Source of the DNA: an uncultured Bacteroidales bacterium
GTDB taxonomy: Bacteria > Bacteroidota > Bacteroidia > Bacteroidales > FEN-979
NCBI GenBank assembly: GCA_903824935.1
Contig: CAIJYT010000078.1
Location: forward strand, 1-64,000
Length of the DNA: 64,000 bases
Direction of reading: 5' to 3'
Shown here: positions 1 to 64,000 of the stretch, piece by piece
How the letters are laid out: every line of letters starts with the position of its first letter
How positions within the stretch are numbered: position 1 is the stretch's first letter
Notes under the pieces: model-generated
The model's database searches: none
What the model was told of the DNA's origin: nothing
The model's input: only the letters and a program-made list of their open reading frames with translations
Made by a program: the position numbers and the translations under genes

Positions 1-25
1 GACTGCCGACTGCCGACTGCCGACT
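1..25. repeat. Heptamer direct repeat GACTGCC x ~3.5 at the window edge (possibly part of a longer upstream repeat).
   Basis: Sequence reads gactgcc gactgcc gactgcc gact from nt 1. Confidence 0.5.
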
Positions 26-30
26 TCTTT

Positions 31-1032
31 CTATCCCACCAACTTATAAATTACCACGTCCGCCACCAGCCCGAGCAGGAATAAAAGTCCGAAGATCCTT
101 GTGAATTCAAAGGCATGGGCCACCAGGTAGAGCGGCCAGGCATTCTTGTCATAGCTTTCGGGTGCGGTATCAGGCCTTGGCTTTGAAAACACCTTTGCTG
201 CTTTGATAAACCTTGGGACCGTCGCAAACACTACCAGCATAGCGGGGCCAAGCTGTTTAGTGACCACCAGGAATATGATGAGGAGGTATTGAAGGACCCA
301 GAGCGAAATGGTGAGATACCTTGAAGCTTTCTCACCGATGATGACAGGAAGAGTCTTTACTCCTTTCAGCACGTCCTGTTCCATCTTGTCGGCATGTTTT
401 CCGAGGAGCACCGTTGTCGGGCCAAGCGCATACACCAGGCTGACCATTGCAACCCAGTTGTTCCATTGCCCATGCGACACCACGAAATAAGTTCCCCCGA
501 CCATCAGGGGGCCCCATACGAGGACGACCGAAAGTTCGCCCAGCCCGTAGTATTTGAGGGGCCAGGTATAAAACAGCAGGAAGAACAAGCCTGCGCCCAC
601 AAGCCAGAGTGTAGCCCAGCCCGTCAGGCCTGTGATCACAGCTCCAAGGGCCAGGGCGAGCAGTCCCGAAACAAGGATGTACAAGATGAAACTTTTTTTT
701 GAAAGCAGGCCATGTTCAAGGGGATGCGGCCCGTACTGTGCCCTGTAATAATTATTATGGTCAACCCCCCTGCTATAATCCACGTAATCGTTCAGAAGGT
801 TGTTGGTGGCATGTGCAAACACTATGCCGAAAATCGCTAGTATGAAGATATTCCACGAAAACTGCCCGGTCCTGTATGCAAGCAGGCCGCCGATGATCCC
901 GGCGGTTGCAGTCATGATAAAAACTGCTGCCCTGCTGGCGATCAGCCAGCGGGAAATGATGTCCAGCCCGTTCCATTCTTCCCTGGTAATGCGCGGGATT
1001 ACCCTCAGCGCCTTGATCCACATTGTTATCAT
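31..1032 (-). CDS. UbiA-family (MenA-like) polyprenyltransferase, integral membrane.
   Basis: 333 aa, multi-TM, with the motif NNLLNDYVDYSRGVD (NDxxDxxxGxD-type Asp-rich prenyltransferase motif). Lies next to the mevalonate genes. Confidence 0.7.
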   Translation of the reverse strand: MITMWIKALRVIPRITREEWNGLDIISRWLIASRAAVFIMTATAGIIGGLLAYRTGQFSWNIFILAIFGIVFAHATNNLLNDYVDYSRGVDHNNYYRAQYGPHPLEHGLLSKKSFILYILVSGLLALALGAVITGLTGWATLWLVGAGLFFLLFYTWPLKYYGLGELSVVLVWGPLMVGGTYFVVSHGQWNNWVAMVSLVYALGPTTVLLGKHADKMEQDVLKGVKTLPVIIGEKASRYLTISLWVLQYLLIIFLVVTKQLGPAMLVVFATVPRFIKAAKVFSKPRPDTAPESYDKNAWPLYLVAHAFEFTRIFGLLFLLGLVADVVIYKLVG

Positions 1033-1036
1033 TGAT

Positions 1037-1987
1037 TTAATTGTTTAGTTCGACATTGATTGTGTTAATTCCTGCAGACCTGAATACTCCCCCGGCCTTT
1101 TCGGGATCAGTTGAGAATCCAAGCATGAAACCTCCCCCTCCCGATCCGCACAGCTTAAGATAAAAGCTGTCTTCAGCCAGTCCCCGGGCCCATATTTCAC
1201 TCAGTCTTCCGGGTATCAGCCAACGCATATTCGCCAGCTGGAACCCCGAAAGATCTTTAACAGCCCCGGTAAATGCTGCTCCGTTTCGATCGGCCAGGCA
1301 GGAAATACAAATGTTATTCAGCTTTCCGAGTTCTTCCCCGGGCCCGGATCCCCCTAAGCCCTGCATGAATTCTTTTATGGTCCTGTGGATGAGTACCGAT
1401 GTTTCTTCTTTCTTACCGGCATCGGCAAGGAACACCTTCATCTCCGCAGGTATAGCTCCCCGGAGATCTGCCTGCACTATGCTTCCTGATCCCAGCAGCC
1501 TGAGCGGCATGTCAAGATAAGACAACAGGGGATCGAAGCCTGAGCTCCGGCCATGGAACCACGATTCCATCAGGATAAAGAACGACCTGAGGGCACGCCG
1601 GTTTTCATCACCTTCACTCTCACGTATGTTTACAGGATCCCTTGCATAATTGCCGTAAATTGCGGCACACAAGGCCCCTGAGCTGCCTATCCCGCTCCTT
1701 GAAGGGATGTCCGATTCAATAAATAACCCCTTGCCTATATCCTGGCCGAGCTGATCAAGATCAAGGACATCATTTATTTCCCTGTAGTTGCAGAGCCACT
1801 CATTATAATATTTTTCGAGAACCCTGTTGCCCTGCCCCTGCCCGGGACCCTTAATGTTTTCTTCAGCCGGCAGGGCCAGGTCTGCCCCGAAACGCCTGAA
1901 GGGCAATCCCAGGGCTTCATATCCCTGGAGCAGTGAATACTCCCCGAACAGAAGGATCTTTGAAGGATATCTGCGCCCCGGCTTCAT
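1037..1987 (-). CDS. Mevalonate kinase (GHMP kinase family).
   Basis: 316 aa. N-terminus KILLFGEYSLLQGYEALGLP is MVK-like. The GHMP ATP-binding motif is present as SRSGIGSSGALCAAIY. Its start overlaps the stop of the downstream gene by 4 nt, suggesting an operon. Confidence 0.7.
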   Translation of the reverse strand: MKPGRRYPSKILLFGEYSLLQGYEALGLPFRRFGADLALPAEENIKGPGQGQGNRVLEKYYNEWLCNYREINDVLDLDQLGQDIGKGLFIESDIPSRSGIGSSGALCAAIYGNYARDPVNIRESEGDENRRALRSFFILMESWFHGRSSGFDPLLSYLDMPLRLLGSGSIVQADLRGAIPAEMKVFLADAGKKEETSVLIHRTIKEFMQGLGGSGPGEELGKLNNICISCLADRNGAAFTGAVKDLSGFQLANMRWLIPGRLSEIWARGLAEDSFYLKLCGSGGGGFMLGFSTDPEKAGGVFRSAGINTINVELNN

Positions 1988-4074
1988 ACTGCATCGTTTT
2001 CACGGGTAATGCGGATGGGACCTTCACCGCACTTATCGTCTATGAAACGGCCTTCAGCGCAAAATTCAAGGAGTTGTTCCCTGATAAAATTTTTAACACT
2101 CAGGGAATGTGCAGCAGGATAAAGAAGATGAACATTAGGGCCCGCATCGAGGGTGAAGCAGGCAGGAAGCCCTTTCGCGCGTGCTTCCCTGATCCTTTGA
2201 ATTACCCGGAGTGTTCCGGCATGCATCAGTAAATTGCTGCCTTTGGATGTCATGATGAGTGAATGCAGGCTCAGGGCCTCGTTCTCGACAACCGCGGCAA
2301 ACTGCTCAAAGTCGCCGGTCTGCATGGCCTGCAGGCATTCTGCAAGGTTTTGCCTGGCCTGTAAATATCTTGCTGATGCCATTGGATGCGAGTCCATCAG
2401 TGCATGCCCTCCCGTACTCGACAATGACTTTGCTTCGGCCGAAACGATAAGGATTGCATCGTGAAGCTCAATGAAATCATTATGGACTGTCATTTTCAAT
2501 GGTATCGCCCGTTCATCCGAAGAACCATGTATCAGCGGGGTTTCACCCCATACGGTGTATCCCCCGTAAACCGAGCGGCTCGCACTCCCGGAACCCAAAC
2601 GGGCCAGGCCTGATGCCATCCGCCGGAATTCATGATCGGAAAATTGCTTTCCAGAGATCATTTCATTGATATCGAGGAGACAAAGGGTAAAAGCCGAAAA
2701 TCCTGAAGCGGATGAGGCTATGCCTGCAGAATCAGGGAAGCTGTTGCTTGTCTCAGCCTCGAAAGAATATCCCTCTATCCAGGGGAACAGGGATTTCAGG
2801 TCAGAAAGGAAGGTTTCAAGCCTGGCCATGAAAGGATGGGCGGGATCGGCATTGACTGAGATCATCTCTCCGTTACCTCCCTGGATCGCTGTAAGGCATG
2901 TCCTGCTCACGGCCTTGTCCAGGGTCATGCTCAGGGAGGGGTTCGCTGGGAGTTGCCTGCCCTTTTTACCCCAGTATTTTATAAATGCTATATTCGACGG
3001 GCTTTCCCAGGTAACGCTGAGATTGCCTCCCCTGGTCATGGCCGGGGATGAATGAATGACGGGGGCAACAATTTCATCCGGTTCCCTGCAGATGTCATCG
3101 TAGGTGAATACCTCCGTTATCCCGTAATCCTCAAGAATACTTTCAACTTCAGCTAAGGGCTGCATGCTTACGAACATGGCGAAATCGCCGCCCCATGCAC
3201 CCAGTGATTTAACTGCACCGGGGAAATCCGGAAACCGGGTCTTCAGCACATCCCGGTGAAGGATGCGGCTTAAAATGGCTTCATGTTCATGGACAAATCT
3301 GCATAATTCTTCGGTACGCACTGCATTGCCTATGGCAAGCGACAGTTCGGAGATCCTCGCGATATCTTCATTTGAAAATTTCGCTGAAGCCTTGAATTTC
3401 TCAACTTCCCTCGGGCTGTCTTGTTTCTCACCAAGCCAGGCAAAATATGCATGGTTTTTAATTGCTGTACCCGGGCACATGAGTGAAACAATGGCTTCTT
3501 CAGGGTTGAACCCATGCCCGGGATCAAGCTGATAAAATACCGGCCCAGCAGAGGATGCGCAGGCTATATCATATCCCGAACCATTGGAAACACTTTTATA
3601 AAGAGCGGCTGCACCAACCCCGGCCCATTGTGCTACAAGGGATATAAGACTTGAACTGCTGCCAAGCCCCCATTCCAGGGGATAATCGGCTGTCACTCTC
3701 ACATTCCATCCCTGCCCTGGTTCAATGAATGAGGGGTTGAGTATCCTTGCCTGTCTGAGCAGGTTTTCAAGGAATTTTGAAATTCGCTCTTTGCCTCTGA
3801 GTTCGGTGTCGGGTGAGACAACTTTAAGGGACTCCGAATCAATCACAGCATGGAACCACACCCCTGAGCTGTCCTCGCTGGTCCATTGCAGGAACCTCCC
3901 GCAAATTTTCTCCTGCTGCATCACCTGTCCGAATCTCAATGGAATAGCGAGGGCCGTGGCTCCCGACAGCACAAGGTATTCCCCTGAGATTAACAGTTTG
4001 CCTCTTGCAGTGAAAGTTGCTTCCCCCGCTTTCGAAATTGCAGATGCTTCTTTGGGTTCAGTTCGCGCTTGCAT
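1984..4074 (-). CDS. Fusion protein: N-terminal GHMP kinase (phosphomevalonate-kinase-like) joined to C-terminal diphosphomevalonate decarboxylase.
   Basis: 696 aa single ORF. N-terminal half has GKLLISGEYLVLSG and the GHMP motif EWGLGSSSSLISLVAQW. C-terminal half has NIAFIKYWGKKG (MVD signature NIAxIKYWGK) and a second GHMP loop AGIASSASGFSAF. Confidence 0.7.
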   Translation of the reverse strand: MQARTEPKEASAISKAGEATFTARGKLLISGEYLVLSGATALAIPLRFGQVMQQEKICGRFLQWTSEDSSGVWFHAVIDSESLKVVSPDTELRGKERISKFLENLLRQARILNPSFIEPGQGWNVRVTADYPLEWGLGSSSSLISLVAQWAGVGAAALYKSVSNGSGYDIACASSAGPVFYQLDPGHGFNPEEAIVSLMCPGTAIKNHAYFAWLGEKQDSPREVEKFKASAKFSNEDIARISELSLAIGNAVRTEELCRFVHEHEAILSRILHRDVLKTRFPDFPGAVKSLGAWGGDFAMFVSMQPLAEVESILEDYGITEVFTYDDICREPDEIVAPVIHSSPAMTRGGNLSVTWESPSNIAFIKYWGKKGRQLPANPSLSMTLDKAVSRTCLTAIQGGNGEMISVNADPAHPFMARLETFLSDLKSLFPWIEGYSFEAETSNSFPDSAGIASSASGFSAFTLCLLDINEMISGKQFSDHEFRRMASGLARLGSGSASRSVYGGYTVWGETPLIHGSSDERAIPLKMTVHNDFIELHDAILIVSAEAKSLSSTGGHALMDSHPMASARYLQARQNLAECLQAMQTGDFEQFAAVVENEALSLHSLIMTSKGSNLLMHAGTLRVIQRIREARAKGLPACFTLDAGPNVHLLYPAAHSLSVKNFIREQLLEFCAEGRFIDDKCGEGPIRITRENDAV

Positions 4075-5371
4075 CGATGAAATGTTTTACTGCATCGTAG
4101 CTGATCTTTTTTCCTGAAAAATATTCTTCAGCTTTTTTACGAGAGTCGGCATTCATATTCATGGAATTCAGAATATTGGAAAGATGCAGCCGCATATGGC
4201 CTTTCTGTATCCCTGTCGTGACAAGGCTGGTGAGCGCGGCAAAGTTACTGGCCAGGCCTGTTGAAGCTACGATGGCCATCAGCTCCCTGGCGTTGGGATT
4301 GCCCAGTATCTCAAGGGCAAGCCTTGCAAGGGGGTGGAGGTTGGTGATACCACCAACAGTCCCTATTGCGAGAGGGATGGTTAGTGAAATTATAAGGCTG
4401 CCGTTAACTGTGCGGCAGCTGCTAAGGGAGCGGTACACCCCGTCCCTGGCGGCAAAGGCATGAGCGGCTGCTTCTGCCGCCCTGTAATCGTTCCCTGTTG
4501 CCATCAGCACCGCATCAACCCCGTTCATGATTCCTTTGTTATGGGTAACAGCCCTGTAAGCATCCCCTTCGGCGATGGCATAAGCCAGCATGATCTTCTC
4601 TGCAAATTCATCAACAGAAAGATTCCCTGCAAAAGGCCTCAGTTCTGCCAGGCTGCAGGAGGCTTCAACTGTGACCCTGCAATTCTCATTGTAATTGCTC
4701 AATATGGACATGATGTGCTGGTAACGTCTTTCTTTCACATGGTTGTTCATTGCAAGGTAAGCCTCCATCCCCTCGGCCAGTTCTTCTAGGCAGGTGTTCA
4801 TGAAATTGGCACCCATCGAATTCACTGTATCCACTTCCAGCTCCAGCTTATAAAGCTTTTCCATGATCCCGCAGGCATCGATCAGCCTAAGGTTAAGCAC
4901 ACCACCTCCCCTTCTTACCATGCTGGCCGTGGTCTTCTTCAGCCTGTCAAGCAGGAATAAATGAATATGGTCCCAGTGCTGATGCAGAAAAAGAGGATCG
5001 GTGAACCAGCGGAAATACACATGCCCGAGTTTTACCGTTGATACCTGCTTTACAGTGAAGCCGCCCCTCTCGGCCCAGAAACGGGCTGCATGTGATGCGG
5101 CTGCAATGACCGAACTTTCTTCTATCGCCATAGGCACATGATATACCCTGCCGTCAACCATTACATTGGGCGCAATCCCGAATGGAACATGGAAACTGCT
5201 GATGGTGTTTTCGCTGAGCTCGAGGAAACTCTTACGCGTAGCCGGATCTTCGGCCAGGTAACTTTCCATCTCCTGTTCCGTCGGTCCCGGCCAGCGGCAT
5301 AAAGCTGCAATGAGACGCCTCTTTTCCGTGAGGCTTAATTTTGAAAATCCCTTGATTATCCTGCCTTTCAT
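4058..5371 (-). CDS. HMG-CoA reductase, class II (short, NAD(P)H-dependent type).
   Basis: 437 aa with no membrane domain. Carries HMGR-like motifs: NSMGANFMN, GTVGGIT and ATGNDYRA. Confidence 0.75.
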   Translation of the reverse strand: MKGRIIKGFSKLSLTEKRRLIAALCRWPGPTEQEMESYLAEDPATRKSFLELSENTISSFHVPFGIAPNVMVDGRVYHVPMAIEESSVIAAASHAARFWAERGGFTVKQVSTVKLGHVYFRWFTDPLFLHQHWDHIHLFLLDRLKKTTASMVRRGGGVLNLRLIDACGIMEKLYKLELEVDTVNSMGANFMNTCLEELAEGMEAYLAMNNHVKERRYQHIMSILSNYNENCRVTVEASCSLAELRPFAGNLSVDEFAEKIMLAYAIAEGDAYRAVTHNKGIMNGVDAVLMATGNDYRAAEAAAHAFAARDGVYRSLSSCRTVNGSLIISLTIPLAIGTVGGITNLHPLARLALEILGNPNARELMAIVASTGLASNFAALTSLVTTGIQKGHMRLHLSNILNSMNMNADSRKKAEEYFSGKKISYDAVKHFIDASAN

Positions 5372-6369
5372 TCCTGTTCTTTTATCTTTAAAAATGCACG
5401 GGCAAACTTAAGGCCGCTGATCTGCCCTGCGATATACATCCGCAGGTCTTCATAGTCTCCCCTTGCAACGGCCAGAAAAGCCGATGCCTGTCCGAAAACA
5501 GCTGGTAACAGGCTCCTCGAAATATGATAATACCCGTCAAGAAAATTCTTTATGCCTCCCGAGATGATGATCTGCCTGCACCCTGCCCCCTTGCTTTCAG
5601 CAACCAGTCTGTTGATGGTTTCAATCATATCCGACGCTGTATTCCCTATCATTGCCAGCGGACCGTAAAGCTCCCTCTGCCATGCAGTGCTGCGGGCCAG
5701 CTCAACTTTTGCAAAGTTCGTCCCCCCGAAAGCAGCCAGCTCAAATGCTTCAATGGGAAGGCTCATCACCCTGGCAATACTCACCGGGCCCATGCCCTGC
5801 CCCACTTCCTTAACAATCAATTTTAGCCTGCTCAACTCAAGAAATTCCTGGATGGTTTCAAAAGGAGGATTTTTCAGAACATCTCCTTCCATCTGTAACC
5901 ATTCCTGCACCGGGTTAACATGAACGATCAGGCCGTCGGCCCTTAAGCGTTCAACAAGTTCCACAAGCCTCGGCCAGCTGCCGTCAAACAGCATGTCTTC
6001 AAGCTGGACTATCCCTATATTGGCATATAAGGGGAGCTCATCCCCGATTACCGGGCGCATGTCAAAATCGGGCAGGTAAAGGTCGTTTGCAAGCAGTATC
6101 CTGCAGGATCCCAGGCCCATTCCCATCCCGAACTCCCTGCATGCCCTTGCAAGATTGGTGTTGATGGTCCTGGCAAGCGCAGTGCCCCCTGTCATGCTCG
6201 ATACCCATATCGGCACCCTGAGGGTCTTCCCCAAAAATGTAAAAGGCGGTATCTCCCCCTGGCGGTGAGAGCCTGTCATAGGTTCATAATCAAACCTGCG
6301 GTCTATCTCTGCCCCGGCTGCCTGCGAAGAAAATGCTAACTCAATATGATCGTTTTTCCTGGCTTCCAT
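5368..6369 (-). CDS. fni: Isopentenyl-diphosphate delta-isomerase type 2 (FMN-dependent).
   Basis: 333 aa. N-terminus MEARKNDHIEL is the RKxxHI motif of IDI-2. TIM-barrel FMN-binding glycine-rich C-terminus GGIKNFLD. The start overlaps the HMGR stop. Confidence 0.8.
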   Translation of the reverse strand: MEARKNDHIELAFSSQAAGAEIDRRFDYEPMTGSHRQGEIPPFTFLGKTLRVPIWVSSMTGGTALARTINTNLARACREFGMGMGLGSCRILLANDLYLPDFDMRPVIGDELPLYANIGIVQLEDMLFDGSWPRLVELVERLRADGLIVHVNPVQEWLQMEGDVLKNPPFETIQEFLELSRLKLIVKEVGQGMGPVSIARVMSLPIEAFELAAFGGTNFAKVELARSTAWQRELYGPLAMIGNTASDMIETINRLVAESKGAGCRQIIISGGIKNFLDGYYHISRSLLPAVFGQASAFLAVARGDYEDLRMYIAGQISGLKFARAFLKIKEQE

Positions 6370-6506
6370 TAAACATAAAAAGCCAGCAAAGTTAATTTAA
6401 ATCAGTCTAAATAAAACAATAATGTTAAAAAATACTGCGGATGTGATCCTCATCAGATCAATCGGGGTCCCTTAAGCTCATATGCAGATGGATTGATACG
6501 CGCGTC

Positions 6507-7382
6507 TCAGCCTGAATGTGTTTGCCTGAACTCAAGGAGGGACTGGCCTGCCCCGGCTTTGAAAAATTTACTGAAATGGGAAGGGTCGTCAAAGCCCAGG
6601 TCAAATGCTATTTCCTTGCTGCTTTTTGCTGTGAAGACCGCCGTTCTTTTTGCTTCAAGGAGGATACGGTGTTGGATGAATTCCTTTGCAGAGGTGCCAA
6701 TATTCAATTTTATCACTTCATTCAGGTAATTAGGGCTGACGTTCATGGCCCCTGCGTAATCCTTTACCTGGTGCCACTCGCTGAACCTGGTTTCCACGAG
6801 GTTTTTGAACCTCCTGACCATAGCTTTTCCAACTTCAATATCCTGGGTATTGGTATTTGGGAAAAGGCTGCAATGCGAATTGCATTCAATCAGGAAGAGT
6901 TTCAGGTATGCTCCCAGGGTTTCCAGTTTCATCTCCTGGTCCGAGGCATAGGCATCCTTAATATGGCTTGCAAACTGCAGGAGGTTCTCCAACCTGGGTC
7001 CCGAAAGTGGCAAGGCAGGACTTTCACTGCTGTCGCGGAAAAGCCTGAGATTGGAAATAAAATCTTCGCGTATGCTGTTCTTCATCAGGAACTCAGGCGT
7101 GAACAGGATAACCAGTCCCGTGGTTTCAGGGCCTGAGATGATCTGGTGGACCTGGTTCGGGCTTACAAAAAAGATATGATGCGGCAGTATAGGGTATTCA
7201 TTGAAATCAACTACATGCCTTCCCGAACCGCTGAACGGCCAGATGACCGAATAATAATGATGACGGTGCGGATCATCGGCTATCCCCTGCTGGCGGTCGG
7301 CAATCTCTTCCATAGTCCTCAGAACAAAAGATGCCGGGATCCCGTTATCAAGCAACTCGAGGCTGTAAATTTTTTTCTGCAT
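6507..7382 (-). CDS. AraC-family transcriptional regulator.
   Basis: 291 aa. Cupin-like N-terminal region plus a C-terminal double HTH, with VKDYAGAMNVSPNYLNEVIK...EIAFDLGFDDPSHFSKFFK typical of AraC/XylS. Confidence 0.75.
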   Translation of the reverse strand: MQKKIYSLELLDNGIPASFVLRTMEEIADRQQGIADDPHRHHYYSVIWPFSGSGRHVVDFNEYPILPHHIFFVSPNQVHQIISGPETTGLVILFTPEFLMKNSIREDFISNLRLFRDSSESPALPLSGPRLENLLQFASHIKDAYASDQEMKLETLGAYLKLFLIECNSHCSLFPNTNTQDIEVGKAMVRRFKNLVETRFSEWHQVKDYAGAMNVSPNYLNEVIKLNIGTSAKEFIQHRILLEAKRTAVFTAKSSKEIAFDLGFDDPSHFSKFFKAGAGQSLLEFRQTHSG

Positions 7383-7429
7383 TATTTTTCCGAATTAAGG
7401 GGATCAGTTGATTTGCACCTCACAGCCTG

Positions 7430-7924
7430 CTAATGTTTCACATCCAAAGTATCAATGGCAAATTTTACAGGAACGACAAGGCTTGCTTCAACCGGTTTGC
7501 CATCGGTTTCTGCAGCTTTCCATTTCGGCATGAGTTTTATAACCCTCACCGCCTCTTCATCGCAACCTGCTCCTATCCCCCTCATTGCGGAAACATTACC
7601 CACGGAACCGTCCTCTTTAACAGTGAATCCTACATACACCTTACCCTGGAGTTTTAACTTGAGCGCCTTGGGCGGATATTTCAGGTTCCTGTGAATGAAC
7701 TGGAATATAGCCGGATTTCCACCGGGGAATTCAGGCTGCCTGTCAATTTTCTTAAGTGTATAATCCTCTTCTTTCACAGGGTTGCCCTGGGCCGGTTTTT
7801 GATGCCTTGGCGGAGACAGTACTGCAGGTCCGGCCTGTGATTCGTAAGAATTATACTGGGCACGACATGGCATACCCGTGACGATCCCTGCAAACACCAG
7901 GAACCCCAGAATCAGGGCTTGCAT
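7430..7924 (-). CDS. TonB C-terminal-domain energy-transducer-like protein (the track ORF begins at TTG 8011; ATG 7924 gives a clean signal peptide).
   Basis: Signal/anchor MQALILGFLVFAGIV, a Pro-rich linker PVKEEDYTLKKIDRQPEFPGG, and a C-terminal TonB-type fold ending GKPVEASLVVPVKFAI. Confidence 0.55.
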   Translation of the reverse strand: MQALILGFLVFAGIVTGMPCRAQYNSYESQAGPAVLSPPRHQKPAQGNPVKEEDYTLKKIDRQPEFPGGNPAIFQFIHRNLKYPPKALKLKLQGKVYVGFTVKEDGSVGNVSAMRGIGAGCDEEAVRVIKLMPKWKAAETDGKPVEASLVVPVKFAIDTLDVKH

Positions 7925-8076
7925 TGTCGTGTACACTGATCTTCCCTGCCCCTTAAATGAACCATAAATTCTCATCAGCACAAACATATAATAAATTTCA
8001 GGGACCGGCAATATTTTTCAAGGATTTGTTTATTACTGCGGATTTCCTCAAATTTGACAAGGCAAAATCCCCGGTT

Positions 8077-8757
8077 ATGAAATTTTCGTTTAAAAAGCTG
8101 TTCCACGAAAATATAAAATGGAATATCGTTTTCCTTGTGCTTGTTATTTTTACTGTGTTTTTCATCCCTGTTTTTTCGGTCACCCTTGAGAAGATCCTTT
8201 ATGATCTGTCGTTCACACTTATATTTTTTCTCGGGTATATAACTTCCAACAGGAGACACCCTGTATTTCTTCCATTATCGATCTGCGCACTCATCCTGAT
8301 CTGGATTTCAGCCGTCTTTAAAATGCCTGTTTTATTCATTTTTTCAATTTCCATGAACATCCTGTTTTTCATGATGGTGACATGGTCGCTGATAAAACAT
8401 CTTATAGATTCCAGAGCTGTCACCATAAAGCTGCTATTTGACGCAATAATCATTTACCTGCTGATCGGGCTGATCTTTGCAATGATTGTAAGCCTGATCG
8501 ACCGTTTTGATCCCGGGGCTTTCAGGTATCCGGTTGCAGCAGGCAGCGCTCCTGTCTTCCATCTTAACGATTTCATATATTTTACGTTTACTACTTTATC
8601 TACAACAGGGTATGGCGATATCATCCCCCTGAAACCATATACCCGTTCCCTCTCAATCATGATCGCCATCACAGGCCAGATGTATATCGCTATTATCATT
8701 TCCATGCTGGTGGGCAAGTATGCAGCCTCAGCCCGGGAAGACAGGAAAGATGAATAA
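8077..8757 (+). CDS. Two-TM potassium-channel-like protein (Ion_trans_2).
   Basis: The selectivity-filter signature TLSTTGYGDIIP sits between hydrophobic helices. The start was moved to ATG 8077 to avoid overlapping the TonB gene. Confidence 0.6.
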   Translation: MKFSFKKLFHENIKWNIVFLVLVIFTVFFIPVFSVTLEKILYDLSFTLIFFLGYITSNRRHPVFLPLSICALILIWISAVFKMPVLFIFSISMNILFFMMVTWSLIKHLIDSRAVTIKLLFDAIIIYLLIGLIFAMIVSLIDRFDPGAFRYPVAAGSAPVFHLNDFIYFTFTTLSTTGYGDIIPLKPYTRSLSIMIAITGQMYIAIIISMLVGKYAASAREDRKDE

Positions 8758-8787
8758 GGTAAAACTGAAGAATATTCTTTTTTTCTC

Positions 8788-10314
8788 TTATGGTTTCAGC
8801 CCGGCTTCAAGCCAGTCCTTCACAAATTCAACCCATATGTCAAGCTTGTCGAAAAGCTGCTCAGTTGGCGGATAAGGTATGATCACGTCCGGACTGATCC
8901 CGATATTATCGATTGGATTATCGGGAAGCCGGCGGGAACGGGTCATAGGGTACCTCATATAGTATTTTCCTGAAGGCAGGTCAATAGGGATAGAATTGGA
9001 ATAATCAAGCACGCCTGCTGTATTCTGATTGCCGAACAGGGTGACTTTCTTACTTGTTTTTGCAGCCAGCAGAAACTGCTCGGCTGAAGATCCGTTGCCT
9101 TCATTGATGATGATGCCGACCCGCCGGGGATTCCTGTAGACAGTATCTTCTTTTACAATTTTATCCTTACCCATCATCGGATGGACCACATACCCCCCGG
9201 GATTCTTTTTCATTTCATCCAGCAAAGCCGTCATCCATATCCTTCCCTCTTCACCATTCAGGTATGTACCTGTTTTAAGGTCATTTTCATACAGCTTTAT
9301 ATTATCCTCGCAGGCATACCATTCGACCCCTTTGCTGAAATACGGTCCCGTATACAGCAGGCTGAACAGCATCTGCCATTCATCGTCCTGCCCGCCTCCG
9401 TTGTTCCTCAGGTCAATGACCAGGTTTGGCCTCGTCATTATATCCTGCCAGTGATCCCTGATCACTTTTTCAATCTTATCTTTAAACCCGTCGAAACCGT
9501 TAGCCCTGATAAAGAAGGTGCTGTCGCTCAGGATCCCATAGGTGAAATAAGTGTTGCGTCCGTTAGGGTGAAGCGGTACGTAAGACTTCATAAGGGCAAG
9601 GTCATTCCTTGGCGAAGACGATTTCCTGACAAGGAAACTCTGATCGTGTATCTCAAGCACATGCCTGTTCACATGCAGGCTGGCCATGGTTTTCCTTACC
9701 TTCGCCCCTTTCCAGGTAGTATGCAGTTTTACCTTGAAGAGGGTATCGCCTGCCGGCGGATTGCTTAGCCCGTTCGTTCCAGCCGCTCCCTGCGGTGCGA
9801 ATTCAAACATCACCTGGCCGGGCTTCCATCCGCGGTAACTCACCGAAACCCCAAGGTAATTCTGAGTTGCAATATCCCTTATAACAGCCATCTCTCCCCA
9901 GCCCGAAACCCATAGCCCTTCAAGGGTCCGCGATCCGGCAGTCCTCCTGTACAGCTCAATGGTATCGACGGAAATATTCCTGCCGTAACTGGAAGTGTCT
10001 CCCTCCACCCAATCCTTGTCAGGTCCGGGGTTCGGGCGTACCTTGAGATGATGGTCGGTGAAAAATCCGCAGTACTCATCCAGGTATAGCCAGCATGAAT
10101 CGGGATGCTTTTCAATCTTTTTCCGGAGATCCTGCTCCAGGCGTGAAAGCTCCGCCACCTTATCCCCCCTGATCTTGACATCATAACCTGGGTAATCTGC
10201 CCTGATCTTTTTAACCACAAAATCGAAATCGGCAAGGCAGGAGGACTGCTGTGAAACAGAAATGCTACGGGTAAGCATCAGAATGAGCAACGAAAGAAAC
10301 GATTTTTTTAACAT
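8788..10314 (-). CDS. S41-family (C-terminal processing / tail-specific-like) peptidase, secreted.
   Basis: Signal peptide MLKKSFLSLLILML. S41 motif VIDLRNNGGGQDDEW. A candidate catalytic Ser/Lys region follows downstream. Confidence 0.7.
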   Translation of the reverse strand: MLKKSFLSLLILMLTRSISVSQQSSCLADFDFVVKKIRADYPGYDVKIRGDKVAELSRLEQDLRKKIEKHPDSCWLYLDEYCGFFTDHHLKVRPNPGPDKDWVEGDTSSYGRNISVDTIELYRRTAGSRTLEGLWVSGWGEMAVIRDIATQNYLGVSVSYRGWKPGQVMFEFAPQGAAGTNGLSNPPAGDTLFKVKLHTTWKGAKVRKTMASLHVNRHVLEIHDQSFLVRKSSSPRNDLALMKSYVPLHPNGRNTYFTYGILSDSTFFIRANGFDGFKDKIEKVIRDHWQDIMTRPNLVIDLRNNGGGQDDEWQMLFSLLYTGPYFSKGVEWYACEDNIKLYENDLKTGTYLNGEEGRIWMTALLDEMKKNPGGYVVHPMMGKDKIVKEDTVYRNPRRVGIIINEGNGSSAEQFLLAAKTSKKVTLFGNQNTAGVLDYSNSIPIDLPSGKYYMRYPMTRSRRLPDNPIDNIGISPDVIIPYPPTEQLFDKLDIWVEFVKDWLEAGLKP

Positions 10315-10428
10315 GGCATGAAGTTCTTATACAAAAATAATAATTTAATATCTTTACTTAAATTTTATTCATACCGGTTCGCAAACATCCTGCATCCCGA
10401 ATCCTAAAGCCTCCCAAATCCCCAACCC

Positions 10429-13400
10429 ATGTCACGCCGCAAAAAAATTCTCTCTTTCATAGTGATACCGGTACTGGTCATCATGGTATCATTAGCCCTC
10501 ATCCAGGTCTTCCATAAAAAAATTTCAGGACCCCTGGTCCACGTCAGTCCTGCCTTCAGGCAGTATGTACAGGCCTTCACCACAGGGCTGGTACCCTCCC
10601 ATTCCACTATAAAGATCAGGATGAATGATGAGTTTGTGGATTCCTCTTCCATGAACATCCCTGTAAAAGAAGACCTGCTGAGGATCAGCCCTTCTGTCAA
10701 AGGGACCGCCTTCTGGAGCGACAGCCGCACCCTTGAATTCAGGCCCGACGAGCCCCTTCCCCAGGATAAGGTTTATACCGTGGAGTTCTGCCTTTCAAAA
10801 ATTATCACTGTTCCGGCCCCGCTTAAAACCATGGTGTTCCAGTTCAGGACCATCCGCCAGGATTTTGATGTGAGCATCGACAATCATAAAGCAATCTCGG
10901 AATCGGACCTGACTAAAGAAGTCCTTGCCGGAACAATTTTCACAGCCGATGCGGCGGATGACAAGCAGGTGGAACTTATGCTCACCGCGAACCAGGACGG
11001 CAAATCGCTGCCTGTTAGCTGGCAGCATGATTCAAAGAACAACAAGCATTTTTTCCAGCTTGGCTCCATTGTAAGGGACGACAGGGTGTCGACAGTGAAA
11101 CTTAACTTAAACGGGAGCCCCATAGGGTCATCTTCAAATAAGGAATTTACTGAAGAGATACCCGTGCTGGGCAGCTTTAAGTTTGTTGAACTCAGGAATA
11201 TTGCAGGAGGCGATCCATATTTTGTACTGCGTTTCACCGACCCCCTCAAACATGACCAGAACCTCGAGGGCCTTGTCCATATCGGGAAATACACCAACCT
11301 CAGGGTCACCTCCCAGGATAATGAACTCATCGTATACCCTCCTGCACAACTTGAAGGGAACTCGATGATCACTGTTGAACCCTGGCTCAGGAACTGCCAG
11401 GGGAAAGAGTTCGGTCAGCGCATCGTTCAAAAGATTTCGCCCGACGAAAACAAGCCGATGGCCAGGTTCGTAGGCAACGGGGTGATCATGCCCTCATCCA
11501 ACGGCATGCTGCTCCCCTTCGAAGCGGTCAACCTGAAGACGGTCGAGGTGAAAGTCATCCGCATATATGAAAATAATATCCTGCAGTTCCTGCAGGTAAA
11601 TGAGCTTGGGTCGGCCGACGACCTTTCAAGAGTTGGAAGGGTGGTGCTGAAGAAAACAGTGCCTCTTAACGGGGCAGCGGACTATGGGCGATGGAACCGG
11701 TATTCCATTGACCTTTCAACCCTGATGAAAGCCGAGCCCGGGGCTATCTATTCGGTTAGCCTCAGTTTTAAAAAGCAATATTCGACTTACCCCTGCACTG
11801 AAGGAGGGAGCCGGAATCTTCAGGATATGGTTGTCATCCAGAACCACGAACGCGAGAATGAACCCAACAAATGGGGTTATTACAGCTATTATGAGGATGA
11901 GGACAATGATAACGGTGGATGGGATAACTACCAGTGGAACGAACGCGACAACCCCTGCAAGGCTTCCTATTATTTCAACCGCAGGGTTACGCGCAATGTT
12001 TTCGCATCGAACCTTGGAATGATAGCCAAGGGAGGAGCAGAAAATGAATTTACTGTCTTCGTAACTGACCTTATCTCTTCAAAACCATTATCGGGGGTTA
12101 AGGTCGAATTTTACAACTACCAGCAGCAGATCTTAGGTAATTCCAGTACAGACGGGGATGGGATGGCGACAGCCAAACTTGCATCCAAACCCTTCTTTGC
12201 AGTGGCAGTGAAAGACAAGGAGAAGGCTTACCTGAAGCTCGCCGAAGGCAACTCCCTTTCTCTTTCCATGTTCGATATAGGAGGAGAGCCGGTTCAGAAA
12301 GGCATTAAAGGATTCATTTACGGCGAAAGGGCCGTATGGAGGCCGGGTGATTCTATTTACCTGACCTTCATCCTGGAGGACAAAAGCAAGAAACTTCCTT
12401 TAAACTACCCTGTGAATATGACTATGTACAACCCGGCAGGGCAGATGGTTACCCGTCTTGTACTCAACTCTTCAGTAAATGGATTCTATGCATTCAAAAC
12501 AGCAACCCAGCCTTCCTCGCCGACAGGGAACTGGCTCGCGAAAGTGAAAGTTGGAGGTGTGGAATTTCAGAAGACATTGAAAATTGAGACTGTCAAACCC
12601 AACCGTCTTAAGATCCGGCTTGATTTCAGCAAAGCATACCTTGCTAAAAACCGGATACCCCCCGCACAGCTTGAAGCAAGCTGGCTCACGGGGGCAACCG
12701 CCAGGGGGCTTAAAGCTGAGGTCAACCTGACCCTCACGAAATCGGTCACTGCATTTAAACAGTTCCCGGCCTATACCTTCGACAATCCTTCGGCAGGTTT
12801 TGCAGCAGAAAATATCAGCGTTTTCGAAGGAAAGCTCAATAATGAAGGCCAGGCAGTGATAACACCTGTGATCCATGTCACCAACGTCGCACCGGGGGTA
12901 CTTAATGCAGCTTTCGAGACCAGGGTTTTTGAAGAAGGTGGCGACTTTTCCATAGACCGTTTTACCATACCTTATTATCCCTACGTTTCCTTCGCAGGCC
13001 TCAGGGTTCCGCTTCCTTCGCAGAATGACAGGGTTTTATATACCGATAAAGCTTATGATATCGACCTGGTGAATGTTGATCCCGAAGGGAATGTTGTTCC
13101 TTCGAACAGGCTGAAAGTTGAAGTGTTCAAACTGGAATGGAGATGGTGGTGGGATGATTCGGAAAAAAGTTCAGCCGACTTTGTATCCACATCCCATCTC
13201 AGGCCGGTGGATTCAGCAACTGTGAGGACTTCAGGAGGAAAAGGTGTTTACAAGTTCAGGGTTGATTATGATGAGTGGGGAAGATACCTCATAAGGGTTA
13301 CCGACAGGATGTCGGGTCATATTGCAGGCAAGATAGTGTATGCCGACTGGCCTGGTTATTTCAGGATGCCCGGGGGTGAAAAACAGGCTGCTTCGATGAT

Positions 13401-15996
13401 CACCCTCACCACTGATAAATCTAAATACACCGTGGGCGAAACAGTAAAACTCAGCCTTCCCACTTCCCCTGACGGAAGGGCCCTGCTGACCATTGAAAAC
13501 GGGTCTGAGGTGCTGAAGTCTTTCTGGACACCTACCAGCAAGGGAAGTACGGATATCAGTTTCAAGGTGACTGCCGATATGGCGCCCAACTGTTACGCAT
13601 TTGTCACACTGATCCAGCCTCATGCACAAAGCAAGAATGACCTTCCGATACGATTGTACGGCGTTGTTCCGGTGTTCGTGGAAGATAAGCAGACTCATCT
13701 GAAACCTGTGATTAGTGTAAAAGGCAAACTGGTCCCCGAAGAACCGGCTTCTATAACTGTAAGTGAAGCCGGCGGCAGACCCATGTCCTATACCCTGGCC
13801 GTGGTGGATGAAGGCCTGCTTGATCTGACCCGCTTCAAAACCCCTGATCCATGGAGTGTATTCTATGCCAGGGAGGCCCTTGGAATCAAAACCTGGGACC
13901 TCTTCGACCAGGTGATGGGTGCTTTCAGCGGTGACCTGCAGAGGATACTGAGTATTGGCGGTGACCTTGAACTCCACCGGGGAGGACTTAAAGCCAACCG
14001 TTTTAAACCTATGGTGAAGTTCTTCGGCCCCTTTGAACTAAGGAAAGGCGAAACCCGCACTACCACCTTTAAAATGCCTGAATATATCGGATCGGTGAGA
14101 GTGATGGTGGTTGCGGCATATGACGGGGCCTATGGTTCCGCAGAGCGGGCTGTGCCTGTTAAAAAGCCACTGATGGTGCAGGGAACTCTTCCCAGGGTGC
14201 TTGGCCCCGGAGAATTGGTTAAGCTCCCGGTAAGCGTGTTCGCCATGGAAAAGAATATGAAGAATGTTAAAGTCACCATTGATGTGAATGAGTTCTTCCA
14301 GGTCAATGGCCTGAACAGCCGGGAACTGACCTTCAGCGGAATCGGTGACCAGCTTGTCAATTTTGATCTGAAAGCCGGACTGATGACAGGTATCGCGAAG
14401 GTCAGGATCAAAGCAATGAGCGGGAACGAAAAAGCTGAGAACAAAATTGAGATCGACATCAGGAATCCCAATCTTCCGGTGACGGATGTGTTTGAAAAGA
14501 GCATCCCGCCGGGTGGAAACTGGAGCCAGGACTTCATCCCGCGGGGAATCCAGGGCACCAATTCAGGCTTCCTTGAACTTTCATCAATGCCTCCGCTGGA
14601 CCTTGAGAAATGGCTGTCGTACCTTATCCATTATCCTTATGGATGCGTGGAACAGACCACTTCCTCGGCTTTTCCCCAGCTTTACCTGAAAGATATGGTG
14701 GAGCTCAGTACTGAAGCCAAAACCCAGACCGAGCAGAACATCAAATCGGCCATACAGATGCTGAGGTCGTTCCAGTTATCGAACGGAGGGCTTACTTACT
14801 GGCCCGGCTCGGCATACACCGATGACTGGGCAACCTGCTATGCCGGGCACTTTATGCTCGAAGCCGAGAAAAAAGGCTTTACTGTTCCACCGAATTTCCT
14901 TGCAGCATGGAAAGTTTTCCAGAGAGAGAAAGCTGTTTCCTGGACATACAATTCGAGCTTTTTCAACAGTGACCTGGTACAGGCATACCGCTTGTATACC
15001 CTTGCCCTGGCAAGGGCACCCGAGATGGGAGCCATGAGCAAGCTTCTTGAGAAAAAGGACCTTTCACTCACTGCAAAGTGGAGGCTTGCGGGAGCCTATA
15101 TCCTGGCCGGGAAACCGGAGGTTGCCCAGCAGCTTACCAACGGTATTGGAACAGCCGTCGAGTCATACAGCGAACTTTCAGAAACATTCGGCAGCGGCCT
15201 TCGCGACAGGGCTATGATACTCGAGGTCCTCAACCTGCTGAACATGAAGACCAAAGCAGCCCCCCTGGCCAGGGATATTGCTGCAGAACTATGCAGCTCG
15301 GGCTGGTTAAGCACCCAGACCAGCGCTTATTGCCTGATTGCACTCAGCGGCTTCTACACCCAGTCGGGAGGCAGCGGCCTTAACGCTTCCTTCAGTTTTG
15401 ACCAGGGTGAAAATGGGGTTGTCAAAACCGACCGTTCGCTGTCGGTCAGCAGCATTGATCCTAAACCGGGGCGGAAACAAACCCTGAAGGTGGTCAATAA
15501 TGGGAAGAATCTGCTTTACGCAAGATTGCTCCTTCGTGGAATACCGGCCAACGGGGATTCGTCATCCGCAAGCAACAACCTTAAAGTTTCGGTATCATAT
15601 TGGGGCCTTAAGAAGGAGCCCATAGCCGTGAACAGAATTGCCCAGGGTGAAAGCTTCATTGCAGAAGTCAGAGTCACCAATCCCGGTCTGAGGGGTGCTT
15701 ACAGGAATATGGCACTGAACCAGGTGTTTCCTTCAGGCTGGGAGATTATGAACGCAAGGATGAGTGAGATGGCCCAGTCCCTTACAAAGACTTCCGGTTT
15801 TACTTACCAGGATGTGCGTGACGACAGGGTCCTGACGTATTTCGACCTGGCTGCGGGGGAAAGCAAGGTGTTCAGAGTCATGCTGATAGCAGCCTACCAG
15901 GGCAGGTTCTACCTCCCTCCTGTTCAGTGTGAAGCGATGTATGACCATTCGATCAATGCCCGGGCCGCCGGCTGCTGGGTAAGCGTGGGGAATTGA
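10429..15996 (+). CDS. Bacterial alpha-2-macroglobulin family protein with an intact thioester.
   Basis: 1855 aa with an N-terminal signal anchor and the thioester motif YGCVEQTTSS (CxEQ). Sits immediately upstream of a PBP1C gene, a known conserved pairing. Confidence 0.85.
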   Translation: MSRRKKILSFIVIPVLVIMVSLALIQVFHKKISGPLVHVSPAFRQYVQAFTTGLVPSHSTIKIRMNDEFVDSSSMNIPVKEDLLRISPSVKGTAFWSDSRTLEFRPDEPLPQDKVYTVEFCLSKIITVPAPLKTMVFQFRTIRQDFDVSIDNHKAISESDLTKEVLAGTIFTADAADDKQVELMLTANQDGKSLPVSWQHDSKNNKHFFQLGSIVRDDRVSTVKLNLNGSPIGSSSNKEFTEEIPVLGSFKFVELRNIAGGDPYFVLRFTDPLKHDQNLEGLVHIGKYTNLRVTSQDNELIVYPPAQLEGNSMITVEPWLRNCQGKEFGQRIVQKISPDENKPMARFVGNGVIMPSSNGMLLPFEAVNLKTVEVKVIRIYENNILQFLQVNELGSADDLSRVGRVVLKKTVPLNGAADYGRWNRYSIDLSTLMKAEPGAIYSVSLSFKKQYSTYPCTEGGSRNLQDMVVIQNHERENEPNKWGYYSYYEDEDNDNGGWDNYQWNERDNPCKASYYFNRRVTRNVFASNLGMIAKGGAENEFTVFVTDLISSKPLSGVKVEFYNYQQQILGNSSTDGDGMATAKLASKPFFAVAVKDKEKAYLKLAEGNSLSLSMFDIGGEPVQKGIKGFIYGERAVWRPGDSIYLTFILEDKSKKLPLNYPVNMTMYNPAGQMVTRLVLNSSVNGFYAFKTATQPSSPTGNWLAKVKVGGVEFQKTLKIETVKPNRLKIRLDFSKAYLAKNRIPPAQLEASWLTGATARGLKAEVNLTLTKSVTAFKQFPAYTFDNPSAGFAAENISVFEGKLNNEGQAVITPVIHVTNVAPGVLNAAFETRVFEEGGDFSIDRFTIPYYPYVSFAGLRVPLPSQNDRVLYTDKAYDIDLVNVDPEGNVVPSNRLKVEVFKLEWRWWWDDSEKSSADFVSTSHLRPVDSATVRTSGGKGVYKFRVDYDEWGRYLIRVTDRMSGHIAGKIVYADWPGYFRMPGGEKQAASMITLTTDKSKYTVGETVKLSLPTSPDGRALLTIENGSEVLKSFWTPTSKGSTDISFKVTADMAPNCYAFVTLIQPHAQSKNDLPIRLYGVVPVFVEDKQTHLKPVISVKGKLVPEEPASITVSEAGGRPMSYTLAVVDEGLLDLTRFKTPDPWSVFYAREALGIKTWDLFDQVMGAFSGDLQRILSIGGDLELHRGGLKANRFKPMVKFFGPFELRKGETRTTTFKMPEYIGSVRVMVVAAYDGAYGSAERAVPVKKPLMVQGTLPRVLGPGELVKLPVSVFAMEKNMKNVKVTIDVNEFFQVNGLNSRELTFSGIGDQLVNFDLKAGLMTGIAKVRIKAMSGNEKAENKIEIDIRNPNLPVTDVFEKSIPPGGNWSQDFIPRGIQGTNSGFLELSSMPPLDLEKWLSYLIHYPYGCVEQTTSSAFPQLYLKDMVELSTEAKTQTEQNIKSAIQMLRSFQLSNGGLTYWPGSAYTDDWATCYAGHFMLEAEKKGFTVPPNFLAAWKVFQREKAVSWTYNSSFFNSDLVQAYRLYTLALARAPEMGAMSKLLEKKDLSLTAKWRLAGAYILAGKPEVAQQLTNGIGTAVESYSELSETFGSGLRDRAMILEVLNLLNMKTKAAPLARDIAAELCSSGWLSTQTSAYCLIALSGFYTQSGGSGLNASFSFDQGENGVVKTDRSLSVSSIDPKPGRKQTLKVVNNGKNLLYARLLLRGIPANGDSSSASNNLKVSVSYWGLKKEPIAVNRIAQGESFIAEVRVTNPGLRGAYRNMALNQVFPSGWEIMNARMSEMAQSLTKTSGFTYQDVRDDRVLTYFDLAAGESKVFRVMLIAAYQGRFYLPPVQCEAMYDHSINARAAGCWVSVGN

Positions 15997-15997
15997 A

Positions 15998-18409
15998 ATG
16001 GCTGAGCGGCGGAAGTTGCGTCTGAATCTCAACCGGCGCTGGTGCTATTGGTTTGCTGCAGTATTGCTGGTTTATATCACGCTGCTGATAGCCTGGCCCC
16101 GGCATTTGTTTCGCGACCCGTCATCAACCGTCGTATATGACAATGAAATGAGGCTCCTCGGGGCCAGGATCTCTCCCGACCAGCAATGGAGGTTCCCCGA
16201 GAGCTCAGGTGTTCCTTTGAAGTTCAGGAAAGCCATCATCTGTTACGAGGACCAGTGGTTCCGTTTCCATCCGGGATTCAACCCCGTGGCAATGATCAGG
16301 GCGGTTGCTCTCAATATAAGGCATCATAAGATCGTGAGCGGGGGAAGCACCATCAGCATGCAGGTGATCCGCCTGGCGAGGAAAAACAGGGAGAGAACCT
16401 ATATTGAAAAGGCTATTGAGGTGAGCCTTGCTTTGTTAATGGAACTTACATCTTCAAAACAGGAGATTCTCAGGCTTTATGCTTCCCATGCTCCTTTCGG
16501 AGGCAATGTGATAGGAATTGAAGCGGCAGCGTGGAGGTATTTCGGTATTAATGCCGACCAGCTTTCCTGGGCCCAGGCAGCAACCCTGGCCGTGCTGCCA
16601 AACAGTCCGGGCCTTATCTATCCGGGAAGGAATCCCCGCGACCTGCTGGCCAAACGTAACCGCCTTCTAGATCGTTTGTGGTACCAGGGGAAGATAGACC
16701 TTGCCACCTGCGAACTCGCGAAGTGTGAACCTTTGCCGGGTAAACCTTTCCCCTTGCCCCGGCTTGCCCCACACCTTCTCGACCGCATTGCAAAGGAAGG
16801 TTACAGGGGTGAAAGGGTGCAAACTACCATTAACGGGATGCTCCAGGAAAGGGTGAACAACATCCTTGAGCTTCACGGGATACAACTTGCAGCCAACGAG
16901 ATCCATAATGCTGCAGCCATTGTTCTCGAAGTGAAGACAGGGAGAGTACTGGCATATATAGGAAACCTAAGGCGGAGCGGAAAGACCGATCACGGCAATG
17001 ATGTGGATGTGATCATTTCCCCGCGAAGTACCGGCAGCATTATGAAACCCTTTCTTTACGCTGCAATGCTTAACGATGCGCTCATCCTTCCCAATACCCT
17101 GGTTCCGGATATACCTGTTCAGATTGGCGGTTTCATTCCCGAAAATTATAACCTCACTTACGACGGGGCCGTACCTGCGAAACGGGCTCTGTCAAGGTCC
17201 CTGAACATACCTGCTGTAAAGATGCTTCAGACTTTCGGGTATACCCCGTTTTACAACCTCCTGAAAAATATCGGGATGAGCACCCTCACCAAACCATCCG
17301 ATCATTACGGGCTGGCGATCATCCTGGGAGGGGCTGAAGCGAAACTGTGGGACCTTACCGGGATGTATGCTTCAATGGCTCGCAGCCTGGAGCATTATAC
17401 CCGTGGGCACCAGGGTTACAGCAAGGCTGACTACCATCCCCCGGTTTTTATTGCCGGGGAGGATCAGCCTGAACCTGTTTATGAAGGAGGTTCAGCCTGG
17501 CTTGATGCTGCTTCAATATGGCTCACTTTCGAGGCCATGGTCGAAGTAGCCCGGCCTGACGAAGACGCCCAATGGCAGCAGTTTTCTTCTTCTCATAAAA
17601 TAGCCTGGAAAACCGGCACCAGCTTCGGGAACCGGGATGCATGGTCGATAGGGGTGACACCTGAATATGTGGTAGGCGTATGGGTGGGAAATGCCACGGG
17701 AGAAGGCCGCCCGGGGCTCACCGGCGTGGGGGTTGCAGCACCCATACTTTTTGATATCTTTAAAACCCTCCCGCCGACAAGCTGGTTCAGGACACCTGTG
17801 GAAGACATGGTAAGGATACCTGTCTGCAGTTACAGCGGGTATCGGGCCGCAGCCATTTGTGAGTTCAAGGACACCGTATGGGTTCAGAAGAGCGGGCTGC
17901 ACACTGCTGCCTGCCCCTTCCACCAGGTTGTCCACCTTGACAAGACCGGACAATGGCAGGTCAACTCGACATGTGAATCCACAGACAATATGCAGCATGT
18001 TGCCTGGTTTGTCCTGCCTCCTGTGCAGGAATGGTACTTCCGAACAAAGAACCCCTTTTACCGCATGCTCCCGCCTTTCCGCAAGGATTGTGCCCAAAGT
18101 TCAGGCAGCAGGAACATGGATCTGATCTATCCCAAAGACGGGAGCTCTTTATATGTTCCCGTGGACCTCGACGGGAAAACGGGCAGCACTGTATTCAAAG
18201 CCGCACACCATAATCCTGATGCAGTCATTCACTGGCACCTCGATGAACAGTACCTGGGTTCAACTCAACAATCTCACCAGATAGCCCTGTCGCCCGAAAG
18301 AGGATTCCACAGGCTTACACTGGTCGACCAGTACGGCGAATCCATCAGCATAGGCTTTGAGATCCTAACCAAAGAAAAAAATTCAAAAGGAGAAATAAAT
18401 ATTCATTAG
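15998..18409 (+). CDS. pbpC: Penicillin-binding protein 1C (glycosyltransferase GT51 plus transpeptidase).
   Basis: 803 aa. GT51 motif CYEDQWFRFHPGFNP. The transpeptidase segment has STGSIMKPF (SxxK) and KTGTS (KTG). Begins 1 nt after the alpha-2-macroglobulin stop. Confidence 0.85.
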   Translation: MAERRKLRLNLNRRWCYWFAAVLLVYITLLIAWPRHLFRDPSSTVVYDNEMRLLGARISPDQQWRFPESSGVPLKFRKAIICYEDQWFRFHPGFNPVAMIRAVALNIRHHKIVSGGSTISMQVIRLARKNRERTYIEKAIEVSLALLMELTSSKQEILRLYASHAPFGGNVIGIEAAAWRYFGINADQLSWAQAATLAVLPNSPGLIYPGRNPRDLLAKRNRLLDRLWYQGKIDLATCELAKCEPLPGKPFPLPRLAPHLLDRIAKEGYRGERVQTTINGMLQERVNNILELHGIQLAANEIHNAAAIVLEVKTGRVLAYIGNLRRSGKTDHGNDVDVIISPRSTGSIMKPFLYAAMLNDALILPNTLVPDIPVQIGGFIPENYNLTYDGAVPAKRALSRSLNIPAVKMLQTFGYTPFYNLLKNIGMSTLTKPSDHYGLAIILGGAEAKLWDLTGMYASMARSLEHYTRGHQGYSKADYHPPVFIAGEDQPEPVYEGGSAWLDAASIWLTFEAMVEVARPDEDAQWQQFSSSHKIAWKTGTSFGNRDAWSIGVTPEYVVGVWVGNATGEGRPGLTGVGVAAPILFDIFKTLPPTSWFRTPVEDMVRIPVCSYSGYRAAAICEFKDTVWVQKSGLHTAACPFHQVVHLDKTGQWQVNSTCESTDNMQHVAWFVLPPVQEWYFRTKNPFYRMLPPFRKDCAQSSGSRNMDLIYPKDGSSLYVPVDLDGKTGSTVFKAAHHNPDAVIHWHLDEQYLGSTQQSHQIALSPERGFHRLTLVDQYGESISIGFEILTKEKNSKGEINIH

Positions 18410-18426
18410 CCTGGCCCGGCGATATA

Positions 18427-19107
18427 TCATTTCTGCTTCCTGATGATGAAGAAAAGGCAGGAATCGTCCACTTCCCTCACCATCACTTTGATCCCGCGTA
18501 TCCAGCGGGTAAGTTCCAGGAATTTTTTCGCCTGGATTGCCGAAGAGCAAAATCCGTCTTTGCAAACAATGGATCCGTTCTTTGTCTTCTCACTGTCAAT
18601 TTCACCAACCAGCCCCGCTTTGGATTGAATTGTAAACCATTTAAGCCGGTGTTCCCAGAACTTCTCAGAATAAGTTGAGAATATTGCTATTCCCCCGGGC
18701 TTGGTAACCCTTACCGCCTCTTTGATCAATGCCCTCTGATCAACCTTGAAAGCCGAAAGTCCATTCTGAAGGCATAATACAACATCCATGGTGTTCGCAG
18801 CATATACCAGCTTCGCAGCATTCATATGCTGAAGAAAATGATGCTGTACGTTCTTAAGCAACTCTTTCCCCAGGACCAGGCTTGGCATGGAAGTGTCAAC
18901 ACCATGTACAAATTTTGCTTTCTTGGCCAGGTGAGGGACAAGGCGGCCGTAACCGCAACCAAGATCCAGGACTATATCTTTGCGGTTGATCTTCTTCAGT
19001 ACAAAATCGATCTCAGCCTGCAGATACTGCCTGACACGCGAAGGAGCAATGTCGTAACATTTCTTCAAACGCATGTCCGATAAGGTGGTTTCGTAGTAGC
19101 CTGACAA
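18427..19107 (-). CDS. Class I SAM-dependent methyltransferase (the track start is TTG 19107; the first ATG is at 19074).
   Basis: SAM-binding motif I VLDLGCGYGR. Acidic motif II follows at VHGVD. Confidence 0.65.
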   Translation of the reverse strand: MSGYYETTLSDMRLKKCYDIAPSRVRQYLQAEIDFVLKKINRKDIVLDLGCGYGRLVPHLAKKAKFVHGVDTSMPSLVLGKELLKNVQHHFLQHMNAAKLVYAANTMDVVLCLQNGLSAFKVDQRALIKEAVRVTKPGGIAIFSTYSEKFWEHRLKWFTIQSKAGLVGEIDSEKTKNGSIVCKDGFCSSAIQAKKFLELTRWIRGIKVMVREVDDSCLFFIIRKQK

Positions 19108-19267
19108 AAGAAAGAAACTTTATCGCTAATTTATTAAATCCCGGTTTACAAATAAAAAAATTGTTAAGATTTTTTTTCAGGCAACCTTTATCATTTTTTT
19201 AAGGTCTTTAATAAAATATTTATCGGCTTTAAGGATTTTTAATTATTTGTTTACCTTTACTGTTAGG

Positions 19268-19300
19268 TTTTGAACCGGGAAACTGATGCCGGTTCAAAAT
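19268..19300. repeat. Perfect 11-bp inverted repeat (ttttgaaccgg / ccggttcaaaa) with a 10-nt loop in the divergent intergenic region.
   Basis: Sequence ttttgaaccgggaaactgatgccggttcaaaa. It lies between the divergent methyltransferase gene and the 19386 gene, so it is a possible regulatory hairpin or operator. Confidence 0.4.
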
Positions 19301-19385
19301 ATTTAAGTAACACGCGGGCCCGGCTGAAAGGGCATCACCGGCCAACCTAATAATAACCGGTGATAATAATCTGAACTTGTGGGAT

Positions 19386-22300
19386 ATGAGAAATCCCCTT
19401 AACCCGTCAATTTTTGCCGGGAGTACTAGAAACAGATACTTCTTGTTTCTCCCGCTTCTGGGAATTTTATTTTTACTTTTCCCGTTTTCAGCCTTTCCAC
19501 AGCAGCATAAGGATGTGCCTTTTTACCTCGGACACCAGATCCCGCCGGGCAATATACCCCAGAACAGCAGTTCTTCAGGCCACACAGTACCCATGTACGA
19601 CCCTCTTACCGGAAACCTGAATACAACCTGCCCCAATTCAAACTTCGAAACAGGAACATGGGCAAACTGGACAGGATGTTACGGTCGGTATGCAACACCT
19701 TGTTCACATGTTGGTTTGCTTACCACCGGTGCGCATCCACTGCATAAGATCATCACTGGCCCAGGCTGGCTGGATCATCAGACCTGCGACAGCATGGTCA
19801 ATGTTTTCCCGGGAGAAAATTTTGTTGCGAGAGTCGGAGATACTATGTATACCGGGGCAATAGACAAGGAGGCAGAATTAAAATATGCAGTGACAGTGAG
19901 CTCCAGCAATTACCTTTTTATTTACCGTTATGCCGTGGTTTTACAGACAGGAGGCCACACTCCTCCTTCAAGTTATCAACCCGATTTCAGAATCCAGATA
20001 GTAAATGCGTCCGGCACGGTATTAGACTCAACTTGCGGGTATTATTACATTACTGCTCAATTAAACGGACCCGCAATACCTCCATGGCACAGGTGTATAA
20101 ACTCAACAGGAAATGTTTATTGGAAAAACTGGACTACCGTCGGTATGGATCTGGCACCCTATTTGGGACAGACCGTTTATATAGTTTTCAAGGTTCGTGG
20201 CTGTTCGTATAATACCCACTTTGGCTATGCTTACGTTTCAACCTATTGCAGTTCCCTTATCATACAAACCGCACTATGCCAGGGGGATTCCACTGCAACC
20301 CTCACAGCTCCACCGGGTTTTAGTCACTATCTCTGGAGTTCAGGAGACACATTGGAACAGATAACTGTCCCCCACCCTACGACCGGGTCACAATACTGGG
20401 TTAAACTAACAGCTTATAACGGATGTACTGATACTATATGGAACACCCTGACTTATACCATCGTCACTGCAAATTATACTTTCACTCCAAGCTGCCCTGG
20501 AGTTCCTACGCAATTCAATGATAATTCAACTGTAAACCAGAACCAGATTGTTAGCTGGACCTGGGACTGGGGAGACGGCTCAGGGGTGACCACTACAGCC
20601 AGCCCGAACCTTACCCATACCTTCCTTAATCCGGGAACTTTCAATGTTAAAATGATCGCTCATTCCACCGAAGGTTGTAAAGACAGTATTACCAAACCGG
20701 TGACGATTGACTCCCTTGCCATTGTCACCAATAACCCTATGATTAAAACGATATGCAGCGGGGACCATATTAACACTACCTTTACTTCCAATGTTTCCAC
20801 GGTAGGGTTTACCTGGATTGCAACCCCGCAGCACCCACCGACAACTTCAGGCTATCACTCCAATGCAGTACTGAAAACCTATCTGAACGACACATTATTT
20901 AATGTCGGGCTCATCCCCGATACGGTCCGCTACGTCCTGTCACCTCATAACAATACCTGCATTGGCAGGGATACCACTTATAAGGTGGTTGTGCTTCCGA
21001 AACCCAGCCTTTCAAATACTGTCCTCAGCCAGTCGGTCTGCTCAGGCAGCCCGAGTACTGCTGTCACCCTGGTTCCTTTACCCGGCCCTCCTGCGGTGGT
21101 CACCTTTAACTGGACCGCATCTCCTTCAAGCCCCTTGCTTACGGGATATATTTCCTCGGCCACAGGATCTCTGAGCATCCCGGTACAGACCATCATCAAC
21201 ACCACCGGGATTCCCCAGTATGTGGACTACAGCATCACTGCTTACCTGCAGGCAACTTCTGCCTGCCCTGGCGATACCAAGGTCTACAGAATCAATGTGA
21301 ACCCCCTGCCCACTCCCTTTATTTCAGGACTGGCTTCTGTTTGCGCAGGTACCAGCGGAGTAATATACAGCACTCCCAATGCGACAGGGCATGATTACAT
21401 CTGGACTGTAACCGGGTCGTTAAGTTTTACGGGGAACCATACCAATTCAATAACAGTCAACTGGGGGGCTGGTCCAACCGGCACGGTCCGTGTTCAAGAG
21501 ATAGACCTGACGCAACCAACTAACTGCAGCACGACCACTCCGGTTTATAACGTGGCATTGAATGCATATCCGACGCCTGTCATCAGTGGCAATCATACTC
21601 CCTGCGGATTAAGCGTTCAGTCATATACCCTTGGCAGCCCTCAGAACGGACACTCCTATGTATGGACAGTGAGCGGGGGAGCCCCTGCAAGCGGGACCAG
21701 CTCAGGCATTTCAGTTACCTGGGGTAATACAAATCCCATCAGTATTACAGCAAGCGAAACCATCGACTACGGAGGAGGAGTGAGCTGTTCAGCTACTGCA
21801 CCTGCATTCAGCCTTAATTTAATTACCTTCCCACTTCCGGCAGGGACCATCAGCGGGACGAACCCGGTATGCAATACCTGGACCAGAACATATACTGTCC
21901 CTCCTATCGGTAATGCCGATAGTTATACCTGGGCTTACCTCCCGGCAACAGGGGTAACCATAACCAATAACGGTGCAAGCGCCGACCTTGCTTTTGACCT
22001 CACCGCTACCAGCGGGACTTTAAGGGTCCATGGAAATAAAACCGGCTGCGGCAGCGGCCCTGATTCTCCTGTTTACCCTGTTACAGTAAACCCCCTTCCT
22101 TATATCTCGCTCACATCCTGTAACGACCCCAAGACCACAACCAGTTCCAGGCAGTTCTATCTCAAGGGAGGAGTTCCGCTCGGAGGACAGTATTACCTTG
22201 ACGGAACCCTGGTTCCCGGGGGGCTCATTACACCGGGTTCGCTTTCAACCACAACCCACCAGATCACTTACAGGTATACCGACATGCATACCTGCACCAG

Positions 22301-22940
22301 CACCTCATCTTCAGTTACACTGACTGTTTTATCGGGTAGCGTACTTTCAATTTGCCCTTACAATTTTACAGATCCCCGGGATAACTCGGTTTACTATGCC
22401 CATACCATGGGCGGCCGCTGCTGGATGCTCAGTAACCTGAATTACGGCACCCAGCTGAATCCTCAAAGCAAGCCCCAAAGCGACAACTGCACTGTTGAGA
22501 AATATTGCAGCTTTGCAGATGCCAATTGCACGGTGTACGGTGGATTATATCAATGGGATGAACTGATGCAGTACCGGGTACCTTCAGCCGGAGAGTACCT
22601 CCAGGGCCTCTGCCCCCCCGAATGGCATGTGCCTACCTCTTCTGAATGGCAGATGCTGATCGACGGGCAAACCAATCCGGGGAATGGTATCGCAGGCGGG
22701 GACCTTAAAGACCCGAATCCAGCCTTTGGTTTCAAAGGATTGCTCATGGGGATCTTCTACCAGAACGATACCTGGGACTTTACCAGTGGCAATCTTACCG
22801 CAACTATGTTCTGGACCTCCACTACGGTTGGCAGCACCAGGGCCCTTATCCGTGGGCTGAACTCCTACGTTGAAAGCGTGTCGGCTTATAATTCACTGCA
22901 TTCCAATGCTTTTCCTGTGCGTTGTGTAAAAGACTTCTAA
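19386..22940 (+). CDS. Large secreted surface protein with Ig-like/PKD-like repeats and a C-terminal 'Fibrobacter succinogenes major paralogous' domain (the track start is TTG 19377; ATG at 19386).
   Basis: ~1185 aa. Signal-like N-terminus. Repeated ~80-aa modules of the form P.P.ISG...C.G....Y......Y.W.V.G.......S..I.V.WG. The C-terminus carries CWMLSNLNYGT...YGGLYQWDE...CPPEWHVPTSSEWQML, matching the Fib_succ_major pattern also present in the next gene. Confidence 0.6.
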   Translation: MRNPLNPSIFAGSTRNRYFLFLPLLGILFLLFPFSAFPQQHKDVPFYLGHQIPPGNIPQNSSSSGHTVPMYDPLTGNLNTTCPNSNFETGTWANWTGCYGRYATPCSHVGLLTTGAHPLHKIITGPGWLDHQTCDSMVNVFPGENFVARVGDTMYTGAIDKEAELKYAVTVSSSNYLFIYRYAVVLQTGGHTPPSSYQPDFRIQIVNASGTVLDSTCGYYYITAQLNGPAIPPWHRCINSTGNVYWKNWTTVGMDLAPYLGQTVYIVFKVRGCSYNTHFGYAYVSTYCSSLIIQTALCQGDSTATLTAPPGFSHYLWSSGDTLEQITVPHPTTGSQYWVKLTAYNGCTDTIWNTLTYTIVTANYTFTPSCPGVPTQFNDNSTVNQNQIVSWTWDWGDGSGVTTTASPNLTHTFLNPGTFNVKMIAHSTEGCKDSITKPVTIDSLAIVTNNPMIKTICSGDHINTTFTSNVSTVGFTWIATPQHPPTTSGYHSNAVLKTYLNDTLFNVGLIPDTVRYVLSPHNNTCIGRDTTYKVVVLPKPSLSNTVLSQSVCSGSPSTAVTLVPLPGPPAVVTFNWTASPSSPLLTGYISSATGSLSIPVQTIINTTGIPQYVDYSITAYLQATSACPGDTKVYRINVNPLPTPFISGLASVCAGTSGVIYSTPNATGHDYIWTVTGSLSFTGNHTNSITVNWGAGPTGTVRVQEIDLTQPTNCSTTTPVYNVALNAYPTPVISGNHTPCGLSVQSYTLGSPQNGHSYVWTVSGGAPASGTSSGISVTWGNTNPISITASETIDYGGGVSCSATAPAFSLNLITFPLPAGTISGTNPVCNTWTRTYTVPPIGNADSYTWAYLPATGVTITNNGASADLAFDLTATSGTLRVHGNKTGCGSGPDSPVYPVTVNPLPYISLTSCNDPKTTTSSRQFYLKGGVPLGGQYYLDGTLVPGGLITPGSLSTTTHQITYRYTDMHTCTSTSSSVTLTVLSGSVLSICPYNFTDPRDNSVYYAHTMGGRCWMLSNLNYGTQLNPQSKPQSDNCTVEKYCSFADANCTVYGGLYQWDELMQYRVPSAGEYLQGLCPPEWHVPTSSEWQMLIDGQTNPGNGIAGGDLKDPNPAFGFKGLLMGIFYQNDTWDFTSGNLTATMFWTSTTVGSTRALIRGLNSYVESVSAYNSLHSNAFPVRCVKDF

Positions 22941-22996
22941 CTTCTCAGGCAGGATGTTTTATATTTTTTATTATCTTCGCTTTAAATAGAATCCAG

Positions 22997-23665
22997 GTGA
23001 AGACCCTCAGCACCATTATCCTTGCTTTTTGCCTCATTGCCTCCATTTCGCCTTCCCGGGCCCAGGGCGGTATGAGGGATAGGGAAGGAAACAATTATAA
23101 AACCTTTGTCATTGCAAATAAAGTCTGGATGGCCGAGAACCTGAATGTTTCGCATTACAGGAACGGCGATGCCATTCCTGAAGCAAAATCTCATGCAGAA
23201 TGGGACCGCTACTGCGAAAGCAAAACAGGCTGCTGGTCCTATTATAATTTTAGTGCAGCAAACGGACACAAATACGGCAGGTTGTATAACTGGTATGCAG
23301 TGGATGATAAAAGAGGCCTGGCGCCTTCAGGCTGGCACATCCCAAAAGATGTTGAATGGCTTGTATTCACTAATATCCCCAACCTGGGATTGCGTCCGGG
23401 CCTGGGTATGAAAAACACCTGGGGTTGGGATAAAGGGGATAACAACTGCTCAGGGTCCAATGACACCGGGTTCAGCGGTCTCCCCGGCGGCATACTGGTT
23501 AACGGTAAATTCGAAAGCCTCGGGCTCATCGGCCAATGGTGGTGCGCCACCGAAACCGAGGTCAGTTTTGCAAGGACAAGAAGCCTTTGGGCCGACAGTG
23601 ATGACCTCTGGCTTATGAACACACTGAAACAGTGCGGCAGTTCGGTCAGATGCGTTAAAAACTGA
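22997..23665 (+). CDS. Small secreted 'Fibrobacter succinogenes major paralogous'-domain protein (GTG 22997 gives a clean signal peptide; the track ORF begins at TTG 22922).
   Basis: Motifs KVWMAENLNVSHYRNGD, YGRLYNWYAV, PSGWHIPKDVEWLVF and C-terminal SSVRCVKN parallel the C-terminus of the preceding gene, which ends VRCVKDF. Confidence 0.55.
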   Translation: MKTLSTIILAFCLIASISPSRAQGGMRDREGNNYKTFVIANKVWMAENLNVSHYRNGDAIPEAKSHAEWDRYCESKTGCWSYYNFSAANGHKYGRLYNWYAVDDKRGLAPSGWHIPKDVEWLVFTNIPNLGLRPGLGMKNTWGWDKGDNNCSGSNDTGFSGLPGGILVNGKFESLGLIGQWWCATETEVSFARTRSLWADSDDLWLMNTLKQCGSSVRCVKN

Positions 23666-23714
23666 TTCGCTACAGGGTATTTTCCCAAAATAGATTAACA
23701 ATCAGGTCTGGATT

Positions 23715-24785
23715 TCAGTGCAGTTCCGAGATCATTTTCTTTGAAGGCCGGTAACGCCTCCAGAACCTGAAACGGGTCAGTGATGTATAATAGAACAGCT
23801 CCCTTACCAGGGGGATCTTCAGAAGATAATGATACACGCGATAGGTCACGATCAGGCCGGCGAAAGTTACGCCCCACCTGGCAAAAGTGAAGGGAATCTT
23901 AAGCCATCCTTTATCCGCGGGTAAAGTTACCAGGGACGAAACCCACCTCCAAAACAGCACCAGGATCACCAGGTTGATCAGGAACATTGCGGCTGTAATA
24001 TACCCATGAGCCGTCTCTATCGCCCTTTTCGGGCAGTTGTTCATACAGCGCATGCAGCTTTCACAGCGGTATGACCAGAACGGGCGCTTGTCGACAATAA
24101 CAATTGCTTTTACAGGGCAGTTTTCCACGCAAATGTCGCAGCGGTCGCAGTCAAGGGTAGCATAAAAGGTCTTTGCCAGCATAAACCTGCCCATAAAGAA
24201 ATAGGCTATTGCAACAGGGCTGAAAAGGATATCCTGGATGATGTCGCGAAAAGCTGTATAAACCCGCTTCCCGTCAAGTATCCTGGATGCAAAAGCAACT
24301 GTGATCCTCTTGCAATGGCCATAAATGGATTCGACTACTTTCTCCTTTACCCCCGGATGAAAAGAGATCCAGTTCGAAGGCAGGTCAATGGACCTTAAAC
24401 CCACGATGTGGTATCCCTTGCATAAGAGAATGATGGCCGAAAGCCAAAGGGCAAGACCGCTCAGCCCGGGTACAAACCATTTTGACAGTTTCAATCCGGC
24501 CCTGGTATTCATAAGAAAAAAACGGTTCCCGTTCGACCTTGGGAACCTGAAAAGAAAATACATACTTACCGGCGGGTAATTGAAGCCATGCGTGGGAGAG
24601 ACAAAACCTATCATTGTGCCTGCCGGGGGCCTGGGAATATGCTTCCTGTCAATCATGGCGATGTCGATCACTTCGGTCGGGATCTTGCGCTCAACAGCCA
24701 CCCCCGAAATCCATTTGGCAACATTACGGGCATTGCCGGTGCCCGAAAAATAATAAATGACAAGCTGCTTAACTTCCGAAGGCAT
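23715..24785 (-). CDS. Membrane-associated flavodoxin-like / 4Fe-4S dicluster ferredoxin-domain protein.
   Basis: N-terminal flavodoxin-type signature VIYYFSGTGNARNVAKW. Several hydrophobic helices. C-terminus has two CxxCxxCxxxCP clusters (CDRCDICVENCP ... CESCMRCMNNCP). Confidence 0.55.
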   Translation of the reverse strand: MPSEVKQLVIYYFSGTGNARNVAKWISGVAVERKIPTEVIDIAMIDRKHIPRPPAGTMIGFVSPTHGFNYPPVSMYFLFRFPRSNGNRFFLMNTRAGLKLSKWFVPGLSGLALWLSAIILLCKGYHIVGLRSIDLPSNWISFHPGVKEKVVESIYGHCKRITVAFASRILDGKRVYTAFRDIIQDILFSPVAIAYFFMGRFMLAKTFYATLDCDRCDICVENCPVKAIVIVDKRPFWSYRCESCMRCMNNCPKRAIETAHGYITAAMFLINLVILVLFWRWVSSLVTLPADKGWLKIPFTFARWGVTFAGLIVTYRVYHYLLKIPLVRELFYYTSLTRFRFWRRYRPSKKMISELH

Positions 24786-24925
24786 CTGAACTCAATTTTA
24801 CCATGACAAATTTAAATTAAGCCATCAACAAAATGAAAAATTTAATTTATGAAAAGCCTGAATTGAGATACTTATGCGTAAATTTGACAAGATTCTTCCG
24901 TTTTCAAAGGATCAAAAATAATGCC

Positions 24926-25579
24926 ATGAAAAAGGATAACCTTCTCCTGATCATTTTTATTATCACTGCCATTCTTTCCTGTAATAAAAAGGATACAACG
25001 TATACTTCATCCCCCGAAGCCGCATCATCCCAGTACTATGTCCTGGACATCAGTCCGAAGATCCCCAGGCCGGGGTTTACCATCCTGCCCCTTGCCGCTT
25101 TCCAGCAGACCACCGAATATACCTGCGGACCGGCAGCAGTTGTCACCCTTTTGAATTACTATGGACGAAAGGGCGATGAGATGACCATCGCCTCTGAAAT
25201 GGGTACAAGCACGACCAAAGGCACCACACTTCCCCAGATGGCCGGCTGGTTAAAGGCAAATGGTTTCAATATAAGCTCAGGCGAAGGAGGAAGCCTCGAC
25301 CTGATCCGCCAGAACCTTGCAAAAAACATACCCACACTGATCGAATGGAGCGACTGGGGAGGGCATTGGGTGCTGGCTATCGGCTATGATACCAGGAATA
25401 CTGTTAATCTCATGGATGATGTTATTATTTTCGCCGATCCATACGACCGACATGATGATTATAGAGACGGGGTTGACTGGTTCAATGCTCAGCGCTTTTA
25501 TTATATGTGGTATGATGCTTTGCTGTTTGGGAAAGTGATGAGACGGATCTATATTACCGCCACACCCCTGACACTTTAA
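24926..25579 (+). CDS. Lipoprotein with a C39-like papain-fold cysteine-peptidase domain.
   Basis: Lipobox-like MKKDNLLLIIFIITAILSC. Catalytic-type Cys in EYTCGPAAVVTLLNYYG and His in GGHWVLAIGYD (Peptidase_C39_2-like arrangement). Confidence 0.5.
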   Translation: MKKDNLLLIIFIITAILSCNKKDTTYTSSPEAASSQYYVLDISPKIPRPGFTILPLAAFQQTTEYTCGPAAVVTLLNYYGRKGDEMTIASEMGTSTTKGTTLPQMAGWLKANGFNISSGEGGSLDLIRQNLAKNIPTLIEWSDWGGHWVLAIGYDTRNTVNLMDDVIIFADPYDRHDDYRDGVDWFNAQRFYYMWYDALLFGKVMRRIYITATPLTL

Positions 25580-25672
25580 TTCCGTTTATGACTTTCAATG
25601 TATTTATGATATAAGTAACCCAGTTTGCCGAAAATGGAAAACAGAGTAGGCATTTACTAAAATCTTAAAAAA

Positions 25673-27946
25673 ATGATTACATTTTCGTTTATACTCACTG
25701 CGGCACTTATTGTGTTAGCAGTAATTTTTCTGCTTATCCTTGTTTTCAGTTCCATAATGATAGTAGGAGGCCGGGAAATCAAGGTTCTTGAAAGAAGATG
25801 GTTCGGCAAACAGATGCCGAAGGACCGTGTATTCGCAATGAGTAATGAAATAGGAATTCAGGCACGTACCAAAGGCCCGGGACTATATTTCCTTATCCCT
25901 TTTATTTATACCCGGAAGCACCAGGATTTCACGATTATCGGGAAAGACGAGGTTGGTCTTCTGATCTCGCTGGACGGGAATCCGGTACCTTCGGGTAAGA
26001 TCTTTGCAAAACCTGTTGAATGCAACCTGTACCAGGATGGCGAAGCTTTCCTGAGCAATGCGGGTGAAAAAGGGCCACAGATCCCTATACTTCCCCCGGG
26101 GATATACAGGATCAATTCCTTCCTGTTCAATATCAGCAAGGAACCTGTAACAGTTATAGGCGAGAACCAGGTAGGTATTGTCGAATCCATTGACGGAGCG
26201 CCCATCCCGGCCGGAAGAATTTTCGGGAAGGTGGTGGACTGTGATCTGTTCCAGGATGGGGCTGCATTCCTGAGGAACGGGGGTGAAAAAGGGCCCCAGA
26301 TCAAGACCCTGCCCCCGGGAAATTACCGTATCAATACACGGCTCTTCAAGGTGACAGCCGTGCCGGTTACAGTTGTGGAAAAAGGCCAGGTGGGCGTAGT
26401 AACCTCCCAGGACGGGAAACAGATCAGCGGGGGAAGGTTGCTTTCAAAAGCAGTAACTGATCACAGCAATTTCGAGGATGGTGAAGCATTCCTTAACAGA
26501 GGAGGTGAGAAGGGCCCCCAGACCTCCATTCTTTTCCCCGGCAAATACCGTGTGAACCCGGCTTTGTTCAAGGTCGAGATCAGGGATACCATAGTTATCC
26601 CTGATAAGAAGATCGGTATCGTGGTGGCCCGCGACGGGCAGCCCCTGCCCGATACCGAATACGTAGCAAAACCGGTTGAAGGGCACAATAATTTCCAGGA
26701 CGTCACTAAATTTCTTGAAAGCGGCGGTCAGCGAGGCCCACAGTTTGACGTGCTGAAACCCGGGACCTATTATATCAACCCTCTTATGTTCAGCGTGGAA
26801 CTGGATGATGTTGCAGTAGTGGAACGAGGACAGGTTGCTGTGGTTGTGTCCAACGTGGGAGCAGAACCTCCCCAGGTCAGACAGATCACCGATCAGATAG
26901 CCAAAGATGAAAAAGAACTGAGCGATGTCACAACTGATGATACGAAACCTATAGACAAAAGGGTTGATGTGGGACTGGAACGATATGTAGTGCCCAAGGG
27001 GTTCCGCGGGATACAGCAGGAAGTCGCCGGCCCCGGTATTTATTACCTGAACCGCCGTGCTTATATCGCCTATATCGTTGATACGACCAACATCACCATC
27101 GACTGGGACGACTCCAAGGAAACACGTTTCGATCCACTGAGAGTGGTCTCCCACGACGGTTTCTCAATTAATGTTTCGGTGAAAGTCGTAATACGTGTAC
27201 GTCCCGACCAGGCTCCGTACATGGTGGCCAAGATAGGATCAATCCAGAACCTCGTCGACCACGTTATACATCCCATGATAGATTCCAGCTTCCGCAACCA
27301 GGCTTCAGCCACTTCAGCCATGAACTTCATGCAAAACCGTCACGAGGAGCAACAGAAAGCCGAAGACCGCGCCAGGGGCGAACTTGAAAAGTACCACGTA
27401 GAGCTGGTGAGCGTGCTTATCTGCCAGATCCAGTTGCCGGAGGACCTGATGAAAACCCAGACCGAAAGGATAATAGCACAACAGCAGCAGGCTATGTACG
27501 CCGAACAGCAGAAAGCACAGCAGTCGCGTATTTCTATGGAAAAGACCACCGCCGAAGCCAATAAGCAGCCCGACCTGGTAACCTCCGAGATTGATGTGAA
27601 AGTAGCCGACAACCTGAAGAAAAAGGCCATCCTCCTGGCCGAGGGTGAAGGCGAATCCATAAGGCTGAAACGCGAAGGGGAGGCAAAAGGTATAGAAGCT
27701 GTAGGAAGGGCCGAAGGTGTCGCCATCGAAGCAAAAGGTTCTGCAACAGCCGAAGCCTATGAAAAACAAAAACAGGCAATCGGGGAACAGGGTGTTATCG
27801 CTGTACAGGTAGCCGAGAAAATCGCAGCCGGGAACATGAAAATCGTACCCGATACCCTCGTCACCAGCGGAGATGATAACGGGGGACTGGGCCAGCTGAT
27901 AGCCGGGTTCCTGAGCAAAAAGATTACCGGAAGCAAGCCGCAGTAA
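25673..27946 (+). CDS. Flotillin/SPFH (band-7) family protein with an expanded N-terminal region of ~5 tandem ~75-aa repeats.
   Basis: 757 aa with an N-terminal TM helix. The C-terminal region shows flotillin-type coiled-coil and EA-rich segments (QQAMYAEQQKAQQ ... AEGEGESIRLKREGEAKGIEAVGRAEGVAIEAKG). Repeats each carry FQDG.AFL..GGEKGPQ...LPPG.YRIN. Confidence 0.7.
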   Translation: MITFSFILTAALIVLAVIFLLILVFSSIMIVGGREIKVLERRWFGKQMPKDRVFAMSNEIGIQARTKGPGLYFLIPFIYTRKHQDFTIIGKDEVGLLISLDGNPVPSGKIFAKPVECNLYQDGEAFLSNAGEKGPQIPILPPGIYRINSFLFNISKEPVTVIGENQVGIVESIDGAPIPAGRIFGKVVDCDLFQDGAAFLRNGGEKGPQIKTLPPGNYRINTRLFKVTAVPVTVVEKGQVGVVTSQDGKQISGGRLLSKAVTDHSNFEDGEAFLNRGGEKGPQTSILFPGKYRVNPALFKVEIRDTIVIPDKKIGIVVARDGQPLPDTEYVAKPVEGHNNFQDVTKFLESGGQRGPQFDVLKPGTYYINPLMFSVELDDVAVVERGQVAVVVSNVGAEPPQVRQITDQIAKDEKELSDVTTDDTKPIDKRVDVGLERYVVPKGFRGIQQEVAGPGIYYLNRRAYIAYIVDTTNITIDWDDSKETRFDPLRVVSHDGFSINVSVKVVIRVRPDQAPYMVAKIGSIQNLVDHVIHPMIDSSFRNQASATSAMNFMQNRHEEQQKAEDRARGELEKYHVELVSVLICQIQLPEDLMKTQTERIIAQQQQAMYAEQQKAQQSRISMEKTTAEANKQPDLVTSEIDVKVADNLKKKAILLAEGEGESIRLKREGEAKGIEAVGRAEGVAIEAKGSATAEAYEKQKQAIGEQGVIAVQVAEKIAAGNMKIVPDTLVTSGDDNGGLGQLIAGFLSKKITGSKPQ
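25952..26850 (+). repeat. Intragenic tandem repeats (~220-225 nt units, ~4-5 copies) encoding the repeated module of the flotillin-like protein.
   Basis: The DNA motif ggtgaaaaagggcc(a/c)cagatc recurs at ~26063, ~26284 and ~26503 (as ggtgagaagggcccccagacc). The protein repeats are VG.V.S.DG.P.P.G.IF.K.V.......FQDG.AFL..GGEKGPQ...LPPG.YRIN..LF.V. Confidence 0.6.
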
Positions 27947-27962
27947 CGGCTTGTTACTGGTT

Positions 27963-28940
27963 TTAAATCTCGACCTGTAGCCCGATACCGGCTGCGAAGG
28001 CCTTTTCATACACCAGTTTGGCGGTTGCAGCATCCTGTATCGCCAGCCCGTTGGACTTGAAGAGGGTGATCTCGCTGTTGTCCAGCCTGCCCGGCTTTCT
28101 GCCTGTTACGATCTCGCCGAGTTCGGCATAAAAATGCTCCTTTTGGATCTCACCTGCATTTAACGGGATCATGATGTCGCCGGCTTCCTTGAAGCAGGCT
28201 TCCATCGAATCGCCGACGAACTTCGAACGTTTCACGATGGCCGAATCCAGTTCCCTGGCATTCGGAGTATGGCTGCCGATACCATTGATATGTGTGCCTT
28301 CCCTGACTTTATTCCCGTCGAACAAAGGAGTTGGTGAGGAGGTCGCCGTCACAAGGATATCAGCCTTCATGAGTTCATCAGGTGAAGCCGCGGCAATAAT
28401 TTCAAGATTCAGTTTAGGCCCCATTTCTCCGATAAATTTTTTCATTGCCTCTTCCGAAAGATCATAAACCAGGGCTTTTGAAAGACTCCTTGCTTCGGCC
28501 ATGGCCCAAAGCTGCATCTTTGCCTGTACTCCGGCGCCAAAGAAACCTGCTACCTGGCCCGTATCTTTCCTGGCAAGATGCCGGGTTGCCACACCGCTGG
28601 CAGCGCCTGTGCGGACGGCAGTGAGATATCCGCCGTCCATAATACACATGACATCACCCGTCCCCGGATCCTGCAAAAGGACTTTCCCGATCGTGGTGGG
28701 GAGATTATACTTTGCGGGGTTATTCTTATACACAGTGACGACCTTACAGGCCAGCGCTCCCATCTGTTTCAGGTAGGCGGGCATATACAGGGAAATGCCG
28801 TCGGGAGGCGCAATGGCAGTTCGTAACGGAAGTACGGCTGTGCCTGCAGCAAGTTCGCCAAAGGCCTGTTCAACAACGGCCATACAGTCTTTCATGTTCA
28901 ATACCGAAGCAACTTCGCTTCTGCTCAGGATCAGTGTCAT
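27963..28940 (-). CDS. Ornithine cyclodeaminase / mu-crystallin family protein (the track ORF extends to 29009; ATG 28940 avoids overlap with the next gene).
   Basis: Rossmann region GAGVQAKMQLWAM plus an OCD-like N-terminal domain, ~325 aa. Confidence 0.7.
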   Translation of the reverse strand: MTLILSRSEVASVLNMKDCMAVVEQAFGELAAGTAVLPLRTAIAPPDGISLYMPAYLKQMGALACKVVTVYKNNPAKYNLPTTIGKVLLQDPGTGDVMCIMDGGYLTAVRTGAASGVATRHLARKDTGQVAGFFGAGVQAKMQLWAMAEARSLSKALVYDLSEEAMKKFIGEMGPKLNLEIIAAASPDELMKADILVTATSSPTPLFDGNKVREGTHINGIGSHTPNARELDSAIVKRSKFVGDSMEACFKEAGDIMIPLNAGEIQKEHFYAELGEIVTGRKPGRLDNSEITLFKSNGLAIQDAATAKLVYEKAFAAGIGLQVEI

Positions 28941-28953
28941 GGGATTTACGGTT

Positions 28954-29247
28954 TTAAGTTTTGTTTCGAATGCTGGAAAGCTTGATATACCTCGCTCTGT
29001 CAATATCAAATGTTAGTTGAAAAAGATAAGGATTCGCAGCATAGTTCCGGATTTTAGGATACGCTTGTTTGTCAAGTTTACCATCCTTATAAACTTCAAG
29101 CATCAGTTCTGTGGCTTCAATCGCATTTTTTTTACATTCTGAGATTGTTTCACATTGAGTATATACCGTTTTCCAGTCAAGACAAAATACAGAGAATCCT
29201 CCTTCTTTCTCTGGTGCTATTTTATATGTTAATGACAGAAGTTTCAT
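28954..29247 (-). CDS. HicB-like (UPF0150) type II antitoxin-family protein, apparently orphan.
   Basis: 97 aa. The core EKEGGFSVFCLDWKTVYTQCETISECKKNAIEATELMLE matches the HicB_like fold pattern (..GGY.a..Pdl.gc.tqG.T.eEa..n..EAie..le). No HicA-sized ORF is adjacent. Confidence 0.55.
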   Translation of the reverse strand: MKLLSLTYKIAPEKEGGFSVFCLDWKTVYTQCETISECKKNAIEATELMLEVYKDGKLDKQAYPKIRNYAANPYLFQLTFDIDRARYIKLSSIRNKT

Positions 29248-29249
29248 TT

Positions 29250-29342
29250 TATTCTGATTTTAATTCGGCGATTTCGACAAGTTTTTTAGTGTGTTCAAAA
29301 ACACCTTTCTTCCATGAATAAGCAGGTTTTTTTGTACTCATT
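29250..29342 (-). CDS. Hypothetical 30-aa ORF (MSTKKPAYSWKKGVFEHTKKLVEIAELKSE) ending 2 nt before the HicB-like start, in the position where a toxin gene would be expected.
   Basis: ATG at 29342 and TAA at 29250-29252, same strand and tightly coupled to the HicB-like gene. It is too short and too dissimilar to be a HicA. Confidence 0.2.
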
Positions 29343-29518
29343 GCAAAGTTATTAAATCGACAATGAAAACTGTCTATTTATAACTTAATCCATCAAATAG
29401 TTAAAAGTGATATTACAAGAGGAATTATAAGTGATATTGGGAATCATGGGACAATCAAACTGGTGAAGGACCAGTCTTCAAACAAAATGATCTTCCACCG
29501 AAAAAGTGATCAATAAAA

Positions 29519-29557
29519 AACCCCCCGTTTTCAGAAAGCGGAGGGTTTTTAAATATC
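29519..29557 (-). terminator. Rho-independent terminator downstream of the His-rich lipoprotein gene; it also reads as a hairpin plus T-run on the + strand.
   Basis: Plus strand: aaaaaaccccccgttttcagaaagcggagggttttt. On the minus strand this is a ccctccgc/gcgggggg-type stem followed by a TTTTTT run, directly after the stop at 29569. Confidence 0.55.
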
Positions 29558-29568
29558 AAAATTGAGTT

Positions 29569-30351
29569 TTAGCGGGTGCAGATCAGCGTGCCGTCGGATT
29601 TCAGGCGGACACTGATTCGAACCCTGGCAAGATGCAGGTATACCACATATTGCAGGCTGCCGTCGGCCATGGTGTACTTTTCTGCTTTATCACAGAGTTC
29701 GTAGGTTGAATAATTTGCGGTGATGTAATCTTTCACTGCCTGGGGTGTGTCGGTATAGTTTATACGCGAGGCCTGTAAAAGAAAGGCGCCGGTACCGCTG
29801 AAGATAAGCTTTACGGGTTCCAATCCGCTTTGGCCGATCATGACTTCGGTAACCAGTCCTTCAACACAGAGGGAATCATATTCGGCATGCATGATGGTGT
29901 CGCCGGGGAAGTTTGTTGAAATATAGTCTTTGATAACCGATGAAAGTGAATCGATGGGTATGCCGTGTGGACCTCCGTGATGCCCGCCACCGTGATGGCC
30001 TCCGCCATGATGTCCGCCACCACAACCTGTGGAATCATGATAGATGGTGTCGCCGGGGTGGCCGCCGTCATGATGTCCTTTGCCGTTGCCCATAAAACCG
30101 CCATCATTATTGAAGGCAAGTTCTTCCGTGGTATTCAAACCAACAATGAACCTGGCAGTTGAAGCTGCCTGGAGTAAAACATAATCTATTGTTGCATCAG
30201 GATAGTTCGATACGACATAGGTAGCCGCATTCGCAGGTAATGAAGTGGCCTGGGTAGTTTGTGAAGTCGTGCTGGTGGTCTGATCTTTCTTGCTGCAGGA
30301 ACTCATCGTGACCAGGGCTGTGATGAGCATCAGGAACATTGCTTTTCTCAT
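29569..30351 (-). CDS. His/Gly-rich lipoprotein with PepSY-like (beta-lactamase-inhibitor-like) domains; a putative periplasmic metal-binding protein.
   Basis: Lipoprotein signal MRKAMFLMLITALVTMSSC. Central tract HHDGGHPGDTIYHDSTGCGGGHHGGGHHGGGHHGGPHG. Flanking motifs PQAVKDYITANY and VIKDYISTNFPGDT are typical of PepSY-like/DUF modules. Confidence 0.55.
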   Translation of the reverse strand: MRKAMFLMLITALVTMSSCSKKDQTTSTTSQTTQATSLPANAATYVVSNYPDATIDYVLLQAASTARFIVGLNTTEELAFNNDGGFMGNGKGHHDGGHPGDTIYHDSTGCGGGHHGGGHHGGGHHGGPHGIPIDSLSSVIKDYISTNFPGDTIMHAEYDSLCVEGLVTEVMIGQSGLEPVKLIFSGTGAFLLQASRINYTDTPQAVKDYITANYSTYELCDKAEKYTMADGSLQYVVYLHLARVRISVRLKSDGTLICTR

Positions 30352-30631
30352 AGTAGATAGAATTTGGTTAAGCCTTTTTTTATCGCATCAAGGCATGGCG
30401 TCCGATTCATAATTCATTGTAAGAACAGGAGGTATTGATGCTTCATTCAGAATCTTTTCTTAATAAACACGGAATTTACCAATGGTTGCCTGGGTAATGA
30501 GAATATAGGTAAAAATAATGCCAAATGTCCTTGTCATCAGTTAAGTAGGTTGATCCTGCAAAATTATTTCGTTCCTTTGTAACACTTGAACTTCCTATGC
30601 GTCATTTTTTAAAACATAATATATTTAGGAC

Positions 30632-33600
30632 ATGAAAAAAATTTTCAGCCTGGCTTTCCTGTTAAGCCTGGCCTTTACGGCCATTTCTCAAGTCAATCCT
30701 TTATGGATGAGATATACCTCCATTTCCCCCGACGGTCAGACCATCCTGTTCTGTTACAAGGGGGATATCTGGTCGGTGCCTTCAGGCGGCGGGACTGCGG
30801 TCCCCCTCACGCTCACCGATTCGTACGAATACTGCCCTGTATGGAGCCATGACGGGAAAACCATAGCCTTTGCATCAGACCGGACCGGCAATTTCGACGT
30901 TTTTGTCATGCCTGCCACCGGGGGTGAAGCACGGCGGCTCACGTTCAATTCAAACCGGGAACTTCCCTGCAGCTTTACAGCCAACGACAAGGATGTCATG
31001 TTCTCTGCTTACAGGCAGGATGTCTCAACCAATGCCCAGTTCCCCATTTCAATGATGAGTGAACTTTACACTGTGCCGGTGGCCGGGGGCAAGGTCTCGC
31101 TTTTGCTTCCCACGCCGGCGCTAAACGCCGCTCCCACATCCACAGGCGATAAAATACTATTTGAAGACATCAAGGGATACGAAAGCGAGTGGCGCAAGCA
31201 CCATACCTCAGCCGTCGCACGTGACATATGGGTTTACGACTTTAACGCAGCAAAATATACGAAACTGACAAGTTTCAGCGGCGAGGACCGCAACCCCGTT
31301 TTTGACGGCAATGATAAGGACTTCTACTACCTGAGCGAACAAAGCGGTTCTTTCAATGTCTATAAGTCTTCTCTTGATAATCCTTCAGTATCAACCGCCA
31401 TTACTCATTTTTCGAAAAATCCGTTGCGTTTCCTGAGCAGGTCAAAAAACAACACTCTTTGCTTTACATACGACGGGGAGATATATACTCTTACACCCGG
31501 GGGTGAGCCAAAAAAGGTGAATGTTAAGGTGAATGCCGATGGCCGCAGTCCGCAGGAACGGATAACTCCGGTGAATGAAGGCTTTACCGAGATGAGGCTT
31601 GCGCCCAACGGCAAGGAATTCGTATATGTTTTCAGGGGAGAAGTTTTTGTAAGCAGCGTGGACGGCGGAATCACGAAACGCATAACCAATACTCCATTCC
31701 AGGAGCGGAACGTGAGCTTTAGTCCCGACGGCCGTTCGCTGGTCTATGCTGCCGAAGTGAACAACAGCTGGAATGTTTATACCTGCTCCATCGTGCGAAA
31801 GGAAGAACCTTATTTCTATGCCTCAACGGTGTTAAAAACGGAACCTCTCGTTGCAACCTCAGCTGAAGAGTTCCAGCCGGAGTATTCGCCCGACGGGAAG
31901 GAAGTGGCCTACCTCGAAAACAGGGTTGTGCTTAAGGTGATTAACCTGGCCAGCAAAGATACCCGCACTATCATGCCCTCCACCGTCAACTATTCCTACG
32001 CCGACGGTGACCAGTATTACCAGTGGTCGCCCGACAGCAAATGGTTCCTTGTGCAGTTCGCTCATCCCGACAGGATATTCACACCTGAAGTTGGCCTTGT
32101 ATCGGCCGACGGCAAAGGCGAGATCCATAACCTCACCCTCAGCGGATATGACGATTTCGTCCCAAAATGGTCTGTCAGCGGCAAGATGTTCATCTGGGGC
32201 TGCGACCGTGACGGCACCCGCGACCAGGGAGGAAACCTCTCAAGCTCCGACGTTTGGGCTATGTTCATGACAAAGGCAGCCTTTGACAGGTTCAGGCTTT
32301 CAAAAGAAGAACTTGCCCTTGTGAAAGAGCAGGAGGAGAAGGCTGAAAAGGATAAAAAGAAAACCGAAGAAAAATCCAAAGCCGGGGCCGATAAGAAAGC
32401 CAAGGCCGACACTGCTTCAAAGGATACTTCAAAAGTCGAAGTGAAAATCGACTGGGAGAACCTGACGGAGCGTAAGGCAAAACTCACCATACATACATCC
32501 CCTGCCAGCGACTGGCTGCTTTCGAAGGATTGTGAAAAACTTTACTACATCACGAGCTTTGAAAAGGATAATGATCTGTGGATGACTGACCTGCGGACGA
32601 AGGAGACCAAGATGTTCGCAAAGATCGGCGCCAAGTCGGTCAACATGCAACTTTCGGGTGACGGGAAATTCCTGCTTTTGATGGCAGACGGCAAACCCAT
32701 GAAGGTGGATGCCGAAAGCGGCAAGGCCGAACCCCTTAAAGCATCGGGCGAAATGCTGCTAAAACCTGCAGATGAACGGAACTACATCTTCGACCATGCC
32801 TGGCGTCAGTTTAAAGAGAAATTCTATGTGGTGGACATGCAGGGCGTTGACTGGGACTATTATTATTCTGTTTATAAGAAATTCCTTCCATTTATAAACA
32901 ACAATTATGACTTCGCCGAGATGCTCAGCGAAATGCTGGGAGAAATGAACGCATCCCATACCGGCTGCGGCTACCGCGCAGGAAAGCCCAATACGGACCA
33001 AACGGCCGATCTCGGGCTTTTCTTCGATTATTCATATAAAGGCCAGGGGCTGAAGATTTCGGAAGTGGTTGAAGACGGTCCGCTTGATAAAGCAGTATCA
33101 AAGGTTAAGGCAGGCAACATCATCGAGAAGGTTGACGGACTCATTCTAAACGACACCATGGATTTTTACAGTATCCTGAACCGTAAGACCGGTAAGCTCA
33201 CCCTGCTTTCGGTGTATGATCCGGCTTCAGGCAGCCGCTGGGAGGAAAGCGTGAAACCTATTAACGGCGGTGAGGCTAATGAGCTCCTTTACAGACGCTG
33301 GGTGAAGAACCGCCGTGCCGAAGTTGAACAGCTGTCGGGCGGAAAAATAGGGTATGTGCATGTGCGCTCCATGGACGATGCCAGCATGAGGATCGTCTTC
33401 GAGGAAGCCCTCGGGCGTAATTTTGAGAAAAAAGCACTTATCGTGGATACCCGATTCAATGGTGGAGGCAATATCCATGAGCAGCTGAGTGATTTCCTGA
33501 GCGGGAAAAAATATATAGATATTATCCCTCATGGGCAGTATATTGGTTCAGAGCCTTACGACAAATGGGTGAAGCCATCCATTGTACTCATAGGAGAAAG

Positions 33601-33886
33601 CAATTATTCAGATGCACATCTCTTCCCGGTTGCATACAAGCTAAAGAATATAGGAAAAACCCTGGGCATGCCTGTCCCGGGTACAGGGACTTTTGTATGG
33701 TGGGAATCCCAGATCGATCCCACCCTTGTCTTTGGAATTCCTATGGGCGGATGGCGTATGCCTGATGGACGCTTTTGTGAAAACAACCAGTTGGAACCCG
33801 ATATCAGGGTAGCAAATGACCCGGGTATGCTTTCATCAGGCCATGATCAGCAGATCGAAGCTGCAGTGAAGGAGCTTATGAAGTAG
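30632..33886 (+). CDS. Tricorn-protease-like S41 peptidase (TolB-like beta-propellers + PDZ-like domain + S41 catalytic domain).
   Basis: 1084 aa with a signal peptide. Repeated WD40/TolB-like blades (SPDG..I.F...GDIW; SHDGKTIAFASDRTGNFDVFVM). C-terminus has DTRFNGGGNIHEQL (S41 DxRxNxGG motif). Confidence 0.8.
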   Translation: MKKIFSLAFLLSLAFTAISQVNPLWMRYTSISPDGQTILFCYKGDIWSVPSGGGTAVPLTLTDSYEYCPVWSHDGKTIAFASDRTGNFDVFVMPATGGEARRLTFNSNRELPCSFTANDKDVMFSAYRQDVSTNAQFPISMMSELYTVPVAGGKVSLLLPTPALNAAPTSTGDKILFEDIKGYESEWRKHHTSAVARDIWVYDFNAAKYTKLTSFSGEDRNPVFDGNDKDFYYLSEQSGSFNVYKSSLDNPSVSTAITHFSKNPLRFLSRSKNNTLCFTYDGEIYTLTPGGEPKKVNVKVNADGRSPQERITPVNEGFTEMRLAPNGKEFVYVFRGEVFVSSVDGGITKRITNTPFQERNVSFSPDGRSLVYAAEVNNSWNVYTCSIVRKEEPYFYASTVLKTEPLVATSAEEFQPEYSPDGKEVAYLENRVVLKVINLASKDTRTIMPSTVNYSYADGDQYYQWSPDSKWFLVQFAHPDRIFTPEVGLVSADGKGEIHNLTLSGYDDFVPKWSVSGKMFIWGCDRDGTRDQGGNLSSSDVWAMFMTKAAFDRFRLSKEELALVKEQEEKAEKDKKKTEEKSKAGADKKAKADTASKDTSKVEVKIDWENLTERKAKLTIHTSPASDWLLSKDCEKLYYITSFEKDNDLWMTDLRTKETKMFAKIGAKSVNMQLSGDGKFLLLMADGKPMKVDAESGKAEPLKASGEMLLKPADERNYIFDHAWRQFKEKFYVVDMQGVDWDYYYSVYKKFLPFINNNYDFAEMLSEMLGEMNASHTGCGYRAGKPNTDQTADLGLFFDYSYKGQGLKISEVVEDGPLDKAVSKVKAGNIIEKVDGLILNDTMDFYSILNRKTGKLTLLSVYDPASGSRWEESVKPINGGEANELLYRRWVKNRRAEVEQLSGGKIGYVHVRSMDDASMRIVFEEALGRNFEKKALIVDTRFNGGGNIHEQLSDFLSGKKYIDIIPHGQYIGSEPYDKWVKPSIVLIGESNYSDAHLFPVAYKLKNIGKTLGMPVPGTGTFVWWESQIDPTLVFGIPMGGWRMPDGRFCENNQLEPDIRVANDPGMLSSGHDQQIEAAVKELMK

Positions 33887-33971
33887 GCTTTAATCCGGCC
33901 AAGCGGATCTGACTCCTGGTTGCAGAGTTCTTTTTGATTGTGGGTTCCTTTAATTGAATAAATAAAATATG

Positions 33972-35045
33972 TTATGACCTGAGGTGGTTCTTTAATAAGA
34001 AATACTGACCTTTCTTAAAAATCGGAGTAAATGATTTTCCAACCTGGCTCTCTAAAAATTCATTCATCGCCAGATAAGCACCATATAACTGAGGTGTCGA
34101 AGTCGGATCTTCTGCAATAATAATTCCGCCATCAGCTAACCTTTCAGCGCATTTATATAAAGCAGAAAGAGTGGGTTCATACATATCAACATCAATGTTT
34201 GCAAGCGAAATTTTATCTATTGCCTCCGGTAATTCATCTGAGCAGATATTCCCTTCAATAAGTTCAAAAGGTGCTCCGGCATCTGCCAGGGTATCACTGA
34301 TATATTTCATTGTCTCCTGCACGCCTAATAATTTATGAGTGCCTTGCCATACAACGTCGAGACTGTTTTTAGCTTCTGCATAATTAAATCCATCAAACGT
34401 ATCAATCAGCCATGCTTTGCGTGATGCAACCTGGCTTACCCGCGATTGCTCATTTAAGAAGTTAAGCGTGGTCAAAGATGATCCTCCAAGAAAGACTCCG
34501 ATTTCAACAAAATCACCCTGAACATTTTTAGTCAGTTCAAGAGCTTCACACAAATTTTCATGAACAACCATTACCATGTGAGAAATGCGGTCAGATTTTT
34601 CCCATGTTTTTTTAATTGCATTGTAAGCTAATCGGTTTACAAACCGGTATTCGGTTTTTGTTGAATCCTGATGCGGCATGTATTTTCCTCCATGCTCTTT
34701 GATTTTTTTCAAAACAGGTAAAGCATCCGTATCACAGGTAAAGAAAATAAAAATAAGAGAATCGGGCATCTCTTCAACAGGGATTTCATCAAGTGAATAG
34801 ATGATTTTTCCTATATCCGATACATGATCGGGTAAACTGTGGCAATCGGTAAGAATATATTTCTTAAGACCAGGATATCTGATGTTTGCAATTTTTAAAT
34901 TGATTGGGCTTGAAAACAGTTTTTCCGGTGGAATTCTGACAAACGGATCTTCACCAGGGGCTATCTTTTCAGCCAGCTTTGACTTTTCTTTATTTAACAG
35001 ATCATCTCGTACCAATGACATTCTTTCATCAAATTGATTTTGCAT
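33972..35045 (-). CDS. TylF/MycF-like (macrocin O-methyltransferase family) SAM-dependent methyltransferase.
   Basis: 357 aa. The C-terminal half has GDFVEIGVFLGGSSL (class I MTase Gly-rich loop within the TylF-type fold) and DGGIIIAEDP. Confidence 0.55.
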   Translation of the reverse strand: MQNQFDERMSLVRDDLLNKEKSKLAEKIAPGEDPFVRIPPEKLFSSPINLKIANIRYPGLKKYILTDCHSLPDHVSDIGKIIYSLDEIPVEEMPDSLIFIFFTCDTDALPVLKKIKEHGGKYMPHQDSTKTEYRFVNRLAYNAIKKTWEKSDRISHMVMVVHENLCEALELTKNVQGDFVEIGVFLGGSSLTTLNFLNEQSRVSQVASRKAWLIDTFDGFNYAEAKNSLDVVWQGTHKLLGVQETMKYISDTLADAGAPFELIEGNICSDELPEAIDKISLANIDVDMYEPTLSALYKCAERLADGGIIIAEDPTSTPQLYGAYLAMNEFLESQVGKSFTPIFKKGQYFLLKNHLRS

Positions 35046-35367
35046 GGTTTTATTCTTTTATGATTTCAGGATTATTCAATAATTTGCGAACGTATTACGA
35101 ACAGCTAATTTAACAATTCTTTCGATCAATTCTTTGGACCGATGCGGTCGTACCGATGATAAAATAACCTGTATGCACTTAAGTTGATCCGGTGAAGATA
35201 TTGTTTAAAAAGGCTTATGATCGCAATGACAGGCATATGAAAAATAGTTGGTGGAAAAAGGTTGTTTATAGAAAAACAATATTATACCTTTATTGCATTA
35301 CAAACCGAACTGAAACCTATTGTTAGAGGTGCCAAAAGTAATATTGACCCAAAAGGGGAGGATTATC

Positions 35368-35397
35368 ATGGAACTGGTTATTTGCACAGGATATTAA
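35368..35397 (+). CDS. 9-codon upstream ORF (MELVICTGY) with a strong Shine-Dalgarno sequence, ending 1 nt before the rSAM start. A possible leader/uORF.
   Basis: aaaaggggaggattatcATGgaactggttatttgcacaggatatTAAcATG: GGAGG sits 6 nt upstream of the ATG. Such SD sequences are otherwise rare in this window. Confidence 0.25.
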   Translation: MELVICTGY

Positions 35398-35398
35398 C

Positions 35399-37027
35399 AT
35401 GACTGCGAAAAAACGGATTTTACTGATAATGCCTGAATGGAGGTTGACCACTTCGCGCTGGAGCCTGAATGACCACCCTTACATTAAAAAAAAAGCTTTT
35501 ATTCCTCCCATATCGTTGGCAATAATTGCCGCAATTACTCCTGATAACTTTGAAACTGATATTTGGGATGAAAGTGTCCACGGCTTTATTGGTGATGACA
35601 CCCGGTTCCCTGTGCCCTATGATATTGTTGGTATAGGAGGATATTTTACACATTTTTTTCGGGCTGTGGCCATTGCAAATTTCTTTAAAAAAAGTGGTGT
35701 GTTAGTCGTTGTTGGAGGAGCCGGAGTTACAGCTTCCCCAAATGAGTATCGCGATCATTTTGATGTTATGATATTGGGTGAGAGTGAAAATATCTGGCCT
35801 GGGTTTCTAAATGATTTTCTGGAGGGGAGTTATAAAAAAACATATAAAGACAAGAATCTGGTCGACATATCACTTTCCCCAAAACCTAAATGGGGAAACC
35901 TTAAGGCCTTGATGCTAAACAACTATGCAGTTGGCGCAATTCAAACTACAAGGGGATGTCCTTTCAGATGTGAATTTTGCAATGTGTGGAAGGTTTTCGG
36001 AAGAAAGATGCGTACCAAAACCAAACAACAGGTTATAGAAGAGATTGAAGAACTGAGTGATGCCGGGATGAAACATATTGCTTTATGTGAAGATAATTTT
36101 TTCGGAAATCCAAAATACACCAAAGACATCTTAAGGGGATTAATTGATTTGAACAAAACTCAGACAGATCCTTTATATTATTATACCGAGATCTCTATCA
36201 ATATTGCCTCCGATGACGAAGTCCTGAAAATGCTTGCCGATGCCGGGTTTGCCGGTCTTTTTATAGGCGTTGAATCACCCAGCAGAGAAAGCCTTAACGA
36301 GTCGAAGAAGGTACAAAACCTGAAAGGTGATCTGATTGAAAATTGTAAAAAAATACAATCGTACGGCTTGCCTGTTGAAGCCTCCATGATTGTTGGATTT
36401 GATCATGATGATGAAGGGATTTTTGACATGCAGTTTGAATTCTTACAGAAGGCATGCATTCCCTATCCGCGAATACGTATGCTACAGGCCAGACCAGGAA
36501 CTGAAACATTCAGGAAGTTGATGCTGCAAAACCGTGTACTTGACACATCGAAACTCCATTCACAAGGATCATATTTTGACATGTACCTGATACCCAATAT
36601 AATTCCTGCCAAGATGACGCGTATCACCTTATTCGGACAATATGTAAAATTGCTGGAGCGGCTTTATGACTGGGATAATTTCACAGAACGGATGACAGGC
36701 TTTATAGATTCAATTGAGTACATCCCGGAAAGGGATCGTAAACAGGAGGTCAGGGGTACTGACCTAACACTGCCGCAGGAGTTAACAAATTTTATTTCCT
36801 TACTGGGTGAAAAGGAGAGGCAATGTGTTGTGAGGATATTGAATCATACGGCTAAAAAAGCGCCTCATCAATTATATAATGTTGTTTCGATAATTGTAAG
36901 ACAGCAATTAGAGGCTCAAAATCTGGAGATTACACGGAAATCCCTTACGAATCAAATAGAATTCGAGCGAAATCTCGATCTTAGTAAATTTATTCTCAAG
37001 GATTCAACTGCCAATGGCACCGTTTAA
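35399..37027 (+). CDS. B12 (cobalamin)-binding radical SAM enzyme with a DUF4070-like C-terminal domain (HpnP/class-B rSAM architecture).
   Basis: 542 aa. N-terminal B12-binding Rossmann-like region (ILLIMPEW ... VVVGGAGVTASP ... DVMILGESE). Radical-SAM cluster motif TTRGCPFRCEFCNV (CxxxCxxC). Confidence 0.8.
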   Translation: MTAKKRILLIMPEWRLTTSRWSLNDHPYIKKKAFIPPISLAIIAAITPDNFETDIWDESVHGFIGDDTRFPVPYDIVGIGGYFTHFFRAVAIANFFKKSGVLVVVGGAGVTASPNEYRDHFDVMILGESENIWPGFLNDFLEGSYKKTYKDKNLVDISLSPKPKWGNLKALMLNNYAVGAIQTTRGCPFRCEFCNVWKVFGRKMRTKTKQQVIEEIEELSDAGMKHIALCEDNFFGNPKYTKDILRGLIDLNKTQTDPLYYYTEISINIASDDEVLKMLADAGFAGLFIGVESPSRESLNESKKVQNLKGDLIENCKKIQSYGLPVEASMIVGFDHDDEGIFDMQFEFLQKACIPYPRIRMLQARPGTETFRKLMLQNRVLDTSKLHSQGSYFDMYLIPNIIPAKMTRITLFGQYVKLLERLYDWDNFTERMTGFIDSIEYIPERDRKQEVRGTDLTLPQELTNFISLLGEKERQCVVRILNHTAKKAPHQLYNVVSIIVRQQLEAQNLEITRKSLTNQIEFERNLDLSKFILKDSTANGTV

Positions 37028-37037
37028 AACTGAATGT

Positions 37038-38678
37038 ATGGATGTAACCTCAGTTGGAAGAAAAAGAATTTTGCTTGTTATGCCAGACTGGAGGTCGGCT
37101 ACTTCTAAATGGACTCCAAACGATCATCCATACCTGAATAAAAAAGCTTTAATGCCCCCGTTGTCCTTAGCCACCATTGCTGCCCTGACCCCTGAGGATT
37201 TCGAAATTGATATCTGGGACGAAAGTGTTCATGGCTTTATAAATGATGACACCCGGTTTCCGGTATCCTATGATATTGTTGGCATTGGAGGATATTACTC
37301 GCACATCTTCCGCGTACTAACCCTTGCAGGAATCTTTAAACGCAGAGGTGATTTCCTGGTTGCAGGCGGAGCTGGTGTTACAGCGTCACCTAAAGAATAC
37401 CGTGAGTATTTTGATGTACTGATATTGGGAGAAAGTGAATATATCTGGCCTCAGTTTTTACATGATTTTCTTGATGGAAATTATAAAAAAACATATAAGG
37501 AGATCAATCCTGTAAATATGGCACATTCCCCCAAGCCCAAATGGGGAAATATTAAGGCTTTGATGGCAGGCAACTATACCGTTGGCGCGGTTCAAACTAC
37601 AAGGGGGTGCCCTTTCAGATGCGACTTTTGCAATGAATGGAGAATCTTTGGAAGAAAGGTGCGTACAAAAAGCACACAACAGGTTATTGAGGAAATTGAA
37701 GAGCTTAGTAATGCCGGGTTGAAACAAATCGTTTTTGGGGTTGATAATTTTTACGGGAATCACAAATATGCCAGAGAAATCCTGACTGCAATAATTGAAT
37801 TTAATAAAACGCAGTCAGAGCCTTTGCATTTCATTACTCAGATATCCGTTACCATCTCTTCCGACGATGAATTCCTGAAAATGATGGCCGATGCTGGATT
37901 TAACGGTCTGTTCATTGGCATTGAATCTCCCAAAGCAGCAAGCCTTATCGAGTCGAAAAAGTTACAAAACTTAAAAGGTGATCTGTTAGAAAATTGTAAA
38001 AAAATACTTTCTTATGGTTTGCCTGTTGAAGCCTCCATGATTGTGGGATTTGATGAGGATGATGAAAGTATTTTTGATGCGCAGTTTGATTTTATACAAA
38101 AATCATGCATTCCATACCCGCGCATCCGTTTGCTGCAGGCTAAACCTTGTACTGACCTTTTTGACAAGCTGATCCTTGAAAGGCGGGTACTCGACACATC
38201 GAAACTTCATTTGGCAGAAAACTATTTTGACACTTACCTGATTTCCAATATCATTCCGGCTTCGATGACCCGTATAAGCTTATTTGAAAATTATTTAAAA
38301 TTATTGGACCGGGTATTTGACATGGATAATTTCACGGAACGGATGATGGGCTTTATAGACCTTATCAACTACTGTCCGGAACGAGAAAAAAAAGAAGATG
38401 TCCGGATAATAGGTGGAAAATTACCTGCAGAGTTAAATAATTTCATCCGTAAAATTGATCCGAAAGAGCAAGATTGTGTTGAAAAGATATTGAATCATGC
38501 TGCAAGCAAGGTCCCACACCAGTTGAATAATATCGTTGGCTTAATTGTAAGGCAGCAATTTGAAGCTCAGCAGGTGGAAGAAACAAAAAAGACTATTTTA
38601 TCTCAAATTGAATTTGAGCGAAATCTTGATTTGAGTCAATGCATTCTTGAAGTTTCTGAGGGAATTGACGATTTATGA
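37038..38678 (+). CDS. Second B12-binding radical SAM enzyme, a tandem paralog of the previous gene (~60% aa identity; an alternative ATG is at 37014).
   Basis: TTRGCPFRCDFCNEW. Motifs are shared in the same order with the upstream gene (ASMIVGFD.DDE, CIPYPRIR.LQA.P.T, ERNLDLS), and the DNA is also clearly similar. Confidence 0.8.
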   Translation: MDVTSVGRKRILLVMPDWRSATSKWTPNDHPYLNKKALMPPLSLATIAALTPEDFEIDIWDESVHGFINDDTRFPVSYDIVGIGGYYSHIFRVLTLAGIFKRRGDFLVAGGAGVTASPKEYREYFDVLILGESEYIWPQFLHDFLDGNYKKTYKEINPVNMAHSPKPKWGNIKALMAGNYTVGAVQTTRGCPFRCDFCNEWRIFGRKVRTKSTQQVIEEIEELSNAGLKQIVFGVDNFYGNHKYAREILTAIIEFNKTQSEPLHFITQISVTISSDDEFLKMMADAGFNGLFIGIESPKAASLIESKKLQNLKGDLLENCKKILSYGLPVEASMIVGFDEDDESIFDAQFDFIQKSCIPYPRIRLLQAKPCTDLFDKLILERRVLDTSKLHLAENYFDTYLISNIIPASMTRISLFENYLKLLDRVFDMDNFTERMMGFIDLINYCPEREKKEDVRIIGGKLPAELNNFIRKIDPKEQDCVEKILNHAASKVPHQLNNIVGLIVRQQFEAQQVEETKKTILSQIEFERNLDLSQCILEVSEGIDDL

Positions 38679-38733
38679 TAATGTTTGAATGAGTTTGCAA
38701 AATTTATTTACACCCTCAAACTAATCTTGTCTT

Positions 38734-39441
38734 TTAAGTCAAACAGCTCATTGGTGCGATGAGCAACCGGCTCATCAATTCATCAAGATCTTTTTCTGAC
38801 GGGAAGGCTACAGACAATACCCCGCCCGGGATAGCAACAGAAAGAGCCGTGAACATCCTTAGGTGTTTAAACCGGCACCGGCGGATCAGGCGAGGCTCTT
38901 CAGAAACAGTCTCTATATGATCTGTTTCATACCATTCATGCGGAACCCTGAATCCCAGCCTTATTGCCTTTCCCGCGGCTTCTTTCGCAGTCCAGAGGAC
39001 GTGAAACAACTCAAGCTCATCCTTTTCTTTTCTGCACATCTCCTTCTCCCAATCGCTGAGTACTATGGGTATGATTGTGCGGTTTTTCTCCGTGATGCTT
39101 TCCACATCAACTCCCATCATGAAGGTCAAAGGAAAACACAATCCGGCATTCAGAAAATTACCATGAGCTATTGAGACTCCATACGGCTGCTGAAGGTTGC
39201 TGATATGGGGTTCGCCCAGGCTGCCAGTTGTGATGTGTATTTCAGCAGAAGGAATATCAGGGAATACTTTTTCAATGGCCATTTTTCCTGCTATCCTTCC
39301 GTGAAAGAATGATCTTCTGCGGATATCCGATCCAAAAGCACCCGCGGTTTTTATCTCTTCAGGGTGTAGCATCTGACGAACTTTTTCCCTGAGTTCTTCG
39401 TCGTTGAATGTTGGAAACATTACGAGGCCGGCTGATATCAT
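38734..39441 (-). CDS. Sfp-type 4'-phosphopantetheinyl transferase.
   Basis: Carries GVDVESI and WTAKEAAGKAIRLG (W/FxxKEAxxK). Its ATG at 39441 overlaps the NRPS TGA stop by 4 nt (ATGA). Confidence 0.75.
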   Translation of the reverse strand: MISAGLVMFPTFNDEELREKVRQMLHPEEIKTAGAFGSDIRRRSFFHGRIAGKMAIEKVFPDIPSAEIHITTGSLGEPHISNLQQPYGVSIAHGNFLNAGLCFPLTFMMGVDVESITEKNRTIIPIVLSDWEKEMCRKEKDELELFHVLWTAKEAAGKAIRLGFRVPHEWYETDHIETVSEEPRLIRRCRFKHLRMFTALSVAIPGGVLSVAFPSEKDLDELMSRLLIAPMSCLT

Positions 39442-42400
39442 AATCCCGTATCCCCCCATTTCATCAATGCACGCACCAGTTCCTTCACAAAGGGGCGGGC
39501 AATGACCGAAACATGATTCCCGGGAATATTAACAACCGACAGATCATGCTGGATCCATAGCCCCCAATCCAGATCTGAAGACCTTTCCGGAACCATGGCC
39601 TGCCCGTCAAACGGAGGCAATGCATCCTGGGCCCTGATCAGCAGGGTTTTCCCTTCAAAAGAGCCCGGCCGGCAGGCCGCCGTGATCTCATTATGATAGA
39701 TCATCAGATCGAGATATCCGTGAAAATCGCTGATCTTCATGTCGGGCGGTACAAGGTTGGCCCATATAAACGCTTTAAGAAATACCTCTGACTGGGCTAC
39801 CGGTTCTTTCCCTCTCAGATCTGCGGCGCTTATCCCAAGCGGGCGGCCCACCAGATAGGCTACCTTGCCTGCAAAAGCAAGCATCCGGTCAATAGGATCG
39901 ATGGTAATGGCTGTATATTCAGGTTCCGCTTTAACCGGTGCCATCTGATCAATGATCATCAGCCGGGGGTTTACTCCCGAGGATTCCCCGACCTGTCTTG
40001 CCATCTCAAATGCAATGAGCGCTCCCATAGACCATCCTGCAAATACTACATCATCGATGCAGGTTGGCAGATTGATCTCTTCAAGATAAAAACGGGCCAT
40101 ATCGCTTACGCTGTCAACTTTTTTACCCGACAGTCCCGACGCCTGCAATCCGTAAATCGAATAATCCATTCCCAGCTCCCGGGCCAGCTCATAGTAACAG
40201 AGCACATTGCCGCCGGCCGGATGAACCAGGTACAACTGCTTTTTCCCGTTACCCGGCCTGATCGGGACCAGGGAGGAGGGCTTCTGCTTTAAGCCTGATT
40301 CCCTGAGAAGCTCAGCCAAAGCCATCACGCTCCCCCTTTCGAACAAGGTAGCCAGTGGAAGATGAACATGAAACTCCTTCTCGATTGAAGCAAAAAGCTG
40401 TATTGCAAGAAGGGAATGACCGCCCAGATCGAAAAACCCATCGCCTATACCCAACTCCTGAAGCTTCAGTACTTCTCTGAAAATATTGACCAGCCTGAGC
40501 TCGGTAAGATCACGGGGCGGTGCCAATGAACGGGAAGTTTCATCCCGGGTCCCGGTCATCCGCCTTAATTCCTTAAAATCGGTTTTTCCGTTGGATGTGA
40601 GTGGAAAAAGCTCAATCACATAAAAAACCGAGGGGATCATATATGATGGTAAACGATGTGAAAGCCATTGCCTGAGTTCGTTCTCATCATAAACAAAGCC
40701 CTGTTTCAGACTGATGGCCGCCTGCACTGAACTCACCGAAGAAACGTGTTCAGGAACGAGTACCACAGCCTGTTCAACCGCTATAAATTCATTCAGTACA
40801 TTCTCAATCTCACGGGTTTCTACCCGGTAGCCCCTGATCTTGATCTGATGATCGCTGCGGCCAAGGAAGACAACTGATCCGTCATCCTGCATCCTTCCCA
40901 GATCACCCGTACGGTAAATACGCTCCCCTTTCAGGAAAGGATCGTCAGCAAACTTTTCACTGCTTAGCTGAGGCTGGTTCAGATATCCACGGGAAATATT
41001 ATGTCCACTCAATATGATTTCTCCGGGAATACCTTTCGGGAGGAGCTGAAGATCTTCGCCGGTGATATAAACTGCCGTATTATCGAGCGGAAACCCGATT
41101 GGAAAAATGAGCTGTTCCGGAGCAGGATTAACAGGGATCTCCCAGGTAAGCGAGCCGATAGTGGCTTCAGTGGGACCATAATGGTTAAGGATTCTGAGCA
41201 AAGGAGCGAGGTTTCTGAGCTGTTTGACAATTTCCGCACTGCATTTTTCACCCCCGAGCATCAGCAGTTTATGCGGTAAAAGACTGGCAGCCCGTGATGA
41301 ATGGAGCAGACTCATCATGTGAGAAGGCACGATCTTAAGGCAATCAACCGGCTGGCGATGGAACCAATCGGCCAACAGAGATGCATCGGTCGAATGATCT
41401 TCAGGAATTATCACGACCTCGCCGCCATGGATCAGGGGAGGGAATATCATTGTGTTGCCGAGGTCGGCGGCAATGGATGAAATAGTGGCAAAGGAATCAC
41501 CGGCTTCCATCTTCATCCTCTCCCACACTGCTTTTGAGTAATTAAGCAGCTGGCCGGATCCGATACAAACTCCCTTGGGATTTCCCGTTGTTCCCGAGGT
41601 ATAGATCACATACGACAGTTGATCGCCACCAGGAAGGTCAGGTAAAGTAAGAGTCTCAGAAACCTCATCTCCGGCGATCAGCTTACTGTAAAGAAGGACA
41701 GGAATGCCTGTCCCGGCAAGCCTTTTAGACAACTCCTCTGTGCTGATGGTCCGCTTCAGTGAAGCATCTTGTGCAATAAACTTAAGCCTTTCTTCAGGAA
41801 TACCGCTATCCAGGGGAACATAAGCTCCGCCTGCTTTTAAGATTCCCAGGATAGAAATAATGAGGGATGCCTCGCGGGGAAGAAGTATACCAACCAGATC
41901 TCCCTTTCTTATCCCCTCTTTGGCGAGAGTATTTGCAAGCTGACCGGAAACCATGTCAAGCTCCCGGTAAGTGATCTGCTGGTGGATATCGCGTATGGCT
42001 TTTAAATCGGGTGTTGCCCTGGCCTGTGCCCTGAATTCATCAAGCCAGGAAGCAGGCGAATTCACTCCTGGTTCAGTGTAAACTGAAGGCTTTCCTCTGC
42101 AGAGCGATCGCTGGTCAGCCGGGAACCAGGCCAGCCTGCCGCATGATTCATCGGGATGGCTTATGATGGAGGTCATCAGAATCTTGTAGTTGATCAGCAT
42201 CTTCTGAATCGTCTGACGAAGGAATATCTCGCGTGGATAAGTCACCGAGAGGATCAGCCCCTGGTTCGCCTCCTCAACCCAGAAATTCAGGTCAAACTTG
42301 GAATAGGAATAATCAATGCTCTCGGGTTTCACTACAAGGCCTTTGACGCTGTATAGAGAAGGGATGTTCTGATGTACAAAGTGAACCTGGAAAACAGGGT

Positions 42401-43577
42401 TGGTACTCAGGTTACGGTCGGGTTTTACCTCCTCGATGAGCTTTTCAAAAGGAAGTTCCTGCCTCATAAAAGCCTGCTGGGAATAGGTTTTTATATGATT
42501 CAGAAAGTTTATTGCCGTAAGGTTTTCATCAGTTTTCACCCGCATCGGAAGAGTATTGATAAAAAGCCCCATGGTATTCTGGAACGAAAGCTGATTTCTT
42601 CTTGCAACCGGAACGCCAATCATGATATCCTTTTGACCGCTGTACTTTGACATTAGCAAACCGAAAACTCCGAAAAGCAGATGAAACAGGGTAATATTTT
42701 CGCGCTGGCAGAATTGCCGGAGTTTTTCGGTTTCCGCAGCGTCTATGGCATTAACTTCTTTGCTCCCGTGGTGCGACATTACAGCAGGCCTTTGAAAGTC
42801 TAGCGGCAGGCGCAGGGGTTCAGGCAGTCCGGCTAACTGGGTTTTCCAGAAATCAAGCTGTTCTTTGTAAACGGGAGTGAGCATCCAGTCCTTTTCCCAT
42901 TTCACAAAATCAATATACTGGTATTCCGGGCCGGCGAATGGCATAGGTTCTTTGCTTTCAAGAGCCGCGTAGGTCATCGAAAGTTCTTTTGCAAACAGCG
43001 CATTCGACCATCCATCTGAGATGATATGATGGGGATTGATCAGAAGAATGTATTCCAGATCGTCCAGGTGAAGCACATCGAAACGAAGTAACGGAAGCTG
43101 GCCGAGGGGGATTACGGTTTTCCCGTGTTCGAGAGCCAGGGTCATGGCCTTAGTTTCTTTTTCGTTCAATGGCAGAGTACGGAGATCCCGGTAAATTATC
43201 TCAGGTTTACCGCATGCATGAACATGTTGCACCGGATTTCCGTTCATCACATCGAAGGTAGTTCGAAGGATCTCATGCCGTTCGGTGAGGAGTCCGAGGC
43301 TCTGAGCAAGGATATCGATATTCAGGGGAAACACTGCCGACATCCTGAGGGCGACCGGATTGTTATATATGGCTTCTCCCTCGGTGAGGTTATGAAGGAA
43401 CCACATCCTTTCCTGCGCTTTTGACAAAGGATAGATTCCCCCGGGGTTCCGTTCCATTTTAGGAGGTCTCCCAATCCTCGGGGCTGAATCATCCCTTCCC
43501 TTTCGGAGCAGTGCTTTCAGCTGATCGGGACTTAATCCCGACAGGCGTTCATTCAGTGATTTTTCCTGCTTCGCCAT
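39438..43577 (-). CDS. NRPS termination module: C-A-T-TE (the track ORF extends to 43682; ATG 43577 is the likely start).
   Basis: C domain has LSKAQERMWFL and HHIISDGWS (HHxxxDG). A domain has YTSGTTGNPKG and NYGPTE. T domain has FFDLGGHSLLAIQL. TE domain has GWSMGALIAFEMA (GxSxG). Confidence 0.9.
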   Translation of the reverse strand: MAKQEKSLNERLSGLSPDQLKALLRKGRDDSAPRIGRPPKMERNPGGIYPLSKAQERMWFLHNLTEGEAIYNNPVALRMSAVFPLNIDILAQSLGLLTERHEILRTTFDVMNGNPVQHVHACGKPEIIYRDLRTLPLNEKETKAMTLALEHGKTVIPLGQLPLLRFDVLHLDDLEYILLINPHHIISDGWSNALFAKELSMTYAALESKEPMPFAGPEYQYIDFVKWEKDWMLTPVYKEQLDFWKTQLAGLPEPLRLPLDFQRPAVMSHHGSKEVNAIDAAETEKLRQFCQRENITLFHLLFGVFGLLMSKYSGQKDIMIGVPVARRNQLSFQNTMGLFINTLPMRVKTDENLTAINFLNHIKTYSQQAFMRQELPFEKLIEEVKPDRNLSTNPVFQVHFVHQNIPSLYSVKGLVVKPESIDYSYSKFDLNFWVEEANQGLILSVTYPREIFLRQTIQKMLINYKILMTSIISHPDESCGRLAWFPADQRSLCRGKPSVYTEPGVNSPASWLDEFRAQARATPDLKAIRDIHQQITYRELDMVSGQLANTLAKEGIRKGDLVGILLPREASLIISILGILKAGGAYVPLDSGIPEERLKFIAQDASLKRTISTEELSKRLAGTGIPVLLYSKLIAGDEVSETLTLPDLPGGDQLSYVIYTSGTTGNPKGVCIGSGQLLNYSKAVWERMKMEAGDSFATISSIAADLGNTMIFPPLIHGGEVVIIPEDHSTDASLLADWFHRQPVDCLKIVPSHMMSLLHSSRAASLLPHKLLMLGGEKCSAEIVKQLRNLAPLLRILNHYGPTEATIGSLTWEIPVNPAPEQLIFPIGFPLDNTAVYITGEDLQLLPKGIPGEIILSGHNISRGYLNQPQLSSEKFADDPFLKGERIYRTGDLGRMQDDGSVVFLGRSDHQIKIRGYRVETREIENVLNEFIAVEQAVVLVPEHVSSVSSVQAAISLKQGFVYDENELRQWLSHRLPSYMIPSVFYVIELFPLTSNGKTDFKELRRMTGTRDETSRSLAPPRDLTELRLVNIFREVLKLQELGIGDGFFDLGGHSLLAIQLFASIEKEFHVHLPLATLFERGSVMALAELLRESGLKQKPSSLVPIRPGNGKKQLYLVHPAGGNVLCYYELARELGMDYSIYGLQASGLSGKKVDSVSDMARFYLEEINLPTCIDDVVFAGWSMGALIAFEMARQVGESSGVNPRLMIIDQMAPVKAEPEYTAITIDPIDRMLAFAGKVAYLVGRPLGISAADLRGKEPVAQSEVFLKAFIWANLVPPDMKISDFHGYLDLMIYHNEITAACRPGSFEGKTLLIRAQDALPPFDGQAMVPERSSDLDWGLWIQHDLSVVNIPGNHVSVIARPFVKELVRALMKWGDTGL

Positions 43578-43588
43578 GGCCTGTTGGA

Positions 43589-44734
43589 TCAGGGGTAAGT
43601 AAGGACCAGCTTCCCAATATGTTTTGAGCGCGACATGGCAGTGAGAGCTTCTTTTAGCTGTCGGACAGGGTAGGTCACGCAAGGAATCGGTTTAAAAAGC
43701 CCGGAATTGAAAAGCCCGGCGATTTCCGTGAGCTGTTCTTTCAGCCTGCGCGGCTGTACCAGGTACAACGAAATATCGAGTACCGAAAAAGTGATCCCTT
43801 TGCTGAATATGCCCATCGGCAGAAGGGTGTTCTTCGCGATATCCTTTTTATCGATCTGAATAAACCGGCCAAAGGGTGCAAGTATCTCCAATCCTTTCAT
43901 CATGCCATCTCCCGAAAGAGTATTCAAAACGACATCGACTCCCCTGCCCCTGGTCAGTTTCATGATTTCTTCGCCAAATAAAACGGACCTTGAATCCATC
44001 GGATGAACGATTCCTCTTTTTATAAGGAATTCCCTCTTCTCTGGTGATCCTGCCGTTGCATATATCCCTGCCTTCCTCCATTCTGCAATTTCCAGAGCGG
44101 CAAGGCCCACTCCGCCGGTAGCTGTATGGATCAGTACCGATTCGCCTTCAGCAATATTTGCCAGACGTATCAGGCCTGAGAATGCCGTGAGGAAAACCGT
44201 GGGGACCGCGGCTGCTTCTTCAAAGCTCAGTCCATGAGGTTTTGGTACAACCTGCAGTTGTGAAAGGTTGAAAACATTGATGAAATGGCTCCCAGGCTGC
44301 ACTTTCCCGTCGATGAAAGTGCCCGCCGACAAGGCAATTACCTCATCTCCTTCTTTGATCCCACTCACTCCGGGGCCCACACGGGTAACTACCCCGGCAT
44401 AATCGGAACCCATATTGGAAGGGACCCCGGGAGCCTCTGGGTATTGTCCCATGGCAATCATCAGGTCGCGGTAGTTCAGGCTTGCTGCAAGGGCTTTCAC
44501 CTGTACATAGCCTTCGGGAGGATCAGCGGCCTTTGCTTCCCTGAAGCTGATATTCAATGAACCGGGATTACCGGGATCGCAGGAAAAACAATCCGGCAGT
44601 TGTAACTCTTCCTTTTCCGGTTTATTCTGATTCCCGGCGCCCTTCGCAGAAGCATAGCCAAGACGTTTCAACAGCATCTCCTTCTGCTCAGGCGACAAAC
44701 CTGCAATTTTTTTCAGAAGTTCATCATTGTTCAT
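43589..44734 (-). CDS. Discrete (trans-acting) PKS-type enoyl reductase, MDR superfamily.
   Basis: Motifs VKALAASLNYRDLMIAMGQYP (PKS-ER LNFRD-type) and HTATGGVGLAALEIA (NADPH-binding), plus an N-terminal ~60-aa extension. Confidence 0.75.
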   Translation of the reverse strand: MNNDELLKKIAGLSPEQKEMLLKRLGYASAKGAGNQNKPEKEELQLPDCFSCDPGNPGSLNISFREAKAADPPEGYVQVKALAASLNYRDLMIAMGQYPEAPGVPSNMGSDYAGVVTRVGPGVSGIKEGDEVIALSAGTFIDGKVQPGSHFINVFNLSQLQVVPKPHGLSFEEAAAVPTVFLTAFSGLIRLANIAEGESVLIHTATGGVGLAALEIAEWRKAGIYATAGSPEKREFLIKRGIVHPMDSRSVLFGEEIMKLTRGRGVDVVLNTLSGDGMMKGLEILAPFGRFIQIDKKDIAKNTLLPMGIFSKGITFSVLDISLYLVQPRRLKEQLTEIAGLFNSGLFKPIPCVTYPVRQLKEALTAMSRSKHIGKLVLTYP

Positions 44735-47700
44735 CTTCCATCTCTTTCAGCAATGCTTCAATTTCATCGGATCCTTTCGCGGCAATGATCATTTCGACGA
44801 TCCTGTCGGATAATCCTTTCACGGTCGGATTTTCGAAAAATACGTTCGGCTGGAGTTCAAGGTCAAACTCATCCGCAATATTAGATATTGTTTGTATTGC
44901 CAGCAGCGAATTTCCCCCGAGTTCCATAAAGGTATCATTCACTCCTATCTTGTCAATGCCCAGAATTCCTTTCCAGATTTCGGCCACTGCAATTTCGATC
45001 TCGGTCGATGGAGCCTCAAAAACAGTAGATAACTGCGGCCGCTCATAAGTAGATGCATTTCCTTTCTTCTCTTCTTCCTTTTCCAGTTTTTCCTTTTTTT
45101 TGTATGAAGGTCTTTCCTCAAGGATGTCCTGGTTCAGGTCGGTTGTGTTGACTATGATCTGGGGGAACTGCTTATAATTGAGAAGGCGTTTAAACACTTC
45201 AATGCCCTCATCGGGGAGTATGTCATTTTTTCCGGCTAAGGAGATGGTTTCCTGGACAGGTTTCGGCGCTGCATCTTTTGACATCGAACTTTTATATCCG
45301 CCGAGATTCTGTTGCAGCCGGCGGAATGAAACCTGATCGATGCTTACAAGCAGGCGGTTTTCCAAATCCAGAAGCTTTACTTCAAATTTCAATTCTTCAT
45401 CCCCCGGTTTCCATTCATCACTGATTCTGAGATAGCACCAAAAACAGGCTGGAAGAGGATTATGCACCCGAATATTTTTATATGAATACGGGAGATACAG
45501 ATTCATGTCGACATATTGTATACAGCTTGATGTGGCTACATCAAGCATGGCCGGATGAAGAGTGAAATAGTTCAGGTCATCAAGAAACTCATCCCTTAAT
45601 TTGATTTCAATGAGGAATTCCTTGCCGTTGTATTGGGCCGACTTCTTGCAATCCCAACGGTTACTGTATTTTAAAACGGACCTGTTTTCTTCATTCATCA
45701 ATTCCAGGAAATGAGGTATGTGGTCGGTCTTTCCTCCGATTTGTTTTGAAAGCACCTCAATGTTGATACTTGCGGAAGGCAATTCTGCGACTATCCTGAA
45801 TTCCCCTTTAACATGATCCATCCATATCTCCCGGGCAGATTCGCCTTTTAATTCCTTACTGCTTATGCGGAATGCCCATGCATCGCCCGAAGGCTTGACC
45901 ATTAAACGCAGATTCCTGCGGATCCCTTCGTCATAAATAAGTGGAGTGACGAATGAAAAGTTCAGGACTTCAAGATGACCAGCCGGATTTTTGATTTTGG
46001 CATAGAGGTTGAGGATCTCCAGGGTGGAAATCCCCAGAAATGCAGGCTTCCCCGACAGGAGGTGAGAGCTTAACACCCAGTCGCGTTCGGGATCAAGGTC
46101 GAGCTGATAAATATCCTGATCCTGATCTGATGACTGAAATACCAGCCTTATGCCGTTCCTGGTTTCTGTTTGTTTTAATGCCTTGCCCGATTGTAACAGC
46201 TGTTTTTTCTCGGCTTTGGTTTTCTCCCAGCTGGCGGCCATGCCAACGATTCCCCATTGGGCCCAGTTAACTGAAAGCGTGCCATCGCCGGTTAACCCTT
46301 TGCGGTACTGTGCAAAAGAATCCATAAAGGCGTTGGAACCACAATAGTCAATCCTGGCTGCTTCTCCGAAAATCGAAGAAACAGAAGAAAACAGGAAGAA
46401 GAAATCGAGCTTCCTGTCTTTGAAAATATCATGCAGAATGAGCGTTCCGTTTAATTTGGAGTTCAGCACGAGCTCGGCTTGTTCTTTATCTTTAAGTGCG
46501 ATGACGCCACCTCCGGGCATGCCGGCCGAATGCAGCACCCCGCAGAATGGTCCGGATTCCTTCTCAATATCAGTTACGAGCTTCCTGGTTCCTTCATAAT
46601 CGGAAGCATCCAATTGGGCAAGAATCACCTTTGAGCCCAGTGATTCCAGCTCCGCAAGATCCCTTACCCGGCTTGCAGCTGAGTCATCAGGTCCTGTAGC
46701 TTCAACAATCGATGCCCATTCGCCGCGGGGTGGCAAGGATGAACGATGAGTGAGTACCAGAGTAGCTTTTACCGTGCGGGCTATAAATTTGGCAAGTTCC
46801 ATCCCGATTCCGCTTACGCCGCCAGTGATCAGGTAAACTCCATGATTGGCCAGGGAGTTCTCTGCAAGCACTCCGTTTTCAGCACATATTGGAGTATAAT
46901 CTTCAACCCAGCGGTAGCCATTACGGTAAGCGGCAATGGTGTCATCAGTTGCCAGGCGGCATTCGTTGATCACAGCAGAACCCAATTCTTTCAATTGTTC
47001 AGAGTCCGAAGCAGAGGGAAGATCAACCAGGCGGGCAATGAATCCGGGATGTTCCTGTCCGATAACGCGTGCAGCACCCACAGCCAGGGCCTTTTCAGGG
47101 GAGAGAACCACCTGGCCGGTAACATCATACAGATGATTTATTACAAAAAGTAAAAATTGGTTTTTCACAAATCCTTCACTGATGAGGGCTTGCTCAAGGT
47201 ATAAAGGTCCGTAGAAATTATCTGTGGCAAGTTGCCCGGCATGAAGCGGGTGAAGATGTCCCGAATGAGGTTTCTGGGAGTAATTCCAGGCATAGATAAT
47301 ATTATTGGGCTTACGGTCTTCTGATTTAATCGTATTTATTAACCGGGAAAAATGCTCCTTGCACGTGGGATCAATACTATAATTGTCTTTCTCGTGAATG
47401 AATTCATTTCCTTTTTTTACGTTCAGGCAGGGAATGCCTGTTTCATTCAGTTTGCTGCGAATCGCCTCGCAAAGGCCCTCCTCATCTTCAAACAGAAGCC
47501 AGCATGCTTTTTCGGAACTTTCTTCAGCTGAAGCCATGCCGTTAATCGGAATAAGTTGCGGAGGGGCCGATCTTTTCCATCCGGGAATATAAAACCATTG
47601 ATTGATATCGGGTTTCTTTTTGTTTTCCGGTTTGGCTTTGTCGGCGTTATTATGCGAAAAGTCGATCTTATAGGGTTTTCGTTCAAAGGGATAACCCGGG

Positions 47701-50306
47701 TATGAGATGAGTTTTCTCTTGCTTTTATCAAATAGCTCCCAGTTGAAATAATCTCCGCCGGCCCAGATCTGGCCAAGGGCCGAATAGAAATAGATCAAAG
47801 GATCGGCTTTATAATCCAATGCAGGTATCGTGCTGATGACCCCGTGCCCGCTGTCTTTTGCAAGTTGGCGTTTTACGGCCGATTCGAGTGACTGGCCGGG
47901 GCCTGATTCAACGAAAACGGCCAGAGCTGTATCCATACAGAGTACAGCTGCATCTGCAAAGCGTACGGTCTTGCGTACATGCTTCACCCAGAAATCGGGA
48001 TTGGTAGATTCTTCAGCGCTTAACCAATGCCCTGTAACTGTGGATGCGATGGGGATTGCAGGCGCTGAAAGCCTTATCTCTTTGAAAAATTCAGCAAATG
48101 CAGGCAACATGGGCTCCATCATAGCCGAATGGAAAGCGTGCGAAGTGGGAATCTTCTTATTAAATATTTTTGTTTTGTTCAGTTCAGCGGCAAACCGGTC
48201 AATAATATCCTCAGGCCCTGAAGCGACGCATAATCCGGGACTGTTTACAACGGCAATCTCAAGTCCTTCAGGAAGCATAAATCCCAGCTGTTGCTCGGTA
48301 AGCAGAATTGCAAGCATCGCCCCTCCCGGAAGGTCCTGAACAAGACGGCCCCTGCGGGCCACTGCTTTCAGCGCATCGTTAAGAGAAAACACACCTGAAA
48401 TAGCTGCTGCCACATATTCGCCAACACTATGACCGATAAGCATGTCGGGCTCCAGGCCCAGCGACATTAAAAGCTTTGCCTGGGCATAACTCACTATAAA
48501 CAGCGCCGGCTGGGTGATATACGTTTCATTTATCTTTATGGCAGCCATTTCTTCATCGGCAGCGGAAGGGAACAATACAGTCCGGATATCAAACCCCAGC
48601 TCCTCCTTAAGAATTTCCGCACATTTATCAATGGTATTCCTGAACACTTCCTGTGTCTTGTACAATGGCAGACCCATATTGATATATTGATTTCCCTGTC
48701 CCGGGAACATAAACACCAGCGGTCTTTTTGCGGATGATTTGACTGTTGTGGCAGTCTTCGCACCAAGACCTGCAAGTAATTCCTCCCTGTCGCGGAAAGG
48801 TATCGCTGCTCCATTCAGAAACTGATGCCTGCCATATCGCGAGGTATAAGCTATGTCGTGAGGATCAACCTCAGGAAATGATTCGAGAAAAGATTTGATC
48901 TCTGCCTGAGCAGCAGCAACGGCTTCCTTGCTGCGCCCGGAAACGAGCAGCAGGTCACAGGGGAGTTCCCGTATTTCTGTTTTAAGAGATGGTGGTTCCT
49001 CCAGAACTAAGCAGGCATTGGTTCCACCAACGCCAAAAGCATTCACCAGAGCACGAAGGGGGGCGCCGTTTTCAGGTTTCCACTCCCTGAGCGCCGTATT
49101 GACAAAGAACGGGCTATTGGGAAAATCAATTTTCGGATTTGCCTCATTGAAATGCAGGGAGGCAGGGATCTTTCTGGTCTTAAGGCATAGTGCGGTTTTA
49201 ATCAGACTGGCTGCGCCAGATGCGATATCGGTATGGCCGATGTTGGTTTTTACTGAACCGATAGCACAATATTGTTTGCGATCAGAATGCTGCCTGAATG
49301 CTTCCGAGAGGGATGCGACTTCAATGGGATCGCCGATAGGTGTAGCAGTTCCATGAGCTTCAACATAGGTTATAGAATCGGCCGAGATCTCTGATAACCC
49401 CAGGGCTTCGGTGATGACTTCCACCTGCCCTTCGACAGAAGGGGCAGTAAATCCCACTTTCTTGTTCCCGTCATTATTGATAGCGCCACCGAGAATAACG
49501 GCATAAATGTTATTGTTGTCACGAATAGCGTCTTCAAGGCGTTTGAGTATAACTATCCCGCAACCCCTGCTAAACACGGTCCCGTTGGCATCCTTGTCGA
49601 ACGTCCGGCAATGCCCGTCGGCCGATTCCATTCCTCCGGCCTGGTAAGGATATCCATGTTTCTCGGGTAATTCGATCGTGGCTCCCCCGGCAATGATCAT
49701 ATCGCACTGATAATTCATCAGGCTGTTGATCCCTGTGACCACTGCTACCAATGAAGTGGAACAAGCGCTCTGGACATCGAAACTCGGTCCTGTCAGATTC
49801 AGTTTATATGATACCCTTGTAGTGACGTAGTCCTTGTCGTTGCTGGTAACAATGGATGCTCCGCTGGCATTTTTTCTTACCCATTGATTCTCCATGGTCT
49901 GTATCAGATGCAGAGGCGTTCCAGTACCACCGAAAACCCCGATACGTTCTCTGGTATTATATGGGTCACAACCGGCATCTTCCAGAGCATGCCAGGCACA
50001 TTCCAGAAAAATGCGCTGCTGGGGATCCATCAGCTCAGCTTCCCGGGGTGTAAATCCGAAAAATTCCGCGTCGAAATACTCTGCTCCATTGATAATGCCC
50101 CTGTTCCTGATATAATTGGGTTGTTTAAACACTGCCGGGTCAACACCAGATGCAATCAGCTCCTCATCTGTAAAAGTGCTCAAGGTTTCCACTCCGTTCA
50201 GGAGGTTTTTCCAATATTCATAGATATTTATTGCCCCGGGGAGCCGGCAGGCCATGCCAATAATTGCAACTTTACCTTCCAGGTTTTTTACTTCATCTGT
50301 TTGCAT
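44724..50306 (-). CDS. Type I PKS module: KS-AT(malonyl)-KR-DH-like-carrier protein (the track ORF extends to 50486; ATG 50306 lies 13 nt after the upstream NRPS stop).
   Basis: KS has VAIIGMACRLPG, GPSFDVQSACSTSL (Cys), EAHGTATPIGD and NIGHT. AT has GHSVGEY with HAFHS (malonyl-type). KR has GGVSGIG...YCGSNAFMD. DH-like region has LSSHLLSGKP ... HPAMLDVATS. The C-terminal carrier has FMELGGNSLLAIQ. Confidence 0.9.
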   Translation of the reverse strand: MQTDEVKNLEGKVAIIGMACRLPGAINIYEYWKNLLNGVETLSTFTDEELIASGVDPAVFKQPNYIRNRGIINGAEYFDAEFFGFTPREAELMDPQQRIFLECAWHALEDAGCDPYNTRERIGVFGGTGTPLHLIQTMENQWVRKNASGASIVTSNDKDYVTTRVSYKLNLTGPSFDVQSACSTSLVAVVTGINSLMNYQCDMIIAGGATIELPEKHGYPYQAGGMESADGHCRTFDKDANGTVFSRGCGIVILKRLEDAIRDNNNIYAVILGGAINNDGNKKVGFTAPSVEGQVEVITEALGLSEISADSITYVEAHGTATPIGDPIEVASLSEAFRQHSDRKQYCAIGSVKTNIGHTDIASGAASLIKTALCLKTRKIPASLHFNEANPKIDFPNSPFFVNTALREWKPENGAPLRALVNAFGVGGTNACLVLEEPPSLKTEIRELPCDLLLVSGRSKEAVAAAQAEIKSFLESFPEVDPHDIAYTSRYGRHQFLNGAAIPFRDREELLAGLGAKTATTVKSSAKRPLVFMFPGQGNQYINMGLPLYKTQEVFRNTIDKCAEILKEELGFDIRTVLFPSAADEEMAAIKINETYITQPALFIVSYAQAKLLMSLGLEPDMLIGHSVGEYVAAAISGVFSLNDALKAVARRGRLVQDLPGGAMLAILLTEQQLGFMLPEGLEIAVVNSPGLCVASGPEDIIDRFAAELNKTKIFNKKIPTSHAFHSAMMEPMLPAFAEFFKEIRLSAPAIPIASTVTGHWLSAEESTNPDFWVKHVRKTVRFADAAVLCMDTALAVFVESGPGQSLESAVKRQLAKDSGHGVISTIPALDYKADPLIYFYSALGQIWAGGDYFNWELFDKSKRKLISYPGYPFERKPYKIDFSHNNADKAKPENKKKPDINQWFYIPGWKRSAPPQLIPINGMASAEESSEKACWLLFEDEEGLCEAIRSKLNETGIPCLNVKKGNEFIHEKDNYSIDPTCKEHFSRLINTIKSEDRKPNNIIYAWNYSQKPHSGHLHPLHAGQLATDNFYGPLYLEQALISEGFVKNQFLLFVINHLYDVTGQVVLSPEKALAVGAARVIGQEHPGFIARLVDLPSASDSEQLKELGSAVINECRLATDDTIAAYRNGYRWVEDYTPICAENGVLAENSLANHGVYLITGGVSGIGMELAKFIARTVKATLVLTHRSSLPPRGEWASIVEATGPDDSAASRVRDLAELESLGSKVILAQLDASDYEGTRKLVTDIEKESGPFCGVLHSAGMPGGGVIALKDKEQAELVLNSKLNGTLILHDIFKDRKLDFFFLFSSVSSIFGEAARIDYCGSNAFMDSFAQYRKGLTGDGTLSVNWAQWGIVGMAASWEKTKAEKKQLLQSGKALKQTETRNGIRLVFQSSDQDQDIYQLDLDPERDWVLSSHLLSGKPAFLGISTLEILNLYAKIKNPAGHLEVLNFSFVTPLIYDEGIRRNLRLMVKPSGDAWAFRISSKELKGESAREIWMDHVKGEFRIVAELPSASINIEVLSKQIGGKTDHIPHFLELMNEENRSVLKYSNRWDCKKSAQYNGKEFLIEIKLRDEFLDDLNYFTLHPAMLDVATSSCIQYVDMNLYLPYSYKNIRVHNPLPACFWCYLRISDEWKPGDEELKFEVKLLDLENRLLVSIDQVSFRRLQQNLGGYKSSMSKDAAPKPVQETISLAGKNDILPDEGIEVFKRLLNYKQFPQIIVNTTDLNQDILEERPSYKKKEKLEKEEEKKGNASTYERPQLSTVFEAPSTEIEIAVAEIWKGILGIDKIGVNDTFMELGGNSLLAIQTISNIADEFDLELQPNVFFENPTVKGLSDRIVEMIIAAKGSDEIEALLKEMEDEQ

Positions 50307-50319
50307 AAGTTGTAGTTTT

Positions 50320-53300
50320 TCAAGGTTGATTGTTATCTGGAGTAATTCGTTTTCTGTTCTGTTGTTTGATGTTCCTGTTACGCATCGCAACACGTTTTTC
50401 GACATCGATGTATGGATGAACCGGTTTGTCCTTGCGTAGAAATGCTGCCAGGCTTCGGATCGTGGGATAATGAAACAAGTCGACAATACTGACTTCTTCT
50501 TTTAACTTTTCAGCGATCAGCTCTTTAAGTCTGACAAGCAGCAATGAATGCCCTCCTACTTCAAAGAAATTATCATGTGGAGTGAATGCCCCATGATCGA
50601 GTATCTCTTTCCAGAGCTCGATAAGTGAGGCCTCTGTTTCATTTATATGCCGGTGAATGAATTCCGGGACATCAGGCACCGAGGGTCTTAGATTTATCAG
50701 TGCTTTAAAATCGGTCTTACCGTTCGGCAGCGTTGGAATAGCAGGGGCTATAATGAAATGGCCAGGGATCATATAGGCAGGAAGATGAAGACGCAGAAAT
50801 TCTCTCAAATCCTTTTCATTTAATGATGCTGAAGGTTCCTGAACTATATACGCTGTAAGGCGGATGTCTTCTTCCCCATGCTCCCGCGCATAAACCACAA
50901 CCCCTCTTACTGCCGGGAAACGGAGAATGTTCGATTCGACCTCTCCCAGCTCGATCCGGAAGCCCCTCACTTTTACCTGATGGTCAGTCCTGCCCAGGAA
51001 TTCTACCGAGCCGTCATACATATACCTCCCCAGATCTCCGGTTTTATAGATCCTGCTTCCCTTGCCTTGTAAAAAGGGATCCTGAAGAAACCTGGAATCC
51101 GTTTGAGCCTTATCTTCGAAATATCCATCGGCAAGTACTTTCCCCCCCAGATATATCTCCCCGGTCACTCCAACCGGAACAGGTTCCAGCTTTTCATCCA
51201 GGATATAAAAAGCTGCATTGTAAATGGGAAACCCGATAGGAACCATTCTGAGAGGACTGTTACGCCGGCAATGCCAGCAAGCCATGTAAACCGTTGCTTC
51301 TGTCGGGCCATAGAGGTTGATCAATACACCTTCCGATTCACTGAATATCTGCTCCTGCAGTGATCGTGAAAGCTTCTCTCCCCCCGAAATAATGTTTTTC
51401 AGAAATCTGGCTCGCCTTAGGACCCCGGCATCACACAAGGCTTTCAGGCCCGAAGGGACAAACTGTACCGTGTTCACCTTCATCTCGTTTAAGAGGGCCT
51501 CGATTTTTTCAGGAGCCTGAAGCTCGCTTCGTTTCTCAAGCACCAGGCTGGCTCCGCTGATCAGGGGAGTGAAAAGCTCGAGAAAAGAAATGTCAAAATT
51601 GATGGATGTTGTTGAAAGGAAGGTATCAGAGGAGGAGATCTTCAGCTCCGTCTTCATCCACACCATGAAATTAAGAAGACTGTCGTGGCGTATCATCACG
51701 CCTTTTGGATTTCCTGTTGAACCGGAAGTGAACATGATATATGCAAGATTCCCGGGAATATCCGGTTCAACGCCTGCGAGCGGTTTCAGCTGGAAAGATT
51801 CATTAAGCAGTTCGCTCACAGGAATATTTTGTTCCGACAATTCCCGCTTCCAGCTCATATGCTCTTCATCAACAATAAGGAAGCGTACTCTGGTCTTTTC
51901 AATAACATATCGCAACCTTTCGTCGGGATAATACGGATCAAGGGGGATATATATGCCTCCGGCTCTAAATACGGCCATGATGCACATTACCATGTTCGGG
52001 GAGTTTTCAAGATGAATCCCGACCGGCACCCCGTTTCTCACACCCAAACGCCGCAGATTTCCGGTAATGACTTCGGTGCGCCTGGCCATTTCCCTGTAGG
52101 TGATCACTTCCTGCCTTGATACCAGTGCAGGCACACCAGGAGTGATCTCTGCCTGCCGGCAAACCATGTCAGCCACGTTTCCATTGAACTGATTTTCATA
52201 AGTAGTCTCATTCCATTTATAAACGAGCAGGTTACGTTCTTCCTGGGAAATAAGGTTTATTGCATGTATCCTGGTTGCAGGGGAAACACTGATTTCTTCC
52301 AGAATCTGAATGAAATGATCAAGGAGTATCTCAATGGTTCCGGGGTGATACAACCGGGATGAAAATGTTAGGACTATTTCGGCTGTGTCTCCGATATCGA
52401 AGATCTCGGAAAAAATATCGAATTTGGACCGGCCAAAGAATTCTTCCCTGGCAAAGCCGCTGAGGCCCGTATGGGTTGAAAACTTCCAGTCTGTTTCGTG
52501 GTAGGCGAACATGATCTGAAAAAACGGATTGATTCCCGGGATCCTATCAGTTTTCAGCACTTCTCCCGCACGGGTAAATGGAAACCTGGAATGCTCAAGT
52601 CCTTCAAGAATCTGATTCCTTAATAATCCCATCCAATCTCTGAAAGCCATGCCGGGATCGATGTTTGTCCTCACCAGCATGGTATTTACGAAATAACCAA
52701 TCAACGATAAATATGATTTATTAAGCCGGTTTGAAACAGGAGTCCCGATAAGGATATCCTTGCGCCCGGTATGACGGAAAAGGAGAATCGAGAAAGCGCC
52801 CAAACAGGTCATAAACATGCTGGCTCCCATATCATCGCTAAGGCTCTTCAATCTGGATTTAAGCAAAGGATGGATCGTTCTCCGGGCCTGGCCTCCTTCA
52901 TGTGTGGGGAGCTCCGGACGTGTATAATCAGTCGGGAGCTCGAAAAAAGTAGGGGCATTCGCAAGCTGTTTTTGCCAGTACGATCTGTCGGTTTCATATT
53001 GCAGGCTACTCATGTATATTTTCTCTTCACTGCAAAACTGAGAATAGGATGCTAACGGGACCTGGAGAAAGGAATCATTACCCTTATGCGCCTGATCATA
53101 GAACTTCGAAAGCTGATTTAAAAAGATCCTGAATGAGAACCCGTCGAAAACACTATGATGAACAATAAAAGCGAGCAGATGCCGGTCGTCATCAAGTCGG
53201 TACAGAATAAACCGGAAGGGTTTTCCCTGCTCTAAAGTGAAAGGACGGTCGGCCATACCACGGGCATGATCAAGGGCCGTGTTCAGGGAAACAGCCTGAG

Positions 53301-55410
53301 CTCCGGTTTGTGATCTGAATACCTCCAGGACATTTTTCTCCGAACCCGGATTCACTTCAACGCACTGATTGCCATTTCCCGGCATTATTTTGCGCAGCGC
53401 TTGTTCCAGGCTTACAATGTCGGGCGAACCTGTAAGCAGGATACTGTAAAAAATATTATAGGCCGAAAGGCCAGGTTCAATTTGCTGGAGAAACCAGAGG
53501 GCTTTCTGGTTTTCCGATAAACCTGTTTGAAAGATGTCGTTTGACAAAGCTTCACGGGACTGATTTTGCTGTGACGCCATTTTGACCGTTGCCTGTTCGT
53601 TATCTGTGGCCCATTCTTTGTTTCGGTCCGATTCATCAAATATCTGAAGCCTTGCCAGTGCGCCGGGAGCAGGGTAGTCGAAAATGTGTCTGATTTGCAG
53701 ATCAATGCCTGTTTTCGCCCTGACATCCAAAACAATAGCGCCAGCTTTCAATGAATTACCGCCCAGGTCAAAGAAGTTATCATCCAAACCGATACCTTCG
53801 AGCCCAAGCACTTCTTCCCAGGTCCGGACTATCATTTTTTCGTTGGTAGTCGTGGGCGGCACTGCAGGATAACCTAAATCGGGCCGCTGAATTCCGGGAA
53901 GTGGAAGTGATTTGCGGTCAATCTTTCCATTTGGGAGTTGCGGAAGATGATCGAGTGTGATAAAAACCTCAGGTATCATATAATCAGGCAGGACGTGTAA
54001 CAGGATTTTACGCAGCTGGTCTACCGGCACTGAGTTGCCGGTTTTGAAAACCAGGTAGGCAACCAGTCGTTTCCCGTTTTGCTTCTCATCCACAACTTTT
54101 ACAATTGCCTGTTTCACCTCCGGGATGACAATAAGGGCAAGTTCGATTTCAGAAAGTTCGATACGAAACCCGCGTATTTTAACCTGTTGGTCTTTACGTC
54201 CGATAAAAATCAGTCTGCCCGATTGATCCTGCTTCACCAGATCGCCGGAGCGATAAACATTGATTGCCTCCTCTCCATTGAGTTTGAACGAAAAAAAAGT
54301 GGTCCCTGTGATTTCGGGCAGGTTCAGATAGCCCCTTGCAATGCCATCTCCGCTGGCAAGAAGTTCACCGGCAACGCCCTGGTCAACAGGATTCATGTCA
54401 TCGCCGACAATAAAAATAGTCGTTCCGTGAAGCGGTTTGCCGATATGGGCCGGTTCGCCGGGATATAACCTTGCTGCAGTAAGGTTTGCGGTTGCTTCTG
54501 TTGGGCCGTAAAGATTCCAAAGCTGAAGAGAAGGTAAAGTGCTGAAGCTTCTTTTCAGAAGATCATCTGTAACAGCTTCTCCCGAAAGATAAACACATGA
54601 GGGCGCCGACGATCTGATGTTTATACCCTCTGGGGTGTCTAAATAGTTTAAGATTTCAGACCAAAGCGTCGGTACACAGTATAAACCCATTCCCGGATGT
54701 GCTGAATACCATTGAAGCAGTTTTTCGGGTTGCCTTATTACCAAAGGATCAAGGATATGAAGGGTTTTTCCTGCCAGTAAGGTTGAAAAAAACTGCGTTA
54801 CAGCTGCCGCGAAAATAAAAGAGGATGTCAAGGGTAATGCGACCTGGCTTTCAGGCATTACCCATTGGCAAAACCAGTGGACATAATAATTCAGGTTTCG
54901 CTGTTCAATCATGACCCCTTTTGGATTGCCGGTGGAACCGGATGTGTACAGTATATAGGCAAGATCAGAAGCCTGAACCGGCTTAGCTTTTGGAATTCTT
55001 GTATTGGTAAGATTCTTCACTTCAGGCCAATCAGGAATGAATATTGGAGTTTGCCCGAAAGCCGGTATGTGCGATAATGAATTGTCGGTGATAACAAGCC
55101 TGGCGTCTGCATCCTTAAGAATATACCTGATCCGTTCTTCAGGAAAATTCGAAGAAAGAGGGATATAGGCAGCTCCGGATTTGAGCAAAGCAATAATCGA
55201 AATGGCAAGGTTAACTGAGGGGTATAAATTAATCCCGACCACACAGCCTGGGCCTATTCCCCATTCCTGTAACTGCCATGCCAGATTGGAGGAGAACTGA
55301 TCAAGCCTGCTGAAACTAATGCATTCATCCCGACAGATAATGGCTTCTGCATCAGGAAAAGCTTCCGATCTGAGAAAGATCTCCTCATGTATTGGAATAA
55401 ATCTGCTCAT
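50320..55410 (-). CDS. NRPS initiation + elongation module: A-T-C-A-T.
   Basis: A1 has YTSGSTGNPKGVMIEQ. T1 has FFDLGGNSLKAG. C has NQKALWFLQQ and IVHHSVFDGFS (HHxxxDG). A2 has FTSGSTGNPKGVMIRH and SINFDISFLE. T2 has FFEVGGHSLLLVRL. Confidence 0.9.
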   Translation of the reverse strand: MSRFIPIHEEIFLRSEAFPDAEAIICRDECISFSRLDQFSSNLAWQLQEWGIGPGCVVGINLYPSVNLAISIIALLKSGAAYIPLSSNFPEERIRYILKDADARLVITDNSLSHIPAFGQTPIFIPDWPEVKNLTNTRIPKAKPVQASDLAYILYTSGSTGNPKGVMIEQRNLNYYVHWFCQWVMPESQVALPLTSSFIFAAAVTQFFSTLLAGKTLHILDPLVIRQPEKLLQWYSAHPGMGLYCVPTLWSEILNYLDTPEGINIRSSAPSCVYLSGEAVTDDLLKRSFSTLPSLQLWNLYGPTEATANLTAARLYPGEPAHIGKPLHGTTIFIVGDDMNPVDQGVAGELLASGDGIARGYLNLPEITGTTFFSFKLNGEEAINVYRSGDLVKQDQSGRLIFIGRKDQQVKIRGFRIELSEIELALIVIPEVKQAIVKVVDEKQNGKRLVAYLVFKTGNSVPVDQLRKILLHVLPDYMIPEVFITLDHLPQLPNGKIDRKSLPLPGIQRPDLGYPAVPPTTTNEKMIVRTWEEVLGLEGIGLDDNFFDLGGNSLKAGAIVLDVRAKTGIDLQIRHIFDYPAPGALARLQIFDESDRNKEWATDNEQATVKMASQQNQSREALSNDIFQTGLSENQKALWFLQQIEPGLSAYNIFYSILLTGSPDIVSLEQALRKIMPGNGNQCVEVNPGSEKNVLEVFRSQTGAQAVSLNTALDHARGMADRPFTLEQGKPFRFILYRLDDDRHLLAFIVHHSVFDGFSFRIFLNQLSKFYDQAHKGNDSFLQVPLASYSQFCSEEKIYMSSLQYETDRSYWQKQLANAPTFFELPTDYTRPELPTHEGGQARRTIHPLLKSRLKSLSDDMGASMFMTCLGAFSILLFRHTGRKDILIGTPVSNRLNKSYLSLIGYFVNTMLVRTNIDPGMAFRDWMGLLRNQILEGLEHSRFPFTRAGEVLKTDRIPGINPFFQIMFAYHETDWKFSTHTGLSGFAREEFFGRSKFDIFSEIFDIGDTAEIVLTFSSRLYHPGTIEILLDHFIQILEEISVSPATRIHAINLISQEERNLLVYKWNETTYENQFNGNVADMVCRQAEITPGVPALVSRQEVITYREMARRTEVITGNLRRLGVRNGVPVGIHLENSPNMVMCIMAVFRAGGIYIPLDPYYPDERLRYVIEKTRVRFLIVDEEHMSWKRELSEQNIPVSELLNESFQLKPLAGVEPDIPGNLAYIMFTSGSTGNPKGVMIRHDSLLNFMVWMKTELKISSSDTFLSTTSINFDISFLELFTPLISGASLVLEKRSELQAPEKIEALLNEMKVNTVQFVPSGLKALCDAGVLRRARFLKNIISGGEKLSRSLQEQIFSESEGVLINLYGPTEATVYMACWHCRRNSPLRMVPIGFPIYNAAFYILDEKLEPVPVGVTGEIYLGGKVLADGYFEDKAQTDSRFLQDPFLQGKGSRIYKTGDLGRYMYDGSVEFLGRTDHQVKVRGFRIELGEVESNILRFPAVRGVVVYAREHGEEDIRLTAYIVQEPSASLNEKDLREFLRLHLPAYMIPGHFIIAPAIPTLPNGKTDFKALINLRPSVPDVPEFIHRHINETEASLIELWKEILDHGAFTPHDNFFEVGGHSLLLVRLKELIAEKLKEEVSIVDLFHYPTIRSLAAFLRKDKPVHPYIDVEKRVAMRNRNIKQQNRKRITPDNNQP

Positions 55411-55448
55411 GGATGATTACCTCAATAGGGTAAAGTAAAAGTCCTGTC

Positions 55449-56978
55449 TTATTTAATATTAAATACCCAGGGATTGTAGTTTACGAGCTGATCGGACGAT
55501 GTCGGGAAGTCGCCAATAAGGTATTTCAGGGTGATTATCCTGGTCATGATGCCCAGGCGGCCTGCTTCCACATTCTTAAGAGCTGTATTATAGTCCATAT
55601 ACGTATTAATCATGTTGATCTGTGTGGAAGCTCCCATTTTAAATTTTCGAACTTCACTCTGGAATGTTTTTTTCTCAATTTCAGCAAGCCTGATCTGATT
55701 TTTAAATAAGGGTAAGAGATTACCAAGATCGCTCAAGAGTTTAGTTACTTGCATTTTGGAATCAAATCTCACTTGTTCAAGCTGGGTTTTATTAAATTCG
55801 TAAGATGACAGTTTTGAAAGGTAGTCTCCTTTCCGCTCTTCATTTTTAAAAGGTAAATTATATAACAAGGTAAGATTCACGGAAGAGCCCGGTGATCCGC
55901 TTTTTATGGTTTGGGTAAATTCAGAAACAGGCAGGCCATTGGTCATACCAAAATACATATAGTTAAGATTAAGATTAAATTCATTTAGCTTGTTGTGCTT
56001 GGCCCCGTTCATTGCAATCTGTGAGGAGGAAGTAAGCAATTCCTGGCTTTTGTAATAAGGCGTGTTTACAATCATTGAATCAAGGTTCCTGGAAACATAG
56101 GCTGAATATTTTTCCCAGGGAAAGGATAAAGGATTGGGAAGTGAATCAAGAAAAACCGGGAGGGCGTTTGCCTTGAATGTTCCTTTGGCGCCAATTGAAG
56201 TGACCAGGTCATATAATGAATTGACGATATCATTGCGCGCCAATGAAAATTGCTGGGCAATGCTTAGTTGGTAGGCCTCGGCACGAAAGGTTTCCACTTT
56301 CGCCAATTGTTCATCCAATATCATCGTTTTAATATCGTTAAGGTACTGGCGTGCATCGTTATCAGCATCTTTCAGTATCCTGAAGACCGCAACGGAAGAG
56401 TATGAACTATAGTAGGATGATAATGTGTTTTTAATAAACTGGCAGATCTCATCGGTAAACGAAACATTCTGTGCTTTGTTCATCAGCAGCGTTGAAAGGT
56501 ATGTAACATTCTCGGAGTTATACCGGCCAAGATCGCGTAAAAGCGGAATTGAAATTCCTGCCCATATCCCCGATTCATTTACTGCCAAAAATTGAGTCTC
56601 AAAAACTCCCGGAACTCCCATCTGAATCTGCTGTTCCGTGAAAAGCCTCACTCCCGAATAAAACTTTATCCCCAAACGGGTTGGAATTGAGACTTGTCCG
56701 GTAAAAGTATATGAATCAATGAAGGACCAGGTTGGATCAGTACCATATAACCCGTTAAAGTTGAATGAGAGAACCGGATTAAAAAAGCCTTTGGTGCTGA
56801 TTAACTGACCGAAGCTTTCACCCACAACATGTCTTTTTAATTTGATGTTGAAATTTGCGTCAAGGCCGATTTGTAATACTTTAAAGGTTGACAGTGAATC
56901 ATAATTAATTATCGGCTGGCTTTTTACAACAAGTGTTCCTGCTGCAAGAAGGATGATGATCAGAATTTTCTTTTTCAT
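55449..56978 (-). CDS. TolC-family outer-membrane efflux channel.
   Basis: 509 aa with a signal peptide MKKKILIIILLAAGTLVVKS and a two-repeat OEP-like organisation. The stop is only 38 nt upstream of the NRPS start. Confidence 0.65.
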   Translation of the reverse strand: MKKKILIIILLAAGTLVVKSQPIINYDSLSTFKVLQIGLDANFNIKLKRHVVGESFGQLISTKGFFNPVLSFNFNGLYGTDPTWSFIDSYTFTGQVSIPTRLGIKFYSGVRLFTEQQIQMGVPGVFETQFLAVNESGIWAGISIPLLRDLGRYNSENVTYLSTLLMNKAQNVSFTDEICQFIKNTLSSYYSSYSSVAVFRILKDADNDARQYLNDIKTMILDEQLAKVETFRAEAYQLSIAQQFSLARNDIVNSLYDLVTSIGAKGTFKANALPVFLDSLPNPLSFPWEKYSAYVSRNLDSMIVNTPYYKSQELLTSSSQIAMNGAKHNKLNEFNLNLNYMYFGMTNGLPVSEFTQTIKSGSPGSSVNLTLLYNLPFKNEERKGDYLSKLSSYEFNKTQLEQVRFDSKMQVTKLLSDLGNLLPLFKNQIRLAEIEKKTFQSEVRKFKMGASTQINMINTYMDYNTALKNVEAGRLGIMTRIITLKYLIGDFPTSSDQLVNYNPWVFNIK

Positions 56979-57000
56979 TTATTAATCCTGTTAAACGATT

Positions 57001-59925
57001 TCATGCCAGCTGACGTTTTGTGAGTTCAGCAAAAAAACCATTTTTTTCAACAAGTTCTTTATAGCTTCCCTCTTCGATAAGCTGACCCTTGTCAAGAACA
57101 AAGATACGGTCGGCATTCATGATGGTACTAAGGCGGTGTGCTATAACAATGCGTGTCGCATTCAGCTTTTCGATACTTGCGCTTACGATCCCCTGGGTTT
57201 CATTGTCAAGAGCGCTGGTAGCCTCGTCGAATATGAAAATCCTGGGGTTGCGGATCAATGCCCTGGCAATGACGATTCGCTGTTGCTGGCCCCCCGATAA
57301 AGTATCGCCGCCCGGTGGCAGGATAGTATACATTTTGTTGGGGAGATTCATGATTTCATCAGCGCATCCAGCCATCCTGGCAGCTTTCCAGGCATCCTCT
57401 TCAGTGTACAACGATGAACCGGTGATATTGTAAAGTACGGTTCCCTGCATGATCCTGGAGTTTTGTAAAACTACCCCCAGCTGATCTCTGATCCCACGGA
57501 CATCGAGGTCTTTAAGTTCTTTATTATCGAAAAGAATGCTTCCAACGTTATATTTTTCAAATCCCAGCAACAATCTTACCAGTGTTGATTTTCCCGAACC
57601 TGAGCTGCCGGTGATTGCTACAAACTGTCCCGGACGAATAGACATGTTAAGTTCTTTCAGGCTCCAGTCAGGAGTGTCGGGGTATTTAAAACTCAGCTGG
57701 GTGATTTCGATACCGCCGCTAAGTTCACCAGGATCGGGTTTCTCGAGAAGGTCTTCCGTATCGGCCTCCAATATTGGTTGAAACAGCTGATAGGTGGGCT
57801 TGATATTAAGTAAGGGGACTGTTACCATGAAGGTTTGAATCATTGCACCCTGAAAGCTGAGATAAGCGCTGTTGAATGCTACAAAATCACCGATACCGAA
57901 CCCGGGCAATCCCGATTTAAAAATTGAATACACCCTGATAAAGATCAGCATGGAAGCGAGAACCGGAAAAGTAGCAGAAAAGATACTTGCAATCATAAGA
58001 AGAGTACGTTTCTGCCGGTAATGGTCCTTTTGCTGCGCATATCGGTCGGCCCATAGTGAAAAGACCTTTTCTTTACTCCCGGTAACCCTGATTTTGTTAA
58101 TTCCACGGATAGCCATCAGCAGGAAGCCCGAGATCATGGCATCCATGCGGCGCATGAATACCACATGTTTATATGCAAGAAGGCTTATAGTGAGTGTAAA
58201 TGCGGCGACAACGAGGCCCAGAAAAAGCGCAAGCAGGGCAAGTTTCAGGTCGTAATAGAAAAGCAGGGCAAGATAAAAGACAGAGAAGATTCCTGAAATC
58301 ATGGCGCCCAGGACCGTGGTGGACAGGGTGTCACGAATCCGTTCAATCCCCATACTTCGTTCAGCAAGGTTCCCAGGTGTGTAATTTCTGAAGAAATCGA
58401 CCTGAAGGGAGAGTATCCTGTCCCATAATGCTGATTGGAGTTTGAACCCTGCTTTCCCGGCCATACGGAGAACGGCGATGGATTTGGCAAAGTTCAGCAG
58501 CCCGATGGTTATCACGCAAATAACCATAATAGCTCCAATCTGCCAGAGTTCTTTAGTATCTCCGCCAGGGATGACAGTATTGAACACATAGCCGCCAACA
58601 ACCGGTATTACCAAAGCAAGTAAAGCGCCGATCACGCCGATCACTAAAAAACTCAGGATATCACGGTAGGTGAACTGAAGAGCAAAACTGATGAGATCCT
58701 TGCCCTGAAGTTTGCCTTTTGGGAAAGGAGTGAAGAAACTATACGCCCTGGGTTCGAGGAGTTGTTGGACAGATTCGTCAACCAATTCTTTTTTACGATT
58801 TTTCAGATCAATCATCCAGTACTGAGTGCTGCCTTTGGCAATGAGGCCTACAGGGGTATTGCCGGCTTTTAGAAAACCAAGCATGGAGCCGGCATTATTG
58901 GTCCACCAGTGCGGTTCAAGCATTACACTCCTTGATCGGATGTTTGAAGCTCTGAGGATGTTCCAGAGGGAATCATGTTTACCGCTGATTCGGTTCCCGG
59001 GGTTAATGAATTCGATTTTCTCTCCCTTCCCGATCAGCTGACAGGTTTGGAGTAAAAGCATATTAGGAGTCGCCGGAATTGTTGGAATTCCTCCCTGGTT
59101 TTTATCATCAAAGAGATCATCAGTTACCTTGCCGGAAATGATAGACTTAAAGCGGTTCAATGCGCTTATCACTGCATTGGCTCTAAAGGCATATGAATCA
59201 TCCACATGAGTAAGTGACACTTTCTGCTCATCAGAATACAGATTCTGAAGAACGGTTATGATCAGTTCAGTAAACCCGAAAAACTGAGACAGGTAGAGAT
59301 CATTGGTAACGACCTGCTTTGTAGTATAAATGGTTTTTTGAACAGTAGCCCCAAAAGACATCCATAGATTTGAAGTAAGGGGAAGAAGTGTCAGTCCATT
59401 GGCAAGGGGATCGGCAAAGTTGTAATACATTGGCTTCAGTCCTGCCGATTCAACCCATAAAACTTCCTCCGGACCTGATGCACCGTAGCTTTTCACTGGA
59501 TCTGCTGAAAAAACAGGTGCTGCTTTGATCCCGTTTAAAAGGGGCATGGTCCCAAAGTGGTTCATTCCGTCAGAAACTCTGAGTAACCATTTATCAAAAA
59601 GAAAGGTGGCATAATCAGGATTTGCCGACACCAATCTGTTCAATGAACCTGAATCGAGAACTCCGATTGTACAATTTGTCAAGGCACAAATTATAATAGA
59701 CAGGGCGTCGCTTTCTTTGAAGCCGGGAATCAGAAACGGTGCGTTGATGCGGAAAAGGAACAATCGCCGGCCAGGTCCCGTGGGCAGTTTTTCAACATAA
59801 AAAATGTCAGCATCGCCAGCTTCAAGGTAAAAAGCTGCAGGAGAGGCACTATTCAGAGTAAGCACTTTATTGCTGGGCAACTGCTCGGTACGAGTATAAA
59901 AAGAAGAAATCACCTGCTGCTCCAT
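57001..59925 (-). CDS. ABC exporter (TMD + NBD) with a ~410-aa N-terminal cytoplasmic extension.
   Basis: Walker A GSSGSGKST, signature LSGGQQQRIVIARAL, Walker B IFIFDEATSALD. Six predicted TM helices begin around aa 420. The long N-terminal domain resembles the regulatory extensions of peptide-exporter ABC partners. Confidence 0.75.
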   Translation of the reverse strand: MEQQVISSFYTRTEQLPSNKVLTLNSASPAAFYLEAGDADIFYVEKLPTGPGRRLFLFRINAPFLIPGFKESDALSIIICALTNCTIGVLDSGSLNRLVSANPDYATFLFDKWLLRVSDGMNHFGTMPLLNGIKAAPVFSADPVKSYGASGPEEVLWVESAGLKPMYYNFADPLANGLTLLPLTSNLWMSFGATVQKTIYTTKQVVTNDLYLSQFFGFTELIITVLQNLYSDEQKVSLTHVDDSYAFRANAVISALNRFKSIISGKVTDDLFDDKNQGGIPTIPATPNMLLLQTCQLIGKGEKIEFINPGNRISGKHDSLWNILRASNIRSRSVMLEPHWWTNNAGSMLGFLKAGNTPVGLIAKGSTQYWMIDLKNRKKELVDESVQQLLEPRAYSFFTPFPKGKLQGKDLISFALQFTYRDILSFLVIGVIGALLALVIPVVGGYVFNTVIPGGDTKELWQIGAIMVICVITIGLLNFAKSIAVLRMAGKAGFKLQSALWDRILSLQVDFFRNYTPGNLAERSMGIERIRDTLSTTVLGAMISGIFSVFYLALLFYYDLKLALLALFLGLVVAAFTLTISLLAYKHVVFMRRMDAMISGFLLMAIRGINKIRVTGSKEKVFSLWADRYAQQKDHYRQKRTLLMIASIFSATFPVLASMLIFIRVYSIFKSGLPGFGIGDFVAFNSAYLSFQGAMIQTFMVTVPLLNIKPTYQLFQPILEADTEDLLEKPDPGELSGGIEITQLSFKYPDTPDWSLKELNMSIRPGQFVAITGSSGSGKSTLVRLLLGFEKYNVGSILFDNKELKDLDVRGIRDQLGVVLQNSRIMQGTVLYNITGSSLYTEEDAWKAARMAGCADEIMNLPNKMYTILPPGGDTLSGGQQQRIVIARALIRNPRIFIFDEATSALDNETQGIVSASIEKLNATRIVIAHRLSTIMNADRIFVLDKGQLIEEGSYKELVEKNGFFAELTKRQLA

Positions 59926-59926
59926 A

Positions 59927-62098
59927 TCAGTTGAGTTTTACCAAATTATAATAAAGTCCCTGCTCATCGCTGATCATCTCATCGTGTGTACCCCGTTGAA
60001 CGACTTTTCCTTTATCCAAAACAATGATTTCATCGCAATCACGGATCGTACTGAGCCGGTGGGCAATAATGAGTGTAGTACATCCCCTGCGGCGAATATT
60101 GTTGTCGATGACCTTTTCGGTGTTGGCATCTAATGCGCTGGTTGCTTCATCCATCACAAGGATAGTCGGGTTTACGACTAATGCACGTGCAATTTCTATG
60201 CGCTGACGCTGGCCTCCGCTAAGGTTGTTTCCTGCGTTGAGGAGAATGCCGGTATATCCGCCGGGCCTCGATGAGATGACGTCATGAATACATGCATCCC
60301 TGGTCGATTGGATAATATCGGGAGTTCCGATCGTATTATTCCACATCGTAATATTGTCGTTTACGGTTCCCTTGAAAAGGAATATTTCCTGGTCTACCAG
60401 AGAGACAGAGTTCCTGATGACATCCTCTGGAAATGAATTCCGTTCATGTCCATCGAAAAGGATTTCACCGGCCCAGGGATGGTATAGGCCAGCAACCAAT
60501 TTGGCCAGAGTCGATTTCCCTGAGCCTGAACCTCCAACGAGGGCAATACGTTTGCCAGGTTCAACATGAAGTGAAAAATTTTCAATCAGAGGCTCGCTAA
60601 AGCGGTCATATCCAAAAGTAACATTCTTAAAATCGAGGAATCCGTGTAATTTGGAATTGGAAGGTATTAAGGATCCGGGGTTGTCGTTAGCCTCATTTTT
60701 AAAATAAACATCTTCATTGGTCGATAATGCGTCCTGAATCGTGTCGATATTACTCTTTGCTCCCTGGAGGTCACTGCCCATCGAAACTACCGCCTTAACA
60801 GGGCCTGTAAAATTTGACATCAGGCTCTGGAAGGCGATAAAGACACCTATTGTCATCTCCCCGTAGATAACAAGCAGTCCGCCTAAAGTCAGCAGAATAA
60901 TGGTATTCAGGTTTGACAGAAAATCGGGTAAGGCGGCCAGCAGGTTAGAAGTCACATTCAGCTTTTGATCAAAGACCACTGCATTGGAAAGATTTCCCGA
61001 CCAGAGGCCATAAAAATCGTTTTCGGAGCCCGTGGCTTTAATGGTTTCAATTTGTTCAAGCCCGACTCCTGCAGTGCTGAAGGTACGTTGATTTCGCTCA
61101 AATAGCAACTGGTTGAGGGTGGATCTTTTTTCAGAAATTATCCGAAGAAATAACAGGTTAACAAGTATTACGGTAACGCCGATTACTGTAAGAAGTAAAT
61201 TATACTGGATCATAACGATCGCGTAAAACAAAACCGTAATGATACTTGAGACCGTCATTGTAAGTTCCGTTGAAAGCAGCGTGGCAAGATCATCATTGAG
61301 CTGAACGCGTTTGAAGATCTCTCCGGGTTGACGCGTCATAAAGAAGCGGATAGGCAGTTTCAATATATGCATCAGCAGTTTCGAAGACTCAACGATGGCA
61401 AGGCGTAATTCAATCTTGACAAGAATTTTTTGCTGCAAAAAAGTAAGTACTCCGTTAAAAAGGAAAAGTCCCGCGATGAGAACAATCATGGGCTTAAAGT
61501 AAGGCTGTTGTAAGCCAATAATATCGTCAAAAAAAAGTTTATTCAAGCCTGCCATAATGATAGCAGGAATGATCAGTATAGTACCACATATCATCACGAA
61601 TACAAGGTCAAACCGGCTTGGTTTTATTCGTGTCCATACCTTGTTGTAAAAACCATTCTGCTTTTTATCAGGTTTGAACGCGGGTCCGGGAGTAATAATC
61701 AAAACCGTTTTGTTATAGATTTTTTCCAGCTCCTGCCTACTGAGGATCTTGTTTCCTTCATGAGTATCGTTCAACAGGAAACCGTCGCTGGTATAACCGG
61801 TTAAAACGCTGAAATTTCCGCCTTGAACTCCAATGATCGCGGGAAGCTGAAGCGATTTCAGTTCAGCCACGGAACAATTTACAACTTCCGACTTAAATCC
61901 ATGGCTGATGGCGACCTTCATCAAACGGCTGGCTGGAATTATTGAATTATCCGAAATTCCACATTCCTGGTTCAGAGCATCCTTTGCCGGGTAACAATGG
62001 TAATAAGAAAAAACCATTGTGAGTGCGATCGCACCGGATTCATTTTCGCCAATCTGGAGAATTACCGGAACCTTTTTTTTAATATGCTCATCTCTCAT
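59927..62098 (-). CDS. ABC exporter with an N-terminal C39-like domain whose catalytic residues are substituted (Cys->Ser, His->Asn).
   Basis: N-terminus LQIGENESGAIALTMVFSYY (versus canonical Q....DCGxACL) and GVQGGNFSVL (versus NHFVV). Walker A GGSGSGKST, LSGGQRQRIEIARAL, ILVMDEATSALD. Begins 1 nt after the upstream ABC gene. Confidence 0.8.
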   Translation of the reverse strand: MRDEHIKKKVPVILQIGENESGAIALTMVFSYYHCYPAKDALNQECGISDNSIIPASRLMKVAISHGFKSEVVNCSVAELKSLQLPAIIGVQGGNFSVLTGYTSDGFLLNDTHEGNKILSRQELEKIYNKTVLIITPGPAFKPDKKQNGFYNKVWTRIKPSRFDLVFVMICGTILIIPAIIMAGLNKLFFDDIIGLQQPYFKPMIVLIAGLFLFNGVLTFLQQKILVKIELRLAIVESSKLLMHILKLPIRFFMTRQPGEIFKRVQLNDDLATLLSTELTMTVSSIITVLFYAIVMIQYNLLLTVIGVTVILVNLLFLRIISEKRSTLNQLLFERNQRTFSTAGVGLEQIETIKATGSENDFYGLWSGNLSNAVVFDQKLNVTSNLLAALPDFLSNLNTIILLTLGGLLVIYGEMTIGVFIAFQSLMSNFTGPVKAVVSMGSDLQGAKSNIDTIQDALSTNEDVYFKNEANDNPGSLIPSNSKLHGFLDFKNVTFGYDRFSEPLIENFSLHVEPGKRIALVGGSGSGKSTLAKLVAGLYHPWAGEILFDGHERNSFPEDVIRNSVSLVDQEIFLFKGTVNDNITMWNNTIGTPDIIQSTRDACIHDVISSRPGGYTGILLNAGNNLSGGQRQRIEIARALVVNPTILVMDEATSALDANTEKVIDNNIRRRGCTTLIIAHRLSTIRDCDEIIVLDKGKVVQRGTHDEMISDEQGLYYNLVKLN

Positions 62099-62127
62099 AA
62101 CTAGGCTCGATTGATTGGTATGGAGTA

Positions 62128-63378
62128 CTACTCGAAAAATGATTTAAAGATCGGAATGATATAGTCAATAGGTGCTTTTTCCCTTACCCGTATGGAGGCC
62201 CTGCAAAGTGTACCGGTATTGATGGCGTATGGCGGTCCCGTTTTATTCGACCATTCATATCCGCTTTTTGTGCTAGGATCGGGGATAAGAGCGATTTTAA
62301 CACGGTAAGTCGGGCCCTGTTTTTCGATCAGCTCAACGAGATCAGGGTTCCCTAATTCATCAAGGATCGAGCTTGTATTGGAAACAAAATGATTAACCTC
62401 CACTACCTCACCCATCAACCATCCATAAAGATTTTCATTCACGGTAAAAGGTTTTACCATAACCCTCATACCTGGTCCAACAACCGCGTTTGAATTAAAC
62501 GGGATAAAAAGGTCGAGCAAATGATTTCGGGAATTTTCCAGATCTTCAACCACCATCATGCGGGTACCGGCATTTACATAATCGCCGCTGGTCACTGATT
62601 TATCAATGATCATGCCATCAACAGGGCTGTTGATGATGGTCTGTCTGTTATACTCATCCTGGAGATCATTAATTTTTTTCTTGAGAATCTGGATCTGGCC
62701 ACTGTAATCTTCCTGCTTGAATTGCCTGTCATAGTTCCAGGATTGCTGATCCAGCTGATTGGTTTTTACCTGTTGTTCGAGTTGGGTACGCTGATTATGG
62801 GCATCAGACAAATCATTTTTTGCATTAACGAAGTTCTCCCTGGTGGCAAGTCCTTTATCCCAGAGATCCTGTTGTTGCTGCATCTTCAGCTCAAAAAAAT
62901 TAATCAGATCCTGAACATGCAACAATTCTCTTTTCAGGCGTTCTTCCTCCAGACTATAAAATCTCATTTTACTAGGATAATCTCGTGTGTCCCTGGTCAG
63001 GAGCAAAGAATCCTGAAATCCCAGCACATCGAGTTCTGCATACAGTTCAACCAACTGATGCCTGAGCTGTGGTTGAACAAGTTTAATCAGAACATCTCCC
63101 GCATTGACTTTCTCACCTAGTTCATACCTGACTTCTTCAACCCCCCCGGGATAGAGGGCAATAATTCCGTTAAGGCCTTTCTTGCTGATTATTTCACCTA
63201 AACCGTCAATTTCTTGTGGAATGCTTCCGAATATTCCCCAGATAATTGTGATTATGGTAAGAAGCCCTAAAGCAGAAAGAGAGATCCAATACCTAGGGCG
63301 GGTAATTTTCAACATTTGGTTTATTTCCTCAGGGTTGCCTGCTGCTCCTGTAGGTTGCGATTTTTCTGCCTTGTCCAT
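62128..63378 (-). CDS. HlyD-family membrane-fusion/adaptor protein for the paired ABC exporters (the track start is TTG 63402; the first ATG is at 63378).
   Basis: N-terminal TM helix (ISLSALGLLTIITIIWGIF), a long coiled coil (QQQDLWDKGLATRENFVNAKNDLSDAHNQRTQLEQQ) and a C-terminal beta-barrel/lipoyl-like region. Confidence 0.75.
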   Translation of the reverse strand: MDKAEKSQPTGAAGNPEEINQMLKITRPRYWISLSALGLLTIITIIWGIFGSIPQEIDGLGEIISKKGLNGIIALYPGGVEEVRYELGEKVNAGDVLIKLVQPQLRHQLVELYAELDVLGFQDSLLLTRDTRDYPSKMRFYSLEEERLKRELLHVQDLINFFELKMQQQQDLWDKGLATRENFVNAKNDLSDAHNQRTQLEQQVKTNQLDQQSWNYDRQFKQEDYSGQIQILKKKINDLQDEYNRQTIINSPVDGMIIDKSVTSGDYVNAGTRMMVVEDLENSRNHLLDLFIPFNSNAVVGPGMRVMVKPFTVNENLYGWLMGEVVEVNHFVSNTSSILDELGNPDLVELIEKQGPTYRVKIALIPDPSTKSGYEWSNKTGPPYAINTGTLCRASIRVREKAPIDYIIPIFKSFFE

Positions 63379-63423
63379 AATAAAATATATTGCTGGTAAC
63401 AAAAAACCTGCAAAGGCGGGTTG

Positions 63424-63460
63424 TTGAACACAACCCGCCGTGAACTATTAATCTCTCCCT
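63424..63460 (-). terminator. Terminator-like GC hairpin (ggcgggttgt / acaacccgcc, 10-bp stem) followed on the minus strand by TTTGCAGGTTTTTTG. It lies between the upstream ORF and the hlyD-like gene.
   Basis: Plus strand: aaaaaacctgcaaaggcgggttgttgaacacaacccgccg. On the minus strand this gives stem-loop + TTTGCAGGTTTTTT. It could be an attenuator or terminator separating a small upstream transcript from the exporter operon. Confidence 0.35.
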
Positions 63461-63533
63461 GTAAGTTCCCTGGAGCTTGCTTCAGAATATAGAGCCGGGG
63501 CTTGCAAGGGTGTTAATACCGATGAATGAAAAC

Positions 63534-63989
63534 CTACTTCTCGTGTTTATGAAAAGCCATTCCTTTCTTTATAATACTCTTCTTCCATTCCCCATTTTCG
63601 TCCAGATGGGATGTTTCGTGGTGCTTCTTGACGATGGCTGCTATCTTATCGGGCATTTTTGTTGCTTTTCCAGGGATGCCGCCTGATGCTGGTCCTTTTG
63701 GTAGAGAAGGGCTAGAACTCTTTTTTTGATTTTCCATAATTGTTGAGTTTTGATTTGTAGGAATAAATTGGGATTGTACTACTTCTTGTGAAGAATTGTG
63801 TTTATTAAGTTGGATCTTTTTGATGATTAAAATAATTCCATAAACGAACATGAATGTCGTTGCATAGCTCCATATCTGTGTTATTAAGCTGATTTTATTG
63901 AAACCTTCCACACCATAAAGATGAATCAGCGTGATCCTTAAAAAAATATCAGAAAAGTCACGAAACGCCAGAAACATAGTCAGAAACAT
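63534..63989 (-). CDS. Hypothetical protein in an AT-rich segment. Either a membrane protein that continues beyond the window edge, or a 67-aa peptide starting at the internal Met (~63734).
   Basis: The ORF track gives 151 aa with hydrophobic N-terminal segments and a Lys/His-rich C-terminal tail (MENQKKSSSPSLPKGPASGGIPGKATK...KKHHETSHLDENGEWKK...HKHEK). There is no in-frame stop before the window edge at 64000. Local GC is visibly lower than the neighbouring genes. Confidence 0.3.
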   Translation of the reverse strand: MFLTMFLAFRDFSDIFLRITLIHLYGVEGFNKISLITQIWSYATTFMFVYGIILIIKKIQLNKHNSSQEVVQSQFIPTNQNSTIMENQKKSSSPSLPKGPASGGIPGKATKMPDKIAAIVKKHHETSHLDENGEWKKSIIKKGMAFHKHEK

Positions 63990-64000
63990 GAAATATTTAA

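What the first reader, a model, noticed from the sequence alone, without database searches (positions are those of the whole stretch)
57001..62098. Two different ABC exporters in tandem (one with a C39-like domain, one with a ~410-aa N-terminal extension) plus HlyD and TolC, an arrangement typical of RiPP/bacteriocin export, attached to an NRPS-PKS
The pairing of a peptidase-domain ABC, an ABC with an N-terminal regulatory-like extension and an HlyD adaptor recalls the three-component exporters described next to nitrile-hydratase-leader or Nif11-type RiPP precursors. Here no obvious precursor is seen and the downstream genes are assembly-line enzymes. Either the product class is unexpected for this exporter type, or an unrecognised ribosomal peptide is also involved.
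Basis: inference. Interest (0 to 1): 0.55.

Follow-up and report, generated by a model that had tools for sequence, protein, structure and literature searches.

The report
Peptidase-dead RiPP-type exporter serving an NRPS-PKS
The two ABC transporter genes belong to the exporter family normally used for ribosomal peptide antibiotics, but in this lineage the leader-cutting protease is inactivated and the pump sits in one conserved operon with an outer-membrane channel, a non-ribosomal peptide/polyketide assembly line and a previously unnoticed small protein.

Summary
On the minus strand, 59927-62098 encodes a C39-domain ABC half-transporter (ABC1). 57001-59925 encodes an ABC half-transporter with a ~420-aa N-terminal extension (ABC2). 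A HlyD adaptor and a TolC-like protein flank them.

The resemblance to NHLP/Nif11 RiPP exporters is real homology. TIGR03794 and TIGR03797 pass their cut-offs. TIGR03796 is the top hit for ABC1 but falls below its cut-off. The ABC2 extension has a CRP/cNMP-binding fold followed by a second, cryptic C39-like fold.

This is nevertheless not an ordinary RiPP exporter. In about 25 related loci, every exporter followed by an OMF and NRPS-PKS has Ser in place of the catalytic Cys, and the His is usually lost. These loci come from Bacteroidales, Saprospiraceae, Flavobacteriaceae and one Desulfobulbaceae MAG. All 28 classical relatives examined keep Gln-Cys-His-Asp. GG-leader precursors lie near 15 of 34 classical loci and near 0 of 26 of this clade. 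The clade is monophyletic.

A clade-specific small protein (63534-63737) heads the operon and is followed by a conserved hairpin.

Most likely this is a peptidase-dead descendant of the RiPP exporter, co-opted to export the assembly-line product. The role of the small protein is open. I rate it a new variant of a known kind, of moderate interest.

The parts
63738..64000 (-). 3' part of a VC0807-family membrane-protein ORF. It runs off the window and is here in frame with the small ORF.
   Evidence: The L010 orthologue (214 aa) hits NF041646 VC0807_fam at 88.2 bits against a cut-off of 65. On the 153-kb contig of this genome the gene is called as one 294-aa product. The genes are separate in L010, L013 and L019. 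The gene is present only in the Bacteroidales sub-clade.
63534..63737 (-). Clade-specific small protein, 67 aa here and 67-171 aa in relatives. It has a conserved N-terminus (MENQKK..P.PPKGP), an expandable Pro/Thr-rich linker and a conserved His/Lys-rich C-terminus (HH...HLDxNGxWK...KG).
   Evidence: Alignment A4 of 16 loci. A profile built from it hits only NRPS-PKS-linked loci among 5406 small ORFs. Only 6 database hits, all unnamed. P0125 again sits directly upstream of HlyD-ABC1-ABC2-OMP-NRPS. dN/dS is 0.11-0.47. No Pfam, NCBIfam, NHLP or Nif11 hit.
63415..63439 (-). Conserved 10-bp GC-rich stem-loop with a T-rich tail, between the small ORF and HlyD. It is a candidate attenuator or mRNA-stabilising hairpin.
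   Evidence: RNAalifold on 13 Bacteroidales loci gives a 10-pair stem, with 6 pairs kept through changes on both sides in at least one sequence. The simple terminator scan did not flag it. No Rfam match.
62128..63378 (-). HlyD-type periplasmic adaptor of the NHLM family (416 aa).
   Evidence: TIGR03794 256.7 bits against a cut-off of 156.2. Pfam HlyD_3 / HlyD_D23.
59927..62098 (-). ABC1: C39-like domain + type IV ABC transmembrane domain + NBD (723 aa).
   Evidence: Pfam domains. TIGR03796 is the best hit at 812.8 bits, below the cut-off of 853.3. Walker A, Q-loop, signature, Walker B-Glu and H-loop are canonical.
61685..62071 (-). C39-like domain of ABC1 with a degenerate active site: Gln15 kept, Cys replaced by Ser21, His replaced by Asn95, Asp111 kept.
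   Evidence: Residue-by-residue alignment to LahT150 (6mpz) and ComA (8hf4). Multi-locus table. The catalytic roles of Q11/C17/H96/D112 in ComA are taken from PMC8277102.
57001..59925 (-). ABC2: CRP-like domain + linker + cryptic C39-like domain + TMD + NBD (974 aa).
   Evidence: TIGR03797 774.6 bits against a cut-off of 709.4, with the model covering aa 291-973. Pfam TMD and NBD. NBD motifs are canonical.
59551..59925 (-). N-terminal CRP/cNMP-binding-like beta-barrel with C-helix of ABC2 (aa ~1-125).
   Evidence: AF2 model mbca07ee45401 has pLDDT of about 73-94 (mostly above 85) over aa 1-120. Foldseek against PDB gives CRP, CooA, CprK and PrfA effector domains at E~1e-6, probability 1.00. 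No Pfam hit in this protein itself. The homologous region in L044 and L067 hits cNMP_binding weakly.
58666..59070 (-). Juxtamembrane C39-like fold of ABC2 (aa 286-420) without catalytic residues.
   Evidence: AF2 model m95a777cd527a has pLDDT 88.5 and pTM 0.82. The Foldseek top hits are the HlyB C39-like domain (8dck, 7sgr, 3zua; E 1e-3, probability 1.00, TM~0.55), the ComA peptidase domain and PCAT1. The profile-profile sequence signal is weak.
55449..56978 (-). TolC-like outer-membrane factor with a signal peptide (509 aa).
   Evidence: Pfam OEP 27.6 bits against a cut-off of 22. Orthologues carry OEP hits. It is present after ABC2 in every NRPS-PKS-linked locus and absent from that position in classical NHLM loci.
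50320..55410 (-). NRPS, A-T-C-A-T (1696 aa).
   Evidence: Pfam. Conserved after the OMF in all NRPS-PKS-linked loci.
44724..50306 (-). PKS module, KS-AT-KR-DH-ACP (1860 aa).
   Evidence: Pfam. Gene calls.
43589..44734 (-). Zinc-dependent dehydrogenase, a probable trans-acting enoylreductase.
   Evidence: Pfam ADH_N / ADH_zinc_N. Conserved in L074 and L075.
39438..43577 (-). NRPS termination module, C-A-T-TE.
   Evidence: Pfam. Conserved in L074, L075 and L076.
38734..39441 (-). Sfp-type phosphopantetheinyl transferase, the last gene of the conserved cassette.
   Evidence: Pfam ACPS. In L074 and L075 the genes beyond it are unrelated housekeeping genes.

Best explanation
Proposed machine. This is an envelope-spanning tripartite ABC export system.
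- ABC1 (C39-like domain-TMD-NBD) and ABC2 (CRP-like domain-C39-like domain-TMD-NBD) form a heterodimeric inner-membrane exporter.
- It works with an NHLM-type HlyD adaptor and its own TolC-like outer-membrane factor.
- These genes lie in one tightly spaced, apparently co-transcribed gene set with an NRPS-PKS-NRPS assembly line, a trans-ER and a PPTase.

Origin. The pump descends from the exporter of NHLP/Nif11-leader RiPPs. In this monophyletic lineage the Cys-His dyad of the leader peptidase has been lost, an OMF gene has been added, and the pump has become a fixed part of the assembly-line cassette.

Inferred function. The system no longer cleaves double-glycine leaders. It exports the cassette's hybrid peptide-polyketide product across both membranes, giving secretion and self-protection. 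The CRP-like domain would act as a cytoplasmic ligand-sensing gate, as the cNMP domain does in HetC. The two dead C39-like domains would be kept as docking or regulatory modules. The clade-specific small protein encoded first in the operon would be an abundant accessory partner (adaptor, chaperone or regulator) rather than a leader-bearing precursor.

Shown here: homology, domain folds, loss of the active site, conserved linkage, and absence of GG-leader genes.
Inferred: heterodimer formation, the identity of the substrate, ligand gating, and the role of the small protein.
For: - Family assignment.
- Dead dyad in the window protein.
- Perfect partition across loci. Every examined exporter followed by OMF+NRPS+PKS has Gln-Ser-x-Asp(Asn/Ser). 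All 28 classical loci have Gln-Cys-His-Asp.
- TIGR03796 scores are 751-862 bits for this clade and 1014-1167 for classical members, against a cut-off of 853.3.
- ABC1 of the clade is monophyletic in an NJ tree.
- GG-leader precursors occur within about 10 kb in 15 of 34 classical loci and 0 of 26 clade loci, Fisher p=4e-5. None is found among the window's intergenic ORFs with NCBIfam.
- The linkage survives rearrangement. L076 has the order NRPS-TE, PPTase, small ORF, NRPS, HlyD, ABC1 (Ser), ABC2, OMP.
- The cassette occurs in Bacteroidales, Lentimicrobiaceae, Saprospiraceae, Flavobacteriaceae and one Desulfobulbaceae MAG.
- Cassette boundaries, small ORF to PPTase, are defined by the unrelated flanks in L074 and L075.
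- Gene gaps are at most 38 nt.
- CRP-like and C39-like folds in ABC2.
- HetC precedent for a cNMP-type domain regulating a PCAT: PMC10986499.
- HlyB precedent for a non-cleaving C39-like domain: PMC8277102.
Against: - No experiment or metabolite links the pump to the NRPS-PKS product. The substrate is inferred from gene linkage only.
- Exporters carrying C39 or C39-like domains are, in every characterised case, peptide or protein exporters. Here two such domains are retained under selection, with an invariant Ser at the former Cys position. That hints at a retained peptide-binding function.
- A cassette-specific small protein has no signal peptide and carries a Pro/Thr-rich linker, which is more typical of extracytoplasmic proteins (my reading). 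It is encoded exactly where RiPP and bacteriocin operons put their structural gene, followed by a conserved hairpin.
- Most loci are MAGs. The NJ tree has no support values.
- Only about 10 kb per side was screened for precursors, and the rest of this genome could not be searched.
Confidence: 0.55

Rival explanations
1. The small conserved protein is the cargo, or a co-cargo. It would be a leaderless or uncleaved ribosomal product that docks on the dead C39-like domain(s), as RTX substrates dock on the HlyB CLD, and is secreted in one step through the HlyD/OMF conduit. The NRPS-PKS product would be secreted with it, bound by it or attached to it.
For: - The small ORF is specific to this cassette. 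It is found in every clade locus with upstream sequence except, by profile, L012 and L076.
- It has no signal peptide and a Pro/Thr-rich linker of variable length.
- It is under purifying selection but evolves faster than HlyD: dN/dS 0.47 against 0.14 in the closest pair.
- It is the first gene of the operon and is followed by a conserved hairpin. That layout resembles structural genes of lantibiotic and bacteriocin operons (the comparison is from my own knowledge).
- Two C39-like folds are retained despite the loss of catalysis.
- CLDs bind unfolded protein substrates in HlyB (PMC8277102).
Against: - There is no similarity to any known leader or secretion signal.
- The double glycine in the window copy is not conserved.
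- In L076 the positionally equivalent ORF is not significantly similar, and it sits upstream of the NRPS rather than of HlyD.
- L012 has only a Pro-rich ORF lacking the C-terminal domain.
- Nothing shows that the protein leaves the cell.
- This model does not explain why the pump is invariably tied to the assembly line.
Confidence: 0.25
2. It is an ordinary NHLP/Nif11 RiPP exporter. Its precursors and maturases lie elsewhere in the genome, and its position next to the NRPS-PKS is incidental.
For: The best HMM hits are to the NHLM equivalogs. Databases name the orthologues 'NHLP bacteriocin export ABC transporter'. Haft et al. note that precursors are not always adjacent to the transport cluster (PMC2887384).
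Against: - The catalytic Cys and His are lost throughout the clade.
- ABC1 is below the TIGR03796 cut-off.
- The linkage to OMF and NRPS-PKS is conserved across orders and phyla and survives rearrangement.
- 0 of 26 clade loci have a GG-leader ORF nearby, against 15 of 34 classical loci.
Confidence: 0.04
3. It is a general multidrug or detergent-type efflux pump. It would be co-located with, but not specific for, the assembly-line product.
For: Tripartite ABC/MFP/OMF pumps often have broad specificity (general knowledge). Both NBDs are canonical.
Against: - Scores to generic families fall far below their cut-offs and below the NHLM scores. Examples are MsbA at 277-315 bits and SmdB at 181-194 bits.
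- There is no MacB/FtsX-type permease.
- Strict co-inheritance with the NRPS-PKS, including in the rearranged L076 locus, argues for a dedicated role.
Confidence: 0.08

Closest known systems
NHLP/Nif11 RiPP three-gene export cluster (TIGR03794 HlyD-like, TIGR03796 ABC with peptidase, TIGR03797 ABC); Haft, Basu & Mitchell 2010, PMC2887384
   Same: The three proteins occur in the same order (HlyD, ABC1, ABC2). Each gives its best HMM hit to the corresponding model. It is the sister clade in the ABC1 tree. ABC2 shares the N-terminal CRP-like and C39-like regions with classical members.
   Different: The catalytic Cys is replaced by Ser and the His is lost in ABC1. ABC1 scores under the equivalog cut-off. 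A dedicated OMF gene is present. There are no NHLP/Nif11/GG-leader genes nearby. The exporter is fixed inside an NRPS-PKS operon, and a clade-specific small protein is present.
HetC of Nostoc PCC 7120, a 'long-type' PCAT (cNMP-binding domain + C39 + TMD + NBD); PMC10986499
   Same: ABC2 has the same domain order: CRP/cNMP-like fold, C39 fold, TMD, NBD. In HetC the cNMP-type domain binds ppGpp and is required for function, which is a precedent for ligand gating.
   Different: The HetC peptidase is catalytically active and essential. The C39-like fold of ABC2 lacks the catalytic residues. No ligand is known for the CRP-like domain here, and Pfam cNMP_binding does not detect it.
HlyB/HlyD/TolC type 1 secretion system with a C39-like domain (CLD); PMC8277102, PDB 3zua/7sgr/8dck
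   Same: It is a tripartite ABC/MFP/OMF system whose C39-fold domain has lost the catalytic Cys and does not cleave its substrate. The ABC2 juxtamembrane domain gives its best structural match to the HlyB CLD.
   Different: HlyB is a homodimer, and its score here is far below its cut-off (TIGR01846 295-400 bits against 725). No RTX or C-terminal-signal substrate gene is present. Here the pair is heteromeric and carries two different CLDs and a CRP-like domain.
PCAT1, ComA and LahT peptidase-containing ABC transporters (PDB 4ry2, 8hf4, 6mpz)
   Same: ABC1 aligns over its full length (E 1e-72 to 1e-83). Its N-terminal domain aligns with the LahT and ComA protease domains.
   Different: The catalytic Cys is replaced by Ser and the His by Asn. 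These are homodimeric Gram-positive-type pumps with no adaptor or OMF.

Membership tests
NHLM (NHLP/Nif11) RiPP export system | Adaptor subunit matches TIGR03794 above its curated cut-off | tested here: met
   256.7 bits against 156.2.
NHLM (NHLP/Nif11) RiPP export system | Non-peptidase ABC subunit matches TIGR03797 above its curated cut-off | tested here: met
   774.6 bits against 709.4, aa 291-973.
NHLM (NHLP/Nif11) RiPP export system | Peptidase ABC subunit matches TIGR03796 above its curated cut-off | tested here: not met
   812.8 bits against 853.3. Clade relatives score 751-862 and classical controls 1014-1167.
NHLM (NHLP/Nif11) RiPP export system | Catalytically competent C39 leader peptidase (Gln/Cys/His/Asp) | tested here: not met
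   The window has Gln-Ser-Asn-Asp. Ser is invariant in the clade. All 28 classical loci have Gln-Cys-His-Asp.
NHLM (NHLP/Nif11) RiPP export system | Co-occurrence with NHLP (TIGR03793) or Nif11 (TIGR03798) precursors | tested here: not met
   None in the 64-kb window, with a positive control in L018 at 110 bits. 0 of 26 clade loci against 15 of 34 classical loci. The genome outside the window could not be searched.
Peptidase-containing ABC transporter (PCAT/AMS) | N-terminal C39 domain with a Cys-His-Asp triad that cleaves double-glycine leaders | tested here: not met
   The fold and homology are present, but Cys and His are substituted. Activity itself cannot be tested here.
HlyB-type T1SS (CLD-containing) | C39-like domain lacking the catalytic Cys, plus an MFP and a TolC-like OMF | tested here: met
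HlyB-type T1SS (CLD-containing) | Membership of the HlyB subfamily (TIGR01846), with an RTX or C-terminal-signal substrate encoded nearby | tested here: not met
   TIGR01846 gives 400 bits (ABC1) and 295 bits (ABC2) against a cut-off of 725.55. No RTX-like gene appears in the annotated window.
HetC-like long PCAT | cNMP-binding-type domain N-terminal to a C39 domain, TMD and NBD in one chain | tested here: met
   ABC2 has a CRP-like fold at aa 1-125, a C39-like fold at aa 286-420, and TMD and NBD. This holds at fold level only. Pfam cNMP_binding is not detected in this protein.
HetC-like long PCAT | Active cysteine peptidase; nucleotide (ppGpp/cNMP) binding | not testable with these tools
   No catalytic residues are evident in the ABC2 C39-like region. 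Ligand binding needs biochemistry.
MacAB/DevBCA-type tripartite ABC efflux | MacB/FtsX-type permease with a separate or fused ATPase | tested here: not met
   Both subunits carry the type IV exporter domain PF00664. No FtsX or MacB_PCD hit was found.

The most novel reading that the evidence does not exclude
The cassette-specific small protein would be a new kind of ribosomal partner for a peptidase-dead RiPP-type exporter. It has a conserved N-terminus, an expandable Pro/Thr linker and a His-rich C-terminal domain, and it lacks a signal peptide. In this reading it is recognised without cleavage by the Ser-variant C39-like domain(s). It is then either secreted as the carrier or receptor of the NRPS-PKS product, or is itself joined to that product. 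Either way the cassette would be a ribosomal/non-ribosomal hybrid system.
Probability: 0.15. Interest if true: 0.8.

Novelty: new variant of a known kind. Interest (0 to 1): 0.5.

Why it matters
1. Annotation. Public annotation names these proteins 'NHLP bacteriocin export' subunits. Genome-mining tools could therefore report a RiPP where there is none. A one-residue diagnostic (Ser instead of Cys in the xxECGxx motif) together with a following OMF gene separates the two kinds of exporter.

2. Evolution. This is a clear natural case of a leader-cleaving peptide exporter being re-purposed for a non-ribosomal pathway. The now-inactive C39 folds and the CRP-like sensor domain are kept, which is informative for how PCAT-type pumps recognise and gate substrates.

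3. Family description. The 'non-peptidase' TIGR03797 subunit contains a cryptic C39-like fold. This revises the original description of the family.

4. Natural products. The 10-gene cassette is widespread in uncultured freshwater Bacteroidales and present in at least one cultured Flavobacteriaceae strain. It specifies an unknown peptide-polyketide and an uncharacterised small protein, both open to experiment.

Tried and rejected
- Pfam and NCBIfam on ABC2 aa 1-420 gave no hit even at E<=5. The fold had to be obtained by AF2 and Foldseek.
- Profile-profile comparison (hhalign) of ABC2 aa ~296-420 with C39 domains was in register but weak (probability 6.7%, P=0.005). I therefore did not rely on it and used the structure prediction instead.
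- I considered the two tandem radical SAM genes and the TylF-like methyltransferase (33972-38678) as possible RiPP-type maturases of the cluster, since they suggested a proteusin-like system. I rejected this. They give only generic B12-rSAM hits, lie in a GC-poor stretch on the other strand, and are absent beside the cassette in L074 and L075.
- The stand-alone C39-like peptidase at 24833-25579 could be a trans-acting leader protease. It lies 32 kb away next to an SPFH gene and was not pursued.
- The 92-aa ORF of the rearranged locus L076 resembles the C-terminus of the small protein by eye, but it does not match the family profile (E>10). It is not counted as a member.
- The Pro-rich 82-aa ORF of L012 likewise does not match.
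- The sigma-70 promoter and simple terminator scans found no more sites than shuffled sequence and did not flag the hairpin. Bacteroidota promoters are not covered by that scan.
- Rfam gave no match in 55000-64000.
- Six full-text literature searches found no report of an NHLM-type exporter inside an NRPS-PKS cluster or of the Ser-variant C39 domain. Absence from that library is not proof of absence.


Full report
OBSERVATION. The finding's coordinates are exact. On the minus strand, 59927-62098 encodes a 723-aa protein with Peptidase_C39 (aa 10-138), ABC_membrane and ABC_tran domains (ABC1). 57001-59925 encodes a 974-aa protein whose ABC_membrane domain starts only at aa 427 (ABC2). Upstream lies a HlyD-type adaptor (62128-63378). 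Downstream lies a 509-aa signal-peptide protein with a weak but above-threshold OEP/TolC hit (55449-56978). An NRPS (A-T-C-A-T), a PKS module (KS-AT-KR-DH-ACP), an ER-like dehydrogenase, an NRPS termination module (C-A-T-TE) and a PPTase follow. Gaps between these nine genes range from -11 to 38 nt, and ABC1 and ABC2 are 1 nt apart. The identical locus is present on several independent metagenome contigs, the longest 153 kb. The nearest species representative is an uncultured freshwater Bacteroidales MAG (L019, ABC2 92% identical).

IS IT THE RiPP-TYPE EXPORTER? By homology, yes.
- HlyD hits TIGR03794 (NHLM_micro_HlyD) at 256.7 bits against a cut-off of 156.2. The generic type I HlyD model gives 64 bits.
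- ABC2 hits TIGR03797 at 774.6 bits against 709.4. HlyB gives 295 bits.
- ABC1 hits TIGR03796 at 812.8 bits, against 400 for HlyB. That is below the curated cut-off of 853.3.

These three models were defined by Haft et al. (2010) as the transport cluster that phylogenetically profiles with NHLP and Nif11 precursors (PMC2887384).

THE N-TERMINAL EXTENSION OF ABC2. Sequence models see nothing in aa 1-420, even at E<=5. An AlphaFold2 model built on 11 homologous N-termini is confident for aa 1-125 (pLDDT about 73-94, mostly above 85). That part is a beta-barrel followed by a long helix. Foldseek against the PDB returns the effector domains of CRP, CooA, CprK and PrfA (E~1e-6, probability 1.00, about 130 aligned columns). 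The homologous region of two classical cyanobacterial NHLM ABC2 proteins is weakly recognised by Pfam cNMP_binding: L044 at 27.2 bits against a gathering score of 27.5, and L067 at E=0.004. Whether it binds a nucleotide was not tested.

The stretch just before the membrane domain (aa 286-420) is conserved in all family members. It was modelled separately with pLDDT 88.5 and pTM 0.82. Its best structural matches are the C39-like domain of HlyB (8dck, 7sgr, 3zua; E~1e-3, probability 1.00, TM~0.55), followed by the ComA and PCAT1 peptidase domains. ABC2 is thus built like the 'long-type' PCAT HetC (cNMP domain-C39-TMD-NBD; PMC10986499), but with a catalytically empty C39 fold. The original description of TIGR03797 as lacking the peptidase domain holds for catalysis but not for fold.

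THE PEPTIDASE OF ABC1 IS DEAD. Residue-level alignment with the LahT protease domain (6mpz) and with ComA (8hf4) was examined. It places Ser21 where the catalytic Cys sits (ENESGA against LECGAA and MDCGVA). It places Asn95 where the catalytic His sits (GGNFSVL against NFNHFVVL). The oxyanion Gln and the Asp are kept. The catalytic roles of Gln11, Cys17, His96 and Asp112 in ComA, and the precedent of non-cleaving C39-like domains in HlyB-type systems, are summarised in PMC8277102.

COMPARATIVE GENOMICS. A scan of one genome per GTDB species with the ABC2 N-terminal alignment returned 53 loci. Further loci came from contig look-ups. They fall into two sets.

Set A (about 25 loci):
- HlyD-ABC1-ABC2 is followed by an OMF, the A-T-C-A-T NRPS and the PKS.
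- ABC2 is at least 52% identical to the window protein.
- The hosts are many Bacteroidales MAGs, a Lentimicrobiaceae MAG, a Saprospiraceae MAG, a cultured Pseudotenacibaculum strain and one Desulfobulbaceae MAG.

Set B (34 loci):
- HlyD-ABC1-ABC2 occurs without an OMF or an NRPS.
- ABC2 is 26-42% identical to the window protein.
- The hosts are cyanobacteria, Chloroflexota, Acidobacteriota, Firmicutes and others.

The active site partitions perfectly between the sets. Every set A ABC1 examined has Gln-Ser at the first two positions. The former His position is Tyr, Asn, Lys or Gly, with His retained once. The fourth position is Asp, Asn or Ser. All 28 set B proteins have Gln-Cys-His-Asp. TIGR03796 scores are 751-862 bits in set A and 1014-1167 in set B. 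In a neighbour-joining tree of ABC1, the 23 set A sequences form one clade beside the classical clade (no support values).

An exhaustive HMMER search with the window's C39-like domain was run against 1.84 billion cluster representatives. Among the best 150 it found 131 with Cys and 16 with Ser at that position. One of the most divergent Ser-type hits, P0234, lies in a rearranged cassette: NRPS-TE, PPTase, a 92-aa ORF, NRPS, HlyD, ABC1, ABC2 (960 aa), OMP, O-methyltransferase. The linkage to the assembly line therefore persists when gene order changes. This argues for function rather than inherited synteny.

PRECURSORS. In set B locus L018 the pump is followed by a GNAT and a 95-aa ORF. That ORF hits TIGR03793 (NHLP leader) at 110 bits and ends its leader in VAGG. 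This serves as a positive control. A jackhmmer search seeded with it was run over all 5406 ORFs of 40-140 aa in the window and 59 loci. It found 28 GG-leader precursors, all in set B: 15 of 34 loci against 0 of 26 in set A, Fisher p=4e-5. None of the 15 intergenic ORFs of the window matches any RiPP-precursor model of NCBIfam. The part of the genome outside the window could not be searched.

A short ORF lies directly upstream of HlyD in every set A locus with upstream sequence. It is at 63534-63737 (67 aa) in the window and is 67-171 aa elsewhere. Its features are:
- a conserved N-terminus (MENQKKRFIPSPPKGP);
- a Pro/Thr/Ala-rich linker of very variable length;
- a conserved His/Lys-rich C-terminal segment (HHKKFHLDxNGxWKPxLxEKGxKxMKKF);
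- a more divergent form (…YRDxNGKITCPV…) in the Flavobacteriaceae and L016/L072 branch, with P0125 bridging the two forms.

It has no signal peptide and no hit in Pfam or NCBIfam. A search of 5.8 billion proteins found only six unnamed database relatives. One of them again sits just upstream of HlyD-ABC1-ABC2-OMP-NRPS. A profile of the family hits only set A loci. dN/dS between relatives is 0.11-0.47, so it is a real coding gene. In the closest pair it evolves faster than HlyD (0.47 against 0.14).

In the Bacteroidales branch it is preceded by a VC0807-family membrane-protein gene. In this particular genome the two are one open frame.

Between the small ORF and HlyD lies a 10-bp GC-rich hairpin (63415-63439) with a T-rich tail. 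It is conserved in 13 loci, and six pairs are kept through double changes. Only about 35 nt separate the hairpin from the HlyD start codon. This suggests read-through transcription with attenuation or mRNA stabilisation. That layout is typical of structural genes in bacteriocin operons; the comparison is my inference. In L012 and L076 the positionally equivalent ORFs do not match the profile, so the protein is not strictly universal.

CASSETTE LIMITS. In two divergent relatives the genes after the PPTase are unrelated housekeeping genes, and the upstream flanks also differ. The conserved unit is therefore: small ORF, HlyD, ABC1, ABC2, OMF, NRPS, PKS, ER, NRPS-TE, PPTase. The two tandem radical SAM genes and the TylF-like methyltransferase next to it in the window are not part of it.

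HOW IT MOST LIKELY WORKS. Two kinds of step need to be kept apart.

Shown here:
- homology to the NHLM exporter;
- canonical ATPase motifs in both subunits;
- a dead peptidase dyad;
- a CRP-like fold and a second C39-like fold in ABC2;
- a dedicated OMF;
- strict, rearrangement-proof linkage to one type of NRPS-PKS;
- absence of GG-leader genes nearby.

Inferred:
- ABC1 and ABC2 form a heterodimeric inner-membrane exporter.
- Together with the adaptor and the OMF, it expels the assembly-line product in one step.
- Leader cleavage was lost because there is no leader.
- The CRP-like domain senses a cytoplasmic ligand, with HetC and ppGpp as the precedent.
- The C39-like folds survive as docking or regulatory modules, perhaps for the small protein.

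I put this at 0.55. The main rival (0.25) is that the small protein is itself cargo or co-cargo, recognised without cleavage as RTX proteins are by the HlyB C39-like domain. The retention of two C39 folds, the invariant Ser, the Pro/Thr-rich linker without a signal peptide, and the 'structural gene then hairpin' layout all speak for this. The lack of any known secretion signal, the imperfect universality of the ORF, and the unexplained obligatory tie to the assembly line speak against it. An ordinary RiPP exporter with distant precursors (0.04) and a generic multidrug pump (0.08) are poorly supported.

COMPARISON AND NOVELTY. The system works like a tripartite ABC exporter or type 1 secretion system, and it descends from the NHLM exporter family. 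It fails two defining features of that family: an active C39 peptidase and the equivalog cut-off for ABC1. It also fails a third as far as tested, namely nearby NHLP/Nif11 precursors. It is best filed as a new variant, a peptidase-dead, OMF-equipped, NRPS-PKS-dedicated sister clade, and not as a member. Six full-text searches found no description of it. Databases label the orthologues 'NHLP bacteriocin export ABC transporter'. Interest is moderate (0.5). A specialist would not be astonished that a biosynthetic cluster carries an ABC pump. The clean evolutionary switch, the cryptic C39 fold in the 'non-peptidase' subunit and the cassette-specific small protein are new and directly testable, and a cultured strain carries the cassette.

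CAVEATS.
- Nearly all loci are MAG contigs, and the Desulfobulbaceae case could be a binning error.
- The tree is distance-based without support values.
- The structure models rest on shallow alignments (11 and 14 sequences).
- Screening for precursors reached only about 10 kb on each side of each pump.
- No experimental data exist for any member.

Noticed in passing
window 35399-37027 and 37014-38678 (+), with 33972-35045 (-): Two tandem paralogous radical SAM genes of about 550 aa give only generic B12-binding rSAM matches. Beside them is a TylF-like methyltransferase. All lie in a GC-poor stretch (38-40%) directly next to the PPTase end of the cassette. They are not conserved there in relatives L074 and L075, so they are probably a separate, recently inserted unit of unknown substrate.
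   Followed up: partly
window 24833-25579 (+): A stand-alone C39-like cysteine peptidase (Pfam Peptidase_C39_2 and Peptidase_C39; weak PA2778-family hit) sits next to a 757-aa SPFH/Band-7 protein (25673-27946). It is 32 kb from the exporter, and no link to it was examined.
   Followed up: no
window 63534-64000 (-): In this genome the VC0807-family membrane-protein gene and the small ORF form one continuous reading frame. It is called as 294 aa on the 153-kb contig. In L010, L013, L019 and others a stop codon and about 36 nt separate them. This could be a natural fusion hinting that the two products interact, or simply a lost stop codon.
   Followed up: partly
window 50320-55410 (-), first A domain of the NRPS: Aligning the A4 core motif by eye gives 'FIFAAAVTQ', with Ala rather than Asp at Stachelhaus position 235. 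The other two A domains keep Asp. The starter unit is therefore probably not an alpha-amino acid. This was not checked with a specificity predictor.
   Followed up: no
L037 (JAFLKM010000090.1, Desulfobulbaceae MAG) and L038 (NZ_JBDKWF010000045.1, Pseudotenacibaculum sp. MALMAid0570): The same cassette, with the Ser-variant ABC1, occurs outside Bacteroidales. One case is in a different phylum (horizontal transfer or mis-binning). Another is in a cultured marine flavobacterium, which offers an experimental handle. In these loci, and in L014, L036 and L072, ABC2 is about 750 aa and lacks the CRP-like domain.
   Followed up: partly
L076 1-18086 (ENA ERZ27262661 k141_1249): This is a rearranged version of the cassette: NRPS C-A-T-TE, PPTase, a 92-aa ORF, NRPS A-T-C-A-T, HlyD, ABC1 (Glu-Ser-Lys-Asp), ABC2 (960 aa), OMP, O-methyltransferase. 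The 92-aa ORF ends in ...DWKAYYDRNKGYMKHFPG, which resembles the small-protein C-terminus by eye but does not match the family profile.
   Followed up: partly
L018 12845-14142: This classical NHLM exporter in a Desulfocucumaceae MAG is followed by a GNAT acetyltransferase and an NHLP precursor with a very short core (WCKNFSIDI). The layout recalls the fatty-acylated 'selidamide'-type RiPPs. It served only as a positive control here.
   Followed up: no
window 1-6369 (-) and 10429-18409 (+): Mevalonate-pathway genes (HMG-CoA reductase, a fused kinase/diphosphomevalonate decarboxylase-like protein) lie with a UbiA prenyltransferase. Separately there is a bacterial alpha-2-macroglobulin gene followed by a PBP1C-type penicillin-binding protein. 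Both look like ordinary housekeeping arrangements.
   Followed up: no

What the first reader, a model, noticed from the sequence alone, without database searches (positions are those of the whole stretch)
61680..62098. Peptidase-dead C39-like domain on the first ABC exporter of an NRPS-PKS operon
The N-terminal ~140 aa align to bacteriocin-processing C39 peptidase domains. The oxyanion Gln is kept (LQIGENE). The nucleophile is Ser instead of Cys (ESGAIAL versus DCGxACL). The catalytic His is Asn (GGNFSVL versus NHFVV). The Asp is retained (LLNDTHEG). This matches the C39-like-domain state known from HlyB-type transporters, which bind substrates without cleaving them. It suggests a leader-peptide exporter scaffold re-used for a non-ribosomal product, or for an uncleaved protein or peptide.
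Basis: partly seen in the sequence, partly recalled or inferred. Interest (0 to 1): 0.65.

Follow-up and report, generated by a model that had tools for sequence, protein, structure and literature searches.

The report
Dead peptidase domain on NRPS-linked exporter
A bacteriocin-type export pump in a freshwater Bacteroidota genome has lost its leader-cutting active site (Cys to Ser, His to Asn). A whole clade of such pumps sits next to NRPS/PKS genes instead of peptide precursor genes, which suggests a peptide exporter re-used for a non-ribosomal product.

Summary
Window 61679-62098 (minus strand) encodes a complete C39 fold in which the LahT catalytic residues Gln21/Cys27/His101/Asp117 read Gln15/Ser21/Asn95/Asp111.

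The gene is the ABC1 subunit of an NHLM/NHLP-type cassette (HlyD-ABC1-ABC2) plus a TolC-like gene. It lies directly upstream of an NRPS-PKS-ER-NRPS(TE)-PPTase line.

All 51 closest full-length homologues (Bacteroidales lake MAGs, Flavobacteriaceae, Saprospiraceae and others) carry Ser or Thr at the nucleophile. They form one clade in a tree built without the N-domain, and the His site holds nine or more different residues. Their loci carry NRPS or PKS genes and no double-glycine precursor. The nearest Cys-type relative instead sits beside three textbook GG-leader bacteriocin genes.

The dead domain is kept (dN/dS about 0.16; AF2 pLDDT 88.6) but evolves far faster than active C39 domains. It is not an HlyB-type CLD by descent or by hallmark.

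Most likely a peptide-processing exporter was captured once by a secondary-metabolite cluster and now exports without cleavage, with the domain kept as a docking or assembly module. A conserved Pro-rich small ORF upstream of HlyD remains a possible alternative ligand or cargo.

This is a new variant of a known kind, of moderate interest.

The parts
61679..62098 (-). Catalytically degenerate C39 (C39-like) domain, residues 1-140 of ABC1. Gln15 is at 62054-62056, Ser21 (in place of Cys) at 62036-62038, Asn95 (in place of His) at 61814-61816, and Asp111 at 61766-61768.
   Evidence: Pfam PF03412 E 2e-18. Alignment to LahT 6mpz with the published catalytic numbering. AF2 pLDDT 88.6. Foldseek best hit 6mpz, TM 0.82-0.89.
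59927..62098 (-). ABC1: C39-like domain + type IV ABC transmembrane domain + NBD, 723 aa. Walker A, signature, Walker B and H-loop motifs are all canonical.
   Evidence: Pfam ABC_membrane and ABC_tran. NCBIfam TIGR03796 NHLM_micro_ABC1 scores 812.8 bits, just below the 853.3 cutoff. Motifs were read from the translation.
62128..63402 (-). HlyD-family periplasmic adaptor of the NHLM type, 424 aa from the listed TTG start. An ATG nine codons downstream may be the real start.
   Evidence: TIGR03794 scores 256.7 bits against a cutoff of 156.2. The gap to ABC1 is 29 nt.
57001..59925 (-). ABC2: second ABC half-transporter, 974 aa, and the presumed heterodimer partner. It carries about 290 extra N-terminal residues of unknown fold.
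   Evidence: TIGR03797 scores 774.6 bits against a cutoff of 709.4, matching residues 291-973. The gap from ABC1 is 1 nt.
55449..56978 (-). TolC-like outer-membrane factor, 509 aa.
   Evidence: Pfam OEP E 3.1e-06. It is conserved downstream of ABC2 in all related loci.
63534..63737 (-). Conserved small ORF of 67 aa (MENQKK...). It has a basic, Pro-rich N-terminus and a conserved C-terminal HLDxNGxW module. It is a possible accessory factor or cargo.
   Evidence: Present directly upstream of HlyD in 23 of 28 assessable Ser-clade loci. No Pfam or NCBIfam match. Only 10 homologues were found in the large protein collection.
50320..55410 (-). NRPS 1 (A-T-C-A-T), 1696 aa.
   Evidence: Pfam. The gap from the OMF gene is 38 nt.
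44724..50486 (-). Type I PKS module (KS-AT-KR-DH-ACP). The listed TTG start overlaps NRPS 1, so the true start is probably near 50310.
   Evidence: Pfam.
43589..44734 (-). Zinc-dependent dehydrogenase or enoyl-reductase-like protein.
   Evidence: Pfam ADH_zinc_N and ADH_N.
39438..43682 (-). NRPS 2 (C-A-T-TE), the terminating module.
   Evidence: Pfam.
38734..39459 (-). 4'-phosphopantetheinyl transferase.
   Evidence: Pfam ACPS.

Best explanation
ABC1 is the peptidase-bearing subunit of an NHLM/NHLP-type bacteriocin exporter (HlyD adaptor + ABC1/ABC2 pair) that lost proteolysis. In one Bacteroidota lineage the nucleophile Cys became Ser, and afterwards the general-base His drifted freely; it is Asn in this window. 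The cassette gained a TolC-like gene and became part of NRPS/PKS gene clusters.

It now most likely works as an envelope-spanning tripartite pump that exports the cluster's hybrid peptide-polyketide without any cleavage step. On this reading the substrate is selected in the transmembrane domains. The dead C39 fold is kept as a structural or regulatory module that docks on the TMD/NBD and on the cytoplasmic end of the adaptor.

What is shown here: the residue substitutions, the intact fold, the single origin of the clade, the linkage to NRPS/PKS genes, the absence of GG-leader genes, and the relaxed but still purifying selection on the domain.

What is inferred: the lack of protease activity, the identity of the cargo, and the docking role.
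For: 1. Catalytic positions. Gln15/Ser21/Asn95/Asp111 align to LahT Gln21/Cys27/His101/Asp117.

2. Clade-wide state. All 51 full-length homologues down to about 42% identity carry Ser (one carries Thr). The more distant hits are canonical Q-C-H-D.

3. Codons. Ser is always encoded by TCN, and all four codons are used (TCC 15, TCA 6, TCT 3, TCG 2). In the 26 genes the His site is Y, N, K, G, V, E, D or S, and the wider protein set adds R, H and Q. The Asp and Gln positions also vary.

4. Single origin. An NJ tree built on TMD+NBD only recovers the 51 Ser/Thr proteins as one clade with no Cys-type protein inside.

5. Fold retained. AF2 pLDDT is 88.6 and the best match is LahT with rmsd 1.3 A. 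dN/dS of the domain is 0.157, against 0.042 for the TMD and 0.039 for the NBD.

6. Constraint shifted. At equal NBD divergence the N-domain is the best-conserved part in Cys-type proteins (for example 0.55 against 0.36 for the TMD). In the Ser clade it is the worst-conserved part (0.28 against 0.47 for the TMD), and the TMD is more conserved than in Cys-type proteins.

7. Linkage. The order HlyD-ABC1-ABC2-OMF-NRPS is found in 21 of 24 genome loci. Two further loci have PKS and glycosyltransferase genes instead, and one is too short to judge. The link to NRPS genes persists where the gene order is rearranged (L032). It holds in the metagenome loci as well.

8. Contrast. The nearest Cys-type relative is flanked by three CTB-family GG-leader genes and a cyc_nuc_ocin protein. 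A GG-leader HMM finds nothing in the window or in the Ser-clade loci (best E 0.69, against 1e-11 to 1e-12 for the controls).

9. Operon structure. Gaps between consecutive genes from HlyD to NRPS 1 are 1-38 nt.

10. Precedent for a docking role. The HlyB CLD makes the main contacts to HlyD through basic residues (PMC11026475).
Against: - No experiment has been done. Loss of activity is inferred from residues only.
- One deep clade member keeps Ser-His-Asp (P0032).
- Invariance of the Ser could mean more than a helix N-cap role.
- A conserved small ORF sits exactly where precursors sit in canonical cassettes, so a protein ligand or cargo is not excluded.
- HlyB-type CLDs are also the fastest-evolving domain and yet act as specific receptors. 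Fast evolution therefore does not prove loss of a binding function.
- dS is saturated (about 1.4-1.8), so the dN/dS values are rough.
- Export of small NRPS/PKS products by this ABC subfamily has no described precedent in the searched literature.
Confidence: 0.6

Rival explanations
1. The dead C39 domain is a receptor for the conserved small Pro-rich protein encoded just upstream of HlyD, and the pump exports that protein uncleaved. A variant of this reading has the small protein acting as an adaptor. This would parallel the way the HlyB CLD binds unfolded HlyA.
For: - The small ORF occupies the position that precursor genes take in the canonical relative.
- It is present in 23 of 28 assessable Ser-clade loci.
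- It is almost confined to these clusters (10 homologues).
- It has no signal peptide and has a conserved N-terminal motif, a low-complexity Pro-rich linker and a conserved C-terminal module.
- In the window residues 19-20 are Gly-Gly, and relatives have GG, GS, GN or GD there.
- Both the CLD and the small ORF evolve fast, as HlyB-type receptor CLDs do.
Against: - The ORF is absent from five Ser-clade loci that still carry NRPS or PKS genes (L023, L027, L028, L031, L032). It therefore cannot be the obligatory cargo.
- It matches no GG-leader or RiPP precursor family.
- The 'GG' is not conserved and lies in Gly/Pro-rich sequence where it is expected by chance.
- A Pro-rich N-terminus cannot form the amphipathic helix that C39 grooves bind (PMC6363468).
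Confidence: 0.2
2. The domain is a purely vestigial remnant with no remaining function, retained only because it is hard to delete.
For: The catalytic and canonical motifs are lost (the Trp, the His, SRDG and NDP). It is the fastest-evolving part of the protein.
Against: - It is retained at full length in all 51 members, down to about 30% domain identity.
- dN/dS of about 0.16 indicates purifying selection.
- Ser is invariant across all four TCN codons.
- The AF2 fold is confident.
- T1SS ABC transporters that need no such domain simply lack it, for example HasD and PrtD (PMC8277102).
Confidence: 0.12
3. The domain is still a hydrolase that uses Ser21 as its nucleophile, that is, a serine version of the C39 protease or an acyl-transferase or esterase acting on the product.
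For: The Ser is strictly conserved. One deep member has Ser-His-Asp (P0032), and other lineages also show S-H-D (P0260).
Against: - In the window the base position is Asn. Across the clade it is Y, N, K, R, G, V, E, D, S or Q, so no general base is conserved.
- Asp111 and Gln15 also vary.
- No other His is conserved.
- A Thr variant exists (P0058).
Confidence: 0.03

Closest known systems
NHLM/NHLP-type bacteriocin export cassette (TIGR03794 HlyD, TIGR03796 ABC1 with peptidase, TIGR03797 ABC2)
   Same: It has the same three-gene architecture and order. The HlyD and ABC2 proteins pass the equivalog cutoffs, and ABC1 aligns end to end with TIGR03796 (812.8 bits). The N-terminal C39 fold is closest to LahT.
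   Different: ABC1 falls just below its cutoff of 853.3 bits. The Cys/His dyad is lost. There is no NHLP, Nif11, CTB or other GG-leader gene nearby. A TolC-like gene has been added. The cassette is embedded in NRPS/PKS clusters.
Active AMS/PCAT peptidase domains (LahT150 6mpz, PCAT1 4ry2/6v9z, ComA 3k8u)
   Same: The fold is the same (TM 0.76-0.89, rmsd 1.3-2.6 A). The position at the N-terminus of a type IV ABC exporter is the same. The Gln and Asp are kept in this window.
   Different: The nucleophile Cys is Ser and the His is Asn. The Trp four residues before the His and the SRDG and NDP motifs are lost. The domain evolves much faster than active domains do.
HlyB-type C39-like domain (CLD) of RTX type I secretion systems (3zua, 7sgr)
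   Same: It is a C39 fold without a nucleophilic Cys, on an ABC exporter that works with a HlyD-family adaptor and a TolC-like channel. Export presumably occurs without cleavage.
   Different: It is an independent origin inside the NHLM ABC1 family. Cys is replaced by Ser, not by Tyr, Leu or Asn. The His-Trp stacking pair is absent. No RTX cargo is seen in the window. The pump is a two-gene ABC1/ABC2 pair rather than a homodimer. Structural similarity is lower (TM 0.70, rmsd 5.9 A). The CLD hallmarks are taken from PMC8277102.
Tripartite ABC pumps that export non-ribosomal products (for example PvdRT-OpmQ and MacAB-TolC handling siderophores; from my own knowledge, and MacAB/enterobactin products as mentioned in PMC8277102)
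   Same: An ABC transporter, a periplasmic adaptor and an outer-membrane factor are encoded with, or serve, an NRPS product.
   Different: Those pumps are MacB-type (type VII) ABC proteins without any C39 domain. The pump here is a PCAT-type (type IV) heterodimer that derives from a peptide-processing exporter.

Membership tests
Peptidase C39 domain superfamily (Pfam PF03412), fold level | Significant match to the family profile and a papain-like C39 fold | tested here: met
   PF03412 scores 66.9 bits against a cutoff of 22. AF2 model pLDDT is 88.6. Foldseek best hits are LahT, PCAT1 and ComA.
Active C39 bacteriocin-processing peptidase | Catalytic Cys on helix 1, plus His and Asp, plus an oxyanion Gln | tested here: not met
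   The residues are Ser21 and Asn95; Gln15 and Asp111 are kept. The same holds across the clade.
Active C39 bacteriocin-processing peptidase | Cleaves double-glycine leaders | not testable with these tools
   This needs an enzyme assay.
NHLM/NHLP bacteriocin export system | Three-gene cassette of HlyD, ABC1 and ABC2 | tested here: met
   TIGR03794 scores 256.7 (cutoff 156.2) and TIGR03797 scores 774.6 (cutoff 709.4). The gene order is HlyD-ABC1-ABC2.
NHLM/NHLP bacteriocin export system | ABC1 reaches the TIGR03796 equivalog cutoff | tested here: not met
   It scores 812.8 bits against a cutoff of 853.3. Sources name its close homologues only 'ATP-binding cassette domain-containing protein'.
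NHLM/NHLP bacteriocin export system | Neighbouring NHLP, Nif11 or other GG-leader precursor genes | tested here: not met
   The adjacent small ORFs have no NCBIfam or Pfam precursor match. A GG-leader HMM run on six-frame ORFs of the window and 30+ loci finds nothing, while the positive controls in L033 score 1e-11 to 1e-12.
HlyB-type CLD (RTX T1SS group 2) | C39 fold lacking the catalytic Cys | tested here: met
   Ser21 occupies the Cys position.
HlyB-type CLD (RTX T1SS group 2) | His retained and stacked on a conserved Trp | tested here: not met
   The His position is Asn95, and there is no Trp in the preceding strand (IIGVQGGN). The hallmark is taken from PMC8277102.
HlyB-type CLD (RTX T1SS group 2) | Cognate RTX cargo with a C-terminal secretion signal | tested here: not met
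   No RTX or other T1SS-type cargo appears among the annotated ORFs of the 64 kb window. A cargo encoded elsewhere in the genome cannot be excluded.
HlyB-type CLD (RTX T1SS group 2) | Sequence or structural affinity to HlyB | tested here: not met
   TIGR01846 scores 400 bits against a cutoff of 725. 3zua has E 0.078 by sequence and TM 0.70, rmsd 5.9 A by structure, against 0.82-0.89 and 1.3 A for LahT.
HlyB-type CLD (RTX T1SS group 2) | Binds the substrate or the adaptor without cleaving | not testable with these tools
   This needs binding assays or structures.

The most novel reading that the evidence does not exclude
The dead C39 domain has been converted into a receptor for the cluster's conserved, disordered Pro-rich small protein. 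That protein is either secreted uncleaved or acts as a carrier or adaptor that hands the NRPS-PKS product to the pump. This would be a ribosomal/non-ribosomal hybrid export route that has evolved from a bacteriocin exporter.
Probability: 0.12. Interest if true: 0.75.

Novelty: new variant of a known kind. Interest (0 to 1): 0.5.

Why it matters
Peptidase-dead C39-like domains are known, but essentially only from RTX-toxin and adhesin secretion systems. This finding is an independent, single-origin loss inside the heterodimeric NHLM-type bacteriocin exporters. It defines a clade of 50+ proteins across several Bacteroidota families, and the clade is consistently wired to NRPS/PKS clusters.

If the inference holds, it matters in three ways:
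- It is a natural example of a peptide-processing exporter turned into a metabolite exporter. The pattern of constraint moves from the peptidase domain to the transmembrane domain.
- It gives genome miners a simple marker (ESG instead of ECG) to separate RiPP-exporting cassettes from non-RiPP cassettes that current annotation lumps together or leaves unnamed.
- It points to a widespread, uncharacterised Bacteroidota hybrid peptide-polyketide cluster. Two cultured carriers make it testable.

Tried and rejected
- **ABC2 N-terminal extension (residues 1-290 and 1-430).** I found no Pfam match, no NCBIfam match and no PDB sequence match. BLASTP found no similarity to the cyc_nuc_ocin protein of the canonical cassette. 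A homologue search returned only 7 proteins. The AF2 model built on them was unusable (pLDDT 39.3), so I made no fold search.
- **Is the ABC2 pre-TMD region a second degenerate C39 domain?** hhalign against the C39 alignment gave only 12% probability over 42 columns. This is inconclusive.
- **GG-leader, NHLP or Nif11 precursor anywhere in the window or the related loci.** None was found.
- **HlyB-type CLD membership.** Rejected on the His-Trp hallmark, the lack of RTX cargo and the similarity ranking.
- **Serine-protease reading.** Rejected because no general base is conserved.
- **Decaying remnant or pseudogene.** Rejected on dN/dS, retention and fold confidence.
- **Is the Ser state unique to this clade?** No. 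Other Ser variants (P0182, P0149, P0260, P0262) fall elsewhere in the tree. They sit in orphan OEP-HlyD-ABC1-ABC2 cassettes or in other contexts without NRPS genes.
- **Literature.** Searches for a C39-like or NHLM-type exporter linked to NRPS/PKS, or for this Bacteroidota cluster, returned nothing relevant.
Full report
**What is at the coordinates**

The finding lies on the minus strand. The ORF at 59927..62098 encodes a 723-aa protein. Its first ~140 residues (window 61679-62098) match Pfam Peptidase_C39 (residues 10-138, E 2e-18, 66.9 bits against a cutoff of 22). An ABC transmembrane region and an ABC ATPase follow.

HMMER aligns residues 7-139 to the LahT protease domain (6mpz, E 3.7e-10). 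The LahT paper gives the catalytic residues as Gln21, Cys27, His101 and Asp117 (PMC6363468). In the alignment these correspond to Gln15, Ser21, Asn95 and Asp111. I checked the codons by eye in the sequence: TCC at 62036-62038 and AAT at 61814-61816.

An AF2 model of residues 1-152, built on a 47-sequence alignment, is confident (pLDDT 88.6, pTM 0.84). Its best PDB matches are:
- LahT: TM 0.82-0.89, rmsd 1.3 A
- PCAT1 and ComA next
- the HlyB CLD clearly lower: 3zua, TM 0.70, rmsd 5.9 A

C46 is conserved, but it is equally conserved in the active enzymes (motif CGVS). No His is conserved across the clade.

**Genomic setting**

NCBIfam shows that this gene is the 'ABC1' member of the three-gene NHLM/NHLP bacteriocin export cassette:

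| Gene | Model | Score (bits) | Cutoff (bits) |
|---|---|---|---|
| HlyD, 62128-63402 | TIGR03794 | 256.7 | 156.2 |
| ABC1 | TIGR03796 | 812.8 | 853.3 (just below) |
| ABC2, 57001-59925 | TIGR03797 | 774.6 | 709.4 |

Downstream on the same strand, with gaps of 1-38 nt, come:
- a TolC-like OEP protein (55449-56978)
- an NRPS, A-T-C-A-T (50320-55410)
- a PKS, KS-AT-KR-DH-ACP (44724-50486)
- an enoyl-reductase-like dehydrogenase
- an NRPS, C-A-T-TE
- a PPTase

The rest of the window is housekeeping or unrelated: an alpha-2-macroglobulin/PBP1C pair, mevalonate pathway genes, peptidases and PKD-domain proteins. It holds no RTX protein.

**The state is a clade character, not a one-off**

A search of 5.8 billion proteins returned 120 best hits. 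I aligned their N-termini. Every full-length hit from 100% down to about 42% identity has Ser at the nucleophile position, in an ESG motif; one (P0058) has Thr. The more distant hits are canonical Q-C-H-D.

At the DNA level, in 26 genes, Ser is always TCN and all four codons are used (TCC 15, TCA 6, TCT 3, TCG 2). The His position is Y, N, K, G, V, E, D or S in those 26 genes, and the wider protein set adds R, H and Q. Asp111 is N or S in 6 genes, including the 96%-identical nearest relative. Gln15 is E in 3 genes.

A neighbour-joining tree built only on TMD+NBD columns, so independent of the N-domain, recovers all 51 Ser/Thr proteins as one clade with no Cys-type protein inside. One deep member (P0032) still has His and Asp. 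The simplest history is that Cys became Ser once and the rest of the triad then decayed.

**Is the domain still under selection?**

Among the Bacteroidales genes, dN/dS is 0.157 for the domain, against 0.042 for the TMD and 0.039 for the NBD. dS is saturated, so these values are rough.

The comparison at equal NBD divergence is more telling:

| Group | NBD identity | N-domain identity | TMD identity |
|---|---|---|---|
| Cys-type | ~0.6 | 0.55 | 0.36 |
| Cys-type | ~0.8 | 0.70 | 0.62 |
| Ser clade | ~0.6 | 0.28 | 0.47 |
| Ser clade | ~0.9 | 0.67 | 0.89 |

In Cys-type proteins the peptidase domain is the best-conserved part. In the Ser clade it is the worst-conserved part, and the TMD is more conserved than in Cys-type proteins.

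What stays invariant in the Ser clade are mostly core positions: E20, S21, G22, L26, M28, L59, P86 and G115. The canonical surface and catalytic motifs are gone: the Trp four residues before the His, SRDG, and NDP.

I read this as follows. The fold is maintained, the catalytic and leader-binding specificity is released, and new constraint has appeared in the membrane domain. Ser and Thr are the classic helix N-cap residues (general knowledge). That would explain an invariant Ser at the start of helix 1 without any chemistry; this is an inference.

**Linkage to NRPS/PKS genes**

A scan of 185,579 species genomes found 24 loci. They come from:
- uncultured Bacteroidales from lakes (nearest: Kiruna_bin-10044, 94-96% identity)
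- Lentimicrobiaceae
- Flavobacteriaceae (Asprobacillus argus S356, Pseudotenacibaculum sp. MALMAid0570, Mesohalobacter, Lutibacter)
- Saprospiraceae
- one MAG binned as Hyphomicrobiales

tblastn with the window's proteins gives the following:
- HlyD-ABC1-ABC2-OMF is present in all 24 loci.
- An NRPS lies within the locus in 21 of them.
- L026 ends inside the OMF gene and cannot be judged.
- L023 and L027 lack the NRPS but have PKS (AT/KR/DH), glycosyltransferase and dioxygenase genes just upstream.

The metagenome contigs agree. In L032, which carries the Thr variant, the gene order is rearranged (NRPS-TE, PPTase, NRPS, then HlyD-ABC1-ABC2-OMF), yet the link to NRPS genes persists.

The contrast with the nearest Cys-type relative is sharp. 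P0057 (44% identity) is preceded by three tandem genes with textbook leaders (ELSEIELDAVAGG, ELSETELDTVAGG, ELSEAELDQISGG). They match the CTB bacteriocin family (NF038167). A TIGR03896 'bacteriocin-type transport-associated' cNMP-binding protein is also present. A leader HMM built from these three finds them at 1e-11 to 1e-12. In the window and in all Ser-clade loci its best hit has E 0.69.

**The small ORF**

A conserved small ORF lies directly upstream of HlyD in most Ser-clade loci. In the window it is 63534-63737, 67 aa. Its features are:
- an N-terminus of the form M-E/K-N-Q-K-K-x-x-I-P-x-P-P
- a Pro/Thr/Ala-rich linker of very variable length (67-171 aa in total)
- a conserved C-terminal module, HH.K.HLD.NG.WKP in Bacteroidales and DIDQYRDANGKITCPVS in Flavobacteriaceae

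A profile search finds it in 23 of 28 assessable Ser-clade loci. It has no Pfam or NCBIfam match. Only 10 homologues, all unnamed, exist in the large protein collection.

It is absent from L023, L027, L028, L031 and L032. All five still have NRPS or PKS genes, so it cannot be the universal cargo. It remains a candidate accessory factor or ligand. The Gly-Gly at residues 19-20 in the window is GG, GS, GN, GD or MN in relatives. It lies in Gly/Pro-rich sequence, so I do not read it as a leader cleavage site.

**Comparison with known systems**

HlyB-type CLDs replace Cys by Tyr, Leu or Asn. They keep a His stacked on a conserved Trp, serve RTX cargo, and bind it at a site opposite the C39 groove (PMC8277102). 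None of these hallmarks is met here. The sequence (TIGR01846 at 400 bits against a cutoff of 725; 3zua at E 0.078) and the model are closer to active LahT-type domains. This is an analogue, not a member.

One property may carry over. In the HlyB/HlyD complex the main inner-membrane contacts are between basic residues of the CLD and acidic residues of HlyD, and the CLD is indispensable (PMC11026475). That is a reason for a tripartite pump to keep a dead C39 fold.

The Ser state also recurs outside this clade. Among the 150 nearest 50%-identity clusters, 129 are Q-C-H-D, 16 have Ser and 3 have another non-Cys residue. Those I could place fall among Cys-type proteins, so they are independent losses. 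They sit in orphan OEP-HlyD-ABC1-ABC2 cassettes or in other contexts without NRPS genes.

**Mechanism proposed**

*Shown here:* a complete envelope-spanning set (adaptor, two ABC half-transporters with canonical Walker A, signature, Walker B and H-loop motifs, and an outer-membrane factor) encoded in one tight gene string with an NRPS-PKS line. It has a folded but triad-less C39 domain and no leader-bearing substrate gene.

*Inferred:* ABC1 and ABC2 form a heterodimer. Together with the adaptor and the channel they export the cluster's hybrid peptide-polyketide without proteolysis. The substrate is recognised in the TMD, and the dead domain docks on the TMD, the NBD or the adaptor. I put this at about 0.6.

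*Rivals:*
- a receptor for the small protein (0.2)
- a functionless remnant (0.12)
- a Ser-nucleophile hydrolase (0.03)

**Novelty and limits**

I found no paper that links a C39-like or NHLM-type exporter to NRPS/PKS clusters, or that describes this Bacteroidota cluster. The searched library is incomplete. Dead C39 domains as such are well known.

I therefore rate this a new variant of a known kind, with moderate interest. It is a clean comparative case and a useful annotation marker (ESG against ECG). There is no biochemical evidence and the cargo is unresolved.

Noticed in passing
window 63534-63737 (minus); relatives e.g. L001:8355-8636, L021:8411-8704, L030:8158-8535: A conserved small ORF lies directly upstream of HlyD. 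It has a basic MxNQKK..IPxPP N-terminus, a Pro/Thr/Ala-rich linker of very variable length (67-171 aa in total) and a conserved C-terminal HLDxNGxWKP / YRDANGKITCPVS module. It matches no known family, and only 10 homologues exist in the 5.8-billion-protein collection.
   Followed up: yes
window 63738-64000 (minus), compared with L005:191-658 and L001:7675-8328: The ORF upstream of the small ORF is the C-terminal part of a VC0807-family membrane protein (NF041646). In the window it runs in frame into the small ORF: TCA stands where L005 has TAA, and there is a 1-nt length difference. In this genome the two are therefore either fused or the small ORF uses an internal start.
   Followed up: partly
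window 59056-59925 (minus; ABC2 residues 1-290) and 58636-59070 (ABC2 residues 286-430): ABC2 carries about 290 extra N-terminal residues that match nothing in Pfam, NCBIfam or the PDB. The Flavobacteriaceae orthologues (about 750 aa) lack most of this extension. The pre-TMD region has a conserved (Q/K)(T/A)C(Q/K)LIG motif and only a weak, inconclusive resemblance to the C-terminal half of a C39 fold (hhalign probability 12%). The AF2 model was unusable (pLDDT 39).
   Followed up: partly
L033:6437-8529: The nearest Cys-type relative of ABC1 is preceded by three tandem CTB-family bacteriocin genes with ELxxVAGG leaders and by a TIGR03896 cNMP-binding 'bacteriocin-type transport-associated' protein. 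This is a clean canonical counterpart for comparison.
   Followed up: yes
L023:2-7003 and L027:1623-8457: In two Flavobacteriaceae loci the same Ser-type exporter cassette lacks both the adjacent NRPS and the small ORF. Instead it lies next to PKS fragments (AT, KR, PS-DH), two glycosyltransferases, a PhyH dioxygenase, a metallo-beta-lactamase-fold protein and APH-type kinases. This suggests a different, possibly glycosylated polyketide, product.
   Followed up: partly
proteins P0032 (L030), P0058 (L032): There are two unusual members of the Ser clade. P0032 keeps Ser-His-Asp, which is formally a possible serine triad. P0058 has Lys/Thr/Gln/Asp at the four catalytic positions, and its cluster has a rearranged gene order.
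   Followed up: partly
L029, L034, L035, L036 (proteins P0182, P0260, P0149, P0262): Independent Cys-to-Ser variants of NHLM-type ABC1 occur outside the NRPS-linked clade. They are found in orphan OEP-HlyD-ABC1-ABC2 cassettes, or next to methyltransferase and sulfotransferase genes, with no precursor or NRPS genes. Their substrates are unknown. Loss of the nucleophile is recurrent in this family, and the replacement is nearly always Ser.
   Followed up: partly
window 33972-38678: Next to the PPTase gene lie two adjacent radical SAM genes on the plus strand (35399-37027, with a B12-binding domain and DUF4070; and 37014-38678). A TylF-type O-methyltransferase gene (33972-35045) lies beside them on the minus strand. 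They may be tailoring genes of the same cluster or a separate unit. I did not check whether relatives conserve them.
   Followed up: no
window 10429-18409 (plus): A bacterial alpha-2-macroglobulin (1855 aa) is immediately followed by a PBP1C-type transglycosylase/transpeptidase (803 aa). This is the well-known A2M-PBP1C gene pair.
   Followed up: no
window 1984-5371 (minus): These are mevalonate pathway genes: HMG-CoA reductase (4058-5371) and a 696-aa protein whose C-terminal half is diphosphomevalonate-decarboxylase-like, with about 350 extra N-terminal residues.
   Followed up: no
ABC1 residues 160-450 across the clade (window 60749-61621, minus): At equal NBD divergence, the transmembrane domain of Ser-clade proteins is more conserved than that of Cys-type relatives (0.47 against 0.36, and 0.81 against 0.62). 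This is the opposite of the trend in the N-domain. It is consistent with a defined substrate site in the membrane domain.
   Followed up: partly
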